In this document: piece after piece, positions 1 through 64,000 of the stretch
How the letters are laid out: every line of letters starts with the position of its first letter
Numbering within the stretch: position 1 is the first letter of the stretch
Assembly (NCBI GenBank): GCA_965279525.1
Contig: CBDIIB010000003.1
Span: forward strand, 480,001 to 544,000
Direction of reading: 5' to 3'
From: Tagaea sp.
Lineage (GTDB): Bacteria; Pseudomonadota; Alphaproteobacteria; CACIAM-22H2
DNA length: 64,000 nt
Translations under genes and position numbers: made by a program
The notes under the pieces: generated by a model
What the model was told of the DNA's origin: nothing
What the model saw: the letters and a program-made list of their open reading frames with translations, nothing else
The model's database searches: none

Positions 1-1
1 C

Positions 2-205
2 GTCTGCGAGATGCCGTCCCGGGCCCTCGATATCGCCCGAGCGCAGCCGGGGATATCGTGCGGACTGGTGGGCGGCGTATTGGTCGCACGGCTCCTCGAT
101 TCCGACGTGCCGGCGCTCCGGGAGCGATATGTGGGCCTCTGGCTGGCGCTGCGGACCGGCCTGTTCGGGCTGCCGGCGTCCCTGTCCCGCCTGTGGCACG
201 TGTGA
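2..205 (+). CDS. ureD: Urease accessory protein UreD, 3' part (5' end outside window)
   Basis: C-terminus LVARLL...LPASLSRLWHV resembles UreD ends; lies directly upstream of ureA as in ureDABC order. Confidence 0.75.
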   Translation, partial: VCEMPSRALDIARAQPGISCGLVGGVLVARLLDSDVPALRERYVGLWLALRTGLFGLPASLSRLWHV

Positions 206-238
206 TGCTAGGATTGCGCCCGACGGAGGGGGCGACGC

Positions 239-541
239 ATGAACTTGAGTCCACGAGAGAAAGACAAGCTGCTTGTGGCGATGGCCGCGATGGTGGCACG
301 CCGCCGGCTGGAGCGGGGGGTCAAGCTCAACCATCCCGAGGCGGTGGCGCTGATCGCCGACTTCGTCGTCGAAGGCGCACGGGACGGGCGCTCGGTCGCC
401 GACCTGATGCGCGACGGGGCCAAGGTCATCACGCGCGACCAGGTGATGGACGGGATCGCCGAGATGATCCACGACATCCAGGTTGAGGCGACCTTTCCGG
501 ACGGCACGAAGCTCGTGACCGTCCACAACCCGATCCGCTGA
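239..541 (+). CDS. ureA: Urease gamma subunit
   Basis: [11 protein letters not shown]...KLNHPEA...[18 protein letters not shown]; GGAGG RBS. Confidence 0.98.
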
Positions 542-550
542 GGGAAGACG

Positions 551-874
551 ATGAAGCCCGGGGAAATTCTGGTGCGCGACGGCGAGATCGAGCTGAACAC
601 CGGCCGCCCGACCGTGAAACTGGAGATCTCGAACACCGGCGACCGGCCGATCCAGGTCGGCTCGCACTACCATTTTTTCGAGACGAACCCGGCGCTGTCG
701 TTCGACCGCAAGGCCGCCTACGGCATGCGGCTGGACATCCCCGCCGGCACGGCCGTGCGCTTCGAACCGGGACAGTCACGCAAGGTGGCACTGGTCGCCT
801 ATGGCGGTGCGCGGGTCGTGCATGGCTTCCGCGGTGCGGTAAACGGCAAGCTCAAGAAACCGGGGAAGAAGTAG
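551..874 (+). CDS. ureB: Urease beta subunit
   Basis: [17 protein letters not shown]...[15 protein letters not shown]. Confidence 0.98.
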
Positions 875-2583
<1,709 letters not shown>

Positions 2584-2584
<1 letters not shown>

Positions 2585-3033
2585 TGCGCGCACTCGCGGT
2601 CGATCCTGCCGGGAGCTGGGACACGACGAACCGCCGCGGCATCGTCACGCTGGCGTCGGACGCGCGCCACCGCCGCCGCCTGACCCTGCGTGCCGATGAG
2701 GGATTCGAGTTCCTGCTCGATCTCGTCCATGCGGCGCACCTCAAGCACGGCGACGGCCTGGCACTGGACGACGGCTCCTATGTCGAAGTGCGGGCGGCCG
2801 ACGAGCCGGTGATGGACATCGCCTGTGCCGATCCCGCGCATCTCGCGCGCGTCGCCTGGCATGTCGGGAATCGTCATCTCGCGGTTCAGGTGTTGCCCGA
2901 TGGAACGCTGCGCTTGCTTGAGGATCATGTCATCGCCGACATGGCCGAAAAGCTCGGCGCGCGGGTCCGGCATCTGGAAGCGCCATTCGATCCTGAACCC
3001 GGCGCCTATGCGGGGGGCGGGCATGGCCACTGA
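2584..3033 (+). CDS. ureE: Urease accessory nickel chaperone UreE
   Basis: ATG overlaps ureC stop (TGATG); RHRRR, AWHVGNRH, FDPEPGAY, short His tail. Confidence 0.95.
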
Positions 3034-3709
3034 CGGTCTGCTGAAGCTGCTCGCATGGCTTTCGCCGTCGTTTCCGGTCGGCGCATTCGCCTACAGCCAC
3101 GCGCTGGAAGCCGCGATCGAAGAGGGGTTGGTGCACAACCGCATGACGCTGCAGGACTGGATCGCCGATCTGGTCGCCCATGGCTCGCCGCGCGCCGATA
3201 CGGTCCTCTTCTGCCATGTCTATCGGGCCGTCGCGGCCGGCGACGTGCCCGCGTTTCTCGACGTTGCCGAGCTTGCGTCCGCGATGCGCGGAACGGGCGA
3301 ACTGGCGCTCGAGGCGACCCAGCAGGGCGAAAGCTTCCTTCACGCGATCGGCGATGCCTGGCCTGTCGATGTGGCACCCTGGCGGGCAGCGCTTGCGAGC
3401 AGCGGCGTTCGCCCGGCCTATCCGGTCGCGGTCGCCTGTGCGGCTGCCATCGCCAATGTGCCACTTGCCGACGCCGTTCCGGCCTATCTTCACGCGTTCG
3501 CGGCCAATCTCGTATCGGCCGCGATCCGGGCCATCCCGCTCGGCCAGACCGATGGGCAACGTGCGCTTGCCGCACTCGAACCCGGCATCGCGGCGGCAGC
3601 CCTTGCCGCAATGGATCGCCCGCTCGACGAGGCTGGCAGTGCCGCCCTCGTCGTCGATACCCTCTCGTTCCGTCACGAAACCCAGTATTCGAGGATTTTC
3701 AGGTCATGA
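3023..3709 (+). CDS. ureF: Urease accessory protein UreF
   Basis: [37 protein letters not shown]. Confidence 0.96.
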
Positions 3710-4320
3710 CAGGTCCCCTGCGCGTTGGAATCGGCGGCCCCGTCGGTTCGGGAAAAACCGCACTCGTCGATGCGCTCTGCAAGCGCCTTCGCGACGTGCT
3801 CGACGTCGCGGCGATCACCAACGACATCTACACGAAGGAGGACGCCCAGTTCCTGACCCGGTCGGGCGCTCTCGATCCTTCGCGCATCATGGGCGTGGAG
3901 ACGGGCGGGTGCCCGCACACGGCGATCCGCGAGGATGCTTCCATGAATCTCGCGGCATGCGCCGAGATGACGGCGAAGTTCCCGGGCCTCGAACTGCTGT
4001 TCGTCGAATCCGGCGGCGACAATCTTGCCGCGACGTTCTCGCCCGAGCTGGCGGATCTCACGATCTACGTGATCGACGTTTCGGCCGGCGACAAGATCCC
4101 GCGCAAGGGCGGACCCGGCATCACGCGTTCGGACCTGCTCGTCATCAACAAGATCGATCTTGCCCCGCATGTGGGTGCTTCGCTCGACGTGATGGACAGG
4201 GACGCGAAGAAGATGCGCGGCGAGCGCCCGTTCGTGTTCACGAATATCCGCGGCGGCAAGGGTGTCGCCGAAATCGCCGATTTCATCGTCGCCAAGGGCG
4301 GCCTCACGCCGCGCGCCTGA
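3706..4320 (+). CDS. ureG: Urease accessory GTPase UreG
   Basis: [10 protein letters not shown]-loop, ETGGCPH, ESGGDNL, NKID; ATGA overlap with ureF. Confidence 0.98.
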
Positions 4321-4332
4321 CCGGGAGCTGAC

Positions 4333-5571
4333 ATGTCCGCATCCGAAAAGATCGACGAAGCCCGGCTCTGGCAGCGCCATGTCGACATGGCGAGGCTGGG
4401 TGGTCTGCCGAAGGGCGGGGTCAACCGGCAAGCGCTGTCGGCCGAAGACGCGGCCGCCCGCCGGCTTCTTGCCGGCTGGGCCGCCGCGCGCGGTTACGAT
4501 GTCTACGGCGATCCGATCGGAAATCTCCATGTCCGGCGTGCGGGCCTTGAGAACGACGCGCCGCCGGTCCTGACCGGATCCCACATGGACAGCCAGCCGA
4601 CGGGCGGCAAGTACGACGGCATGTACGGCGTTCTCGCCGGGTTCGAGGCACTCGAAGCCCTTGACGATGCCGGCATCCGCACCAAGCGGCCGGTCCAGGT
4701 CGTCGCGTGGATGAACGAGGAGGGAAGCCGCTTCCTGCCGGGTGCCATGGGGTCGGCCGTATGGGCGGGGCACTATGAACTCGCGAAGATGCTCGACGTC
4801 GTGGATCGCGATGGCGTGCGGCTCGCCGACGCGCTCGCGCAGACGCTGGCGACGGCACCGTGCCGCGTGACGCAAGGTTTCGACCGGCGCTTCCACGCCT
4901 ATATCGAGACCCATATCGAGCAGGGTCCGAGACTGGAGGCAGAGCGGCGGACCATCGGTGTCGTCACCGGCATCCAGGGGTCGCAGCGCTATACGGTCGA
5001 CATTTTAGGGGAAGAGGCCCACGCCGGCACGACGCCGCTGCGCGTGCGCAAGGACGCGCTGAGAAGTGCCGTCGCCGTCGTGCAGGCTTTGGAGCGGCAC
5101 ATGCACGATCCCGCCGACATCGTGCGCTTCACCGTCGGCCGCTTCGAATGCCGGCCGGGTTCGCCCAATACGGTGCCGGGGCAGGTGCATTTCACGATCG
5201 ATTTCCGGCATCCGGACGCCGCACTGCTGAACCGGCTGGGCGACGCCATCGCAGGCGTGGTTGCCGCCAGCGTGGCACCGTGCACGGCGACGGTCGTGCG
5301 CGTCACCGACGTGTCCCCGACGGTCTTCGACCCGCGCATCGTGGATCTGGTCCGCGCGAAGGCTGCCGCGCTTTCGCTGCCAAACATGGACATGCCGTCG
5401 GGCGCAGGCCACGACGCGATGCATGTCGCCACGCACGGTCCGGCCGGAATGATCTTCGTGCCCTGCGAGCGCGGCGTCAGCCACAACGAAGCCGAAGCCG
5501 CGACACCCGGGGATCTGGCGGCGGGTGCGCGCGTGCTTGCTGACTGCCTCGAGGCACTCGCCAACGAATAG
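4333..5571 (+). CDS. M20-family Zn amidohydrolase (allantoate amidohydrolase / N-carbamoyl-amino-acid hydrolase family)
   Basis: GSHMDSQPTGGKYDG, NEEGSRF, ETHIEQG, HAGTTP, SGAGHDA, GVSHNEAE. Confidence 0.9.
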   Translation: MSASEKIDEARLWQRHVDMARLGGLPKGGVNRQALSAEDAAARRLLAGWAAARGYDVYGDPIGNLHVRRAGLENDAPPVLTGSHMDSQPTGGKYDGMYGVLAGFEALEALDDAGIRTKRPVQVVAWMNEEGSRFLPGAMGSAVWAGHYELAKMLDVVDRDGVRLADALAQTLATAPCRVTQGFDRRFHAYIETHIEQGPRLEAERRTIGVVTGIQGSQRYTVDILGEEAHAGTTPLRVRKDALRSAVAVVQALERHMHDPADIVRFTVGRFECRPGSPNTVPGQVHFTIDFRHPDAALLNRLGDAIAGVVAASVAPCTATVVRVTDVSPTVFDPRIVDLVRAKAAALSLPNMDMPSGAGHDAMHVATHGPAGMIFVPCERGVSHNEAEAATPGDLAAGARVLADCLEALANE

Positions 5572-5577
5572 GCCGGT

Positions 5578-6630
5578 CTAGCGCCGCTCCGTGCGGCGCG
5601 CTTCGGCGGCACCGACAAGGCGTTCGGCCGGCAGGCGGATCGTGACCGAAGCGCCGCCGCCCGGTGCCGTGCCGATGTCGAGATGGCCGCCATGCTGTTC
5701 GACATAGCGCCGGACGATCGCCAGCCCCATTCCGGAACCCGGCGTGCGCCGCAGATAGGCGTTGTCGAGATTGACGGTCGGGTCGCCGAGGCGCCGTTCG
5801 TCTGTCGGGGGAATGCCGGGCCCCTGGTCGGCGACCCAGATCACGATCGCCCCGACCGGATTGCGGCCCAGCCCGATCGTGACGGTGCTTCCGGGGGGCG
5901 TGAACTTGATCGCGTTCGAGAGCAGGTCGAGCATCGCCTTGGCGAGCTTGCGGGCGTCGGCGCGGACCATCAGCGGCTCTGCCGGGATGTCTGACGCGAG
6001 CGCCACCTTGCGCATTTCGGCGTCTGCGCGCATCAGGTCGCGCTGCGCGCGCGCCAGTGCTGCAAGATCGACGGGTGCTTCGTGCAGCCGGTCGGCCGCA
6101 CCGTCGTCGCGCGCCACTTCGAGGAGCTCCTCGACGATGCCCACCAGCAGTTCGGCGCCGGTCTGGATCGAGGCGAGATACTCGTGCTGCTTTTGCGTGA
6201 CGGCGCCGCCGATCCCGCGTTCGAGGAGTTGGGTGAAGCCGAGGATGGCATTGAGCGGCGTGCGCAGCTCGTGGCTTGCCGTCGCGATGAACACGTCCCC
6301 GGCGCGCTTGCTTTCCGGCATGTAGGGCCGCATCACGACGATGTGGCCGCCGCCGCATCGCATGGCGTCGATGCCGACGAGCCGCAGGCGGCCGGAGGCG
6401 TCGATCAGGGGCAACTCGGTCTCGCCGCCCGACGCGATCGTCGCGGCAAGTTCGGCCCGGCAGCGGTCGTCGCCGGCAAGCTCGATGAGGTCGGCCGGCG
6501 CCGGCCCGAAATCGCGTGCGAACGCGGCGTTGGCGAAAACCACGCGGTTGCCGGCACCGATCCGCACGACCGGATCGCTCACGCGTTCGGCAAGGGCATC
6601 GAGCGCGGTTTCGACGGAGATCGCGTTCAT
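5578..6630 (-). CDS. PAS-domain sensor histidine kinase (PleC/DivJ-like H-box), soluble
   Basis: SHELRTPLNAILGF, LLSNAIKFT, DQGPGI, GSGMGL; N-terminal PAS-like VVFANAAF; start taken at MNAISV. Confidence 0.88.
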   Translation of the reverse strand: MNAISVETALDALAERVSDPVVRIGAGNRVVFANAAFARDFGPAPADLIELAGDDRCRAELAATIASGGETELPLIDASGRLRLVGIDAMRCGGGHIVVMRPYMPESKRAGDVFIATASHELRTPLNAILGFTQLLERGIGGAVTQKQHEYLASIQTGAELLVGIVEELLEVARDDGAADRLHEAPVDLAALARAQRDLMRADAEMRKVALASDIPAEPLMVRADARKLAKAMLDLLSNAIKFTPPGSTVTIGLGRNPVGAIVIWVADQGPGIPPTDERRLGDPTVNLDNAYLRRTPGSGMGLAIVRRYVEQHGGHLDIGTAPGGGASVTIRLPAERLVGAAEARRTERR

Positions 6631-6757
6631 GTCGCGATCCTCGCGCAAGCCGCCGTCCGGTTTCCGATGCCTTTGAATTCTTCCATGGCCCCGCGATTCA
6701 ATCCCAGGCAGCGGTCCGGGGCAAGCGGTTCGTGGCCGGAAATACGCCCGATCCGGC

Positions 6758-7564
6758 CTATTTCTTTGCCCGGACGACAGAAATTTCGTCACGAAGATGG
6801 TGTACGATATCAACGAACGCCGGGCGGAAAGCGACTTCCGGCGTGCGCGGGCGCTCGAAATCGACCTGGTTGGTCGAAATGATCCGGCCGGGGCGCGCAC
6901 TCATCATGAAGACCCGGTCGGACAGATAGACCGCCTCGCGCAGGTCGTGCGTGATGAGGATCACCGTCGGCCGCTTCTTGATCCAGAGCGCCTGGACGAC
7001 GTCCCAGAGCTCTTCGCGGGTGAACGCGTCGAGTGCGGCGAAAGGTTCGTCGAGCAGCAGGAGTTCGGGGCTGTGGATCAGCGCACGGCACAGCGAGCCG
7101 CGCTGCTGCATGCCGCCGGAAAGCTGCCACGGGAACTTCTCTTCGAAGCCGGACAGGCCGACCGTCGCGAGCAGTTCCTTGGCGGCCGCGACGTGCTTTT
7201 CGCGGTCGCGCCGGAACGAGCTTGCATGCGGCTCCACGATCTCGAGCGGCAGCAGCACGTTGTCCATCAGCGTGCGCCAGGGAAGCATGATCGAATTCTG
7301 GAACGCCATGCCGCAGATCTTCAGCGGGCCGGTGACCTCCTCGCCGCCGACGATCACGTTGCCCGTGGTCGCGGTGTAGAGGCCCGACACCAGCTTGAGC
7401 AGTGTCGACTTGCCGCAGCCGGACGGGCCGACGACCGAGACGAACTCGCCCTTCGCGATCTTGATGTCGGCGTCCTTGAGGGCCAGCGTGTCGCCGTCCT
7501 TGGTGCGGTAGACGAGGCTGACGCGGTCGATGTCCACGAAGTCCTTGGTTCCGTTCGCAGTCAC
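6758..7564 (-). CDS. ABC transporter ATP-binding protein (NitT/TauT family)
   Basis: GPSGCGKST, LSGGMQQR, LLLDEPFAALD, ITHDLREA; GGAGG RBS before GTG. Confidence 0.93.
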   Translation of the reverse strand: MTANGTKDFVDIDRVSLVYRTKDGDTLALKDADIKIAKGEFVSVVGPSGCGKSTLLKLVSGLYTATTGNVIVGGEEVTGPLKICGMAFQNSIMLPWRTLMDNVLLPLEIVEPHASSFRRDREKHVAAAKELLATVGLSGFEEKFPWQLSGGMQQRGSLCRALIHSPELLLLDEPFAALDAFTREELWDVVQALWIKKRPTVILITHDLREAVYLSDRVFMMSARPGRIISTNQVDFERPRTPEVAFRPAFVDIVHHLRDEISVVRAKK

Positions 7565-7612
7565 GTGAATCGAGCCTCCAGCCGAATGCGGGACCTGTAT
7601 CGGGAACTAAAC

Positions 7613-7628
7613 AGCAAGCTTCGTGCCG
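7613..7628 (-). promoter_or_regulatory. Sigma54 (-24/-12) promoter of the ABC ATPase
   Basis: Minus strand CGGCACGAAGCTTGCT = GG-N10-GC, about 50 nt upstream of the start. Confidence 0.75.
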
Positions 7629-7667
7629 GGCACTCTGCCGCAGGGGACTCCACGATGGCAAGAATGC

Positions 7668-7714
7668 TGCCCAAAATGCAGGCGGAATGGCCGCGAAGCG
7701 GGCAAAATCGGGCA
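7668..7714. promoter_or_regulatory. Pair of NtrC-like enhancer sites
   Basis: TGCCCAAAATGCAGGCG (7668-7684) and GCGGGCAAAATCGGGCA (7698-7714) resemble TGC-N11-GCA sites with A-rich centres, upstream of the sigma54 promoter. Confidence 0.5.
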
Positions 7715-7772
7715 TGCTTGTGGGAATTCGGGCGGCTAACTATGGTGCGGTGCACCGTCCGGGAAGGAAAAG

Positions 7773-8126
7773 ATGGCAAAGCTCTCCACGCACGTTCTCG
7801 ACACCATGAACGGCCGGCCTGCGGCCGGCATGCGGATCGGGTTTTTCCGCATCGACGGCGACCGGGTGGAACAGGTCGGAGATTACCGGACGGACGCGGA
7901 CGGGCGGACCGACGGCAAGCTCCTCGATGCCGGGTCGTTCCGCACGGGCCGCTACGAGCTGCGCTTCCACGTCGCAGGGTATTTCCGGGCACGCGGTGTC
8001 GATCTGCCGGAGCCGGCGTTCCTCGACGTCGTGACGGTCGCGTTCGGCATCGCCGAGGCGGACGGGAACTACCACGTGCCGCTGCTCGTCAGCCCGTGGG
8101 CCTATTCCACATATCGCGGGTCCTGA
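7773..8126 (+). CDS. uraH: 5-hydroxyisourate hydrolase (transthyretin-like)
   Basis: LSTHVLDT, YHVPLL, C-terminal YSTYRGS signature. Confidence 0.96.
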   Translation: MAKLSTHVLDTMNGRPAAGMRIGFFRIDGDRVEQVGDYRTDADGRTDGKLLDAGSFRTGRYELRFHVAGYFRARGVDLPEPAFLDVVTVAFGIAEADGNYHVPLLVSPWAYSTYRGS

Positions 8127-8131
8127 TCCCG

Positions 8132-9049
8132 ATGGATTTCCTTTCGCTGCTGCAGGAATGGGCCGACCTGGTGGTGCGCTGGACGCACGTGATCACCGGC
8201 ATCGCGTGGATCGGCTCGTCGTTCTATTTCAACTGGCTGGAATCCAAATTCCGCCCGCCCGAGACGCCGCGCGAGCGCATCGAGGGCGAGGCTTGGCTCG
8301 TCCATGGCGGCGGCTTCTACCGCGTCGAGAAATTCGCGGTCGCACCACCCGTCCTGCCCAAGGAACTGCACTGGTTCAAGTGGGAGGCGGCGTTCTCGTG
8401 GATGTCGGGCATCCTGCTGCTGGCGATCGTCTATTATGTCGGCTCGGGCGGTTCGTTCCTGACGCATCCGTCGCTTGCCGGTCTCGGCACGCTGGGGGCT
8501 GCGGCCTTCTCGCTCGCGGTGATCGCCGTCTCGTGGATCGTCTACGACCGGCTGTGGAAATCGCCATGGGCCGAGGCGAACGCGTTCGCGGCGACGGCGG
8601 TGACGTTCGTGCTGCTGGTGGCGCTCGCGTGGTTCCTCACGCGCATGATGGCGCCGCACGCGGCCTATATCCATGTCGGTGCGGTGATCGGCACGATCAT
8701 GACCGCCAACGTGTGGATGATCATCATCCCCAACCAGCGCGAACTTGTGGATTCAACGCGCGAGGGGCGCCCGCCGCAGTACCGCTTCGCCAGCCAGGCG
8801 AAGTTCCGTTCGCTCCATAACAACTATTTCACGCTGCCCATCGTGTTCATCATGCTGTCGAAGAACTACGCCAGCATCTGGGGCCACGACTGGAACTGGG
8901 CGATCCTTGCCGGGCTCGCCTGCGTGGGGGCCGGTATCCGGCACGTCTTCAACCTGCGCAACAAGGGGCGCATGGGCGAGGGGTTCTGGATCATGCCGGC
9001 GGCGGCCCTTGCCATGTGCATGCTGTTCTACGTGACCTTGAAGGCCTGA
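8132..9049 (+). CDS. puuD: Urate hydroxylase PuuD-type membrane protein, short form without cytochrome c domain
   Basis: RWTHVITGIAWIGSSFYF, VHGGGFY, LHWFKWEA, RSLHNNYFTLP; follows uraH; no CxxCH. Confidence 0.85.
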   Translation: MDFLSLLQEWADLVVRWTHVITGIAWIGSSFYFNWLESKFRPPETPRERIEGEAWLVHGGGFYRVEKFAVAPPVLPKELHWFKWEAAFSWMSGILLLAIVYYVGSGGSFLTHPSLAGLGTLGAAAFSLAVIAVSWIVYDRLWKSPWAEANAFAATAVTFVLLVALAWFLTRMMAPHAAYIHVGAVIGTIMTANVWMIIIPNQRELVDSTREGRPPQYRFASQAKFRSLHNNYFTLPIVFIMLSKNYASIWGHDWNWAILAGLACVGAGIRHVFNLRNKGRMGEGFWIMPAAALAMCMLFYVTLKA

Positions 9050-9055
9050 GCGGAA

Positions 9056-9084
9056 ACGTCAGGCTGCCGTCACACAAGAGTCAC
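9056..9084 (+). promoter_or_regulatory. Pho box (PhoB site), three half-sites
   Basis: ACGTCAG-N4-CCGTCAC-N4-GAGTCAC; GTCA at 9058, 9069 and 9080 (11-bp period), upstream of phoX. Confidence 0.7.
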
Positions 9085-9153
9085 GGGCGACTGGTATCCA
9101 GCGAAAAGTCGGCATCCATCCGATGCCGGCCGAACTTCGCGGAGATGCCAGCC

Positions 9154-11184
9154 ATGACAGCCAAGGACTACGCGACCCTCGCGGCGCGACCCGAGAACGC
9201 CGGCCTGACGCTCGGAGAACTCTACGAGATTTCCGAGGACATTCCCTCCAACCCGTCCGCCAATCCGACGATCGGCGACGTGATCAATTCGCGCATGGGC
9301 CGGCGCGGCGTGCTCGGCGGCATGCTCGCGACGACGGCGATGGCGTCGATCCTCGGGCCGACGGCCGCGCGTGCGCAATCTGTCGCCGTCGGCATCCGGC
9401 CGAGCTTCGGCTTCACCGAGATCCAGCATGGCGTGGACGAACGCCACCATGTCGCACCCGGCTATGACGCCGACATCCTGCTGCGCTGGGGCGATCCGCT
9501 TTCGGCGAAGGCGCCGGCGTTCAATCCGGAGGCCCAGTCGGGCGAAGCGCAGGCCCAGCAGTTCGGCTACAACTGCGACTATGTCGGGTTCACGCCCCTT
9601 CCGCTCGGCTCGAAGAGCTCGGACCGCGGCCTGCTGTGCGTCAACCACGAGTACACCAGCCCCGAGCTCATGTTCCGCGGCGTGATGACCGCCGACGGCC
9701 GGCCCGACATGTCGAAGATGACCAAGGAGATCGTCGACATCGAGATGGCCGCGCACGGCGGCTCGGTCGTCGAGATCCGCAAGGGCGCCAACGGCAAGTG
9801 GTCCTATGTCCGCGACAGCGCGCTGAACCGGCGCATCACCGTCAACACGGTGATGACGATCGCAGGTCCGGCGGCCGGCCACGACCGGACGAAGACGGCC
9901 AGCGATCCCACGGGTCGCAGCGTGCTCGGCACGCTCAACAACTGCGCCGGCGGTATGACGCCGTGGGGTACCTACCTGATGGCCGAGGAGAATTTCCACG
10001 GCTATTTCGGCGGCAAGCTTGCCGAGGGTCACCGCGAGACGGCCAACCATCGCCGCTACGGCGTGCCGTCGGGCTGGTACAACTGGGCGGCCCATTATGG
10101 CCGCTTCGACTTGGCGCGCGAACCCAACGAGCCGAACCGCTTCGGCTGGGTCGTCGAGGTCGATCCGCACAATCCCAGATCCATGCCGGTGAAGCGCACG
10201 GCACTGGGCCGCACCAAGCATGAAGGCGCGGAGACCACCGTCGCGCGCGACGGGCGCGTGGTCGTCTATACGGGCGACGACGAGCGCTTCGAGTACGCCT
10301 ACAAGTTCGTCTCGGCCGGAAAATTCGATCCGCAGAACCGCGCTTCCAACATGAACCTGCTCGATGACGGCGTCCTGTACGTGGCCAGGTTCAACGCGGA
10401 CGGCTCGGGCGAGTGGATGCCGATGGTGTTCGGCCAGGGCGCGCTCACGGCGGCGAACGGCTTCGCGAGCCAGGCCGACGTGCTGATCGAGACACGCCGG
10501 GCGGCCGACGTCATGGGTGCCACGAAGATGGACCGCCCGGAGGACTTCGAGGCCAATCCGAAGACCGGCAAGGTCTATCTGGCGCTCACGAACAACAGCA
10601 ACCGCAAGGCCGACCAGATCGATCCGTCGAACCCGCGTGCGGAGAACAGCTGGGGCCACGTCATCGAGCTCTCGTATGCGAATGGCGACGTGACCGCGAC
10701 CCGCTTCCGTTGGGAGATGCTGGTGAAGTGCGGAAACCCCGCGCTCGCCAACGTGGGTGCCATGTACAACCCGGCGACCAGCGCCAACGGCTGGTTCGCG
10801 TGCCCCGACAACATGGCGGTCGATCCGCAGGGCCGCCTGTGGATCGGCACCGACCAGGGCGGCGGCTGGAAGGCCGCGTCCGGCACATCGGACGGGGTGT
10901 GGGCGATGGAAACGGAAGGTCCGCTGCGCGGCACGTCGCGCATGTTCTTCCGTGTTCCGGTCGGGGCTGAAGTCTGCGGCCTCTGCTTCACGCCCGACGG
11001 GCGCGCGATGACCGTGGCCGTCCAGCATCCGGGAACGGACGGCGCGAAGGACTATCCGCCGTTCGCCCGCCTGCCGACCTTCGACGATCCGCCGACGCGC
11101 TGGCCCGACTTCAGGGCCGGAATGCCTCCGCGCCCGTCGGTGGTGATCGTCACCAAGCGGGACGGCGGCACGATCGGTTCCTGA
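9154..11184 (+). CDS. phoX: Tat-exported alkaline phosphatase PhoX (DUF839)
   Basis: RRGVLGG twin-arginine; CVNHEY, NNCAGG, EENF, KMDRPED, CPDN, VQHPG motifs. Confidence 0.93.
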   Translation: MTAKDYATLAARPENAGLTLGELYEISEDIPSNPSANPTIGDVINSRMGRRGVLGGMLATTAMASILGPTAARAQSVAVGIRPSFGFTEIQHGVDERHHVAPGYDADILLRWGDPLSAKAPAFNPEAQSGEAQAQQFGYNCDYVGFTPLPLGSKSSDRGLLCVNHEYTSPELMFRGVMTADGRPDMSKMTKEIVDIEMAAHGGSVVEIRKGANGKWSYVRDSALNRRITVNTVMTIAGPAAGHDRTKTASDPTGRSVLGTLNNCAGGMTPWGTYLMAEENFHGYFGGKLAEGHRETANHRRYGVPSGWYNWAAHYGRFDLAREPNEPNRFGWVVEVDPHNPRSMPVKRTALGRTKHEGAETTVARDGRVVVYTGDDERFEYAYKFVSAGKFDPQNRASNMNLLDDGVLYVARFNADGSGEWMPMVFGQGALTAANGFASQADVLIETRRAADVMGATKMDRPEDFEANPKTGKVYLALTNNSNRKADQIDPSNPRAENSWGHVIELSYANGDVTATRFRWEMLVKCGNPALANVGAMYNPATSANGWFACPDNMAVDPQGRLWIGTDQGGGWKAASGTSDGVWAMETEGPLRGTSRMFFRVPVGAEVCGLCFTPDGRAMTVAVQHPGTDGAKDYPPFARLPTFDDPPTRWPDFRAGMPPRPSVVIVTKRDGGTIGS

Positions 11185-11193
11185 CGTTCCGGG

Positions 11194-11227
11194 ACGCCGC
11201 GAGAGGTTTCCTCTCGCGGCGTTTATT
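11194..11227 (+). terminator. Intrinsic terminator after phoX
   Basis: ACGCCGCGAGAGG-TTT-CCTCTCGCGGCGT followed by TTATT. Confidence 0.85.
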
Positions 11228-11262
11228 TGGCACATTGGCCGGATGCCTCGACATCCGAGTCC

Positions 11263-12153
11263 GTGCCCGTGACAGTCCAGATTCCGCCGCAAGGCCGGCC
11301 GTGGGTCGGGATCCTTCTCGTCTGCGGCGCGATGCTGTGCTTCGCGGCCCTCGACACGGTCGCGAAGTACCTGACGCGCGACTACCATTCGCTCCAGGTC
11401 GTGTGGGGGCGCTATTTCTTCCATGCCCTGCTGCTGGTGCCGTTCGTCTGGCGGCGCGGCCTGCGCCGTTCGTTCGCCACCGCGAACCCGAAACTGCAGG
11501 CCGGCCGCGCGGTGCTCATCAGCATCATCACGTTCATGTTCTTCACGACGCTGAGCTACCTGCCGCTGGTCGACGCGCAGGCGATCAGCTTCACGATGCC
11601 GCTGATCCTGACCGCGATCGCCTTCTTCTTCCTCGGCGAGAAGGTCGGCCCGCGCCGCTGGGCGGCGGTGGCGGTGGGGTTCGTGGGCGTGCTGTTCATC
11701 ATCCGGCCGACCGGCGACACGATGCACTGGGCGGCCCTGCTGTGCCTCGCGTGTGCCGCCCTCAACGCGGTCTTCCACCTGATGACGCGCCGGCTCGCGC
11801 GCACCGACAGCCCGGATGTCGGCATCGCCTATGCGGGGTTCACGGGTGCGGCGGTCTTCTCGCTTGTCGTGCCAAGCGTTTGGCGCACGCCGGACGCAAG
11901 TGCCATGCTGATGCTCGCGAGCATGGGCGTGCTGGGCGCCACGGGCCACTACTGGCTGAGCCAGGCCTATATCCACGCGCGCGCCGTCGTCATAGCGCCT
12001 TACATCTATCTCCAGATGGTCTGGGTGGCGTTGTTCGGCTTCGTGCTGTTCGGTGATGTGCCGAGCCTGTCGACCAGCCTCGGCACGGCGATCGTCGTCG
12101 GCGCCGGCCTCTATGTCTTCGCGCGCGAGCGCAAGCTGAAGGGCGAGGGATGA
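11263..12153 (+). CDS. DMT/EamA family transporter (start uncertain)
   Basis: About 10 hydrophobic segments; LGEKVGPRRW, IIRP, APYIYLQ, FGDVP. Confidence 0.88.
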   Translation: MPVTVQIPPQGRPWVGILLVCGAMLCFAALDTVAKYLTRDYHSLQVVWGRYFFHALLLVPFVWRRGLRRSFATANPKLQAGRAVLISIITFMFFTTLSYLPLVDAQAISFTMPLILTAIAFFFLGEKVGPRRWAAVAVGFVGVLFIIRPTGDTMHWAALLCLACAALNAVFHLMTRRLARTDSPDVGIAYAGFTGAAVFSLVVPSVWRTPDASAMLMLASMGVLGATGHYWLSQAYIHARAVVIAPYIYLQMVWVALFGFVLFGDVPSLSTSLGTAIVVGAGLYVFARERKLKGEG

Positions 12154-12686
12154 GGGCGCTGCTTGCCGCCGCGACCGTCGCGCTTTGCCTTGCAGGACCG
12201 GGCCGTGCAGGACCGGTGCATGCACAGACGCCGGCCGAGGACGCGCAGACCTATGATGCCGGACTCAAGGCGTATCTTGCGGGCGATCCGGCGGCGGCCT
12301 GGTTCTTCTGGCTGGGGCCGGCCGAGCGCGGCCATCGCGACGCGCAGTTCTCGATTGGGCATCTCTACCGGACGGGCGAGGGTGTTCCGTCCGATCCTGT
12401 TTCGGCGGCGCAGTGGTTCACGCGCGCCGCCGAGCAGGGCGATCCGCACGCCATGCTCAACCTCGCCTTGATGCACGAGCAGGGGGCGGGCGTGGCGCGC
12501 GACCTGGCGTTGGGCTATGCGCATGCCGCACGCGCCGGACGCCTGCTGGAGGGCGAGGATTTCGAACGCGCGCGCGTGGCGGCCGCGCGCATCGCGATCG
12601 GGTTCGCACCGGGCGAGGCCGACCGGGCGCGCCGGCTTATCATCGAACTCGACCGCCGCCGGCCGGTCCCGCCACGTCCGCAGTAG
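12150..12686 (+). CDS. Secreted Sel1-repeat protein
   Basis: Signal peptide; AERGHRDAQFSIGHLYRTGEGV and AAEQGDPHAMLNLALMHEQGAGV repeats. Confidence 0.88.
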   Translation: MRALLAAATVALCLAGPGRAGPVHAQTPAEDAQTYDAGLKAYLAGDPAAAWFFWLGPAERGHRDAQFSIGHLYRTGEGVPSDPVSAAQWFTRAAEQGDPHAMLNLALMHEQGAGVARDLALGYAHAARAGRLLEGEDFERARVAAARIAIGFAPGEADRARRLIIELDRRRPVPPRPQ

Positions 12687-12754
12687 GATATTTTTGCTGA
12701 CCGGGCCGGAGCGCCGCGCGAATCTTCCGCCGACCGCAAATCGGTTGCCGTGAA

Positions 12755-12818
12755 ACAGGTTACGACAGGTTACGGTAACCTGTTTAAAGCATTGAAATTA
12801 AAAGATTGTAACGTTAAT
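12755..12818. repeat. Intergenic module A: 10-bp tandem repeat, palindrome and IHF-like site
   Basis: ACAGGTTACG x2 (12755-12774); palindrome ACAGGTTAC-G-GTAACCTGT (12765-12783); TAAAGCATTGAAA (12785-12797); GTAACGTTAA at 12808. Confidence 0.8.
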
Positions 12819-12972
12819 TGAGATTTTCTATCCGTTTGTAGTCTGCGAAGAAATCAGTCGGTCACCCCGACCTCGACCTGCCGGCATGGTGCGCGCATAT
12901 TTACCATGTCAAAGAGCGAATAGGAACTTACTCTATGACAGGTCGATCCGGATTACAACCCTGGAGTCAGCC

Positions 12973-13182
12973 CTACTTCTTGGCCTTCTCGGACTTGCGC
13001 GCTTCGCTCTTGCCCTTCGTCGCGTCCTTCTTCGAAGCGTTCGTCTCGCGCACCTGCGACGCACGCTCCTTGCCGCGCACTTCGCCGGCCTTGTTCGCGC
13101 GATCGGGCTGCTGCTGGGCGAATGCGGGCGTGCCGGTAATCGCGAGAAGCACGGCAGAGGCGAGAAGCATCGTGCGTTTCAT
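12973..13182 (-). CDS. Small secreted Lys-rich hypothetical protein (69 aa)
   Basis: GGGAG RBS; signal peptide MKRTMLLASAVLLAITGTPAFA; basic low-complexity tail. Confidence 0.75.
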   Translation of the reverse strand: MKRTMLLASAVLLAITGTPAFAQQQPDRANKAGEVRGKERASQVRETNASKKDATKGKSEARKSEKAKK

Positions 13183-13193
13183 GGCGGTTCTCC

Positions 13194-13964
13194 CTATTTC
13201 CCCTTGAAGATCGCGGGGCGTTTTTCGATGAAGGCCGCAACACCCTCCCGGAAATCCGCAGTCGCGACAAGCGTGGAGAATGCCTTGCGCTCGAACTGCA
13301 GGCCCTGCTCCAGCGGAACGTCGCGCGCGGCGAGCACCAGTTCCTTGGCAAGACGGATGGCGAGCACGGGCTTTTCGGCGATCTTCGCGGCGAGTGCGAC
13401 GGCGCGCGCGGCGACTTCCAAGTCCGGCACGGTTTCGGCGACAAGGCCGCACTGGCGTGCCTCGGCAGCCGAGATCATCTCGCCCGACAGGATCAGCTTC
13501 ATCGCGACCTGCTGGCCGGCGATGCGCGCCAGGCGCTGCGTGCCGCCGGCACCGGGCACCACGCCGAGATTGACCTCCGGCTGGCCGAACCTGGCACCTT
13601 CGCCCGCGACGACGATGTCGGCATGCATGGCAAGCTCGCACCCGCCACCCAGCGCATAGCCGCACACGGCGGCCACGACCGGCTTGGGGAAGCGGCGGAA
13701 GCGCTGCCAGTGGCCGACGCGCGCGTCGAGCAGGGCCGTGACGGCATCGCGCGTCGCGAGTTCCTTGATGTCGGCGCCCGCCGCGAAGACCTTGTCGCCG
13801 CCGGTGACGATCACGGCGCGGATCGCGTCGTCCGCAGCCGCGGCGTCGAGCGCGTCAGCGAGCAGGCCGAGCAGGGCGGTCGACAGCGCGTTGCGCGCCG
13901 CCGGGCGGTTGAGAGTCAGGCGCCGCACGCCGGGGGCGGGGTCGTCGGTAAGAAGGTCGGTCAT
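13194..13964 (-). CDS. Enoyl-CoA hydratase (PaaF-like)
   Basis: LTLNRP, FAAGADIKE, GYALGGGCELA, FGQPEVNLG, PGAGGTQRL. Confidence 0.92.
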   Translation of the reverse strand: MTDLLTDDPAPGVRRLTLNRPAARNALSTALLGLLADALDAAAADDAIRAVIVTGGDKVFAAGADIKELATRDAVTALLDARVGHWQRFRRFPKPVVAAVCGYALGGGCELAMHADIVVAGEGARFGQPEVNLGVVPGAGGTQRLARIAGQQVAMKLILSGEMISAAEARQCGLVAETVPDLEVAARAVALAAKIAEKPVLAIRLAKELVLAARDVPLEQGLQFERKAFSTLVATADFREGVAAFIEKRPAIFKGK

Positions 13965-14002
13965 GGCGTTCAGCTTATCAGAATGGCGTTCAGCCTATCA
14001 GA
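13963..14002. repeat. 20-bp tandem duplication abutting the start codon
   Basis: ATGGCGTTCAGCTTATCAGA / ATGGCGTTCAGCCTATCAGA (1 mismatch). Confidence 0.9.
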
Positions 14003-14005
14003 ATC

Positions 14006-14037
14006 GAAACCCCCGCCGGGCGGGACCCGGCGGGGGT
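14006..14037 (-). terminator. GC-rich terminator hairpin
   Basis: ACCCCCGCCGGG-CGGGA-CCCGGCGGGGGT (14009-14037); short T run follows on the minus strand. Confidence 0.7.
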
Positions 14038-14071
14038 CGGATCGAATGCCGTTAAGGAGCCTTTCGGCCCG

Positions 14072-14191
14072 TCATCCCACGTCGGAGGCGATCGCTGAGG
14101 TCGTCGTCCGCGCATGGCCTGCCCCGGATTTCTCCAAAGCGGTCACGGCAAGCACCGGCACGAAGCCGGAATTGAACGATCCTGTGCGCAC
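14072..14191 (-). CDS. Candidate 39-aa small ORF with extended Shine-Dalgarno
   Basis: Minus strand GAAAGGAGGTGATCCA-GTG; MRTGSFNSGFVPVLAVTALEKSGAGHARTTTSAIASDVG. Confidence 0.5.
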   Translation of the reverse strand: MRTGSFNSGFVPVLAVTALEKSGAGHARTTTSAIASDVG

Positions 14192-14336
14192 TGGATCACC
14201 TCCTTTCGTGGCGGCGACCGGCCCGCGATCCCGCGCGGACGTCGTATCGGTCGCCGGAAGGACGGATAGGGCCGCCCACCCATCCGGACCCTTCTCCCGA
14301 TGAACGGGCGAATCGGTCCGGACCATCGACCCCCGA

Positions 14337-14366
14337 ATCATGCGGGAGGCGGAGTCAGCCGGTCAA
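14337..14366 (-). promoter_or_regulatory. Sigma70-like promoter for the small-ORF/sRNA transcript
   Basis: TTGACC-N18-CATGAT on the minus strand. Confidence 0.5.
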
Positions 14367-14372
14367 GCAGGA

Positions 14373-15057
<685 letters not shown>

Positions 15058-15065
<8 letters not shown>

Positions 15066-15819
15066 CGCCGTCTCCCAGATAGGCCGCGCGGACCTCGGCG
15101 TTGGCGCGGATCGCCTCGGGCACGTCGCATGCGATGACGCGCCCGTAGACCAGCACGGTGATGCGGTCGGCGAGCGCGAACACCACGTCCATGTCGTGCT
15201 CGATCAGCAGGATCGTCTCTTCGCCTTTCAGGCGCGCCAAAAGCTGCGTCATGCGCTCGGATTCGTCCTTGCCCATGCCGGCCATTGGCTCGTCGAGCAG
15301 CAGCAGGCGCGGGCGCGTGGCCAGCGCCATCGCGATCTCGAGCTGGCGCTGTTCGCCGTGCGCGAGATTGACTGCGCGCACGTCGGCGCGCGCCCCCAGC
15401 CCGACGCGTTCGAGGATCGCGCGCGCCGGATCGCGCAGCGCACCTTCGGCGCGTGCGGACTGCCAGAAACGGAACGAATGCCCGTCCTGCGCCTGCACGG
15501 CCATCGCGACGTTGTCGAGGGCCGTGAAGCCGCGGAAGATCTGCGTGATCTGGTAAGAGCGCGCGATGCCGAGACGCGCGCGCGCGTCGACGGCCAAGCC
15601 GGTCACGTCCGCCCCGTCGAACGCGATGGTGCCGCCATTGGGGATGATCTCGCCGGCGAGCTGGGCGACCAGCGTGGTCTTGCCGGCCCCGTTCGGGCCG
15701 ATGATCGCGTGGATCTCGCCGCGCCGCACGTCGAGCGAGACGTTGTCGGTCGCCGTCAGGCCACCGAAGCGCTTGACCAGCCGATCGACCGACAGGAGCG
15801 TGTCAGTGGCCGCCGCCAT
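15058..15819 (-). CDS. Liv-type ABC ATP-binding protein (LivG-like)
   Basis: GPNGAGKTT, LAHGEQR, LDEPMAG, IEHDMD, AYLG. Confidence 0.93.
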
Positions 15820-16795
15820 GGCGATCCTCCTTCGGCAGGAACCAGCCGAAAATCCCGCGCCGCGCGAACAGCACCAGCAGCAGCAGGATCGGGCCGAACA
15901 CGACCATCCAGTGCTCGGTATAGTCGGGCAGTGTCTTTTCGAGGAACAGGAACGCGACGGCGCCGACCACCGGGCCGACCAGCGTGCCGAGGCCGCCCAG
16001 CACGACCATGACGATGAGGTCGCCCGAGCGCGTCCAGTGCATGATCGACGGGCTGATGTAGCTTTCGTGCGCCGCGAACAGGGCGCCGGCAAGGCCTGCG
16101 GTGGCACCGGCGATGGCGAAGGCCGCCAGCTTGTAGCGCGTGGTCGGGAAGCCCAGCGCCTTCATGCGTCGTTCGTTCTCGCGGCAGCCCTGCACGACCA
16201 GGCCGAAGCGCGAATTGACCAGCCGGCGTCCGCCATAGAGCACGGCGCACAGCACGGCGAGGACCAGATAGTAGAACGCCGCGTCGTCCTGCGTGTCGAT
16301 GAAGCCGAAGGCCACCGTGTCGCCGTCGAAGCGCAGCCCGTCGTCGCCGCCATAGGCGCGCAACGACACGAAGAAGAAATAGATCATCTGCGCGAAGGCG
16401 AGCGTGATCATGATGAAATAGATGCCCGTCGTGCGCAGGCTGACGAGGCCGATCAGGGCCGCGATGGCGCCCGACACGAGGATGGCGGCCGGCCACGTGA
16501 ACAGCACGTTGTTGGTGCCCATCCAGTCGCCGAGCAGCGGCACCTCGCGGCCCGCGTGCCAGTTCAGGATCGCCACGACATAGGCGCCGATCCCGAAGAA
16601 GGCGGCATGGCCGAAACAGACCATGCCGCCATACCCGAGGATCAGGTCGAGACTGACGGCCGCGATCGCGAAGATCAGGATCCGGCGGAACTGGGCGATC
16701 TGGTACTCCTGCCCCACCGCCGTGACGACGAGGGGCAGGGCTGCAAGGGCGAGCAGCAGCACGATCACGAACCAGGTGCGGCGGTCGAGCTTCAT
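15803..16795 (-). CDS. Liv-type ABC permease (LivM-like)
   Basis: LGYGGMVCFGHAAFFG, RENERR, VLGGLGTLVGP. Confidence 0.92.
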   Translation of the reverse strand: MKLDRRTWFVIVLLLALAALPLVVTAVGQEYQIAQFRRILIFAIAAVSLDLILGYGGMVCFGHAAFFGIGAYVVAILNWHAGREVPLLGDWMGTNNVLFTWPAAILVSGAIAALIGLVSLRTTGIYFIMITLAFAQMIYFFFVSLRAYGGDDGLRFDGDTVAFGFIDTQDDAAFYYLVLAVLCAVLYGGRRLVNSRFGLVVQGCRENERRMKALGFPTTRYKLAAFAIAGATAGLAGALFAAHESYISPSIMHWTRSGDLIVMVVLGGLGTLVGPVVGAVAFLFLEKTLPDYTEHWMVVFGPILLLLVLFARRGIFGWFLPKEDRHGGGH

Positions 16796-16799
16796 CGCT

Positions 16800-17687
16800 T
16801 CACGCCCGCGCCGAGAACAGGCCGGCGGGCTTCCAGAACAGCACCGTCGCCATCAGGATGTAGATCGCCATCTCGGCCAGTGCCGTCGGCAGGCCGAGCT
16901 GGGCCGGCACGATGCGCCCGAACGTGTCGACCACGCCCACGATGATCGCCGCGACGAAGGCACCCCGGATCGACCCGATGCCGCCGATGACGATCACGAC
17001 GAACGTCTTGATCAGCATCGAATCGCCCATGCCGATCTCGACCACGTAGATCGGGCCGGCCATGGCGCCGGCGAGCGCGGCGAGGGCCGCCCCCAGTGCG
17101 AAGACCAGCGTGTAGAGCAGCTTGATGTCGACGCCCAGCGCCCCGATCATCTCGCGGTTGGAGGCACCAGCACGGATCAGCATGCCCACGCGCGTGCGCG
17201 CGATCAGCCACCACAGGCCCAGCGCCACCGCCAGTCCCACCGCGAGCACGACGAGCCGGTAGACGGGGTAGGGCGCACCCGGGATGAGCTCGACGCGCCC
17301 GGCGAGGAAGGCGGGCACGTCGATGAAGATCGCGACCGGCCCCCACACGATCTTGACGAGCTCGTTGAAGAACAGGATCAGGCCGAACGTGGCGAGCACC
17401 TGATCGAGATGGTCGCGCGCATAGAGCGTGCGCAGCGCCACGGTCTCGACCGCAAGACCGACGATGAACGTGCCGGCGACGGCAAGCGGGACGGCCAGCA
17501 GGAAGCTGCCGGTCCACTGGGTGAAGGTCGCGGTCAGGAAGGCGCCGACCATGTAGAGCGAGCCGTGCGCCAGGTTGACCATGTTCATGATGCCGAAGAC
17601 GAGCGTCAGCCCGGCGGCCATCAAGAACAGCGTGACGCCGAGCTGCAGCCCGTTCAGCGTCTGCTCGAGGAGGAGGAGGAGGGACAA
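16800..17687 (-). CDS. Liv-type ABC permease (LivH-like)
   Basis: GLTLVFGIMNMVNLAHG, IRAGASN, IGGIGSIRG. Confidence 0.92.
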   Translation of the reverse strand: MSLLLLLEQTLNGLQLGVTLFLMAAGLTLVFGIMNMVNLAHGSLYMVGAFLTATFTQWTGSFLLAVPLAVAGTFIVGLAVETVALRTLYARDHLDQVLATFGLILFFNELVKIVWGPVAIFIDVPAFLAGRVELIPGAPYPVYRLVVLAVGLAVALGLWWLIARTRVGMLIRAGASNREMIGALGVDIKLLYTLVFALGAALAALAGAMAGPIYVVEIGMGDSMLIKTFVVIVIGGIGSIRGAFVAAIIVGVVDTFGRIVPAQLGLPTALAEMAIYILMATVLFWKPAGLFSARA

Positions 17688-17702
17688 GGGCGCGCAAGAT
17701 CC

Positions 17703-17726
17703 GCCCCTGCACCGAAGTGCAGGGGC
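17703..17726. other. Intra-operon stem-loop between SBP and permease genes (likely mRNA stability/attenuation element)
   Basis: GCCCCTGCAC-CGAA-GTGCAGGGGC perfect 10-bp stem. Confidence 0.65.
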
Positions 17727-17736
17727 GGGGCAGCGT

Positions 17737-18921
17737 TCATTTCATCTTGCACTGGCTGGCGTAGGCATCGGCATGACCCGAGAAGATGATGCCGCGCATC
17801 TGGTTGACCAGGCGGCCCTTCTCGTCCTTGCCGATCTGCGTCAGGTAGTAGTTCTGGATCGGGAAGTGGTTCGTGTTGAACTTGAACGGCCCGCGCGTCG
17901 ACGGGAAGTTCGCCGCCATCAGCGCGTTGCGGAAGGCGTCCTTGTTGGCGATGCTGCCGCCGGTGGCCTTCAGGGCGGAATCGATCAGCATGGCCGCGTC
18001 GTAGCTCTGCGCGGCGTAGGGGCTGGGGATCCGGTTGTGGGCCGCCTCGAAGTCCGCGACGAACTTCTGGTTCGCCGGATTGCCGAGGCTCTCCGACCAG
18101 TAGGTCGACGCGAACATGCCGAGAGCGGCATCGCCCACGCCGGGCAGGATCGTCTGGTCGGCCGTGAACGAAGGCGCGAACAGCGGCACCTGCGGCATCA
18201 GGCCGAGCTGCGAATACTGGCGGATGTACGCGACACCCATGCCACCCGGATAGAAGATGTAGGTGGCGTCGGGGCGTGCGGCGCGCAGGGCCGCGAGTTC
18301 GGCGGCATAGTCGGTCTGGCCGAGCTGGGTGTAGACCTCGCCGGCGATCTCGCCCTTGAAGTAGCGCTTGAAGCCGGCGAGCGCGTCGCGGCCGGCGGGA
18401 TAGTTGGGCGCCATGATGTACGCGCGCTTGATGCCCGCGTTCGTCATGTGCTGGCCCATCGCCTCGTGCGTGTTGTCGTTCTGCCACGAGGCCGCGAAGA
18501 AGTTCGGGTGGCAGTCCTTGCCCGCGAGTTCCGAGGGACCCGCGTTGCCCGAGATCAGGAACACGCCGCGGCGCTCCTTCAGCACGGTGTCCGACAGGGC
18601 GAGCATGATGTTCGAGAAGATCACGCCGGTGACGATGTCGACGCGGTCGCGCTGGACCATGCGTTCGGCCATCGCCTTGCCGGCGTCCGGGCGGAACTGG
18701 TCGTCGCCGACGATCAGCTCGGTCGGCACGCCGCCGAGGCGTCCGCCGGCATGGCGGATCGCGAGATTGAAGCCGTCGACCATGTCGCGGCCGAGGCCGG
18801 CATTGGGGCCCGACTGCGTGGTGATGAGGCCGATCTTGACGCCCTGCTGGGCGGCCGCCGGCTGGACCACGAGCGCCGGTACGGCGATCGCGAGCGCGGC
18901 GAGGAGGGTTCTGCGTAGCAT
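17737..18921 (-). CDS. ABC substrate-binding protein (aromatic-acid-binding, AbmH-like)
   Basis: Signal peptide; SGNAGPS..AGKDC, SWQND, APNYPAG, GPFKFNTNHFPIQ. Confidence 0.88.
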   Translation of the reverse strand: MLRRTLLAALAIAVPALVVQPAAAQQGVKIGLITTQSGPNAGLGRDMVDGFNLAIRHAGGRLGGVPTELIVGDDQFRPDAGKAMAERMVQRDRVDIVTGVIFSNIMLALSDTVLKERRGVFLISGNAGPSELAGKDCHPNFFAASWQNDNTHEAMGQHMTNAGIKRAYIMAPNYPAGRDALAGFKRYFKGEIAGEVYTQLGQTDYAAELAALRAARPDATYIFYPGGMGVAYIRQYSQLGLMPQVPLFAPSFTADQTILPGVGDAALGMFASTYWSESLGNPANQKFVADFEAAHNRIPSPYAAQSYDAAMLIDSALKATGGSIANKDAFRNALMAANFPSTRGPFKFNTNHFPIQNYYLTQIGKDEKGRLVNQMRGIIFSGHADAYASQCKMK

Positions 18922-18988
18922 CTGGAAGGCTCCCTTGTTCTTGGCGTTTATGGGCGGATTGTCGCAGGCACGGATTGGTCTCGCAAGG

Positions 18989-20629
18989 TCAGGCTTTGGG
19001 CGTTTCGCGCAGCTTGAAGCGCTGCACCTTGCCCGTTTCGGTGCGCGGGAGTTCGGCGACGAATTCCACGCTGCGCGGATACTTGTAAGGGGCGATCGTC
19101 GCCTTGACGTGGTCCTGGAGTTCCTTGGCCGTCGCCGCGTCGGCGTGGCGCGGGTCGCGCAGCACGACGAAGGCCTTCACGATGGTGCCGCGCTCTGCAT
19201 CCGGTGCGCCGACCACGGCGCATTCGCGGATCTTGGGATGGTCGAGCAGAACGCTCTCCACCTCCGGGCCCGACACGTTGTAGCCGGCGGTCACGATCAT
19301 GTCGTCGGTGCGCGCCTGGTACCAGAAATACCCGTTCTCATCCATCCGGTAGGCGTCGCCCGTCAGGTTCCAGCCGTCCTGCACGTATTTGCGCTGGCGC
19401 TCGATGTCGTCGAGATAGCGGCAGCCGGTGGCGCCGCGCACCGCAAGCCGACCGATCTCGCCCGGCGGCAGGCGGTTGCCGTCGTCGTCGAGGATGCAGG
19501 CCGTGTAGCCGGGGATGGCGCGCCCCGTCGCACCCGCGATCATGTCGTCCGGCGCCGACGCGATGAAGATGTGCAGCATCTCGGTCGCCCCCAGCCCGTC
19601 GATCAGCTTGATGCCGGTGTGGCGCTGCCAGCCTTCGAACACGGGCTTGGGCAAGTGCTCGCCCGCCGACACGCCCTTGACCAGCGAGGCGAACGCCTTG
19701 GCCGGCGCGTTCTCGGTCATCGCGCGATAGGCGGTGGGGGCCGTGAACAGGATCGTCGCCTTGCCGTCCGACACGATCTGCGGCAGCAGGTCGGGGCTGG
19801 CACGCTCGGCCAGCAGCGTGGAAGCACCAAAGCGCATCGGGAACGTGACGAGGCCGCCCAGCCCGAACGTGAAGGCGAGCGGCGGCGAGCCGGTGAAGAT
19901 GTCGTCTGCTTGCGGTTTCAGCACGTAGCGCGGGAAGGCGTCGCAGATCGCCATCACGTCGCGGTGGAAATGCATCGTGCCCTTGGCGGGGCCCGTGGTG
20001 CCCGACGTGAACGCGATCAGCGCCACGTCGTCGGCCGCTGTCGGGCAGTTGTCGAACGTCGCGGGCTTGGCGGAAGCGCGCTTCTCGAGCCCGTCGGGCG
20101 CATCGCCGTTGAAATAGAGGATGTCGCTGCAGACCGGCATGGCGGCCTTCGCCTTCTCCATCTCCTCGGCCAGCCGAACGTCGCACAGGGCCAGCGTCAC
20201 CTGCGCCTTGCCCAGGATGTAGCCAAGCTCCTTGGCGCGCAGCAGCGGCATCGTGGCGACCGCGATGGCGCCGGCCTTCAGAACGGCGAACCAGCACGCG
20301 ACCATCATCGGGTTGTTGGCCGCGCGCAGCAGCACGCGGTTGCCGGACTTGAGGCCGTAGTCTTCCACCAGCACGCGCGCGATCCGGTTGGCGTGCGCGA
20401 GGAGATCGGCGTAGGTCCAGACGCTTTTGCCGAAGCGCAGGCAGGCGCGCGGGCCCCAGCCGCGCGCGACGGCGGCATCGAGCAGTTCGACGCCGGCGTT
20501 CAGGTGCGGCGGGTAGTAAAGCTCGGGCAGGGCCGCGAACATCTCCGGCCATTCGCTTTGCGCCGGCAGGTGCGCGCGCGCGAAGCCGTCGACATGCGCG
20601 GACGGTCCGAGGGCGGGGCGCTCAGCCAT
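18989..20629 (-). CDS. 2-aminobenzoate/benzoate-CoA ligase (AbmG-like)
   Basis: SAHVDGFARAHLP N-terminus, FTSGTTGPAKGTMHFH, DGLGATEMLHIF, APYKYPR, TETGKVQRF. Confidence 0.88.
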   Translation of the reverse strand: MAERPALGPSAHVDGFARAHLPAQSEWPEMFAALPELYYPPHLNAGVELLDAAVARGWGPRACLRFGKSVWTYADLLAHANRIARVLVEDYGLKSGNRVLLRAANNPMMVACWFAVLKAGAIAVATMPLLRAKELGYILGKAQVTLALCDVRLAEEMEKAKAAMPVCSDILYFNGDAPDGLEKRASAKPATFDNCPTAADDVALIAFTSGTTGPAKGTMHFHRDVMAICDAFPRYVLKPQADDIFTGSPPLAFTFGLGGLVTFPMRFGASTLLAERASPDLLPQIVSDGKATILFTAPTAYRAMTENAPAKAFASLVKGVSAGEHLPKPVFEGWQRHTGIKLIDGLGATEMLHIFIASAPDDMIAGATGRAIPGYTACILDDDGNRLPPGEIGRLAVRGATGCRYLDDIERQRKYVQDGWNLTGDAYRMDENGYFWYQARTDDMIVTAGYNVSGPEVESVLLDHPKIRECAVVGAPDAERGTIVKAFVVLRDPRHADAATAKELQDHVKATIAPYKYPRSVEFVAELPRTETGKVQRFKLRETPKA

Positions 20630-22073
20630 GCGCCGGCTCCGCCTCGTCGAACGCCGGGATCGCCGGATCGACGCGCACGACGTTGGACGGCGGCGAGTGG
20701 CGGCCGGTCCCGTCATAGGCCATCACGTGATAGGTATAGCCGATGCCGCCGAGCGCCAGCTTGTCGGTGTATTTCACACTCTTGACCGCTTCCACGACGC
20801 TCGCCGTGCCGTCGTCCTCGGCGCGGAAGATGTCGTAGCCCGCGATGTCGCCCAAAGCACGCGCCCATGACAGCTTGACCGTGCCCTTGTCGATCGTCGC
20901 CTTCAGGCCCGCACCGCCGGCCGGCCATTGGGGTGCATCCTTCGACAGGTCCTCGACGGGTGCCTGCGTGTAGCCCTTGGGCCACAGGAAGCAGCTCACC
21001 AGCTTGAAATTCTCGTCGAGCTGCTTGCACACGTTGCAGTAGATGCAGCGCAGGATCGCGTCCTGGCGCTTCTCTTCCACCTTGCGCACCCACGCCGGAT
21101 CGGCGAGGAGCTGGCGGGCCATGCCGATCATGTCGGCCTTGCCGTCGGCAAGCAGGCGCTCGGCATCGGCGGGCTCGCTGATCTTGCCGACCGAGACGAC
21201 GGGCACGTCGAAGCCGTGGCGGTTGATGAACTGCTTGATGCCTGCGGCAAGATGCACATGCGGCATCGGCGGGTACTGCTCGCCCGGCATGCAGCGGTCG
21301 CCCGAATAGCCGGTGTAGGGATAGAGCGGCGAGCCTTCCTTCTGGACGGCATCCTCGAACTTGCCGCCGACGGAAAGCGAGATGTAATCCACACCAAGCT
21401 GCGCCATGCGCAGCGCGATGCGCTGGCTGTCGGGCAGCGCGTATCCGTCCTTGATGGCTTCTTCCGCGAGGAAGCGCACGCCGACGGGGAAGTCCTTGCC
21501 CACGGTCTGGCGCACGCGCGCCATCACGCGCCCGAACATGCGCAGGCGGCCTTCCAGCGTGCGCCCGTCGAAACCGTCGCGCCGAGGATTGCGCCGCGAC
21601 AGGAACGAGGACAGCGTATAGGCGTGCGCCGAATGGAGTTCCACCCCGTCGTAGCCTGCCTCGCGCGCGCGCGCGGCGGCCGTGCCGAAGGCTTCGACGA
21701 TGCCGTCGATGTCGGCATCGGTCAGCATGTCGATCGTCTGGCGCCAGCCCGAGCGCGCGACCTTCATGAAGTGGATGATCTGCGGCACGATCTTCGACGG
21801 GCCGGCATCTTTGACCTGTTTGACGAGATCGCGGTGGCCGGGGACGAAATCGTCGCGCGACAGGCGCAGCAGCGGCCCCGATTTCGATTCATGCACCGCC
21901 GTCGCCTCGACGACGATCAGCCCGACATGGCCGGCGGAGTAGCGCACATAGCGGTCGATGATGCCCTGGTTGACGAAGCCGTCCTCGCCCGACAGCCGCG
22001 TGACCATCGCAGGCACCAGCACCCGGTTGGGAACGGTCATCGTGCCGACGCGCAAGGGTTCGAGCAGTTTCAT
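20622..22073 (-). CDS. NADH:flavin oxidoreductase (Old Yellow Enzyme family) with a CX2CX2CX11C motif and C-terminal fibronectin-III-like domain
   Basis: PNRVLVPAM, GYDGVELHSAHAY, MARQLLADP, CIYCNVC-x11-C; tail VKLSW...GYDIFR...YTD...YTYHVMAYDGTG. Confidence 0.85.
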   Translation of the reverse strand: MKLLEPLRVGTMTVPNRVLVPAMVTRLSGEDGFVNQGIIDRYVRYSAGHVGLIVVEATAVHESKSGPLLRLSRDDFVPGHRDLVKQVKDAGPSKIVPQIIHFMKVARSGWRQTIDMLTDADIDGIVEAFGTAAARAREAGYDGVELHSAHAYTLSSFLSRRNPRRDGFDGRTLEGRLRMFGRVMARVRQTVGKDFPVGVRFLAEEAIKDGYALPDSQRIALRMAQLGVDYISLSVGGKFEDAVQKEGSPLYPYTGYSGDRCMPGEQYPPMPHVHLAAGIKQFINRHGFDVPVVSVGKISEPADAERLLADGKADMIGMARQLLADPAWVRKVEEKRQDAILRCIYCNVCKQLDENFKLVSCFLWPKGYTQAPVEDLSKDAPQWPAGGAGLKATIDKGTVKLSWARALGDIAGYDIFRAEDDGTASVVEAVKSVKYTDKLALGGIGYTYHVMAYDGTGRHSPPSNVVRVDPAIPAFDEAEPAHG

Positions 22074-22246
22074 TTTTCGCCGACCTCGGCAAGGCATTGG
22101 GGACAAAGACACGTGGCCTGCATGCCGGCTTCGGGAACCGGCATCACGACGTCGACATGCATGCACCAGCAATCGCCCTTCGGATCGCAGGCGAACAGGG
22201 CGCCGCAGCGCACGCAGACAAGCTCGCTCGCGGTCGCGGACGTCAC
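22070..22246 (-). CDS. Cysteine-rich CWC-family small protein (58 aa, 8 Cys)
   Basis: GGAGG RBS, GTG start; [10 protein letters not shown]...DCWC...CLCPQC; 4-nt overlaps with both neighbours. Confidence 0.8.
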
Positions 22247-23427
22247 GGCGCGGCCTCCGTATCGAAGGCGGCAAGCGTCTGGCCGGCGATGACGAGCTTC
22301 TGGATCTCGCTCGTGCCTTCGTAGATGCGCAGCGCGCGGACTTCGCGATAGAGCCGCTCGACGACGTTGCCGGAAACCACGCCCGTCCCGCCATGGAGCT
22401 GCACGGCCCGGTCGGCCGCGCGCTGGGCCATCTCGGTCGCGTAGAACTTCGCCATCGACGCCTCGCGCGTCACGCGCGGCGCCGCGACGTCCTTCGTCCA
22501 TGCAGCGCGATAGACGAGCAGGGCCGCGGCGTCGATCTCGGTCGCCATGTCGGCGATGGCGGCTTGGGTCAGCTGGAAATCGGCGAGCTTTCCGCCGAAC
22601 GCCTCGCGCGTCTTCGTGTAGGAAATGGCCTCGTCGAGTGCGCGGCGCGCGAACCCCAGGGCAGCCGCCGCGACGGTCGAACGGAAGATGTCGAGCGTGG
22701 CCATCGCGGTCTTGAAGCCTTCGCCCGGCTTGCCGAGCAGGGCCGCGGCCGGCACGCGGCAATCCTTGAACGCGAGCGTGGCGAGCGGATGGGGTGCGAT
22801 GGTGTCGATGCGCGCTTCGACCGTGAGGCCGGGCGCGTCGGCATCGACGACGAATGCCGACAGGCCCTTTGCGCCGGGCGCTTCGCCCGTGCGCGCGAAG
22901 ACGACATAGTGCGCGGCGATCCCGCCGTTCGAGATCCAGGTCTTGCGCCCGTCGAGCACGAAGGCATCGCCGTCGCGCCGGGCGGTCATGCGCAGCGCGG
23001 ACACGTCCGATCCGCCTTCGGGTTCCGACAGCGCAAAAGCCGCAAGGTGTGTGCCGGCGCGCGTGCGCGGCAGGTACTTCGCCTTCTGCGCCTCGGTCCC
23101 GAAAAGCGTGATCGAGCCGGTTCCCAGCCCCTGCATGGCGAACGCGAAATCGGCAAGGCCCGAGCGGTAGGCGAGCGTCTCGCGGATCAGGCACAGGGCG
23201 CGCACGTCGAGCGTGTCGAACGCGCCGCCATGCGACTTCGGCACGGCATAGTCGAGGAAGCCGGCATCGCCGAGCATCCTGGCGAACTTCTTCGTCAACG
23301 CGTCGACATCCGTTTCATTATGCGCCAGCGGCTCGACCTCCCGCTTCGCCCAGTCGTAGAGCTTTGCGGCGAGCGCACGGTGTGCGTCGTCGAAGAACGG
23401 CCAGCCGAGGAAGGAGCGGTCGGGCAT
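22243..23427 (-). CDS. Acyl-CoA dehydrogenase (AbmD-like)
   Basis: [47 protein letters not shown]. Confidence 0.93.
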
Positions 23428-24227
23428 CAGTTCCCCTCGAAGACGGGCTTCTGCTTCGCCACGAACGCGCGATAGGCGCGCTCGAAATCGCCGGTCTGCA
23501 TGCAGATCGCCTGTGCCTGCGCCTCGGCCTCGATCGCCTGGTCGACGCCCATGTTCCACTCGTGGTCGAGCGCCTTCTTGGTCATGGCGTGCGCGAAGGT
23601 CGGTCCGTCGGCAAGTTCGCGCGCGAACCCCTGCGCCGCCGCCAGCAGCGCATCGGGCTCGACGAGGCGGTTGTAGAAGCCCCAGCGCTCGCCTTCCTCG
23701 CCGCCCATCGAGCGGCCGGTGAAAAGCAGCTCGGCCGCGCGGCCCTGACCGACGATGCGCGGCAGGATGGCGCACGCCCCCATGTCGCAGCCGGCAAGAC
23801 CGACGCGCACGAACAGATAGGCGACCTTGGCGCGCGCGGTCCCGAAGCGCAGGTCGGCCGCCATCGCGATGGCGGCACCGGCACCCGCGCAGATGCCGTC
23901 GATCGCGGCCACGACCGTCTGCGGGCATCCCCGGATCGCCTTGACGAGATCGCCCGTCATCCGCGTGAAGCGCAGCAGCTCGGGCATCTCCATGCCGACG
24001 AGCGGGCCGATGATCTCGTGCACGTCGCCGCCCGAGCAGAAGTTTCCGCCTGCCCCGGTGATGACGACGCTCTTGACCGCTTCGTCGTGGACGAGATCGC
24101 GGAACAGGTCGCGAAGCTCGGCGTAGCTTTCGAAGGTCAGCGGGTTCTTGCGCTCGGGCCGGTTCAACGTGATCGTCGCGACCTTGCCGTCGACGGACCA
24201 GAGGAAATGCTTCGGCGTGCGGGTCAT
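23427..24227 (-). CDS. Enoyl-CoA hydratase/isomerase (AbmC-like)
   Basis: [45 protein letters not shown]. Confidence 0.92.
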
Positions 24228-24706
24228 GCGCGGGCTCCGGCGGCGGATGTCTTGAGCTTGGCGAGCAGGGCGAGCAGGCGCTTGATCTCCGCGGGCTCGA
24301 GTGCGGCGAACGCTTCGTCGATCCAGCGCTCGTGCGTGGGCAGCATCGCCTCGAACGCGCGCTTGCCCGCCGGCGTCAGGCTGACCCTTGCCGAGCGGCG
24401 GTCGCCCGCCTGCGCCTGGCGCACGATCATTCCGTCGGTCACCAGCCCGTCGACGAGCCCGGTCACGTTGCCGGCCGAGACCATCATGCGCTGCGAGAGT
24501 TCGCCCATCGTGAGCCCGTCGGGCTGGCCGCCGTCCTGCGCGCGCGAAAGCTGCGAGAGCACGTCGAAGCGCGGCAGCGTGATCGCGTAGGTTTCGCGCA
24601 GGCCCGCGCGCACGCGCGTCTCGATCAGGTTGGCGCAAGTCAGCAGGCGCAGCCACGCGCGCAGCTGCAGATGTTCGGAATTCTCGTGGCCGCGTTCGCG
24701 ATCCAT
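24224..24706 (-). CDS. MarR-family transcriptional regulator
   Basis: [32 protein letters not shown]...LTPAG. Confidence 0.92.
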
Positions 24707-24713
24707 GTGGAGG

Positions 24714-25499
24714 CTAGACCTCGCCGCCGGCGACGGGCAGGGCAGCACCGGTAATGCCGGCCGCCGCATCCGAGCACAGATAGGCGACCAGCGAGGCGAC
24801 TTCGTCGGGCTGGACGAGCCGGCCCATCGGGTTTGACGCGGCGAAGCCCTTCACGACGCTGCCGGGATCCGAGCGGGTCTTGAGGGCGACGTTCTGGGCG
24901 GCATCGTGGAGCATCGGCGTGTCGGTATAGCCGGGGCACACGGCGTTGACGGTCACGCCCGTGCGCGCGAGTTCGACGCCGAGCGACCGGGTCAGCCCGA
25001 CCAGCCCGTGCTTTGCCGCCGTATAGGCCGACACGTAGGGGTATCCTTTGAGCCCGGCCGTCGATGCCACGTTCACGACCCGGCCCCAGCCGTCGGCGAC
25101 CATCGCCGGGATCGCCAGCCGGCTTGCCGTGAAGGCCGCCGTGAGGTTCAGCGCGATCATGCGCGCCCACATGTCGGGCTCGGTGCGTCCGATGGGTGCG
25201 GTTTCGGCACCGCCGGCATTGTTCACGAGGATGTCGACATGCTGGCTGCCGGCGGCCGCCGCGAAGGCCTGGCCAAGTGCGATCGCGTCGGTCACGTCGC
25301 AGGCGATCGCGTCGGCGTCGAGCTCGGCGGCCAGCGGGGCAAGACGATGCCGGTCGCGCGCGATCAGGGTGATGCGCGCACCTTGCTCGGCGAGTGCACG
25401 CGCAATGGCCGCACCGATGCCGCGCGAGGCGCCGGTCACGAGCGCGTGATGTCCGGCGAGCGAATGGGCGGGCGGGCGATCGTGTGGCGAACGGGGCAA
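24714..25499 (-). CDS. Short-chain dehydrogenase (AbmB-like 3-hydroxyacyl-CoA dehydrogenase)
   Basis: TGASRGIG, NNAG, YTAAKHG, VCPGYTDT; TTG start 7 nt after GGGAGG. Confidence 0.9.
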   Translation of the reverse strand: MPRSPHDRPPAHSLAGHHALVTGASRGIGAAIARALAEQGARITLIARDRHRLAPLAAELDADAIACDVTDAIALGQAFAAAAGSQHVDILVNNAGGAETAPIGRTEPDMWARMIALNLTAAFTASRLAIPAMVADGWGRVVNVASTAGLKGYPYVSAYTAAKHGLVGLTRSLGVELARTGVTVNAVCPGYTDTPMLHDAAQNVALKTRSDPGSVVKGFAASNPMGRLVQPDEVASLVAYLCSDAAAGITGAALPVAGGEV

Positions 25500-25519
25500 G
25501 GCGGGGCCTCCCGGACGAA

Positions 25520-25541
25520 GATATTTTAAGTCTAAAATATC
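25520..25541. promoter_or_regulatory. Palindromic operator, probably for the cluster's MarR
   Basis: GATATTTTA-AGTC-TAAAATATC perfect 9-bp inverted repeat about 20 nt upstream of the first gene. Confidence 0.75.
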
Positions 25542-25570
25542 CCGCCGGTCCCGACAAGTGGCCCCGTGGA

Positions 25571-26239
25571 CTATTTGTGGATGGTGGCGAGCCCCTGCCA
25601 CGACCCGAGGGGTGCCGGGTGTCCGGGCCAACTGCCCATCGTTCGGGCCACCGACGGTGTCTCGACCTGCGATCCCTCGACTTCGATGGCCGACATGAAC
25701 CGGATGTCGTGCGGTGCCGGGGCGGCAAACGGCATCACGAGGCGATGCCAGCCGTCGAAGTGGCCGCCCGTCGCGCGTGCATGCCACGTATAGACGGGGA
25801 CCCGCCGTTCGCGCGCGAGGATATAGACAGCGCGGATCAGAAGTGGCCCGAGCGAACGGCGCACCCGCGCCTCGTCGCCGAGCGTCGCGCCTTCCCAGTC
25901 GCGGCCGTCGCGCTCGGCGACGCGCGAACCGAAAATGCGATAGCGCAGGTCGGTCGTCCCCGGGATCGGGTCGACGACCGTCGAACGCGTGACGACAGCG
26001 CCGAACTCTTCGGTCCGGAAATCGCTCCAGTCCGGAAGCTGGCGGGTACCACGCAGCAGGTGCCAGCGCGTCAGGCACTCGCGATGGACCGCGATGGGGA
26101 CGTCGTCGAGCGTCGGCTCCCAGCATACAATCGGTGGCGCGAACTGCGTGTACTTCTCCAGGATCCCGTTACGGTTTTCCGCAAGCGCCGCGAGCACTTC
26201 TTCGAACGCAGATTCCAAGTCGGCGATGAGCGTGCCCAC
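25571..26239 (-). CDS. PAS_5 (DUF1457)-like domain protein
   Basis: WHLLRGTRQLPDWSDF...LRYRIFGSRV...DWEG...RLVMPF pattern; GGAGG RBS. Confidence 0.7.
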   Translation of the reverse strand: MGTLIADLESAFEEVLAALAENRNGILEKYTQFAPPIVCWEPTLDDVPIAVHRECLTRWHLLRGTRQLPDWSDFRTEEFGAVVTRSTVVDPIPGTTDLRYRIFGSRVAERDGRDWEGATLGDEARVRRSLGPLLIRAVYILARERRVPVYTWHARATGGHFDGWHRLVMPFAAPAPHDIRFMSAIEVEGSQVETPSVARTMGSWPGHPAPLGSWQGLATIHK

Positions 26240-26345
26240 CGAATTCCTCCAATTGTATGTCCGTATGCACTACAATCTTCAGAATTATAGCGCGCATGCC
26301 GACTCGACGGAAGCGCTACCAGGAAATTTAAATTTTCCGGGCGTT

Positions 26346-27470
26346 CTAGTTGCCGGGCGGATCGAGGCGCAGCAATGCCCCGTCCTGCGCATCGGTCAGC
26401 AGATGAACGCGGCCGGCTGCATCGACACGCACGTCGCGGATCCGATGTCCGAGGCTGGCCAGCAACTTTTCTTCCCGTATGACCTTGCCGTCGGCAATCT
26501 CCAGCCGGTGCAGGGCGCGGCCGGCAAGTGCGCCGACGAACACCGAACCACGCCACGCCGGAAAGGCGTCGCCGCGATACCAGGCCATGCCCGAAGGTGC
26601 GATCGACGGCGTCCACAGCGTGATGCCGTCTTCGATGCCGGTGCGTGCCGTTGCTTCGCCGATCGGCGTGCCGCTGCCATAGTTCCGGCTGTGCGTCACG
26701 ACAGGCCAGCCATAGTTGCGCCCGCCAAGAAGGCGATTGAGCTCGTCGCCGCCTTGCGCGCCATGGTCCGCTGCCCAAAGCGTACCTGCGGCATCGAGGG
26801 CGAGCGACTGGCTGTTGCGCAGTCCGAGCGCGAATATCTCCGGCCGATAGCCTTCGCGCCCGACGAACGGATTGTCGGCCGGCACGCTGCCGTCGTCTTC
26901 AAGGCGGATCAGCTTGCCGTTGAGATCCCCCGGCCGCTGGGAGCGCATGTCGTCGCGCCGGTCGCCGGTCGTGATGTAGAGCCTGGCGTCGGCGCCGAAG
27001 GCCAGGCGGCCGGCGAAGTGCATCGAGGTCGTGTTCGGCGGACTTGAATCGAAGATCGGGCGCAGGTCCTCGACGCGTCCGTCGCCAAGCCGGCCGCGCG
27101 CCACGCGCGTGACGGTCCCGCCGGCAACCTCGGCGGCATAGCTCAGGTACAGGATCCGGTTTTCGGCAAAGCGGGGATGGAGAGCGATATCGAGCAGTCC
27201 GCCTTGCCCGCGCGCCGCGACCGGCGGGATGCCGGCGAGGGGGGCGGCCTGCAGCGCGCCGCCGGCGACGACGCGCAGACGCCCCGGGCGCTCGGTCACG
27301 AGCATGCGCCCGTCCGGCAGGAAGGCGAGGCCCCACGGATGTTCGAGACCGGCCGCGATCCGCACGACGTGGAAGCGCGCCTTTTCGCTTGCGATGATGT
27401 CCTGCGCTAACGCACCTGCCGGAAGCCCGAGCAGGAGCGCCAGGATCAAGATCGTCCGGAACGCGCGCAT
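26346..27470 (-). CDS. PQQ-dependent aldose sugar dehydrogenase (YliI/GSDH family)
   Basis: Signal peptide; GLEHPWGLAFLPDG, GQGGLLD, GLRNSQ, GGDELN, NYGWP, SIAPSG, RIRDV. Confidence 0.93.
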   Translation of the reverse strand: MRAFRTILILALLLGLPAGALAQDIIASEKARFHVVRIAAGLEHPWGLAFLPDGRMLVTERPGRLRVVAGGALQAAPLAGIPPVAARGQGGLLDIALHPRFAENRILYLSYAAEVAGGTVTRVARGRLGDGRVEDLRPIFDSSPPNTTSMHFAGRLAFGADARLYITTGDRRDDMRSQRPGDLNGKLIRLEDDGSVPADNPFVGREGYRPEIFALGLRNSQSLALDAAGTLWAADHGAQGGDELNRLLGGRNYGWPVVTHSRNYGSGTPIGEATARTGIEDGITLWTPSIAPSGMAWYRGDAFPAWRGSVFVGALAGRALHRLEIADGKVIREEKLLASLGHRIRDVRVDAAGRVHLLTDAQDGALLRLDPPGN

Positions 27471-27537
27471 CCTTGGCCTCCGTTGTGGACATTCTGCGGG
27501 CTTCCGGCACCGCATGGCCATCGGTTAGCATGCCCGC

Positions 27538-29928
27538 ATGTCGATCGCCAAACCGTTCGCCACGCCGGTTCCCGATTCACGCCGGCCGATGGCGCCCGAT
27601 CCGGGTTCGCTGCCGTCGGCGGGCAACCTTGCGATCCTGAAGGCGATCGAACGCAAGGTTCTGTGGCTGTCGAGCTGGACGATCCACAACGCCAACAAGA
27701 TCCGCGCCTCGCGCGACGGGCTCAAGGTCGGCGGCCACCAGGCTTCGTCGGCATCCATGGCGACGCTGATGACGGCGCTCTATTGCGCGGTGCTGCGCCC
27801 GCAGGACCGCGTCGCGGTCAAGCCGCACGCCTCGCCGGTCTTCCATGCGATCCAGTACCTGCTCGGGCACCAGACACGCGAGAAGCTCGAGCGGTTCCGC
27901 GCACTCGGCGGCGCGCAGAGCTATCCTTCGCGCACCAAGGACATCGACGACGTCGATTTTTCGACCGGCTCGGTCGGGCTCGGCGTGGCCGAGACGCTGT
28001 TCGCCTCGATCACCCAGGATTACGTGCGCCTCAAGGGGCTTGCCGCACCCGATTGGCCGGAGGGCCGGATGATCGCGCTGGTCGGCGATGCCGAGTTCGA
28101 CGAGGGGAACATCTTCGAGGCGATGCTCGAAGGCTGGAAGCACGACGTGCGGAATCTCTGGTGGATCATCGACTACAATCGGCAGAGCCTCGACAGCACC
28201 GTCTCCGACCATCTGTTCCAGCGCATCGTCGGCACGTTCGAATCGATCGGCTGGCGCGTCATCGTCCTGAAATACGGCAAGCTTCTGGAAGCGGCATTCG
28301 CGCGGCCGGGCGGGGAAGCGCTGCGCCGGTGGATCGACGAATGTCCGAACTCGCTCTATTCGGCCCTCACCTACAAGGGCGGCCCTGCGTGGCGCCAGTC
28401 GCTCGAGCGCGATCTGGGCAGCGAGCCGGGCATCCGCGAGATCCTCGCTTCCTACAACGACGACGACGCGCTCCACCGGCTGATGACGAACCTCGCCGGG
28501 CACGACATGGAAAGCGTGCTCGAGGCCTATGCCGACGCCGCGTCGACCGACCGGCCGACCGTGATCGTCGCATACACGATCAAGGGGCACGGGCTCGCCT
28601 TTGCCGGGCACAAGGACAACCATGCCGGCTTGATGAACGCCGAGCAGATCGACGGGTTCCGCCGGACGATGGGGATCGCACCCGGTGCCGAGTGGGACCG
28701 GCTTTCCGGTTTCGACGATCCCGCAGCGGCCGAGCGGTTCCTGGCACAGGTGCCGTTCGCGAAGGTTTTCCCGCGCCGTCTGGCGACGTCGCCGGTTCCC
28801 ATCCCCGACGACTTCCCGATCCCGGTCGCGGACAGGCCGACGAGCACGCAGGAAGGCTTCGGGCGCGTGCTCTACGAGCTTGCCGGCGGCAGCAGCGAAC
28901 TGGCGCGGCGCATCGCCACGACGTCGCCGGACGTCACGGTGTCGACCAATCTCGGCGGCTGGGTCAACCGGCGCGGGATCTTCGACCGGCACGATCGCAC
29001 CGACACGTTCAAGGCCGAGAAGGTCGTCTCCGCACAGTCGTGGAACATGAGTCCCGCCGGCCAGCATGTCGAACTCGGCATCGCGGAGAACAACCTGTTC
29101 TTGATGCTGGGTGCGCTTGGCCTCGCCGGCGACCATTTCGGCGCGCGCCTGCTGCCGGTCGGCACGCTCTACGACCCGTTCATCAACCGAGGTCTCGATG
29201 CGCTGACTTATGCCTGCTACCAGGACGCGCGCTTCATCGTCGTGGCGACACCCTCGGGCGTGACGCTTGCCCCCGAGGGCGGCGCCCACCAGTCGGTCGG
29301 CACGCCCTTGGTCGGGATCGGTGCGCCGGGGCTCGTCTATTTCGAGCCGGCCTTCGTCGATGAACTTGCCCACATCCTTCGCTGGGGTTTCGCGCACATG
29401 CAGGCGCCGGACGGTGCTTCAGTCTATCTGCGCCTGTCGACGCGCCCGCTTGTCCAGCCGGTACGCGCGGACAGTTCGTGGATCGCCGACTGTCTGGCCG
29501 GCGCCTACTGGCTGGTGGAACCGGCGCCGGGGAGCGAACTGGCGGTCGCCTATGTCGGGCCGGTGGCGCCCGAAGCCATCGAGGCGCACGCAGCGCTGCT
29601 TGAAGACGTGCCGGGGGCGGGGCTTCTCGCCGTGACCTCGCCCGACCGGCTGCACGCGGACTGGCGCATGCGCGGGGCCGACGGCCATGCGGCGCGGCTG
29701 CTGGCGCGGCTGGCATCCGATGCGGGGATCGTCACCGTCATCGACGGGCATCCGGCGGCGCTGTCGTGGCTGGGTGGTGTGTCGGGCCAGCGCGTGCGGG
29801 CACTGGGCGTGGAAAGTTTCGGCCAGTCGGCCGACATTCCGGATCTCTATCGCCTCAAGGGTCTCGATGCCGGGGCCATTCTCGATGCGGCGGCGGCATT
29901 GCTCGTCGATCGCGCGCGCGCCAAATGA
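27538..29928 (+). CDS. TPP-dependent 2-oxoacid dehydrogenase E1, AceE-like/transketolase fold
   Basis: KVGGHQASSAS, KPHASP, STGSVGLG, GDAEFDEG, GIAENN, PEGGAHQS. Confidence 0.88.
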   Translation: MSIAKPFATPVPDSRRPMAPDPGSLPSAGNLAILKAIERKVLWLSSWTIHNANKIRASRDGLKVGGHQASSASMATLMTALYCAVLRPQDRVAVKPHASPVFHAIQYLLGHQTREKLERFRALGGAQSYPSRTKDIDDVDFSTGSVGLGVAETLFASITQDYVRLKGLAAPDWPEGRMIALVGDAEFDEGNIFEAMLEGWKHDVRNLWWIIDYNRQSLDSTVSDHLFQRIVGTFESIGWRVIVLKYGKLLEAAFARPGGEALRRWIDECPNSLYSALTYKGGPAWRQSLERDLGSEPGIREILASYNDDDALHRLMTNLAGHDMESVLEAYADAASTDRPTVIVAYTIKGHGLAFAGHKDNHAGLMNAEQIDGFRRTMGIAPGAEWDRLSGFDDPAAAERFLAQVPFAKVFPRRLATSPVPIPDDFPIPVADRPTSTQEGFGRVLYELAGGSSELARRIATTSPDVTVSTNLGGWVNRRGIFDRHDRTDTFKAEKVVSAQSWNMSPAGQHVELGIAENNLFLMLGALGLAGDHFGARLLPVGTLYDPFINRGLDALTYACYQDARFIVVATPSGVTLAPEGGAHQSVGTPLVGIGAPGLVYFEPAFVDELAHILRWGFAHMQAPDGASVYLRLSTRPLVQPVRADSSWIADCLAGAYWLVEPAPGSELAVAYVGPVAPEAIEAHAALLEDVPGAGLLAVTSPDRLHADWRMRGADGHAARLLARLASDAGIVTVIDGHPAALSWLGGVSGQRVRALGVESFGQSADIPDLYRLKGLDAGAILDAAAALLVDRARAK

Positions 29929-29959
29929 AAAGGGCCCCGCCGGCGCGCGGGGCCCTTCT
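29928..29959. terminator. Bidirectional terminator between convergent genes
   Basis: AAGGGCCCCGC-N6-GCGGGGCCCTT with A run on the left. Confidence 0.8.
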
Positions 29960-30001
29960 ATTGTTGGCTCGGTGGTTTGTCGACGTCAGCCGTACGTTGC
30001 C

Positions 30002-30823
30002 TTAGCGGAAGAGTCCGAGAAGGACGGACGGCTGCTGGTTGGCGATGGACAGCGACTGGATGCCGAGCTGCTGGCGAACCTGCAGCGCCTGCACCGCAGC
30101 GGCCGACTTGCCGATGTCAGCGTCGACGATGGCACCGAGGCCGGTCGTCGTGGAGTCCACGATCGCGTTCACGAAGCCCGACTGCAGCGTGAGCGTACGC
30201 GTTTCGGCAGCGTTGGAACCGAGCGAGGTCGCAACGGCCTGCTGGAACGTGTTGAGCGACGTGAGTGCGAGCGACGCAGCCGAAGCCGACGTGACCGACG
30301 AACCGTTGAAGGTCGTGAAGGCCGCGTTGACCGAGGACTGCGAGGTCATCGTGAGGGTCGTGGCAGTCGTGTCGGCAAGGAACGTCTTGGCGACCGAACC
30401 GGCCGACAGGAGGTTGGTGCCGTTGTAGTTCGCCTGGCTGATGAAGTTGTTGACCTGGCTCGTCATGGCGTTGAAGTCGGCGGTGTAGATCGTGCGCTGG
30501 TTGGCGGAGATCGACCCGTCGGCGAGCTGCGTGATCTTGGCCTGCAGGTTGCCGATGAGGTCGGAGATGTTGGTCAGCGCCGCCTGGGTGACGGAGCCGA
30601 GGCCAACGCCGTTGGCGAGAGAACCCTGCACGGCCGTGTAGGCCTGCAGGTTGCCGCGGATACCCTGCGCGACCGAGAAGGTCGACGCGTCATCCGACGC
30701 ATCCGCCACTCGATAGCCGGTCTGGACCTGCTTCGATGCGACGTTGAGTGCGGTTTGGGTGCTACGCAGCGAGGACAATGCGAGCATTGCGCCCACATTG
30801 GTATTGACTGAATTGGCAGCCAT
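30002..30823 (-). CDS. Flagellin (copy 1, 273 aa)
   Basis: SVNTNVGAM..L, TGYRVADASDDAS, YNGTNLL, IVDADI...LQVRQQLGIQSLSIANQQP..LLGLFR. Confidence 0.95.
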   Translation of the reverse strand: MAANSVNTNVGAMLALSSLRSTQTALNVASKQVQTGYRVADASDDASTFSVAQGIRGNLQAYTAVQGSLANGVGLGSVTQAALTNISDLIGNLQAKITQLADGSISANQRTIYTADFNAMTSQVNNFISQANYNGTNLLSAGSVAKTFLADTTATTLTMTSQSSVNAAFTTFNGSSVTSASAASLALTSLNTFQQAVATSLGSNAAETRTLTLQSGFVNAIVDSTTTGLGAIVDADIGKSAAAVQALQVRQQLGIQSLSIANQQPSVLLGLFR

Positions 30824-31011
30824 TTTTTGGTCCCTTTCTGGTCAGTTGGTTTCGACTTCTGTCGAACCTGGAGTTCATGTCGTTCGGTTTTTCGGGTTTC
30901 CCCGAAGAATGCGAACAGGTCACGCCGGACCCACGAACTACCGAGCAATTACACACTACGGGAAAACATGCGGTTACACAAGTAGCTCATAATATTGGGT
31001 TTATTGCGCTT

Positions 31012-31027
31012 TTAAATATATATTAAC
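31012..31027. promoter_or_regulatory. CtrA box upstream of flagellin 1
   Basis: TTAA-ATATATA-TTAAC = TTAA-N7-TTAAC. Confidence 0.7.
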
Positions 31028-31089
31028 TTAAATTTTAAATATAGATGCCGAAGGTTGAATATCGTGTTGATTTCGGAGAACAGGCGGGA

Positions 31090-31923
31090 TTAGCGGACGA
31101 AACCGAGGAGCGCGCTTGGCTGCCGGTTGGCGATCGACAGGCTCGAGAAGGCGAGCTGCTGGCCGACCCCGCGTGCCGACGACTGGGCGGAAGCGGCCCC
31201 GATGTCGGCATCGACGAGTGCGCCGAGGCCGATCTGGATGGCATCGACCGTCGAATCGATCTGGGAGGATTGCTGGCTCAGCGTGCGCGTCTCGGCCGCG
31301 TTCTGGCCCGATGCCTGGCCAAGCGTCGTCTGGAACGTCTGGAGGGCGCCGAGGGTCGCGACCGCACCGGCCGACGACGACGTGTCGATGGCGCCCTGGA
31401 AGGCGGTAAGGCCGGTGCCGACCTGGCTCTGGCTCGACACGGTCAGCGAGCTGCCGCTCGTGTCGGCAAGGAAGCTTGTCGAGGGCGCACCTGTCTGCAG
31501 CAGGTTCGTGCCGTTGAAGCTCGCCTGCTGGACGGTGTTCTGGAGCTGGCTGCTCAACGCCTGCACGTCCGCCGAATAGATCGCCCGCTGCTCGGCCGAG
31601 ATCGATCCGTCGGCAAGGCTCGTCAGTTTCTGCTGGAGCTGGTTGGTGAGATCCGTCGCCTGGCTGATCGCGGCCTGCGTGACGGCTCCAAGGCCGGCCC
31701 CGTTGGCAAGCGAACCCTGGACCGCGCTGAATGCCTGGATTTCGCCGCGCAGGCCTTGGGCAACGGCGAAGGTCGACGCGCCGTCGGCCGCATCGGCGAC
31801 CTTGAAGGCGGTCTGCAGCTGCTTTTGCGCGACCTGCAGGCCCGCCTGCTGCGTGCGCGCCGACGACAGCGCGCGAAACGAAGCGGGATTGGTATTGACG
31901 GAGTTGCCGATCGATCCGGTCAT
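31090..31923 (-). CDS. Divergent flagellin (copy 2, 277 aa)
   Basis: SVNTNP, FNGTNLL, LVDADIG, LSIANRQP; clearly more diverged than the other three. Confidence 0.9.
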   Translation of the reverse strand: MTGSIGNSVNTNPASFRALSSARTQQAGLQVAQKQLQTAFKVADAADGASTFAVAQGLRGEIQAFSAVQGSLANGAGLGAVTQAAISQATDLTNQLQQKLTSLADGSISAEQRAIYSADVQALSSQLQNTVQQASFNGTNLLQTGAPSTSFLADTSGSSLTVSSQSQVGTGLTAFQGAIDTSSSAGAVATLGALQTFQTTLGQASGQNAAETRTLSQQSSQIDSTVDAIQIGLGALVDADIGAASAQSSARGVGQQLAFSSLSIANRQPSALLGFVR

Positions 31924-31992
31924 GATCGGATATTACAGGATGTGGTGCGTTTTGAGGAGTCCCTCGTCGTCAAGTGCCTCATCCTACAAACG

Positions 31993-32022
31993 AAACGGGG
32001 GCGGCCCTTGGGCCGCCCCCGT
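31993..32022 (-). terminator. Terminator after flagellin 3
   Basis: ACGGGGGCGGCCC-TT-GGGCCGCCCCCGT, T-rich tail on the minus strand. Confidence 0.85.
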
Positions 32023-32046
32023 CCGTCTTTGGTATTCCGCCGGAAG

Positions 32047-32865
32047 TTAGCGGAAGAGGCCGAGCAGCACGGACGGCTGCTGGTTGGCGATGGACAGCGA
32101 CTGGATGCCGAGCTGCTGGCGGACCTGCAGCGCCTGCACCGAGGCCGAGGCCTTGCCGATGTCGGCGTCGACGATGGCGCCGAGACCGGTCGTGGTCGCG
32201 TCGACGATCGCGTTCACGAAGCTCGACTGCAGCGTCAGCGTGCGCGTTTCCGCCGCGTTGGCACCCAGCGAGCTGGCAACCGCCTGCGCGAAGGTGTTGA
32301 GCGAGGTGAGCGCCAGCGTTGCCGCCGAAGCCGACGTGACCGACGAACCGTTGAAGGTCGTGAAGGCCGCGTTGACCGAGGACTGCGAGGTCATCGTCAG
32401 CGTCACGGCGTTGGTGTCGGCAAGGAACGTCTTGGCGACCGAGGCGGCCGAAATCAGGTTCGTGCCGTTGTAGTTCGCCTGCGTGATGAAGTTGTTGATC
32501 TGCGAGGTCATCGCGTTGAAGTCGGCGGTGTAGATCGTGCGCTGGTTGGCGCTGATCGACCCGTCGGCGAGCTGCGTGATCTTGGCCTGCAGGTTGCCGA
32601 CCAGATCCGAGATGTTGGTGAGGGCGGCCTGCGTGACGGAGCCGAGGCCGACGCCGTTGGCGAGCGAGCCCTGGACGGCCTGATAGGCCTGCAGGTTGCC
32701 GCGGATGCCCTGGGCGACCGAGAAGGTCGAGGCGTCGTCGGCAGCGTCCGCGACCCGGTAACCGGTCTGGACCTGCTTGGAGGCGACGTTGAGGGCGGAT
32801 TGCGTGGTGCGCAGCGAGGCCAGAGCCACCATTGCGCCGACGTTGGTATTGATCGAGTTGGACAT
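32047..32865 (-). CDS. Flagellin (copy 3, 272 aa)
   Basis: Same N- and C-terminal flagellin motifs as copy 1. Confidence 0.95.
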   Translation of the reverse strand: MSNSINTNVGAMVALASLRTTQSALNVASKQVQTGYRVADAADDASTFSVAQGIRGNLQAYQAVQGSLANGVGLGSVTQAALTNISDLVGNLQAKITQLADGSISANQRTIYTADFNAMTSQINNFITQANYNGTNLISAASVAKTFLADTNAVTLTMTSQSSVNAAFTTFNGSSVTSASAATLALTSLNTFAQAVASSLGANAAETRTLTLQSSFVNAIVDATTTGLGAIVDADIGKASASVQALQVRQQLGIQSLSIANQQPSVLLGLFR

Positions 32866-33066
32866 TGGGTTGGTACCTTTCCTTCTGGAAGTGGTTGCGG
32901 CCGGCTTCTGCCGATCGGTCGTTGGACGAAGTAATCAGACCATGACGGTTGTAGGGCGTCACGGCAAAATTTGTTACAGCCGGAGCTGCCACGCGAACGG
33001 CGGCAAATCTCGCAAAAATGATCCGTCGATTAGTGATTTGATTTTAATGAAGATCTGGAATTTTGA

Positions 33067-33081
33067 TTAATCAGTGATTAA
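33067..33081. promoter_or_regulatory. CtrA box upstream of flagellin 3
   Basis: TTAA-TCAGTGA-TTAA. Confidence 0.7.
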
Positions 33082-33165
33082 TGCCCGCATCGATTACGGG
33101 GGCAGTCCCGCAAATTTTGCAACTCTTGAGCGCCGCCAAATTCGGTTTTCGGGGTGCCCCAAACG

Positions 33166-33195
33166 AAACGGGGGCGGCCCTTGGGCCGCCCCCGT
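33166..33195 (-). terminator. Terminator after flagellin 4 (same hairpin as after flagellin 3)
   Basis: ACGGGGGCGGCCC-TT-GGGCCGCCCCCGT. Confidence 0.85.
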
Positions 33196-33219
33196 CCGTC
33201 TTGGATATTCCGCCGGAAG

Positions 33220-34038
33220 TTAGCGGAAGAGGCCGAGCAGGATCGAAGGCTGCTGGTTGGCGATCGACAGCGACTGGATGCCGAGCTGCTGGCGGACCTG
33301 CAGCGACTGCACCGAGGCTGAGGCCTTGCCGATGTCGGCGTCGACGATGGCGCCCAGACCTGCCGTCGTGGCGTCGACGATCGCGTTCACGAAGTTCGAC
33401 TGCAGCGACATCGTGCGCGTCTGCGCGGCATTCCCGCCCAGCGCGGTCGAAACGGCCGTCGAGAACGTGGCGAGCGACGTGAGTGCAAGCGTTGCCGCCG
33501 AAGCCGAAGTGACCGAAGACGGCGTGAAGGTCGTGAAGGCCGCGCCGACTGTCGACTGCGCGGTCATCGTCAGCGCAACGCCGCTGGTGTCGGCAAGGAA
33601 CGTCTTGGCGGCGGAACCGAGCGAAAGAAGGTTCGTGCCGTTGTAGTTCGCCTGGCTGATGAAGTTCGCGACCTGCGAGGTCATCGCGCCGAAGTCGGCG
33701 GCGAAGATGGCGCGCTGTCCGGCGCTGATCGCCCCGTCGGCGAGCTGGGTGATCTTGGCCTGCATGTTGCCGACCAGGTCCGAAATCTGCGTGAGTGCCG
33801 CCTGCGTGACCGAGCCGAGGCCCACGCCGTTGGAGAGCGAACCCTGGACGGCCTGATAGGCCTGCAGGTTGCCGCGGATGCCCTGGGCGACCGAGAAGGT
33901 CGACGCGTCATCGGCAGCGTCCGCGACCCGGTAACCGGTCTGGACCTGCTTGGAGGCGACGTTGAGGGCGGATTGCGTGGTGCGCAGCGAGGCCAGAGCC
34001 ACCATCGCGCCGACATTGGTATTGATCGAATTCGCCAT
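33220..34038 (-). CDS. Flagellin (copy 4, 272 aa)
   Basis: MANSINTNVGAM..., LQVRQQLGIQSLSIANQQP. Confidence 0.95.
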   Translation of the reverse strand: MANSINTNVGAMVALASLRTTQSALNVASKQVQTGYRVADAADDASTFSVAQGIRGNLQAYQAVQGSLSNGVGLGSVTQAALTQISDLVGNMQAKITQLADGAISAGQRAIFAADFGAMTSQVANFISQANYNGTNLLSLGSAAKTFLADTSGVALTMTAQSTVGAAFTTFTPSSVTSASAATLALTSLATFSTAVSTALGGNAAQTRTMSLQSNFVNAIVDATTAGLGAIVDADIGKASASVQSLQVRQQLGIQSLSIANQQPSILLGLFR

Positions 34039-34307
34039 TTTGGATTCCCTTCTTTCTGTGGGTAAATGGAACCGGCTTCTGCCAGTCCCTTCTGTCGTGC
34101 GGACAGACAACCATGAGGCGCATCGAAAAATCTTCAAAAAAATTTTGCGGATCAATACGTTAGTAGGCTATTTTGTGGAAAAATGATGTCTCAAAAATTT
34201 CCATATTTATGACGTTGCACAACAATTCCAGATTGCTAAAAAAGTTGAAAAAAGTTTTTAGATGCCAAATTGGAGCGCGGGTACAGATTCCCCGTTCTGC
34301 AGCCCGA

Positions 34308-34336
34308 TTGACGCCGGACGGCAAGCCGAGTACGAG
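34308..34336 (+). promoter_or_regulatory. Sigma70 promoter of tRNA-Leu/tig
   Basis: TTGACG-N17-TACGAG. Confidence 0.55.
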
Positions 34337-34369
34337 GGGCGCCCCAAATGCCGCAGAAATGCCGGCCGT

Positions 34370-34454
34370 GCGGGCGTGGTGAAACTGGTAGACACGCGAG
34401 ATTTAGGTTCTCGTGACGTAAGTCGTGGGGGTTCAAGTCCCTCCGCCCGCACCA
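34370..34454 (+). tRNA. tRNA-Leu(TAG)
   Basis: GCGGGCG/CGCCCGC acceptor stem, anticodon arm CGAGA-TTTAGGT-TCTCG, long variable arm, GGTTCAAGTCC, CCA. Confidence 0.97.
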
Positions 34455-34522
34455 GTTTCGAACTTCGCCCCGGACGTGCCGACGGCCCCTGCCGGTCCCC
34501 GAAAATCCGCAAGTGGGATACC

Positions 34523-35848
34523 ATGCAAGTCACCGAAACACTGAATGACGGTCTGAAGCGCGGCTACAAGGTCGTCGTCTCGGCCACCGATATCGCCGCC
34601 AAGATCGAGATCGAACTGGACGACCTTTCCAAGAAGGTCAACCTGCCGGGCTTCCGTCCGGGCAAGGCGCCCAAGGGCGTGCTCAAGCAGCGCTACGGCC
34701 AGTCGGTCATGGGCGACGTGCTCCAGCGCGCGGTGCAGGACTCGTCGAGCCAGGCGATCCTCGAGCGCGGCCTGAAGCCGGCGCTGCAGCCGAAGATCGA
34801 GGTCGTCAGCTTCGCCGAAGGCAAGGACCTCGAGTACAACCTCGCGGTCGAGGTGCTGCCGGAAATCGCACCGGTCGATTTCAAGTCGATCGAACTCGTG
34901 CGCCTGAAGGCGGAGCCCGGCGAAACCGAGATCGTCAAGGCCCTCGACAGCCTCGCGCGCTCGCAAAAGCAGACCAAGAAGGTCGAGGACAAGCGCCCGG
35001 CGAAGTCCGGCGACACGCTCGTCATCGATTTCGAGGGCTTCCTCGACGGCGTGCCGTTCAACGGCGGCAAGGGCAGCGACCACGCGCTCGAGCTGGGCTC
35101 GAACCAGTTCGTCAAGGGCTTCGAGGACCAGCTGGTCGGCAAGCAGGTCGGCGACAAGTGCGACGTCAACATCGTCTTCCCCGAGCAGTACGTGAACGAC
35201 CAGCTTGCGGGCAAGCCCGCGACCTTCAAGGTCGAGATCAAGGAACTTCGCGAAGCGGTCCCGCTGGTGCAGGACGACGAGTTCGCCAAGGGCCTCGGTT
35301 TCGACGATCTCGAGACGCTGAAGAAGGCGGTCAAGGACCAGCTCGCCCGCGAGCTGACGCGCCATGCCCGCACCAAGCTGAAGCGCCAGCTGCTCGACAA
35401 GCTCGCCGACGCGCACAGCTTCGCCGTGCCCCCGGGCATGGTCGATGCCGAGTTCGCCCAGATCTGGGGCCAGGTCGAGGAAGAGCGCAAGCGCGGCTAC
35501 GAGGATCCCGAGCACAAGGGCAAGTCGGACGACGACATCAAGGCGGACTACCGGAAGATCGCCGAGCGTCGCGTGCGCCTGGGCCTGCTGCTTGCCGAAA
35601 TCGGCACCACCAACAACGTCCAGGTGGCGCAGGAAGAGGTCAACCGGGCGCTGGCCGAGCAGGCCCGCCGCTATCCCGGCCAGGAGCGCGAGATCGTCGA
35701 CCTCTACCGCAAGAACCCCGAGGCGCTCGCCCAGCTTCGCGCGCCGATCTTCGAGGACAAGGTGATCGACTTCATCGTCGAGCTCGCCAAGGTCACCGAA
35801 AAGGAAGTCTCGTCCGAGGAACTGACCAAGGAAGACGAAGCCGCCTGA
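34523..35848 (+). CDS. tig: Trigger factor
   Basis: [18 protein letters not shown] domain, AERRVRLGL. Confidence 0.97.
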
Positions 35849-35920
35849 CCGGCGGTTTCGTGGGAAATCCTGCGGCGGCGCGAGACAAGATCGCGCCGCC
35901 GTTTTCTTTTTGCCGGATCA

Positions 35921-35950
35921 CTTGATCGCCCGAGCGCGACCGGCCTACAT
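35921..35950 (+). promoter_or_regulatory. RpoH (sigma32)-like promoter of clpP
   Basis: CTTGAT-N17-CCTACAT. Confidence 0.55.
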
Positions 35951-36005
35951 ATATTCCAGACCGCTGCTGTTCCAGACTGCCGCGCCAATCCCGGGAGCCC
36001 TGCCA

Positions 36006-36638
36006 ATGTCGATCGACGTCCAGATGAACACCCTCGTGCCGATGGTCGTCGAACAGACGGCGCGCGGCGAACGTGCCTTCGACATCTATTCGCGCCTCCT
36101 CAAGGAGCGCATCATTTTCATGGTCGGCCCCGTCAACGACGCCGTGTCGAGCCTGATCTGCGCGCAGCTCCTGTTCCTCGAGAGCGAGAACCCCAAGAAG
36201 GACATCTCGCTCTACGTGAATTCGCCGGGCGGCGTCGTCACGTCGGGTCTCGCGATCTACGACACGATGCAGTACATCCGCCCGGACGTGGCGACGGTGT
36301 GCATCGGCCAGGCAGCCTCGATGGGTTCGCTGCTGCTGAGCGCGGGCGCCAAGGGCAAGCGCTTCTCGCTGCCCAACTCGCGCATCATGGTCCACCAGCC
36401 CTCGGGCGGCGCCCAGGGGCAGGCGACGGACATCGAGATCCAGGCGCGCGAGATCCTGAACCTGCGCAAGCGCCTCAACGAGATCTACGTGCGCCACACC
36501 GGCCAGCCGGTCGAGGCGATCGAGACCGCCCTCGAGCGCGACAAGTTCATGAACCCCGACGAGGCCAAGTCGTTCGGCCTCATCGACGAGGTCGTGACCG
36601 AGCGTCCGCCGCGGCCCGACGAAGCCAAGGCCGCCTGA
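36006..36638 (+). CDS. clpP: ATP-dependent Clp protease proteolytic subunit
   Basis: [30 protein letters not shown]. Confidence 0.98.
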
Positions 36639-36865
36639 TCTCCCTGTTGGGGATGCGGGTTTCGAGGTCTGGCACGCGGCTTGTATCGTTGCAGCCGTGA
36701 CCCTATTCTTGTTCCGTCGCAGTGCGCATTCGTTCCCCGTGGGTTCCTGTTCGGTTTGCCCCGGCGGGAACGGCAGGTCCGGTTGCCGCAGCGGCAGGTG
36801 AGGGCTAACATCCAACCAAGTCCGGAGTCCCAATCCAGGGGCCGTCCGGACGGAGCGGTGACGGA

Positions 36866-38131
36866 ATGAACAAGTCCTCGGGCGATTCGAAGAACACCCT
36901 TTACTGCTCGTTCTGCGGCAAGAGCCAGCATGAGGTCCGCAAGCTGATCGCGGGCCCGACGGTATTCATCTGCGATGAATGCGTCGAACTGTGCATGGAC
37001 ATCATCCGCGAAGAGCACAAGACCACGCTGGTCAAGTCGCGCGACGGCGTGCCCACGCCCAAGGACATCTGCACGGTCCTCGACGACTACGTGATCGGCC
37101 AGGACCACGCCAAGAAGGTTCTCTCGGTCGCCGTGCACAACCACTACAAGCGCCTGTCGCATGGCCAGAAGGGCAACGAAGTCGAGATCGCCAAGTCGAA
37201 CATCCTGCTGGTCGGCCCGACGGGCTGCGGCAAGACGCTCTTGGCGCAGACGCTCGCGCGCATCATCGACGTGCCGTTCACGATGGCGGACGCCACGACG
37301 CTGACCGAAGCCGGCTATGTCGGCGAGGACGTCGAGAACATCATCCTGCGGCTGCTGCAGGCGGCCGACTACAACGTCGAGCGCGCCCAGCGCGGCATCG
37401 TCTATATCGACGAGGTCGACAAGATCAGCCGCAAGTCCGAGAACCCGTCGATCACGCGCGACGTGTCGGGCGAGGGCGTGCAGCAGGCCCTGCTGAAGAT
37501 CATGGAAGGCACGGTCGCCTCGGTTCCTCCGCAGGGCGGGCGCAAGCACCCCCAGCAGGAGTTCCTGCAGGTCGACACGACCAACATCCTGTTCATCTGC
37601 GGCGGCGCGTTCGCCGGCCTCGACAAGATCATCGCGGCGCGCTCGCGCGGCACGTCGATCGGCTTTGGCGCCGACGTGCGCGGCCCCGACGAGCGGACCA
37701 CGGGCCAGATCCTCAAGGACGTCGAGCCGGAGGATCTGCTCAAGTTCGGCCTGATCCCCGAATTCATCGGCCGCCTGCCGGTGGTGGCCACGCTCACCGA
37801 TCTTTCGGAAGACGCGCTGGTCGACATCCTGCAGAAGCCGAAGAACGCGCTGGTCAAGCAGTACCAGCGCCTGTTCGACATGGAAGGGATCAAGCTCTCG
37901 TTCTCGGACGACGCGATGAAGTCGGTCGCGCGCAAGGCGATCGCGCGCAAGACCGGTGCCCGCGGCCTTCGTTCGATCATGGAAGTGATCCTGCTGGAGA
38001 CCATGTTCGAACTGCCCGGCATGACCGGCGTCGAAGAGGTCGTGATCAACAGCGAAGTCGTCGAAGGTCGCGCCAAACCCCTGCACGTGCATGGCGAACG
38101 CCCGCCGGCACAGGTCGGAACCTCGGCTTGA
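36866..38131 (+). CDS. clpX: Clp protease ATP-binding subunit ClpX
   Basis: CSFCGK zinc finger, [16 protein letters not shown] loop, GARGLR. Confidence 0.99.
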
Positions 38132-38142
38132 CAGTGCGCGCC

Positions 38143-38172
38143 CTTGATCGGGCGCGCCCTTCGGCCCAATTT
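38143..38172 (+). promoter_or_regulatory. RpoH-like promoter of lon
   Basis: CTTGAT-N17-CCAATTT. Confidence 0.45.
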
Positions 38173-38281
38173 ATCCGGATGAGGCCCGCCATTCCGGGGC
38201 TTTTTATGTAGCGGACGGACGGGAATCGCTCCCACGATGGGGGATGACCGGCCGGGCCGGCGACGAGGAAAGACAGTCCAT

Positions 38282-40684
<2,403 letters not shown>

Positions 40685-40797
40685 CGTCATTCGTCATTTT
40701 CGAACGTCCGACGGCCGGAGTGCAAAACGCCCTCCGGCCGTCGTCGCATGTGCGGATTGTCAAGCCGCAATTCCTGTGGGTTTTTCGCGCCACGCGA

Positions 40798-40826
40798 TTG
40801 ACGACGGCGGACGACACGCCTAGAAC
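40798..40826 (+). promoter_or_regulatory. Sigma70 promoter of hup/tRNA-Val
   Basis: TTGACG-N17-TAGAAC. Confidence 0.55.
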
Positions 40827-40899
40827 GGGTTTCGTTTTGCGGAAGGCGGCTACCGCCGGTCGCATCGCTCGCATCCAACGACGGGAGCCAGGCCGGCCC

Positions 40900-41172
40900 G
40901 TGAACAAGAACGATTTGGTCGCGGCCGTCGCCGCACGGACGGATCTCTCGAAGGATCAGGCGGCTTCGGCGCTCGATGCCGCGCTTGAGACGATCGCGCG
41001 CCAGCTTCGCAAGGGCGAAGACGTCAAGCTGTTCGGCTTCGGCACCTTCTATGTCGCCATGCGCAAGGCCAGCGAAGGCCGCAACCCGCGCACCGGCGAG
41101 ACGATCCGCCTGAAGGCGAGCCGCTGTCCCAAGTTCAAGGCCGGCAAGTTCCTGCGCGACGGCCTCAAGTAA
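40900..41172 (+). CDS. hupB: Histone-like DNA-binding protein HU
   Basis: GTG start; [26 protein letters not shown]; follows lon. Confidence 0.93.
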
Positions 41173-41173
41173 C

Positions 41174-41248
41174 GGGCGGTTAGCTCAGCGGCAGAGCGTC
41201 TCGTTTACACCGAGAGTGTCGGGGGTTCGATCCCCTCACCGCCCACCA
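41174..41248 (+). tRNA. tRNA-Val(TAC)
   Basis: GGGCGGT/ACCGCCC acceptor stem, TCTCG-TTTACAC-CGAGA, GGTTCGATCCC, CCA. Confidence 0.96.
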
Positions 41249-41272
41249 TCCATCCATTGCGGGTATCGGCGC

Positions 41273-42382
41273 ATGAAAGTCGACGGCAGGCACTATCGTA
41301 CCATCTGGCCCGCCGCGGATGGCGGTGCCGTCGAGGTCATCGACCAGACGAAGCTGCCCCACCGCTTCGAGACCGTCCGCCTGGCGACGCTCGCGGACGC
41401 CGCGCGCGCGATCAAGACGATGATCGTGCGCGGCGCCCCGCTGATCGGTGCCACCGCCGCCTACGGCGTGGCGCTCGGCATGGATGCGGACGCGAGCGAT
41501 GCGGGACTTGGCCGGGCCTATGACACACTCGTCGTCACGCGGCCGACCGCGATCAACCTGCGCTGGGCGCTCGACCGCGTGCGCGACCGACTGCGGCCGC
41601 TGGCGCCTTCCGCGCGCGCCGCGGCGGCATGGGCGCTCGCCGGCGAGATCTGCGACGAGGACGTGGCGATCTGCGAGGCGATCGGGCGCAACGGCCTCGG
41701 GCTGATAAAGCAGGCCTACGAGAAGAAGGGCGGGAAGGGGCCGGTCAACGTCCTGACCCACTGCAACGCCGGCTGGCTCGCGACGGTCGACTGGGGAACG
41801 GCGATCGCGCCCATCTACATGGCGCACGATGCCGGCATCCCCGTCCATGTCTGGGTCGACGAGACCCGGCCGCGCAACCAGGGCGCCTCGCTGACGGCAT
41901 GGGAACTCGGCCGGCACGGCGTGGCGCACCATATCGTCGTCGACAATGCCGGCGGCCATCTGATGCAGCACGGCCTCGTCGACCTGTGCATCGTCGGGAC
42001 CGACCGCGTGACGGCGCAGGGCGACGTCTGCAACAAGATCGGCACGTATCTGAAGGCATTGGCCGCGCGCGACAACGGCGTGCCGTTCTATGTGGCGCTA
42101 CCCAGCCCGACGATCGACTGGACCGTCGTGGACGGCGTGAAGGAAATCCCGATCGAGGAGCGTGGGCCCGCCGAAGTCACCCGGATGAGCGGCCGCCTTG
42201 CCGACGGCAGCGTCGTCGAGGTCGATATCGCGGCCCCCGGCAGCCCGGCGCGCAACGACGCCTTCGACGTGACGCCGGCGCGCCTGGTGACGGCGCTGGT
42301 GACCGAGCGGGGCGTATGCGACGCCACGCCGGCCGGCCTGCGCGGGCTCTTTCCCCAGCAAAAGCAGGCCGCCACGCGCTAG
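41273..42382 (+). CDS. mtnA: S-methyl-5-thioribose-1-phosphate isomerase
   Basis: [51 protein letters not shown]. Confidence 0.95.
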
Positions 42383-42407
42383 TGCCGGTGGCCGCGGGCC
42401 GGATCGC

Positions 42408-42436
42408 TTGACGGGGCCTGCCCGGCCCGGTACATA
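42408..42436 (+). promoter_or_regulatory. Sigma70 promoter of tRNA-Asp
   Basis: TTGACG-N17-TACATA. Confidence 0.6.
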
Positions 42437-42463
42437 CGCCGGGCTTTTCGGGCGGAGTCCATT

Positions 42464-42540
<77 letters not shown>

Positions 42541-42770
42541 CTCCCCCGACCAGACGAATGTTGCAGTTCCAGCGCCCGTCATCCTTCCGGATGGCGGGCG
42601 TTGTTGCATTGCAGTAGATTTCGTTAACCGGACTTGGTCTAAGCTTCGGAATCGTGACCGCCCGGAGTCGGACGGAACGACCTAAATTGTTGGCAAAGCA
42701 GGGCGCATTGGCCTATACGAAGGGTCGGTATGGCCCGAGTGGCCTTGCGGCGGGGGTTTTGGGGGATCCG

Positions 42771-43145
42771 ATGGACGCGCACGCGGAACTGCTTCGCGAG
42801 TATCTGCCGATCCTGCTCTTTTTGGGCCTCGCAATCGCGCTCTCGGTCGCGATGGTCGTCGCCTCGCTGGTCATCGCCCGCCAGCGCCCGGATGCCGAGA
42901 AATTGTCGTCCTACGAATGCGGCTTCGAGCCCTTCGACGACGCGCGTCGCAAGTTCGACGTGCGCTTCTATCTCGTCGCGATCCTGTTCATCATTTTCGA
43001 CCTCGAGGTCGCCTTCCTGTTCCCATGGGCGGTGGCGCTCGGCGAAATCGGCATGTTCGGCTTCTGGTCGATGGTCGTCTTCCTCGGCGTGCTGACCATC
43101 GGGTTCATCTACGAATGGAAGAAAGGTGCTCTCGAATGGGAGTGA
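42771..43145 (+). CDS. nuoA: NADH-quinone oxidoreductase subunit A
   Basis: [27 protein letters not shown]. Confidence 0.97.
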
Positions 43146-43684
43146 TCGAAGCCCACGGCCGGGGCGGCCCGCTGCCGCCGGGTCCCGCACAGGACGCGCT
43201 GCTCAAGGCCGCGACCGACGAGATGCAGGACAAGGGCTTCGTCGTGGCCCAGGTCGACAAGCTCGTGAGCTGGGCGCGCACGGGTTCGCTGTGGCCGATG
43301 ACCTTCGGGCTCGCGTGCTGTGCGGTCGAGATGATGCACACCGCCGCCAGCCGCTACGACCTTGATCGCTTCGGCATGGTCTTCCGGCCGAGCCCGCGCC
43401 AGTCCGACGTGATGATCGTCGCGGGCACGCTCACCAACAAGATGGCGCCCGCCCTGCGCAAGGTCTACGACCAGATGGCCGAGCCGCGCTGGGTTTTGTC
43501 GATGGGCAGCTGCGCCAACGGCGGCGGCTACTACCACTACTCCTATTCTGTGGTGCGCGGCTGCGACCGGATCGTTCCGGTCGACGTTTACGTGCCGGGA
43601 TGCCCGCCGACGGCCGAAGCGCTGCTCTACGGCATCATGCAGCTTCAGAAAAAGATCAAGCGCACCACGAGCATACTTCGCTAG
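43136..43684 (+). CDS. nuoB: NADH-quinone oxidoreductase subunit B
   Basis: [24 protein letters not shown]. Confidence 0.98.
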
Positions 43685-43700
43685 GGGTCTGGGGAATCGA

Positions 43701-44378
43701 ATGGCCGTGTATGTGGACGAGGGGCTTGCCCCGCTCGCCGACCAGATAAAGGCCGGTCTCGGCGCCGATCTACTGGCGTGCGAAATCGTCAAGGGCGAAC
43801 TGTGCATCGAGGTCGCGCGCGACGCGGTCGTGCGCGTGCTCACGTACCTGCGCGACGACGAGGCGTGCCGCTTCGGCGCGCTGATGGATGTGTGCGGCGT
43901 CGACTGGCCGCAGCGTCCGCTGCGCTTCGACGTCGTCTACAACCTGCTTTCGATGCGCCACAACCGGCGCATCCGCGTCAAGGTCGCGACGGACGAGAAC
44001 ACGCCGGTCCCCTCTGCCGTTCCGGTCTTCCCGTCGGCCGGCTGGTTCGAGCGCGAGACGTGGGATCTCTACGGCGTGTTCTTCGCCGGCCACCCCGACC
44101 TGCGCCGGCTGCTGACCGACTACGGCTTCGAGGGCCATCCGCTGCGCAAGGATTTCCCGCTGACCGGTTATGTCGAGGTCCGCTACGACACCGAGCAGCA
44201 GCGCGTCGTCTATGAGCCGGTGAAGCTCACGCAGGATTTCCGCTCGTTCGACTTCCTTTCGCCGTGGGAAGGGCTGGGCCTCGCCCAGCTCGGCCAGCTG
44301 CCCGGCGACGAGAAGGCCGCAGCACCTGCTGCCCCGCCGCCGGCCGCTCCGCCGCCCGCCACACCGCCGAAGGCTTGA
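43701..44378 (+). CDS. nuoC: NADH-quinone oxidoreductase subunit C
   Basis: [25 protein letters not shown]. Confidence 0.97.
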
Positions 44379-44383
44379 CGCGC

Positions 44384-45604
44384 ATGGCCGAACCGATCGC
44401 CGCCGCTCCCGCATCCGACCTCGCCGACGGCCAGGTCAAGATCAAGAACTACTCGCTCAATTTCGGGCCGCAGCATCCGGCCGCGCACGGCGTGCTGCGC
44501 CTCGTGCTCGAACTCGACGGCGAAGTCATCGAGCGCGCGGACCCGCATATCGGCCTCCTGCATCGCGGCACGGAAAAGCTGATCGAGTACAAGACCTACC
44601 TGCAGGCCGTGCCGTATTTCGACCGGCTCGACTACGTCTCGCCGATGAACCAGGAGCACGCCTACGCGCTGGCGGTCGAGAAGCTGCTGGGCATCCAGGC
44701 GCCGCCGCGCGCGCAGTACATCCGCGTGCTCTATGCCGAGATCGGCCGCATCCTCAACCACATCCTCAACGTCACGACCTTCGCCCTCGATGTCGGCGCC
44801 ATGACGCCGCTGCTGTGGGGCTTCGAGGAGCGCGAGACGCTGATGGAGTTCTACGAGCGTGTGTGCGGTGCGCGCCTGCACGCGGCCTATTTCCGTCCGG
44901 GTGGCGTCAGCCAGGACCTGCCGGCCGGCCTTGCCGACGACATGCTGAAGTTCGTCGACCATTTCCCGAAGATCCTCGACGACATCGAGAGCCTGCTGAC
45001 CGAAAACCGCATCTTCAAGCAGCGTACGGTCGATATCGGCGTGGTGTCGAAGGCCGACGCGCTGGCGTGGGGCTTCTCGGGCCCGATGGTGCGCGGCTCG
45101 GGGATTCCCTGGGACTTGCGCAAGTCGCAGCCCTACGACGCCTACGAGGCGATGGATTTCGACATCCCGATCGGCAAGAACGGCGACTGCTACGACCGCT
45201 ACCTGCTGCGCATGGACGAGATGCGCCAGTCGCTGCGCATCATGAAGCAGGCGATCGAGAAGATGCCGGGCGGCCCGGTGAAGACCGACGACCGCAAGGT
45301 CGCCCCGCCGGCGCGTGCCGAAATGAAGCGCTCGATGGAAGCGCTGATCCACCACTTCAAGCTCTATACCGAGGGCTACCGCGTTCCGGCGGGCGAGACC
45401 TACACGGCCGTCGAGGCGCCCAAGGGCGAGTTCGCGGTCTATCTCGTGTCGGACGGCACCAACAAGCCCTATCGCTGCAAGATCCGCGCACCGGGTTTCG
45501 CGTTCCTGCAGGCGATGGATTTCCTGGCAAAGGGCCACATGCTGGCCGACGTCGTCGCGATCATCGGGTCGCTCGACATCGTTTTCGGAGAGATCGACCG
45601 ATGA
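44384..45604 (+). CDS. nuoD: NADH-quinone oxidoreductase subunit D
   Basis: [31 protein letters not shown]. Confidence 0.98.
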
Positions 45605-46227
45605 GCGGCGGACACGGCCACGTCGAACAGCCGGCGAGCTTTTCCTTCAGCCCCGAGAATCTCGTCTGGGCGCAGAAGATCATCGCCAAGTATCCGGCGG
45701 GCCGTCAGGCGAGTGCGGTGCTGCCGCTGCTCGACCGCGCGCAGCGCCAGCACCACAACTGGCTGCCGCGCGCCGCGATGGATTACGTGGCGGGCCTTCT
45801 CGACATGGCGCCGATCCGCGTCTACGAGGTCGCGACGTTCTATTCGATGTTCAACCTCGCACCCGTCGGTAAGTGGTTCCTGCAGGTCTGCACGACCACG
45901 CCGTGCTGGCTGCGCGGCTCGGACGAAGTGATGGCGGCGTGCGAACGCAAGCTCCACATCAAGGGGACCGGCGACGCGAGCTTCCTGCATTCGGCCGACG
46001 GCAAGTTCACCGTGCGCGAGGTCGAGTGCCTGGGCACCTGCGTCAACGCGCCGGTCATCCAGGTGAACGACGATTTCTACGAGGATCTCGACGGCCCGCT
46101 CACCGAGAAGCTGATCGATGCGCTGGCGAAGGACGCGCCGCCGCCGAAGGGCTCGATGAAGGGCCGCCAGGGCGCCATGCCCGAAGGCGGACGCACGAGC
46201 CTGGCGAAAGTGGGCGGAGACAAGTGA
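45601..46227 (+). CDS. nuoE: NADH-quinone oxidoreductase subunit E
   Basis: EVATFY, CTTTPC, ECLGTC. Confidence 0.96.
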
Positions 46228-47543
46228 TGCTCGAGGACAAGGACCGCATCTTCACGAATCTCTATGCCGACGGCGACTGGGGCCTGACCGGTGCCCGGGC
46301 GCGCGGCGACTGGGACGGCACCAAGGAGATCATCCTCAAGGGCCGCGACTGGATCGTGAAGGAGATGCAGGATTCCGGCCTGCGCGGGCGCGGCGGGGCC
46401 GGCTTCCCGACCGGCATGAAGTGGTCCTTCATGCCCAAGACGACGCCCGACGGAAAGCCGCTCGACGGTCGCCCGCACTATCTGGTCGTCAACGCCGACG
46501 AGTCCGAGCCTGGCACCTGCAAGGACCGCGAGATCCTGCGCCATGATCCGCACAAGCTGGTCGAAGGCTGCCTGCTCGCCGGTGTCGCGATGGGTGCCCA
46601 TGCCGGCTACATCTACGTGCGCGGCGAGTTCTACAACGAGGCCTCGCATCTCGAGATCGCCGTGCAGCAGGCCTACGAAGCGGGCCTTCTCGGCAAGAAC
46701 GCGTGCGGGTCGGGCTGGGATTTCGACCTCTATGTCCATCGCGGTGCCGGTGCCTATATCTGCGGCGAAGAGACGGCGCTGATCGAGAGTCTCGAGGGCA
46801 AGAAGGGCCAGCCGCGCCTGAAGCCGCCATTCCCGGCGGGCATGGGCCTCTATGGCTGCCCGACGACGGTCAACAATGTCGAGACGATCGCGGTGGCGCC
46901 CACGATCCTGCGCCGCGGCGCTTCGTGGTTCATGTCGTTCGGCCGGCCCAAGAACGCGGGCACCAAGCTTTTCTGCATCTCCGGTCACGTCAACAAGCCG
47001 TGCACCGTCGAAGAGGCGATGAGCATCCCGCTCAAGGAACTGATCGAGAAGCACTGCGGCGGCGTGCGCGGCGGCTGGGACAACCTGCTGGCGATCATCC
47101 CGGGCGGCGCATCGGTTCCGGTCCTGCCCAAGTCGATCTGCGACACGGTGCTGATGGATTTCGACGCGCTGCGCGAGCAGCGCTCGGGCCTCGGCACGGC
47201 TGCCGTCATCGTCATGGACAAGTCGACCGACATCGTGAAGGCGATCGCGCGCCTGTCGCGCTTCTACATGCACGAGAGCTGCGGCCAGTGCACGCCGTGC
47301 CGCGAAGGCACCGGCTGGCTGTGGCGCGTCATGCAGCGCATGGTCAAGGGCCAGGCGGAGCTTCCCGAGATCGACATGCTCGAAGAAGTCACGCGCCAGA
47401 TCGAAGGCCACACCATCTGCGCGCTCGGCGACGCGGCGGCGTGGCCGGTGCAGGGCCTGATCCGGCATTTCCGGCCGGAGATGGAAATGCGCATCCGGAA
47501 CTACAAGGCGGCCCTGCAGGTCGCCAAGGCGGCTGCGGAGTGA
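46227..47543 (+). CDS. nuoF: NADH-quinone oxidoreductase subunit F
   Basis: [35 protein letters not shown]. Confidence 0.98.
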
Positions 47544-47548
47544 CGTCG

Positions 47549-47854
47549 ATGGATCTTCACAAGACCAAGACGGTTCTCGACGTGCGCGGCTCGGACGTGT
47601 CCGGGTCGAAGTTCGACGACGTCAACATCTCCGGAACCAGCCTGCACAATGTCAACATGTCGGGCTGGGATGTGGACGACGCGAACATCTCAGGGCTGCG
47701 CGTGAACAACGCGAACCTGTCCGGCATGCGGATTTCCAAGGCCAATCTCGCGGGTGCTTCCATCGAGGGCAGCCGCATCGAGGGAATGACGATCGACGGC
47801 GTGCCGGTCGAGGCGATGCTGGCAGCATATCGTGCGACGAAAGAGCAGGGCTGA
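47549..47854 (+). CDS. Pentapeptide-repeat protein (101 aa)
   Basis: SDVSG-SKFDD-VNISG-TSLHN-VNMSG-WDVDD-ANISG-LRVNN-ANLSG-MRISK-ANLAG repeats; fills the nuoF-nuoG gap in the same orientation. Confidence 0.85.
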   Translation: MDLHKTKTVLDVRGSDVSGSKFDDVNISGTSLHNVNMSGWDVDDANISGLRVNNANLSGMRISKANLAGASIEGSRIEGMTIDGVPVEAMLAAYRATKEQG

Positions 47855-47857
47855 GCG

Positions 47858-49921
47858 ATGCCGAAGGTAACGATCGACGGCGAAACCATCGAGGTCCCGG
47901 GCGGCATCACCGTGCTGCAGGCCTGCGAGCTTGCCGGCAAGGAAGTGCCGCGCTTCTGCTACCACGAGCGCCTGTCGGTCGCCGGCAACTGCCGCATGTG
48001 CCTGGTCGAGATGGAGAAGAGCCCCAAGCCGGTCGCGTCGTGCGCGATGCCGATCGCCGAGGGCCAGGTCATCAAGACGAACACGCCGCTGGTCAAGAAG
48101 GCCCGCAACGGCGTGATGGAGTTCCTGCTCATCAACCATCCGCTCGACTGCCCGATCTGCGACCAGGGCGGCGAGTGCGACCTGCAGGACCAGTCGATGG
48201 CCTACGGGATCGGCCAGAGCCGGTTCAAGGAGAACAAGCGCGCCGTTCCCGACAAGGAGATCGGCCCCCTCGTCAAGACGACGATGACGCGCTGCATCCA
48301 CTGCACGCGCTGCGTGCGCTTCGCGACCGAGGTCGCGGGGGCCGAGGAACTCGGTGCCGTCTTCCGCGGCGAGCACATGGAAATCGACACCTATATCGAG
48401 AAGGCGCTGACCAGCGAGCTCTCGGGCAACATCGTCGACCTCTGCCCGGTTGGTGCCCTCACCTCGAAGCCCTATGCCTTCAGCGCGCGCCCGTGGGAGC
48501 TGCGCAAGACCGAATCCGTCGACGTGTTCGATGCGCTGGGTGCGAGCATCCGTGTGGATGCGCGCGGCGGCGAGGTGCTGCGCGTGCTGCCGCGCCTCAA
48601 CGAGGAAACCAACGAGGAGTGGATCGCCGACAAGTCGCGCCACGCGGTGGACGGCCTGAAGCGCCAGCGCCTCGACAAGCCCTATGTGCGCAAGGACGGC
48701 AAACTGCAGCCCGTCTCGTGGAACGAAGCGCTGGGTGCGGTCGCGGCCAAACTCAAGTCGACGGCGCCGGCGCGCGTTGCCGCACTCGCCGGCGATCTTG
48801 CCGATTGCGAGGCGATGACGGCGCTCAAGGATCTGATGGCGGCGATCGGTTCGCCCAATCTCGACTGCCGGCAGGACGGGGCGAAGCTCGATGCGTCGGC
48901 GCGCGCGTCGTGGCTGTTCAACTCGACCGTCGCAGGCATCGACGAGGCCGACGCGATCCTGCTGGTCGGGACCAATCCGCGCTGGGAAAGCCCGGTGCTC
49001 AACGCGCGCATCCGCCGCCGCTTCCGCGCGGGCGGCGTGAAGATCGCGTCGATCGGCCCTCAAGTCGATCTCACGTACAAGTACGAATATCTGGGTGCCG
49101 GGCCGACGAGCCTGGCCGATCTCGCTGCCGGCAAGATGGCCTTCGCCGAAACGCTGAAGGCGGCCAAGAAGCCGATGCTGATCCTGGGGCAGGGGGCACT
49201 GGCCCGCGCCGACGGTGCGGCCGTGCTGGCGCTGGCGCGCGACATCGCCGACCGCTTCGGCCTGGTCAAGGACGGCTGGAACGGCTTCAACGTGCTGCAC
49301 GTCGCGGCGGCCCGCGTGGGCGGTCTCGAACTCGGCTTCGTGCCGGGCGCGCAGGGCCGCGACACGGCGGCCATCCTCGACGGCGCATCAAAGGGCGAGA
49401 TCGACTTCGTCTACCTGCTGGCGGCCGACGAGATCGACACGAGCCGCCTCGGCAAGGCCTTCGTCGTCTATCAGGGCCATCACGGCGACAAGGGTGCCCA
49501 CCGCGCCGACGTCGTGCTGCCGGGTGCCGCCTATACCGAGAAGAACGCCACCTACGTGAACACCGAAGGCCGCGTCCAGCAGACGCGCCTTGCCGTGTTT
49601 CCGCCGGGCGAGGCGAAAGAAGACTGGAAGATCCTGCGCGCCTTGTCGGAAGCGGCGGGACGCAAGCTCCCGTTCGACACGATCGGGCAAGTGCGCGCGC
49701 GCATGGCGGCGGTCTCGCCGGTCTTCGCGAAGCTCGATGCCGCACAACCCGGTACGTGGGCCGCGTTCGGCAAGGCCGGGCCGGTCGACGGGGCGCCGTT
49801 CGTCTCGCCGATCACGAACTTCTACATGACCGATCCGATCAGCCGCGCCTCGGCGACGATGGCGGCCTGCACCGAGACCTATCTTAAGGGCTCGGCCGCA
49901 CGGACCGGAACGCACGGGTGA
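47858..49921 (+). CDS. nuoG: NADH-quinone oxidoreductase subunit G
   Basis: [36 protein letters not shown]. Confidence 0.98.
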
Positions 49922-49928
49922 GGGCGAA

Positions 49929-50927
49929 ATGAGCAACATCCTCCTCATCGGCGCCATCGAGATCGGGAAGATCCTTCTCGTCGTCGTCCCGCTGCTGATC
50001 TCGGTCGCGATGCTGACCTATTTCGAGCGCAAGGTGATCGGCGCCATCCAGCTGCGCAAGGGCCCCAACGTGGTCGGCCCGTTCGGCCTGCTGCAGCCCT
50101 TCGCCGACGCGCTGAAGCTGCTGACCAAGGAAACCATCGTTCCGACCGGCGCCAACCGCGTCGTGTTCATGATGGCGCCGATGCTCACGCTGCTGCTCAG
50201 CCTCGTCGCGTGGGCCGTGATCCCGTTCGACTATGGCTGGGTGCTGGCCGACATCAATGTTGGCATCCTCTATCTCTTCGCGATCTCGTCGCTGGGCGTC
50301 TACGGCATCATCATGGCCGGCTGGGCATCCAACTCGAAATACGCGTTCCTCGGCGCCATGCGCTCGGCCGCCCAGATGGTGTCGTACGAAGTCTCGATCG
50401 GCTTCGTCATCATCACGGTCCTGCTGTGCGTGGGTTCGCTGAACCTCTCCGACATCGTGATGGCGCAGAAGACGGTGTGGTTCGCCATCCCGCTTTTCCC
50501 GATGTTCATCATCTTCTTCGTCTCGGCGCTGGCCGAGACGAACCGCTCGCCCTTCGATCTTCCCGAAGGCGAGTCCGAGATCGTCGCGGGCTATTTCGTC
50601 GAGTATTCCTCGATGAGCTTCGCGATGTTCTTCCTGGGCGAATACGCCGCGATGATCCTGATGAGCGGGATGACGACGATCCTGTTCCTCGGCGGCTGGC
50701 TGCCGCCCTTCGACATCGCGCCGCTCAACTGGATCCCGGGCCTCGTGTGGTTCGCGCTCAAGACGGCGGCCTGCCTGTTCGTCTTCCTGTGGGTCCGCGC
50801 GACGATGCCCCGCTACCGCTACGACCAGCTCATGCGTCTGGGCTGGAAGGTCTTCTTGCCGTTCTCGCTCTTCTGGGTCGTGCTGACGGCCGGTGTGCTG
50901 ATGGCCACCGGCTGGATCCCGCGCTGA
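49929..50927 (+). CDS. nuoH: NADH-quinone oxidoreductase subunit H
   Basis: [35 protein letters not shown]. Confidence 0.98.
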
Positions 50928-50953
50928 TCCGGAAGGGAGAAAAGGAAACGATC

Positions 50954-51445
50954 ATGGCCGCCAGTCTCGACCGAAGTGCGCGCACCATGCTGCTGTCCGA
51001 GCTCGTCTCGGGCATGGCGCTGACGCTGAAGTATTTCTTCAAGCCGAAGGTCACGCTCAACTACCCCTACGAGAAGGGGCCGATCAGCCCGCGCTTCCGC
51101 GGCGAACACGTGCTGCGCCGCTACGCCAACGGCGAGGAACGCTGCATCGCGTGCAAGCTGTGCGAGGCGGTATGCCCGGCGCAGGCAATCACGATCGAGG
51201 CCGAGCCGCGCGACGACGGCAGCCGGCGCACGACACGCTACGACATCGACATGACCAAGTGCATCTACTGCGGCTTCTGCCAAGAGGCTTGCCCCGTGGA
51301 CGCGATCGTCGAGGGTCCGAACTTCGAGTTCTCGACCGAGACGCGCGAAGAGCTGATGTACAACAAGGCCAAACTGCTTTCGAACGGAGATCGCTGGGAG
51401 GCGGAAATCGCCAACAGCCTCGCCGCCGACGCACCGTATCGCTGA
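50954..51445 (+). CDS. nuoI: NADH-quinone oxidoreductase subunit I
   Basis: [12 protein letters not shown] and [12 protein letters not shown]. Confidence 0.98.
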
Positions 51446-51468
51446 ACCGGGACAACAGGCACACACCG

Positions 51469-52086
51469 ATGCTCGAAGCGATCGTCTTCTACCTGTTCTC
51501 CGCCGTGATGGTGGCCGCCGCGGTCATGGTCATCTTCGCGCGCAATCCGGTGCACTCGGTGCTGTTCCTGATCCTGTGCTTCTTCAACGCGGCGGGCCTG
51601 TTCGTGCTGATGGGGGCCGAGTTCCTGGCGATGATCCTCGTCGTCGTCTATGTCGGTGCGGTCGCGGTGCTGTTCCTGTTCGTCGTGATGATGCTCGACG
51701 TCGATTTCGTGGCACTGCGCGAAGGCTATGCGAAGTACCTGCCGGTGGGTGCGGCAGTCGGCCTCGTGCTGGCGGCCGAGCTCGTGTTCGTGCTGGCCCC
51801 CTGGGCCTTCTCGGCCTCGGTGCCCGAGGCGATCGCCATCCCCATTCCCGATCCCGGCCAGATCCACAATACGCGCGCACTCGGCCTCGTGATCTACGAC
51901 GACTTCGCCTACGTGTTCCAGGCATCGGGTCTCATTCTTCTCGTCGCGATGGTCGGCGCCATTGTGCTGACATTGCGCGAGCGCGAAGGCGTCAAGCGCC
52001 AGTCGATCTCGCGCCAGGTCTCGCGCACGCGCGCCGAAGGCGTCGAGACGGTCTCGGTCAAGTCGCGCCAGGGGGTCGACGTCTGA
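51469..52086 (+). CDS. nuoJ: NADH-quinone oxidoreductase subunit J
   Basis: [24 protein letters not shown]. Confidence 0.96.
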
Positions 52087-52394
52087 TGGAAATCACGCTC
52101 GGACATTACCTGACGGTCGCGGCGATCCTGTTCACGCTCGGGATCTTCGGCATCTTCCTCAACCGCAAGAACGTCATCGTGATCCTGATGTCGGTCGAGC
52201 TGATGCTGCTTGCGGTCAACATCAACCTCGTCGCCTTCTCCACGCATCTGGGCGATCTCGTTGGGCAGGTCTTCGCGCTGTTCATCCTGACCGTCGCCGC
52301 CGCCGAGGCGGCGATCGGTCTGGCGATCCTCGTCGTGTATTTCCGCAACCGCGGCACGATCGAGGTCGAAGACATCAACATGATGAAGGGCTGA
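52086..52394 (+). CDS. nuoK: NADH-quinone oxidoreductase subunit K
   Basis: [18 protein letters not shown]. Confidence 0.97.
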
Positions 52395-52408
52395 GGGGTA
52401 CCGAGACG

Positions 52409-54367
52409 ATGTATACCGCTGCCGTCCTTCTTCCGCTGCTGGGCTTCGTGCTGGGAAGCCTCGTGCTGATGTCGCCGCTGCCGGCCGAAAGCCGCGACCG
52501 GCTGGCCCAGATCGCGACTACGGGGTGCGTGGGTTTCGCGGCCGTGCTTTCGCTGTTCATCTTCGTGCAGGTCGGCATCAACGGCCAGACGCGCACGGTC
52601 GAGCTCTTCACGTGGATCAGCTCGGGCTCGTTCGTCGCCAACTGGGCGCTCAAGTACGACGCGCTCTCGGCCAACATGGTGTGCGTGGTCACCATCGTGT
52701 CGTCGATGGTGCATCTCTATTCGATCGGCTACATGTCGGAAGACAAGTCGATCCCGCGCTTCATGTCGTATCTGTCGCTGTTCACGTTCTTCATGCTGGC
52801 ACTCGTGACGGCCGACAACTTCATCCAGATGTTCTTCGGCTGGGAGGGCGTTGGGCTCGCCTCGTACCTGCTGATCGGCTTCTGGTACGAGAAGGACAGC
52901 GCCAACGAGGCCTCGATCAAGGCGTTCCTCGTCAACCGCGTGGGCGATTTCGGTTTCGCACTCGGCATCTTCGCCGTGTTCATGGTGTTCGGCACCGTGC
53001 AGTTCGACCAGGTCTTCGCGGCCGTGCCGGCCGCCGCCGACTGGAACATGACGTTCCTGTCGTGGGAATTCCACGCGATGACGGCGATCTGCCTCCTGCT
53101 GTTCATCGGTGCGTGCGGCAAGTCGGCCCAGCTCTTCCTGCACACCTGGCTGCCCGACGCGATGGAAGGCCCCACGCCGGTCTCCGCCCTCATCCACGCC
53201 GCCACGATGGTGACGGCGGGCGTGTTCATGGTCTGCCGCTTGTCGCCGATGTTCGAATACGCGCCCACCGCACTTGCCGTCGTCACGATCGTGGGTGCCT
53301 CCACGGCGCTGTTTGCCGCGTCGGTCGGCCTCGTGCAGAACGACATCAAGCGCGTGATCGCCTATTCGACCTGCTCGCAGCTCGGCTACATGTTCTTCGC
53401 CGCCGGCGTGTCGGCCTATTCGGCCGCCATGTTCCATCTCACGACCCACGCCTTCTTCAAGGCGCTGCTGTTCCTGGGTGCGGGCTCGGTCATCCATGCG
53501 CTCCACCACGAGCAGGACATGCGCCGGATGGGCGGCAACGTCCACACCAAGATCCGCCAGACCTACGCGATGATGTGGATCGGTTCGCTCGCCCTTGCCG
53601 GCATGGGCATCCCCGGCATCGGCGGCTTCGCGGGCTTCTACTCCAAGGACATTATCATGGAGAGCGCGTGGGCCGCGCACTCGGCCGTCGGCCAGTACGC
53701 GTTCTGGCTGGGTCTCGCGGCCGCGACGATGACCGCGTTCTATTCTTGGCGCCTGATCTTCATGAGCTTCCACGTCGCCCCGCAGACCGACCATCACGCG
53801 GTCGACCATGCGCACGAATCGCCGGCCACGATGATGATCCCGCTCTACGTGCTTGCGGCCGGCGCCATCTTCTCGGGCATCGGCCTCAGTTACCTGTTCG
53901 TCGGCGACGGGCGCGCGGCGTTCTGGGGCGAGTCGATCAAGGTGCTGAACGACACGATCGAGCACGCGCATCATGCGCCCGGCTGGATCCCGCCGCTGCT
54001 CGTCGCGGTCGGCCTTGCGGGTATCGGCGTCGCATACGGCCTTTACATCAAGAACCCGTCCAAGCCCGCGAAGATCGCGGCGGCCAACCCGGGTCTCTAT
54101 CAGTTCCTGCTCAACAAATGGTACTTCGACGAGCTCTACGACAAGCTGTTCGTGCGCCCGTCCTTCGTCATCGGCCGCTTCCTGTGGAAGCAGGGCGACG
54201 GCAACGTGATCGACCGCGGCGGGCCGGACGCGCTTGCCGCCGGCACGTTGCGCCTTGCCCAGCGCGCCAGCTGGCTGCAGACGGGCTATCTCTACCACTA
54301 CGCCTTCGCGATGCTGATCGGCATCGTGATCCTCGCCACCTGGTACGTGCTGCGCGCGGGCCATTGA
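52409..54367 (+). CDS. nuoL: NADH-quinone oxidoreductase subunit L
   Basis: [31 protein letters not shown]. Confidence 0.98.
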
Positions 54368-54374
54368 GAGTGTC

Positions 54375-55922
54375 ATGACAGACTGGCCGATCCTTTCACT
54401 CGTCACGTTCCTGCCTCTCGTCGGGGCCGTGTTCATCCTGTGCGTCAACGGCACCGCCGACGTGGTGGCGCGCAACGCGCGCTGGGCGGCACTCTGGACG
54501 TCGCTCGCGACGTTCCTCGTCTCGCTGGTCCTGTGGTTCGATTTCGACCGGTCGAGCACGGCCTTCCAGTTCGTCGAACGCAGCGTGTGGATCCCGGGCT
54601 ACGCGATCGGCTACCACATGGGCGTGGACGGGATTTCGGCGCCGTTCATCCTGCTCTCCACGTTCCTCACGCCGCTGTGCATCCTCGCCAGCTGGCACGT
54701 GACCGAGCGGGTGCGCGAATACATGATCGCGTTCCTCGTGCTCGAGACCTTCATGGTCGGCACGTTCGCGGCCCTCGACCTCCTGCTCTTCTACGTGTTC
54801 TTCGAGGCCGTGCTGATCCCGATGTTCCTCATCATCGGCATCTGGGGCGGCAAGCGGCGCGTCTATGCGGCGTTCAAGTTCTTCCTCTACACGCTGCTCG
54901 GTTCGGTCCTGATGCTGGTCGCGATGCTCGCGATCTACTGGCACACCGAGACGACCAACATCGTCGACCTGCTCGAATACGGCTTCCCGCGCGACGTCCA
55001 GATGTGGCTGTGGCTCGCCTTCTTCGCGTCGTTCGCGGTGAAGGTGCCGATGTGGCCGGTGCACACCTGGCTGCCCGACGCGCACGTGGAAGCCCCCACC
55101 GCCGGATCGGTGATCCTGGCCGGCGTTCTCTTGAAGATGGGCGGCTATGGTCTGATCCGCTTCTCGGTGCCGATGTTTCCGGAGGCGAGCGAATACTTCA
55201 CGCCGCTCGTCTTCTCGATGTCGATCGTCGCGGTCATCTACACCTCGCTCGTGGCGCTGGTGCAGGAGGACATGAAGAAGCTGATCGCCTATTCCTCGGT
55301 CGCGCACATGGGCTTCGTGACGATGGGCATCTTCGCCGGCACGCGCCAGGGCATCGAGGGCGCGATGTTCCAGATGATCTCGCACGGCGTGGTCTCGGGC
55401 GCCCTGTTCCTGTGCGTGGGCGTCGTCTACGACCGCCTGCACACGCGCGAGATTTCGCGCTACGGCGGTCTCGTCCACCGCATGCCGGCTTACGCGGTCG
55501 TGTTCATGGTGTTCACGATGGCCTCGGTCGGCCTGCCGGGCACGTCGGGTTTCGTGGGCGAGTTCCTCGTGCTTGCCGGCACCTACCAGACGTCGACTTG
55601 GGCGGCGGCGCTCGCCTCGACCGGCGTCATCCTGGGCGCTGCCTACATGCTCTTCCTCTACCGGCGCGTGATCTTCGGCAAGCTGACGAAGGAAGATCTC
55701 AAGACGATGCTCGACCTCGACTGGCGCGAGAAGGTGATCTTCGCGCCGCTGGTCGTGGCGACGATCTGGCTCGGGATCCAGCCCAAACCCGTTCTCGACA
55801 TGATCGGGCCGACCGTGCAGGCGATCGTCGAGCGCTACGAGGCCGACCGCGGCGGCCATCACAACCATGCCCAGGGCACGGGTGCGGCCGTGGCCGTGCT
55901 GGCACCGGAGACCGGCCGATGA
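54375..55922 (+). CDS. nuoM: NADH-quinone oxidoreductase subunit M
   Basis: [30 protein letters not shown]. Confidence 0.98.
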
Positions 55923-57364
55923 GCGATTTCCTTCCCGGCATCGCCCGCCCCGAGATCTTCCTCGCCTGTGCGGGCCTGTTCCTGCTGATGCTCGGCGTGT
56001 TCGGTGGCGAGCGTGCCACGCGCATGGTGTCGTGGCTGGCGATCGCGTCGCTGCTGGCGGCAACCGCCCTGATCGGCGCCCCCGACGGGGCGCGTGCCGT
56101 CGGCTTTTCCGGGCTGTTCGTCTCGGATTCCTATTCGAGTTTCGCCAAGGCGCTGGTGTTCCTCGCCACGGCGGCCTCGCTGCTGATCAGCATCGAGTTC
56201 AACGAGCGCGAAGGCTTCGCGCGCTTCGAGTATCCGGTGCTGATGGTGTTCGCGGCGCTGGGCATGGCGATGATGGTGTCGGCCAACGACCTGATCTCGC
56301 TCTATATGGGCATCGAGCTGCAGAGCCTGTCGCTCTACGTGCTGGCGGCCATCCGGCGGGATTCGGTCCGCGCAACCGAAGCGGGCCTCAAGTATTTCGT
56401 GCTGGGCGCATTGTCGTCGGGCCTGCTGCTCTACGGCGCCTCGCTGATCTATGGTTTCTCGGGCACGACCAACTTCGACACGCTCGCGGCCACGATGATC
56501 GACCAGGCGGGGGCAACCCCCATCGGCGTCATCTTCGGCATCGTGTTCGTGTCCGCCGCACTCGCGTTCAAGATCTCGGCCGCCCCGTTCCACATGTGGA
56601 CGCCGGACGTGTACGAGGGCGCACCCACGCCCGTCACGGCCTTCTTCGCGGCCGCGCCCAAGGTCGCGGCGATAACGCTTTTCGCGCGCGTCCTGGTCGG
56701 CCCGTTCGGCCCGCTGGTGCATGACTGGCAGCAGATCGTCGTGTTCATCGCCATCGCGTCGATGGCGATCGGCGCGTTCGCGGCAATTGCGCAGACCAAC
56801 ATCAAGCGGCTGATGGCCTATAGCTCGATCGGGCATGTCGGCTTTGCGCTGGTCGGCCTTGCCGCCGGCGACGAAGCGGGCGTGCTGGGCGTGCTCGTCT
56901 ACATGGCGATCTATCTCGCCATGAACCTGACGGCCTTCGCCGCGATCCTGTGCATGAAGCGCGACGGCAAGATGGTCGAGACCATCGCCGACCTCGCGGG
57001 CCTCGCGCGCACGCAGCCGCTGGTCGCGGCCGCCCTCGCCATCGCGATGTTCTCGATGGCCGGCATCCCGCCGCTGGCCGGGTTCTTCGGCAAGATGTAC
57101 GTGTTCCTGGCGGCCGTCTCGGCCGGGCTCTACGCGCTGGCCGTCATCGGCGTGCTCGCCTCGGTCGTCAGCGCGTTCTATTACCTGCGCATCGTCAAGG
57201 TCATGTATTTCGACGCCGGCACCGTCGGCTTCGACAAGCGCCTTGAGGCCGGCCCCGCGGCCGTGCTCGGGGCAGGGGCCATCTTCACGCTGATGTTCTT
57301 CGCGTGGCCCGCACCGCTCGTGCGTGCGGCCGGCGTCGCGGCAGCCGCATTGTTCGGCGGATGA
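55919..57364 (+). CDS. nuoN: NADH-quinone oxidoreductase subunit N
   Basis: [36 protein letters not shown]. Confidence 0.97.
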
Positions 57365-58125
57365 CGGTCGTGGCGGAGGCCCCGCGTCTTCCGCCCGCCT
57401 ATCGTCTGGTCGCGCGGGACGCCGTCGGATCGACCAATGACGAGGCGCGCATCCTTGCCCGCGAAGGGGCCGAGGACGGCACGCTCGTGTGGGCGCGCGA
57501 GCAGACGGCCGGGCGCGGCCGGCAGGGGCGCGAATGGTCTTCGCCGCCGGGCAATCTCTATCTGTCATTGGTGTTGCGCCCCGAATGCCCGCCGCGCGAG
57601 GCGGTCCAGCTCGCGTTCGTCGCCGCATTGGGGACCGCCGGCATGCTGGGTCTGCATGTGCCACCGCTGATGCCGCTGCGCTTCAAATGGCCCAACGACA
57701 TCCTGCTGGGGCCGCGCAAGGTCGCCGGCATCCTGATCGAGGCCGAAGGGCAGGGCGACAATCTGGATTTCATGATCCTGGGGGTCGGCGTCAATCTGGT
57801 GTCGCACCCGCCCGAGGCGCGCATCCCGGCGACGGACCTGAAGACCGATACCGGCGAGACCGTGACGGCGGAGGAAGCGCTGGAAGGTTTCGCACGCCAC
57901 TTCATGATCTGGACGAACCGCTGGCTCGATGGCGGCTTCGCGCCCGTCCGCGAGGCGTGGCTTGCGCACGCGGCCGGCAAGGGCGAGCGGATCGAGGTGC
58001 GCCTGCCCAAGCAGACGCTGACCGGCACCTTCGCCGATCTGGATGCCACGGGTGCCCTGCTGCTCGACACGCAAGAAGGCCGGCGCACGATCACGGCCGG
58101 CGACGTCCATCTGGCGGGGATGTGA
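57361..58125 (+). CDS. birA: Biotin--protein ligase
   Basis: [27 protein letters not shown]. Confidence 0.96.
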
Positions 58126-58130
58126 GCGGC

Positions 58131-58904
58131 ATGCTGCTGGTCGTCAATTCCAATAACACCAACACTGTTTTCGGCGCCTTCGAGGGGCAGGAGAAGCGCG
58201 CATCGTGGCGCATCTCGACCGATCCCAAGCGCACAGCCGACGAATACGCGGTGTGGCTCACCCACCTGATGGCGCTGCAGGGCATGAATCTCGCCCAGAT
58301 CGACGGCGTGATCATCTCGAACGTCGTGCCGCAGGCGATGTTCAACCTGCGCGACCTGTGCCGCCGCTACACGAAGGCCAACCCGGTCATCGTCGGCGAA
58401 AAGGGCGTCAATTACGGCATCGAGATCAAGATCGACCGGCCGGAAGAGGCGGGGGCCGACCGCATCGCCAACGCGGTGGGGGCACGGACCCGCTACAAGA
58501 TGCCGGGCGTCGTGGTCGATCTGGGAACGGCCACCACCTTCGACGTGCTCGACGCGCAAGGCAACTACACCGGCGGCACGATCAGCCCGGGCATCAATCT
58601 CGCCTTCGAAGCGCTCTACATGGGGGCGGCCAAGCTGCCGCGCATCGAGATCCGCCGCCCGGCCAAGGTCGTGGGCACCACGACCGTCGGCGCCATGCAG
58701 TCCGGCATCTTCTGGGGCTATGTCGGCCTGATCGAGGGCATCGGCAAGCGCATCGCCGACGAACTCGGCGTGCAGCCGACCTTCATCGGCACCGGCGGCC
58801 TCATCTCGATCGTGGCGGAGCACACGCCGCTCATTCAGCATGTCGACCCCGATCTGACGCTCAAGGGCCTCGTGGACATCCACGCGCTGAACGCCAACCG
58901 ATGA
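58131..58904 (+). CDS. coaX: Type III pantothenate kinase
   Basis: GADRIAN, VDLGTATTFD, GTGG; N-terminal motif reads NSNNTN rather than DxGNT. Confidence 0.9.
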   Translation: MLLVVNSNNTNTVFGAFEGQEKRASWRISTDPKRTADEYAVWLTHLMALQGMNLAQIDGVIISNVVPQAMFNLRDLCRRYTKANPVIVGEKGVNYGIEIKIDRPEEAGADRIANAVGARTRYKMPGVVVDLGTATTFDVLDAQGNYTGGTISPGINLAFEALYMGAAKLPRIEIRRPAKVVGTTTVGAMQSGIFWGYVGLIEGIGKRIADELGVQPTFIGTGGLISIVAEHTPLIQHVDPDLTLKGLVDIHALNANR

Positions 58905-60553
58905 AGCGCGACGACGGACTCTACTTCCTCCCGCTCGGCGGCTCGGGCGAGATCGGCATGAACCTCAACCTCTACCGCTATCGCGGCAAGTGGCTGATGG
59001 TCGATCTGGGCGTCACGTTCGGCGACGGCACGGCTTCGGGCGTGGACGTCATCACGCCCGACCCCACCTTCATCGCCGAGAACCGTGACGACCTGATCGG
59101 GCTCGTGCTGACCCACGCGCACGAGGACCATCTGGGGGCCGTGCAGTATCTGTGGCCGATGCTGCGCTGCCCGATCTACGCCACGCCGTTCACGGCAACG
59201 TTCCTGAAGCTCAAGCTGCAGGAGACGGATTTCGGCAAGTCGGTGCCGATCCACACGATCGAGCAGGGCTCGACGCTGAAGCTCGGCGATTTCGAGATCG
59301 AGCTCCTGCACATCACGCACTCGATCCTCGAGCCCAACGCGCTGGCGATCCGCACGCCGGCGGGCACCGTCCTGCACACCGGCGACTGGAAGCTCGACGA
59401 CGATCCGGTCGTGGGGCCGGTAACCGACGAGGCCGCGTTCCGGCGCGTGGGCGACAGCGGCGTGCTGGCGCTCGTCGGGGATTCGACCAACGCCATCAAG
59501 GACGGCACCTCGGGTTCCGAAGGCTCGGTCGCCATCGAGATCGAGAAGCTGATCGCCCAGGCCCCGCAGCGCGTGGCGGTGGCGTGCTTCGCGTCCAACG
59601 TGGCGCGGGTCGAGACGATCGCGCGCGCGGCCAAGAAGGCGGGGCGCGAATGCGCGCTGGTCGGCCGCTCGCTGTGGCGCATCTACGAGGCGGCGCGCGA
59701 GAACGGCTACATGCGCGACCTGCCGCCCTTCCTGACCGAGAGCGACGCGGGCTACCTGCCACGCGACCGCGTGGTGATGCTGTGCACGGGCTCGCAGGGC
59801 GAACCGCGCGCGGCACTCTCCCGCATCGCCGAGGACCAGCACCCGCATGTGGTGCTTGAGGAAGGCGACTGGGTGCTGTTTTCCTCGCGCACCATCCCGG
59901 GCAACGAGAAGCCGGTCGGGCACATGCAGAACCAGCTGATGCGCCTGGGCGTGAAGGTCATCACCGACCGGGACGCGCCCATCCACGTCTCCGGCCATCC
60001 GTGCCGCGACGAACTGGCCGCGATGTACCAGTGGATCCGCCCGCGCGTCGCGATCCCGGTGCATGGCGAGCAGCGCCACATGGAAGCGCACGCCGAGCTC
60101 GCGCGCGCCTGCCAGGTGCCCTACGCGATGGTGCCGGCCAACGGCGACATCATCCGGCTCGACGGGCCGAACGGCCCCGAGCTGATCGAGCAGGTGCAGG
60201 CCGGCCGCTGGGGCGTGGACGGCGACCGCATGCTGCCGATGGACGGGGCGGTCGTGAAGGGGCGCGCCAAGCTCCTGTGGAACGGGGCCGTCGTCGCCAC
60301 GGTTGTGGTCGACCGCAAGGGAAGGCTGCTGTCCGATCCGCGCGTATCCGCGCCTGGCCTGATCGACCCCGCCGATCCGGCCGACGAACTGGCCGACGAC
60401 CTGATCGAGGCGGTGCGTGGCGCGGTCTCGCGCTGCCCCGACAAGGCACCCGATGACACGATCGCGGAAGCCGCGCGCCGGGCCGTGCGCAAGCTCGTAT
60501 CGCAGCGCCGCGGCAAGAAGCCGGTCGCCGAGATCCACGTCGTCCGGATCTGA
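58901..60553 (+). CDS. rnj: Ribonuclease J
   Basis: PLGGSGEIGMN, THAHEDHLG, HTGDWK, DSTNA, TGSQGE, HVSGH, PVHGE. Confidence 0.96.
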   Translation: MKRDDGLYFLPLGGSGEIGMNLNLYRYRGKWLMVDLGVTFGDGTASGVDVITPDPTFIAENRDDLIGLVLTHAHEDHLGAVQYLWPMLRCPIYATPFTATFLKLKLQETDFGKSVPIHTIEQGSTLKLGDFEIELLHITHSILEPNALAIRTPAGTVLHTGDWKLDDDPVVGPVTDEAAFRRVGDSGVLALVGDSTNAIKDGTSGSEGSVAIEIEKLIAQAPQRVAVACFASNVARVETIARAAKKAGRECALVGRSLWRIYEAARENGYMRDLPPFLTESDAGYLPRDRVVMLCTGSQGEPRAALSRIAEDQHPHVVLEEGDWVLFSSRTIPGNEKPVGHMQNQLMRLGVKVITDRDAPIHVSGHPCRDELAAMYQWIRPRVAIPVHGEQRHMEAHAELARACQVPYAMVPANGDIIRLDGPNGPELIEQVQAGRWGVDGDRMLPMDGAVVKGRAKLLWNGAVVATVVVDRKGRLLSDPRVSAPGLIDPADPADELADDLIEAVRGAVSRCPDKAPDDTIAEAARRAVRKLVSQRRGKKPVAEIHVVRI

Positions 60554-60566
60554 GTCCGCAAAAGTT

Positions 60567-60644
60567 AGTTGACGGAAGTTGACCGTCAACTCGCAACCCT
60601 TTGATTTAATTGTCAGGTGACGTTGACAATGAAATCCGGTTGAC
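60567..60644. repeat. Intergenic module B: 10-bp-period repeat, palindrome and IHF site
   Basis: AGTTGACGGA-AGTTGAC-C-GTCAACT (60567-60591); CAACCCTTTGATT (60594-60606, rc AATCAA-N4-TTG); further GTTGAC at 60622 and 60639. Confidence 0.8.
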
Positions 60645-60762
60645 GAAACTTTGCGGCGGTTTTCCTGCACGAGATTCATTCTTTGATTGTATAGGAATAT
60701 GAGCAAAAATCAATTAAATAATCCTGTCGTCGGCCCGGCACCGCAATGCTATCTGTCTGGTC

Positions 60763-61167
60763 ATGATCGGACGCCTCAACCATGTCGCCATCGTCGTGCC
60801 GGACCTTGCCGTCGCCTCGAAGACCTATTCCGGCACGCTCGGCGCGAAGGTGTCGAAGCCGCTCGACATGCCGGCGCACGGCGTGACGACCGTGTTCGTC
60901 GAGCTGCCGAACACGAAGATCGAACTGCTGCATCCGCTGGGCGCCAACTCGCCGATCGCCAAGTTCCTGGCCGAGCATCCGTCGGGCGGCATGCACCACA
61001 TCTGCTACGAGGTCGACGACATCCTCGCCGCGCGAGACCGGCTGAAGGCGGAGGGGGCGCGCGTGCTGGGCGACGGCACGCCGAAAATCGGCGCCCACGA
61101 CAAGCCGGTGCTGTTCCTGCACCCCAAGGATTTCTGCGGCACGCTGGTCGAGCTCGAACAGGCATGA
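60763..61167 (+). CDS. mce: Methylmalonyl-CoA epimerase
   Basis: LNHVAI, KIELL, GGMHHICYEV, FLHPKDFCGTLVELEQ. Confidence 0.96.
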   Translation: MIGRLNHVAIVVPDLAVASKTYSGTLGAKVSKPLDMPAHGVTTVFVELPNTKIELLHPLGANSPIAKFLAEHPSGGMHHICYEVDDILAARDRLKAEGARVLGDGTPKIGAHDKPVLFLHPKDFCGTLVELEQA

Positions 61168-61424
61168 ACCCGTTCACGATCGCCGCGACCTACATCATCG
61201 TCTGGTGGATCGTGCTGTTCATGGTGCTGCCGGTCGGCATGAAGTCGAACCCGGACTCGCTCGGGCGCGGGCAGATGGCCGGCGCCCCCGAAAAGCCGAT
61301 GATGATGAAAAAGGTGATCTGGACCTCGATCATCGCCGCGGTGCTGACGGCCGGCATCGGCTTCGCCAGCGAATACGAGCTGCCGATGTTCGGCTTCGGT
61401 CCGCCGATCCCCACATCGCGATGA
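61164..61424 (+). CDS. DUF1467-family membrane protein
   Basis: YIIVWWIVLFMVLP...GAPEKP; position directly after mce. Confidence 0.85.
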   Translation: MNPFTIAATYIIVWWIVLFMVLPVGMKSNPDSLGRGQMAGAPEKPMMMKKVIWTSIIAAVLTAGIGFASEYELPMFGFGPPIPTSR

Positions 61425-61978
61425 GCGGCTATTGCGCCTATGCGCGGACCAACGCGGTCCATGCGCCCTATCACGATACGGAGCACGGGTTCCCCACCGA
61501 CGACACGCGCGTGCTGTTCGAGCGGCTGATCCTCGAGATCAACCAGGCCGGCCTGTCGTGGGACCTGATGCTGAAGAAGCGCGCGGGTTTCCGGAAGGCC
61601 TATGCCGGCTTCGATCCGGCCAAGGTCGCGCGGTTCGGCGCCAAGGACGTGGCGCGCCTGCTGGCCGACGCGGGCATCGTGCGCAACCGGCTGAAGGTCG
61701 CCGCCGCCATCCACAACGCGGGCGTGATCCTGGAACTCGCGCGCGCGCATGGCTCTTTCGCCGCGTGGATCGCCGCAAACCACCCGCTGACGAAGGCCGA
61801 GTGGGTGAAGCTTTTCAAGAAGACCTTCAAGTTCACCGGCGGCGAGATCGTCGGCGAGTTCCTGATGAGCATCGGCTATCTGCCCGGCACGCACGCCGAG
61901 GATTGCGCGATCGGCCGGAAGATCGCGCGCGCGAAGCCGCCCTGGCTCGTCGCCCAAAAAGCGGGCTTCCGGTACTGA
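61421..61978 (+). CDS. tag: DNA-3-methyladenine glycosylase I
   Basis: YHDTEHG, LFERLILEINQAGLSW, IVRNRLK, H...C zinc ligands. Confidence 0.93.
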   Translation: MSGYCAYARTNAVHAPYHDTEHGFPTDDTRVLFERLILEINQAGLSWDLMLKKRAGFRKAYAGFDPAKVARFGAKDVARLLADAGIVRNRLKVAAAIHNAGVILELARAHGSFAAWIAANHPLTKAEWVKLFKKTFKFTGGEIVGEFLMSIGYLPGTHAEDCAIGRKIARAKPPWLVAQKAGFRY

Positions 61979-62020
61979 ATCTGCTTCGGATCGAGGGGGC
62001 GGGCGATCGCGGGGGCCCGG

Positions 62021-62152
62021 ACAAACCAAAGCCCGGAGATCCTGTTCGGATCGTCCGGGCTTGGCGGCGGTGTCTCCCCAAACTTGGGCCGTGATGCCTC
62101 AAGCGAATCTTGGTTCGTTCGAACCGTCGCCCCGTTCAGGGGTCATTGGTTG
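62021..62152 (-). ncRNA. Candidate small RNA upstream of and opposite to proS
   Basis: Minus-strand promoter TCGACA-N16-TATACT (62186-62159), terminator AAGCCCGGA...TCCGGGCTT (62029-62062) with T-rich tail, CCGCCGC just before the terminator. Confidence 0.45.
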
Positions 62153-62320
62153 GCGGGGAGTATAACTGCGACCCGGGACCTGTCGAGTAGATTCCGCAAG
62201 AATGGACGTGTACGAACGAAATGAAATTACTAATGGACTTGGTCGCGGGCGCTGCCTTTGCTGACCGGCCCGGAAAAAGCCAGAATGGCGGCGCGTTATG
62301 TCGGTCGGAAGGATATCCAC

Positions 62321-62773
62321 ATGCCCCGCTTTTCGCCGTCGCTCGCCGCCATCTTTCTGGTTGTCGCCTTGCCGGCGGCTGCCCAGACCCCGGCCAAGCC
62401 GGCGACTCCGGCCGCCACGAAAGTGCAGGTGACGGGGGTCGACTGCCGGCGCCTATTTATCGAGCACCGGCCGTCCGCCGATGTCGCGTACAAGCCCGGC
62501 GTCGACGTGCGGGGCAAGCCGGTCGCCTCGGCCGATCTCAATCCCACCCCGCAGATCAAGGTGCCCGAGACGGTCGCTTTCGACATCGCGGTCGACCTGA
62601 CGAGATTCGGGGTGCCGGCGACGTCGAAACTTTACCAGCCCAATGTGAAACTGGGCGAGGTGCGCATGGACGTCGCCTCGGGCCGCGTGCTCTATAACGG
62701 CGAGCCGCTGGGCAATCCCGAGATGGAGGCGCTGCGCGAGGCCTGCCGCCAGCAAGGCTTGGCACCGCGCTAG
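62321..62773 (+). CDS. Secreted hypothetical protein
   Basis: AAGGA RBS, signal peptide, AYKPGVDVRGKPVASADL segment, two Cys. Confidence 0.75.
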   Translation: MPRFSPSLAAIFLVVALPAAAQTPAKPATPAATKVQVTGVDCRRLFIEHRPSADVAYKPGVDVRGKPVASADLNPTPQIKVPETVAFDIAVDLTRFGVPATSKLYQPNVKLGEVRMDVASGRVLYNGEPLGNPEMEALREACRQQGLAPR

Positions 62774-62827
62774 GCTTCCCGTAGCTTGCCCGCCTGATTT
62801 CTCCAGACCCCGAGGTTAGACGCTTCC

Positions 62828-64000
62828 ATGCGCCTTTCGCGCTTCTTCCTGCCGACGATCAAGGAAAACCCGTCCGAGGCGCAGATCGTCTCGCACCGAC
62901 TGATGCTGCGCGCCGGCATGATCCGGCAGGAGGCGGCGGGCATCTATTCGTGGCTGCCGCTGGGCCTGCGCGTGCTGCGCCGCATCGAGCAGATCGTGCG
63001 CGAGGAGCAGAACCGGGCGGGCGCCATCGAAGTGCTGATGCCGACGATCCAGCCGGCCGACCTGTGGAAGACGAGCGGGCGCTACGACGACTACGGCAAG
63101 GAGATGCTGCGCATCGTCGACCGGCACGAGCGCGACATGCTCTACGGGCCGACGAACGAGGAGATGATCACCGACATCTTCCGCAGCTTCGTGAAGAGCT
63201 ACAAGGACCTGCCGCTCAACCTCTATCACATCCAGTGGAAGTTCCGCGACGAGGTGCGTCCGCGCTTCGGCGTGATGCGCGGGCGCGAATTCCTGATGAA
63301 GGACGCCTATTCGTTCGATACCGACGCCACGAAGGCGCGCGCTTCGTATAACCGGATGTTCGTCGCGTATCTGCGCACCTATGCGCGCATGGGCCTGAAG
63401 GCGATCCCGATGCGCGCCGATACCGGCCCGATCGGCGGCGACCTCAGCCACGAGTTCATCATCCTGGCCGACACCGGCGAATCCGAGGTCTATTGCGACG
63501 CGGCGTGGATGGACACAGACGTGCTGAAGCAGGACATCGATTTCTCGGCCGACCTGCAGCCGCTCGTCGAGGAATGGCTGTCGAAATACGCGGCCACCAG
63601 CGAGATGCACGATCCGGCCAAGTGCCCGGTCCCGGCCGATCGCCTGCGCAAGGCGCGCGGCATCGAGGTGGGTCACATCTTCTATTTCGGCACGAAGTAT
63701 TCGAAGCCCATGGGGGCGACGGTGGCCGGTGCCAACGGCGAGCCGATCACGGTCGAGATGGGGTCCTATGGCATCGGCGTATCGCGCCTGGCCGGTGCCA
63801 TCATCGAGGCGAGCCACGACGAGGCCGGCATCGTGTGGCCGGACGCGGTCGCACCGTTCGACGTGGCACTGGTGAACCTGCGCGTGGGCGATGCCAAGTG
63901 CGACGCCGCGTGCGAGGAGCTCTACGCGAAGCTCGCGACGGCCGGCAAGGACACGCTCTATGCCGACACCGCCGACAGTGCGGGTGCCAAGTTCGCGACG
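62828..64000 (+). CDS. proS: Proline--tRNA ligase (3' end outside window)
   Basis: Read from DNA: [15 protein letters not shown]...[49 protein letters not shown]. Confidence 0.97.

Follow-up and report, generated by a model that had tools for sequence, protein, structure and literature searches.

Does a gene cluster for aryl-coenzyme A (aryl-CoA) catabolism that contains no monooxygenase gene encode an O2-independent route, or does it belong to an oxygen-dependent pathway whose oxygenase lies elsewhere in the genome? This question is raised by a minus-strand operon of Tagaea sp. located in the 64,000-nucleotide stretch of DNA analyzed here (C3:480001-544000, referred to as the window; coordinates without a contig name are positions within it). 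The preliminary description of the operon had offered either an O2-independent aryl-CoA or dienoyl-CoA reduction route or an abm variant for another substrate.

Gene organization of the operon

Pfam and NCBIfam profiles identified seven tightly packed minus-strand genes. The first encodes a short-chain dehydrogenase/reductase (SDR) of 261 amino acids (aa) with a TTG start (24714..25499; PF00106/PF13561), whose best NCBIfam matches were 3-hydroxybutyrate dehydrogenase-like and below cutoff. It is followed after a 7-nucleotide (nt) gap by a MarR-family regulator of 160 aa (24224..24706; PF12802/PF01047) and then, across an ATGA overlap, by an enoyl-CoA hydratase (ECH) family protein of 266 aa, ECH1 (23427..24227; NF006107, 484.7 bits; cutoff, 330). 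A 1-nt overlap joins ECH1 to an acyl-CoA dehydrogenase (ACAD) of 394 aa, ACAD1 (22243..23427; PF02771/PF02770/PF00441), and a GTGA overlap joins ACAD1 to a CWC cysteine-rich miniprotein of 58 aa with a GTG start (22070..22246; PF14375, 27.3 bits; cutoff, 24). Across a further ATGA overlap lies a 483-aa old yellow enzyme (OYE) with [4Fe-4S] and fibronectin type III (FN3)-like parts (20622..22073; PF00724, 154 bits), which overlaps by 8 nt an aryl-CoA ligase of 546 aa (18989..20629; PF00501/PF13193). The ligase scored 356.4 bits against the benzoate-CoA ligase family model TIGR02262, slightly short of the cutoff of 375.25. These identities, together with the junctions read from the sequence, agree with the overlapping operon first proposed, including its CWC gene. 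A Pfam profile search for the FAD monooxygenase family PF01494 gave no match in the window, as had also been claimed.

A three-locus regulon that includes abmA

A perfect palindrome, ATATTTTAAGTCTAAAATAT (ATATTTTA-N4-TAAAATAT, 8+4+8; 25521..25540), is located 21 nt upstream of the SDR start and is presumed to be the MarR site. It was the sole match in the window at up to three mismatches, and none of 100 shuffles produced one, which bears out its description as a single operator. Across the whole genome (4.35 Mb), four sites were found at up to two mismatches: those of the SDR operon, of abmA and a duplicated copy, and of a thioesterase-RidA locus. The abmA site, TTATTTTAGGTCTAAAGTAT (C2:30596), differs from the SDR palindrome at two positions and lies 27 nt upstream of the abmA ATG. 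The third operator, nearly identical, precedes a thioesterase-RidA-ACAD set on contig C4 (C4:700318), in which RidA belongs to PF01042. The abmA gene (C2:30643-32877) encodes a 744-aa AbmA-type fusion of PF01494 and PF00724 that scored 1,173.8 bits against the equivalog model NF006101 (cutoff, 1,078). The proposal of an O2-independent route lacking a monooxygenase is thus contradicted by a full-length abmA behind the same palindrome.

The arrangement is widely conserved. A site with up to three mismatches was found within 150 nt upstream of SDR in 46 of 52 related loci, and the operator preceded abmA in 18 of 20 genomes checked and in another 5 of 5; where OYE stands alone (L038, L062, L063, L073, and L079), the operator lies upstream of OYE itself. 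In a sample of 401 alphaproteobacterial genomes, abmA was detected in 21 of the 22 with OYE versus 62 of the 379 without it (59 when three matches to the OYE half only were dropped). Both genes occurred together in 35 of 36 order-level genomes, and abmA was present in 10 of 10 additional genomes (one a duplicate) reached via the loci. It adjoins the OYE locus in L039, L064, L066, L072, G188, G265, and G423. In one genome (G417; 96% complete), operator-SDR-MarR-OYE-ligase is present and the monooxygenase half was not detected. The operon in the window is one locus of a three-locus regulon for aerobic aryl-CoA (abm-type) catabolism, presumably controlled by MarR binding.

OYE and CWC as additions to a known pathway

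The regulon shares with the abm pathway of Azoarcus/Aromatoleum evansii and the salicylyl-CoA 5-hydroxylase route an aryl-CoA ligase, a fused FAD monooxygenase/OYE reductase, β-oxidation-type ECH, ACAD, and SDR genes, a MarR regulator, binding-protein-dependent uptake, and a RidA-type gene. The first two steps are those described in PMC4539516 and PMC3534580. Unlike the A. evansii abm genes, the regulon is split over three loci with abmA detached from the operon, and the OYE and CWC genes are inserted between ACAD and ligase. To our knowledge, the A. evansii abm clusters have no OYE-[4Fe-4S]-FN3-type gene.

In 20 OYE-free genomes, the cluster reads abmA-SDR-MarR-ECH-ACAD-ligase(-thioesterase-RidA); abmA was directly followed by SDR in 17 of these loci, with ECH, ACAD, and ligase alongside. 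An OYE of the FN3 type was found in 0 of the 20, one of which carries a 43%-identical, FN3-less OYE relative across the operator. ECH1 also occurs in abm clusters without OYE. Because the same cluster exists without it, OYE, with or without CWC, is an add-on between ACAD and ligase, and it does not replace the oxygenase. The operon is an alphaproteobacterial version of the known O2-dependent anthranilate/salicylate-CoA pathway, with OYE and CWC as conserved add-ons. The observations of the preliminary description were accordingly confirmed and its interpretation was partly supported: the abm-like character of the cluster stands, and "abm variant" is the better of its two labels.

The neighborhoods of OYE homologs are tied to aromatic-CoA genes, as a survey suggested at the outset found. 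A ligase lies within 4.5 kb downstream of OYE in 58 of the 68 loci with at least 2 kb of downstream sequence. Upstream sequence of 4 kb or more was available for 60 loci; SDR and MarR were each found in 48 of these, ECH in 38, and ACAD in 39. RidA directly adjoins OYE in L063, L067, and L092. Ferredoxin-oxidoreductase neighbors were limited to 3 of 80 loci (2-oxoacid:ferredoxin oxidoreductase genes beside OYE-RidA in L063 and L092 and an Ior-like pair in L066), and neither ferredoxin nor ETF genes recurred in the neighborhoods of OYE loci.

The regulon substrate is probably anthranilate and possibly salicylate. RidA in the regulon and a kynureninase in the genome (285 bits; cutoff, 246) make an amino substrate plausible; a gentisate 1,2-dioxygenase, also in the genome, leaves a path from salicylate through gentisyl-CoA to gentisate equally open.

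Domain architecture of the flavoenzyme

The OYE family is tight: about 483 aa, with a YqjM-like barrel, an aligned four-cysteine [4Fe-4S] motif, and an FN3-like domain. Its best 120 database relatives share at least 71% identity and are 448 to 552 aa long. A His-x-x-His-x-Tyr motif aligns with those of YqjM-type OYEs, and the protein is predicted from its sequence to be an ene-reductase-type flavoenzyme with an FMN barrel and a His/His/Tyr active site. The cysteine motif (C343-x2-C346-x2-C349-x11-C361; 20991..21047, minus strand) aligns with the CIGCNVC...C segment of trimethylamine dehydrogenase, histamine dehydrogenase, and 2,4-dienoyl-CoA reductase; C343, C349, and C361 were invariant in 82 diverse relatives, and C346 was at least 90% conserved. 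The last ~100 aa had no direct Pfam match even at an E value of ≤5. A β-sandwich at about residues 380 to 475 (20649..20936, minus strand) was modeled as all-β with a pLDDT of ~90, and this region matched 7 to 21 repeats in giant proteins, in two of which Pfam calls fn3. The OYE-[4Fe-4S]-FN3 architecture proposed earlier is thereby upheld, with the last domain assigned by its modeled fold and its repeat matches. The full-length model was poor (mean pLDDT, 63.6). The family also has a conserved 35-aa insertion (GGKFEDA...PYTGYSGDRCMP).

As in FadH, 2-enoate reductase, trimethylamine dehydrogenase, and 2-naphthoyl-CoA reductase, an FMN TIM barrel precedes a CxxCxxCx11C [4Fe-4S] segment, which aligns with the entries 1ps9, 1djq, 6de6, and 6qkg. 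Unlike these enzymes, the protein lacks C-terminal FAD/NAD(P)H (or ADP) domains and ends instead in the ~100-aa FN3-like domain. Its barrel scored higher against the single-domain YqjM type (112 bits) than against the Fe-S members, none of which exceeded 95 bits. The best NCBIfam matches, BaiCD (185 bits) and mycofactocin OYE_2 (183 bits), were both far under their cutoffs, and the bilirubin reductase N-domain model gave 130 bits (cutoff, 425). A four-cysteine motif without an FAD domain is shared with single-domain OYEs bearing a C-terminal 4Fe-4S motif (the Nox cluster, with Nox of Rhodococcus erythropolis MI2, and other clusters that are still unexplored) and with short-form BilR, which works with a separate flavodoxin-like partner. 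The FN3-like domain, the 35-aa insertion, the CWC partner, and the fixed abm-operon context have not been described for the Nox-cluster enzymes; the word "fibronectin" is absent from the paper on them, and a literature search returned no paper combining "old yellow enzyme," "4Fe-4S," and "fibronectin type III."

The CWC miniprotein

CWC is a single-copy gene that overlaps both of its neighbors. Of 80 loci, 14 carry it, always directly upstream of OYE, and in one locus (L036/P0033) it is fused in frame to OYE. Seven of its cysteines are invariant, and an eighth is at position 50 or 51. Where present, this eight-cysteine protein is probably a dedicated metal-binding partner of OYE; its absence from 66 of the 80 loci means that it cannot be an obligatory donor.

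Possible role of the flavoenzyme

We favor, with a probability of roughly 60%, an abm-type regulon in which OYE is an accessory reductase of CoA-bound ring species. The ABC system would import the acid and the ligase would activate it to its CoA ester; AbmA would hydroxylate and reduce the ring, and the third operator would drive thioesterase-RidA(-ACAD). OYE, without direct use of NAD(P)H, would act on a CoA-bound ring intermediate or by-product. An external one-electron carrier may feed its FMN through the [4Fe-4S] cluster, because the FN3-like domain stands where FadH-type relatives have their NAD(P)H/FAD domain; CWC may be that carrier or a docking or maturation factor. On purely chemical reasoning, the most likely step is reduction of a cyclic enone or quinoid species, bound to CoA, that arises from AbmA or later in the pathway. 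As our first choice, OYE would convert the aromatic by-product 2-amino-5-hydroxybenzoyl-CoA (or gentisyl-CoA) back into the 5-oxocyclohexene intermediate, a salvage reaction; as our second, it would reduce another enoyl-CoA or ene-dione intermediate. Formation of 5-hydroxyanthraniloyl-CoA by AbmA under NADH limitation is documented, as cited in PMC3534580.

OYE/FeS enzymes can also run as dehydrogenases. OYE might thus oxidize or desaturate a saturated ring or amine intermediate, with [4Fe-4S] handing the electrons to ETF or a different acceptor, as in trimethylamine dehydrogenase, and RidA hydrolyzing any imine or enamine product. In favor of this reading are an Fe-S segment whose best alignment is to trimethylamine and histamine dehydrogenases, the lack of an NAD(P)H domain, the RidA genes adjoining OYE in three loci, and an oxygen-using order, as implied by near-universal abmA. 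We nevertheless consider such an oxidation unlikely: the active-site motif is that of ene-reductases, ETF genes do not recur nearby, and the AbmA product, according to the pathway chemistry in PMC3534580, is already an enamine that loses ammonia without oxidation.

OYEs commonly act as detoxifying enzymes. The 59 to 62 OYE-free genomes with abmA, versus 21 with OYE, indicate that OYE is dispensable, and its role could be peripheral, such as electrophile or quinone detoxification. It would then be a co-regulated general stress reductase for quinones, quinone-imines, and reactive enals from aminophenol-type intermediates, without action on the pathway CoA esters, and CWC would be an unrelated small zinc protein. 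Most abm clusters do without OYE, and AbmA is expected to form p-aminophenol-type by-products. Such a role is nevertheless doubtful given the exceptional conservation of the family, its almost constant position beside the ligase, often with translational coupling to ACAD and ligase, and the CWC-OYE fusion, which points to a specific partnership.

An O2-independent route, in which OYE would reduce the aryl-CoA ring in the manner of 2-naphthoyl-CoA reductase or reductively deaminate 2-aminobenzoyl-CoA and make a monooxygenase unnecessary, would fit the window's gene content, the minimal cluster of G417, the occasional ferredoxin-oxidoreductase neighbors, and a low-potential donor conceivable for a [4Fe-4S] enzyme that lacks an NAD(P)H domain, but it is very improbable in view of abmA under the same operator and in nearly all OYE-bearing genomes, the rarity of those neighbors, and a barrel scoring 68 bits against 2-naphthoyl-CoA reductase versus 112 against YqjM-type ene-reductases.

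Transport genes and a second enoyl-CoA hydratase

Downstream of the ligase, as initially described, lies a five-gene minus-strand ABC importer (14373..18921). It comprises a Peripla_BP_6 binding protein (17737-18921; PF13458), two BPD_transp_2 permeases (16800-17687 and 15803-16795; PF02653), and two ATPases (15058-15819 and 14373-15065; PF00005). Several related loci keep the importer after their ligase gene, and its substrate is probably an aromatic acid. A second enoyl-CoA hydratase of 256 aa, ECH2 (13194..13964, minus strand; PF00378), starts 408 nt past the transporter; a hairpin followed by a T-rich tail between them (14025-14011) suggests that ECH2 is on its own transcript. ECH2 is also found downstream in L020-L027, L036, and L084 and shares 57% identity with the ECH located after abmA in L072.

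A CoA-type operon behind a palindromic operator

The Tagaea sp. genome has 4.35 Mb in five contigs and a G+C content of 66%. Among named relatives, Tagaea MAGs come closest to the locus, with an OYE up to 95% identical. Seven minus-strand genes (25499 to 18989) follow each other with almost no intergenic space. They encode, in order, a short-chain dehydrogenase/reductase (SDR; 261 aa), a MarR regulator (160 aa), an enoyl-CoA hydratase family protein (ECH; 266 aa; NF006107, 484.7 bits against a cutoff of 330), an acyl-CoA dehydrogenase (ACAD; 394 aa), a Cys-rich CWC miniprotein (58 aa; PF14375, 27.3 bits against a cutoff of 24), an OYE-[4Fe-4S]-FN3-like flavoenzyme (here, OYE; 483 aa; PF00724, 154 bits against a cutoff of 27), and an AMP-forming ligase (546 aa; TIGR02262, 356.4 bits, slightly below the cutoff of 375.25). 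Five genes for an ABC importer of the branched-chain amino acid type lie downstream of the ligase gene, followed after a 408-nt gap by a second ECH gene on the same strand (13964..13194). The beta-oxidation-type genes (ECH, ACAD, and SDR) and the MarR regulator gene are thus all located in the window cluster.

A perfect palindrome, ATATTTTAAGTCTAAAATAT, presumed to be the MarR site, occupies positions 25521-25540. It directly follows a hairpin terminating the gene before it, and the SDR start is 21 nt downstream. Shuffled window sequences gave no match to it. The gene-level observations of the preliminary description were confirmed at every point that could be tested, including the lack of any match to the PF01494 monooxygenase family inside the window. 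Contigs 90 to 99% alike that cover parts of the operon were present in sequencing runs (two RNA libraries from one plankton sample and two probably DNA libraries); they derive from relatives and are no demonstration of transcription.

A full-length abmA in a three-locus regulon

From the missing monooxygenase, the preliminary description had gone on to propose a possibly O2-independent aryl-CoA route. A profile search of the contigs detected only two PF00724 loci in the genome, the window OYE and a gene on contig C2 in which a PF00724 match and a PF01494 match lie in one frame of 778 codons. Read from the ATG at C2:30643, this gene (C2:30643-32877) encodes a 744-aa protein with both domains (PF01494 and PF00724), which matches NF006101 ("bifunctional salicylyl-CoA 5-hydroxylase/oxidoreductase") end to end with 1173.8 bits (cutoff, 1078). 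The genome therefore encodes AbmA, the fused FAD monooxygenase and OYE reductase of the aerobic 2-aminobenzoyl-CoA (abm) pathway. The argument from a missing monooxygenase does not hold at the level of the genome, where a complete abmA stands behind the same palindrome.

A whole-genome scan with the palindrome (up to 3 mismatches) returned five sites. Besides the window site (25521-25540, 0 mismatches), one site with 2 mismatches (C2:30596) precedes the abmA ATG by 27 nt, and another with 1 mismatch (C4:700318) is 4 nt away from a downstream 4HBT_2 thioesterase gene, which is followed by genes for RidA (PF01042) and a second ACAD. A hand estimate from base composition puts the chance expectation for the genome at about 0.006 sites when up to 2 mismatches are allowed. 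These genes form a three-locus regulon with a common predicted operator. The fourth site (C2:29277) is a copy within a 166-nt direct repeat. The fifth, operator-like site (C4:668795; 3 mismatches, nonpalindromic), about 570 nt upstream of another ECH homolog (C4:669369-670136), is probably a chance match.

The two copies of the 166-nt repeat are 98% identical (C2:29180-29345 and 30499-30664, corresponding to 9180-9345 and 10499-10664 of the fetched locus L017) and each comprise the terminal part of a TauE gene, the operator, and ~22 nt from the start of abmA. The insert of ~1.3 kb between them carries an ORF for a porin-like outer membrane protein on the opposite strand.

Co-occurrence of OYE and abmA

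Gene order was compared among 80 fetched loci encoding OYE relatives (65 to 95% identity, except for two at 59%). For the 60 loci with at least 4 kb of upstream sequence, SDR and MarR genes were detected in 48, an ACAD gene in 39, and an ECH gene in 38. The ligase gene was downstream of OYE in 58 of the 68 loci with at least 2 kb of downstream sequence, so the neighborhood survey suggested in the preliminary description does place OYE homologs next to aromatic-CoA genes. The commonest layout was SDR-MarR-ECH-ACAD-(CWC)-OYE-ligase (34 loci, 26 without and 8 with CWC), and 8 loci had the short layout SDR-MarR-OYE-ligase. Only 4 of the 80 loci included abmA.

Within the order (50 genomes), OYE was present in 36 genomes and an NF006101 match in 46. 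Both were found in 35 of the 36 OYE-bearing genomes, some of the matches in these 35 being cut at contig ends and one containing three in-frame TGA codons; the sole exception is 74% complete. In an evenly sampled set of 401 alphaproteobacterial genomes, OYE was present in 22 and an NF006101 match in 83. The match occurred in 21 of the 22 OYE-bearing genomes versus 62 of the 379 OYE-free genomes (59 after three matches to the OYE half only were dropped), counts that span 17 genera and overstate the statistics because related genomes are not independent. The exception, genome G417 (96% complete, 230 contigs), has the arrangement operator-SDR-MarR-OYE-ligase; abmA was not detected in it, OYE-type partial matches being the only ones. 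Ten more OYE-bearing genomes reached through the loci, one of which duplicates a sampled genome, all encode abmA, and they include five in which OYE stands alone beside a divergent MarR gene.

With up to 3 mismatches, the operator was detected within 150 nt upstream of SDR in 46 of 52 loci, and upstream of OYE where OYE is the first gene. Of 20 genomes, 17 of them with OYE and 3 OYE-free, 18 had it 20 to 65 nt ahead of abmA (the misses are G017 and G009), and it also preceded abmA in another five of five genomes. A tblastn search of plasmids yielded one partial 45% match and no useful gene context.

OYE and CWC as accessory genes

For comparison, we examined 20 abmA loci from sampled genomes without OYE. 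The typical cluster is abmA-SDR-MarR-ECH-ACAD-ligase, often with thioesterase-RidA or an ABC transporter next to it. SDR directly follows abmA in 17 of these loci, the ECH/ACAD/SDR/MarR set follows abmA in 17 to 19, and nothing separates the ACAD and ligase genes. Counterparts of the second ACAD and the second ECH also adjoin OYE-free clusters (L111 and L139-L142). Since OYE-free clusters have the same genes, the Tagaea genome misses no gene of the canonical cluster, and OYE and CWC are extras, accessory to the set; abmA and thioesterase-RidA are detached from the main operon in this genome. It is best described as an abm-type variant and not as a new kind of system, an alternative that the preliminary description had also offered.

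One OYE-free genome (G389) encodes a 43%-identical OYE relative (L129:1371-2852, minus strand) that is divergent from the abm operon, across the operator from SDR. This protein lacks the FN3 domain, its Cys motif (CEYTNYC...C) is incomplete, and a TetR-like ORF follows its gene. This relative suggests that a wider OYE subfamily may be tied to abm clusters.

Domain make-up of the OYE

Alignments and a full-length structure model of poor overall confidence (mean pLDDT, 63.6) were used to define the domains of the enzyme. Its barrel is closest to the single-domain ene-reductases of the YqjM/TsER/XenA type (112 bits to 3gr7), and YqjM, TsER, and XenA were the top Foldseek matches (E of ~1e-15). 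The His-x-x-His(Asn)-x-Tyr substrate-binding/proton-donor motif is kept, with LHSAHAY aligned to IHAAHGY of 3gr7. The barrel is followed by C343-x2-C346-x2-C349-x11-C361, which could be aligned with the [4Fe-4S] region of four enzymes (structures 1djq, 6de6, 1ps9, and 6qkg): trimethylamine dehydrogenase, histamine dehydrogenase, 2,4-dienoyl-CoA reductase, and 2-naphthoyl-CoA reductase. This four-Cys segment is conserved among 82 diverse relatives. In the database protein P0125 (a 50%-cluster representative, 57% identical), glycine replaces the second Cys of the motif (CVYGNIC); judging from this protein, some FN3-bearing members may not have the full four-Cys site.

C-terminal FAD/NAD(P)H domains are absent; the protein stops at residue 483, and PF00724 is its sole Pfam family. 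The C-terminal 114 aa gave no Pfam match, even at an E value of ≤5. The last ~100 residues are modeled as an all-beta sandwich (pLDDT of ~90) that matches repeats of giant proteins called fn3 by Pfam, with no direct match to PF00041. The four-Cys [4Fe-4S] segment is thus common to the OYE and the three-domain enzymes FadH, enoate reductase, and NCR, but the latter have FAD/NAD(P)H or ADP domains behind it, whereas the OYE has the ~100-residue beta domain instead. Throughout the family, a 35-residue insertion (GGKFEDA...PYTGYSGDRCMP) does not vary; short forms without FN3 retain it as well. Clustering at 50% reduced the FN3-bearing form to one full-length representative, so the family is tight. 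No NCBIfam equivalog includes the OYE; the best scores, to BaiCD (185 bits), mycofactocin OYE_2 (183 bits), and the bilirubin reductase N domain (130 bits), are all far below the respective cutoffs.

Because there is no nicotinamide domain, the [4Fe-4S] cluster must exchange electrons with another protein. All-against-all ORF clustering of the 80 loci revealed no recurrent ferredoxin or ETF neighbor. Other recurrent neighbors (a DEAD-box helicase and similar) were attributed to lineage synteny. Genes of the 2-oxoacid:ferredoxin/Ior type occur near OYE in only 3 of the 80 loci: subunit genes of a 2-oxoacid:ferredoxin oxidoreductase directly adjoin OYE-RidA in L063 (11422-14380) and L092, and an Ior-like pair stands beside the abm cluster in L066 (19025-21330). 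Their products could be a ferredoxin-reducing system; no close homolog of these genes was found in the Tagaea genome.

The CWC miniprotein as a candidate partner

The CWC gene is real: in addition to the Pfam match, it overlaps its neighbors at both ends, and a GGAGG site stands 8 nt ahead of the GTG start. The Tagaea genome has one copy. Orthologs were detected in 14 of the 80 loci, always directly upstream of OYE and never elsewhere in those loci; since CWC is missing from 66 loci, it is not essential. The 14 orthologs have seven invariant Cys residues and an eighth at position 50 or 51. CWC is fused in frame to the OYE N terminus in an uncultured Rhodospirillales MAG (L036:9803-11461) and in the Logan-derived protein P0033 (552 aa), which may come from the same sample. 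As weak evidence, a search of longer proteins with the CWC profile recovered only the P0033 fusion. Adjacency and one fusion argue for a putative physical partnership between CWC and OYE.

Proposed role of the OYE in the lower pathway

The upper abm steps follow two pathway descriptions (PMC3534580, PMC4539516). By analogy with known pathways, the acid would be imported and then ligated to CoA. Ammonia would be removed by RidA and/or a hydratase, and ring opening and beta-oxidation would fall to ECH, ACAD, and SDR. Either anthranilate or salicylate may be the substrate, genes for kynureninase and gentisate 1,2-dioxygenase both being found in the genome. The RidA gene in the regulon and the kynureninase gene favor anthranilate; salicylate is left open by the NCBIfam name of AbmA, the thioesterase, and the gentisate 1,2-dioxygenase.

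We read the OYE as a reductase acting on a CoA ester of the pathway, with a probability of about 0.4 to 0.5. As an ene-reductase, it would act on a cyclic enone or quinoid species bound to CoA, and an external carrier would feed it electrons via the cluster. Our first choice for this step, although a doubtful one, would be the salvage of 2-amino-5-hydroxybenzoyl-CoA, an aromatic by-product that AbmA reportedly releases under NADH limitation (PMC3534580). Tentatively, the OYE and the 8-Cys CWC might constitute a new two-component reductase without direct use of NAD(P)H, in which CWC or some other carrier would deliver electrons to the cluster and, from there, to FMN. Such an enzyme might catalyze an undescribed reduction of CoA-bound ring species in the lower anthraniloyl-CoA pathway, e.g., a dearomatizing reentry of 2-amino-5-hydroxybenzoyl-CoA or gentisyl-CoA.

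Alternatively, the OYE may run in the dehydrogenase direction or be a general detoxifying enzyme. Ring reduction by the OYE without O2, one of the two possibilities named in the preliminary description, is very improbable because of the abmA data.

In the literature searched, we found no description of the lower abm pathway (the steps after AbmA) and none of an OYE with an FN3 domain, an OYE with a CWC partner, or this operon. Fe-S-bearing OYEs without an FAD domain are recognized, yet unexplored. The conserved alphaproteobacterial regulon provides a full list of lower-pathway candidates (ligase, AbmA, SDR, two ECHs, two ACADs, thioesterase, and RidA), and its simple operator motif helps to locate further members. 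The OYE-FeS-FN3 family, common in environmental Alphaproteobacteria, belongs to the little-studied Fe-S OYEs without a nicotinamide domain and bears on the question of their electron partner, for which CWC is a candidate in this family.

Genes flanking the operon

Directly upstream of the operator lies a 222-aa gene (25571-26239, minus strand) with only a faint PAS_5 match (E of 0.04); its position is conserved in L020, L022, and L084, three loci of the Tagaea type. Farther upstream, the region at 26346-29928 contains a PF07995 soluble glucose/sorbosone dehydrogenase gene and, on the opposite strand, a 796-aa transketolase/E1-like gene; no link of either to the operon was seen. Four tandem flagellin genes (272 to 311 aa) with repeated antisense 129-aa shadow ORFs follow at 30002-34155 on the minus strand, in a stretch with a G+C content of 0.61 to 0.64, below that of the surroundings.
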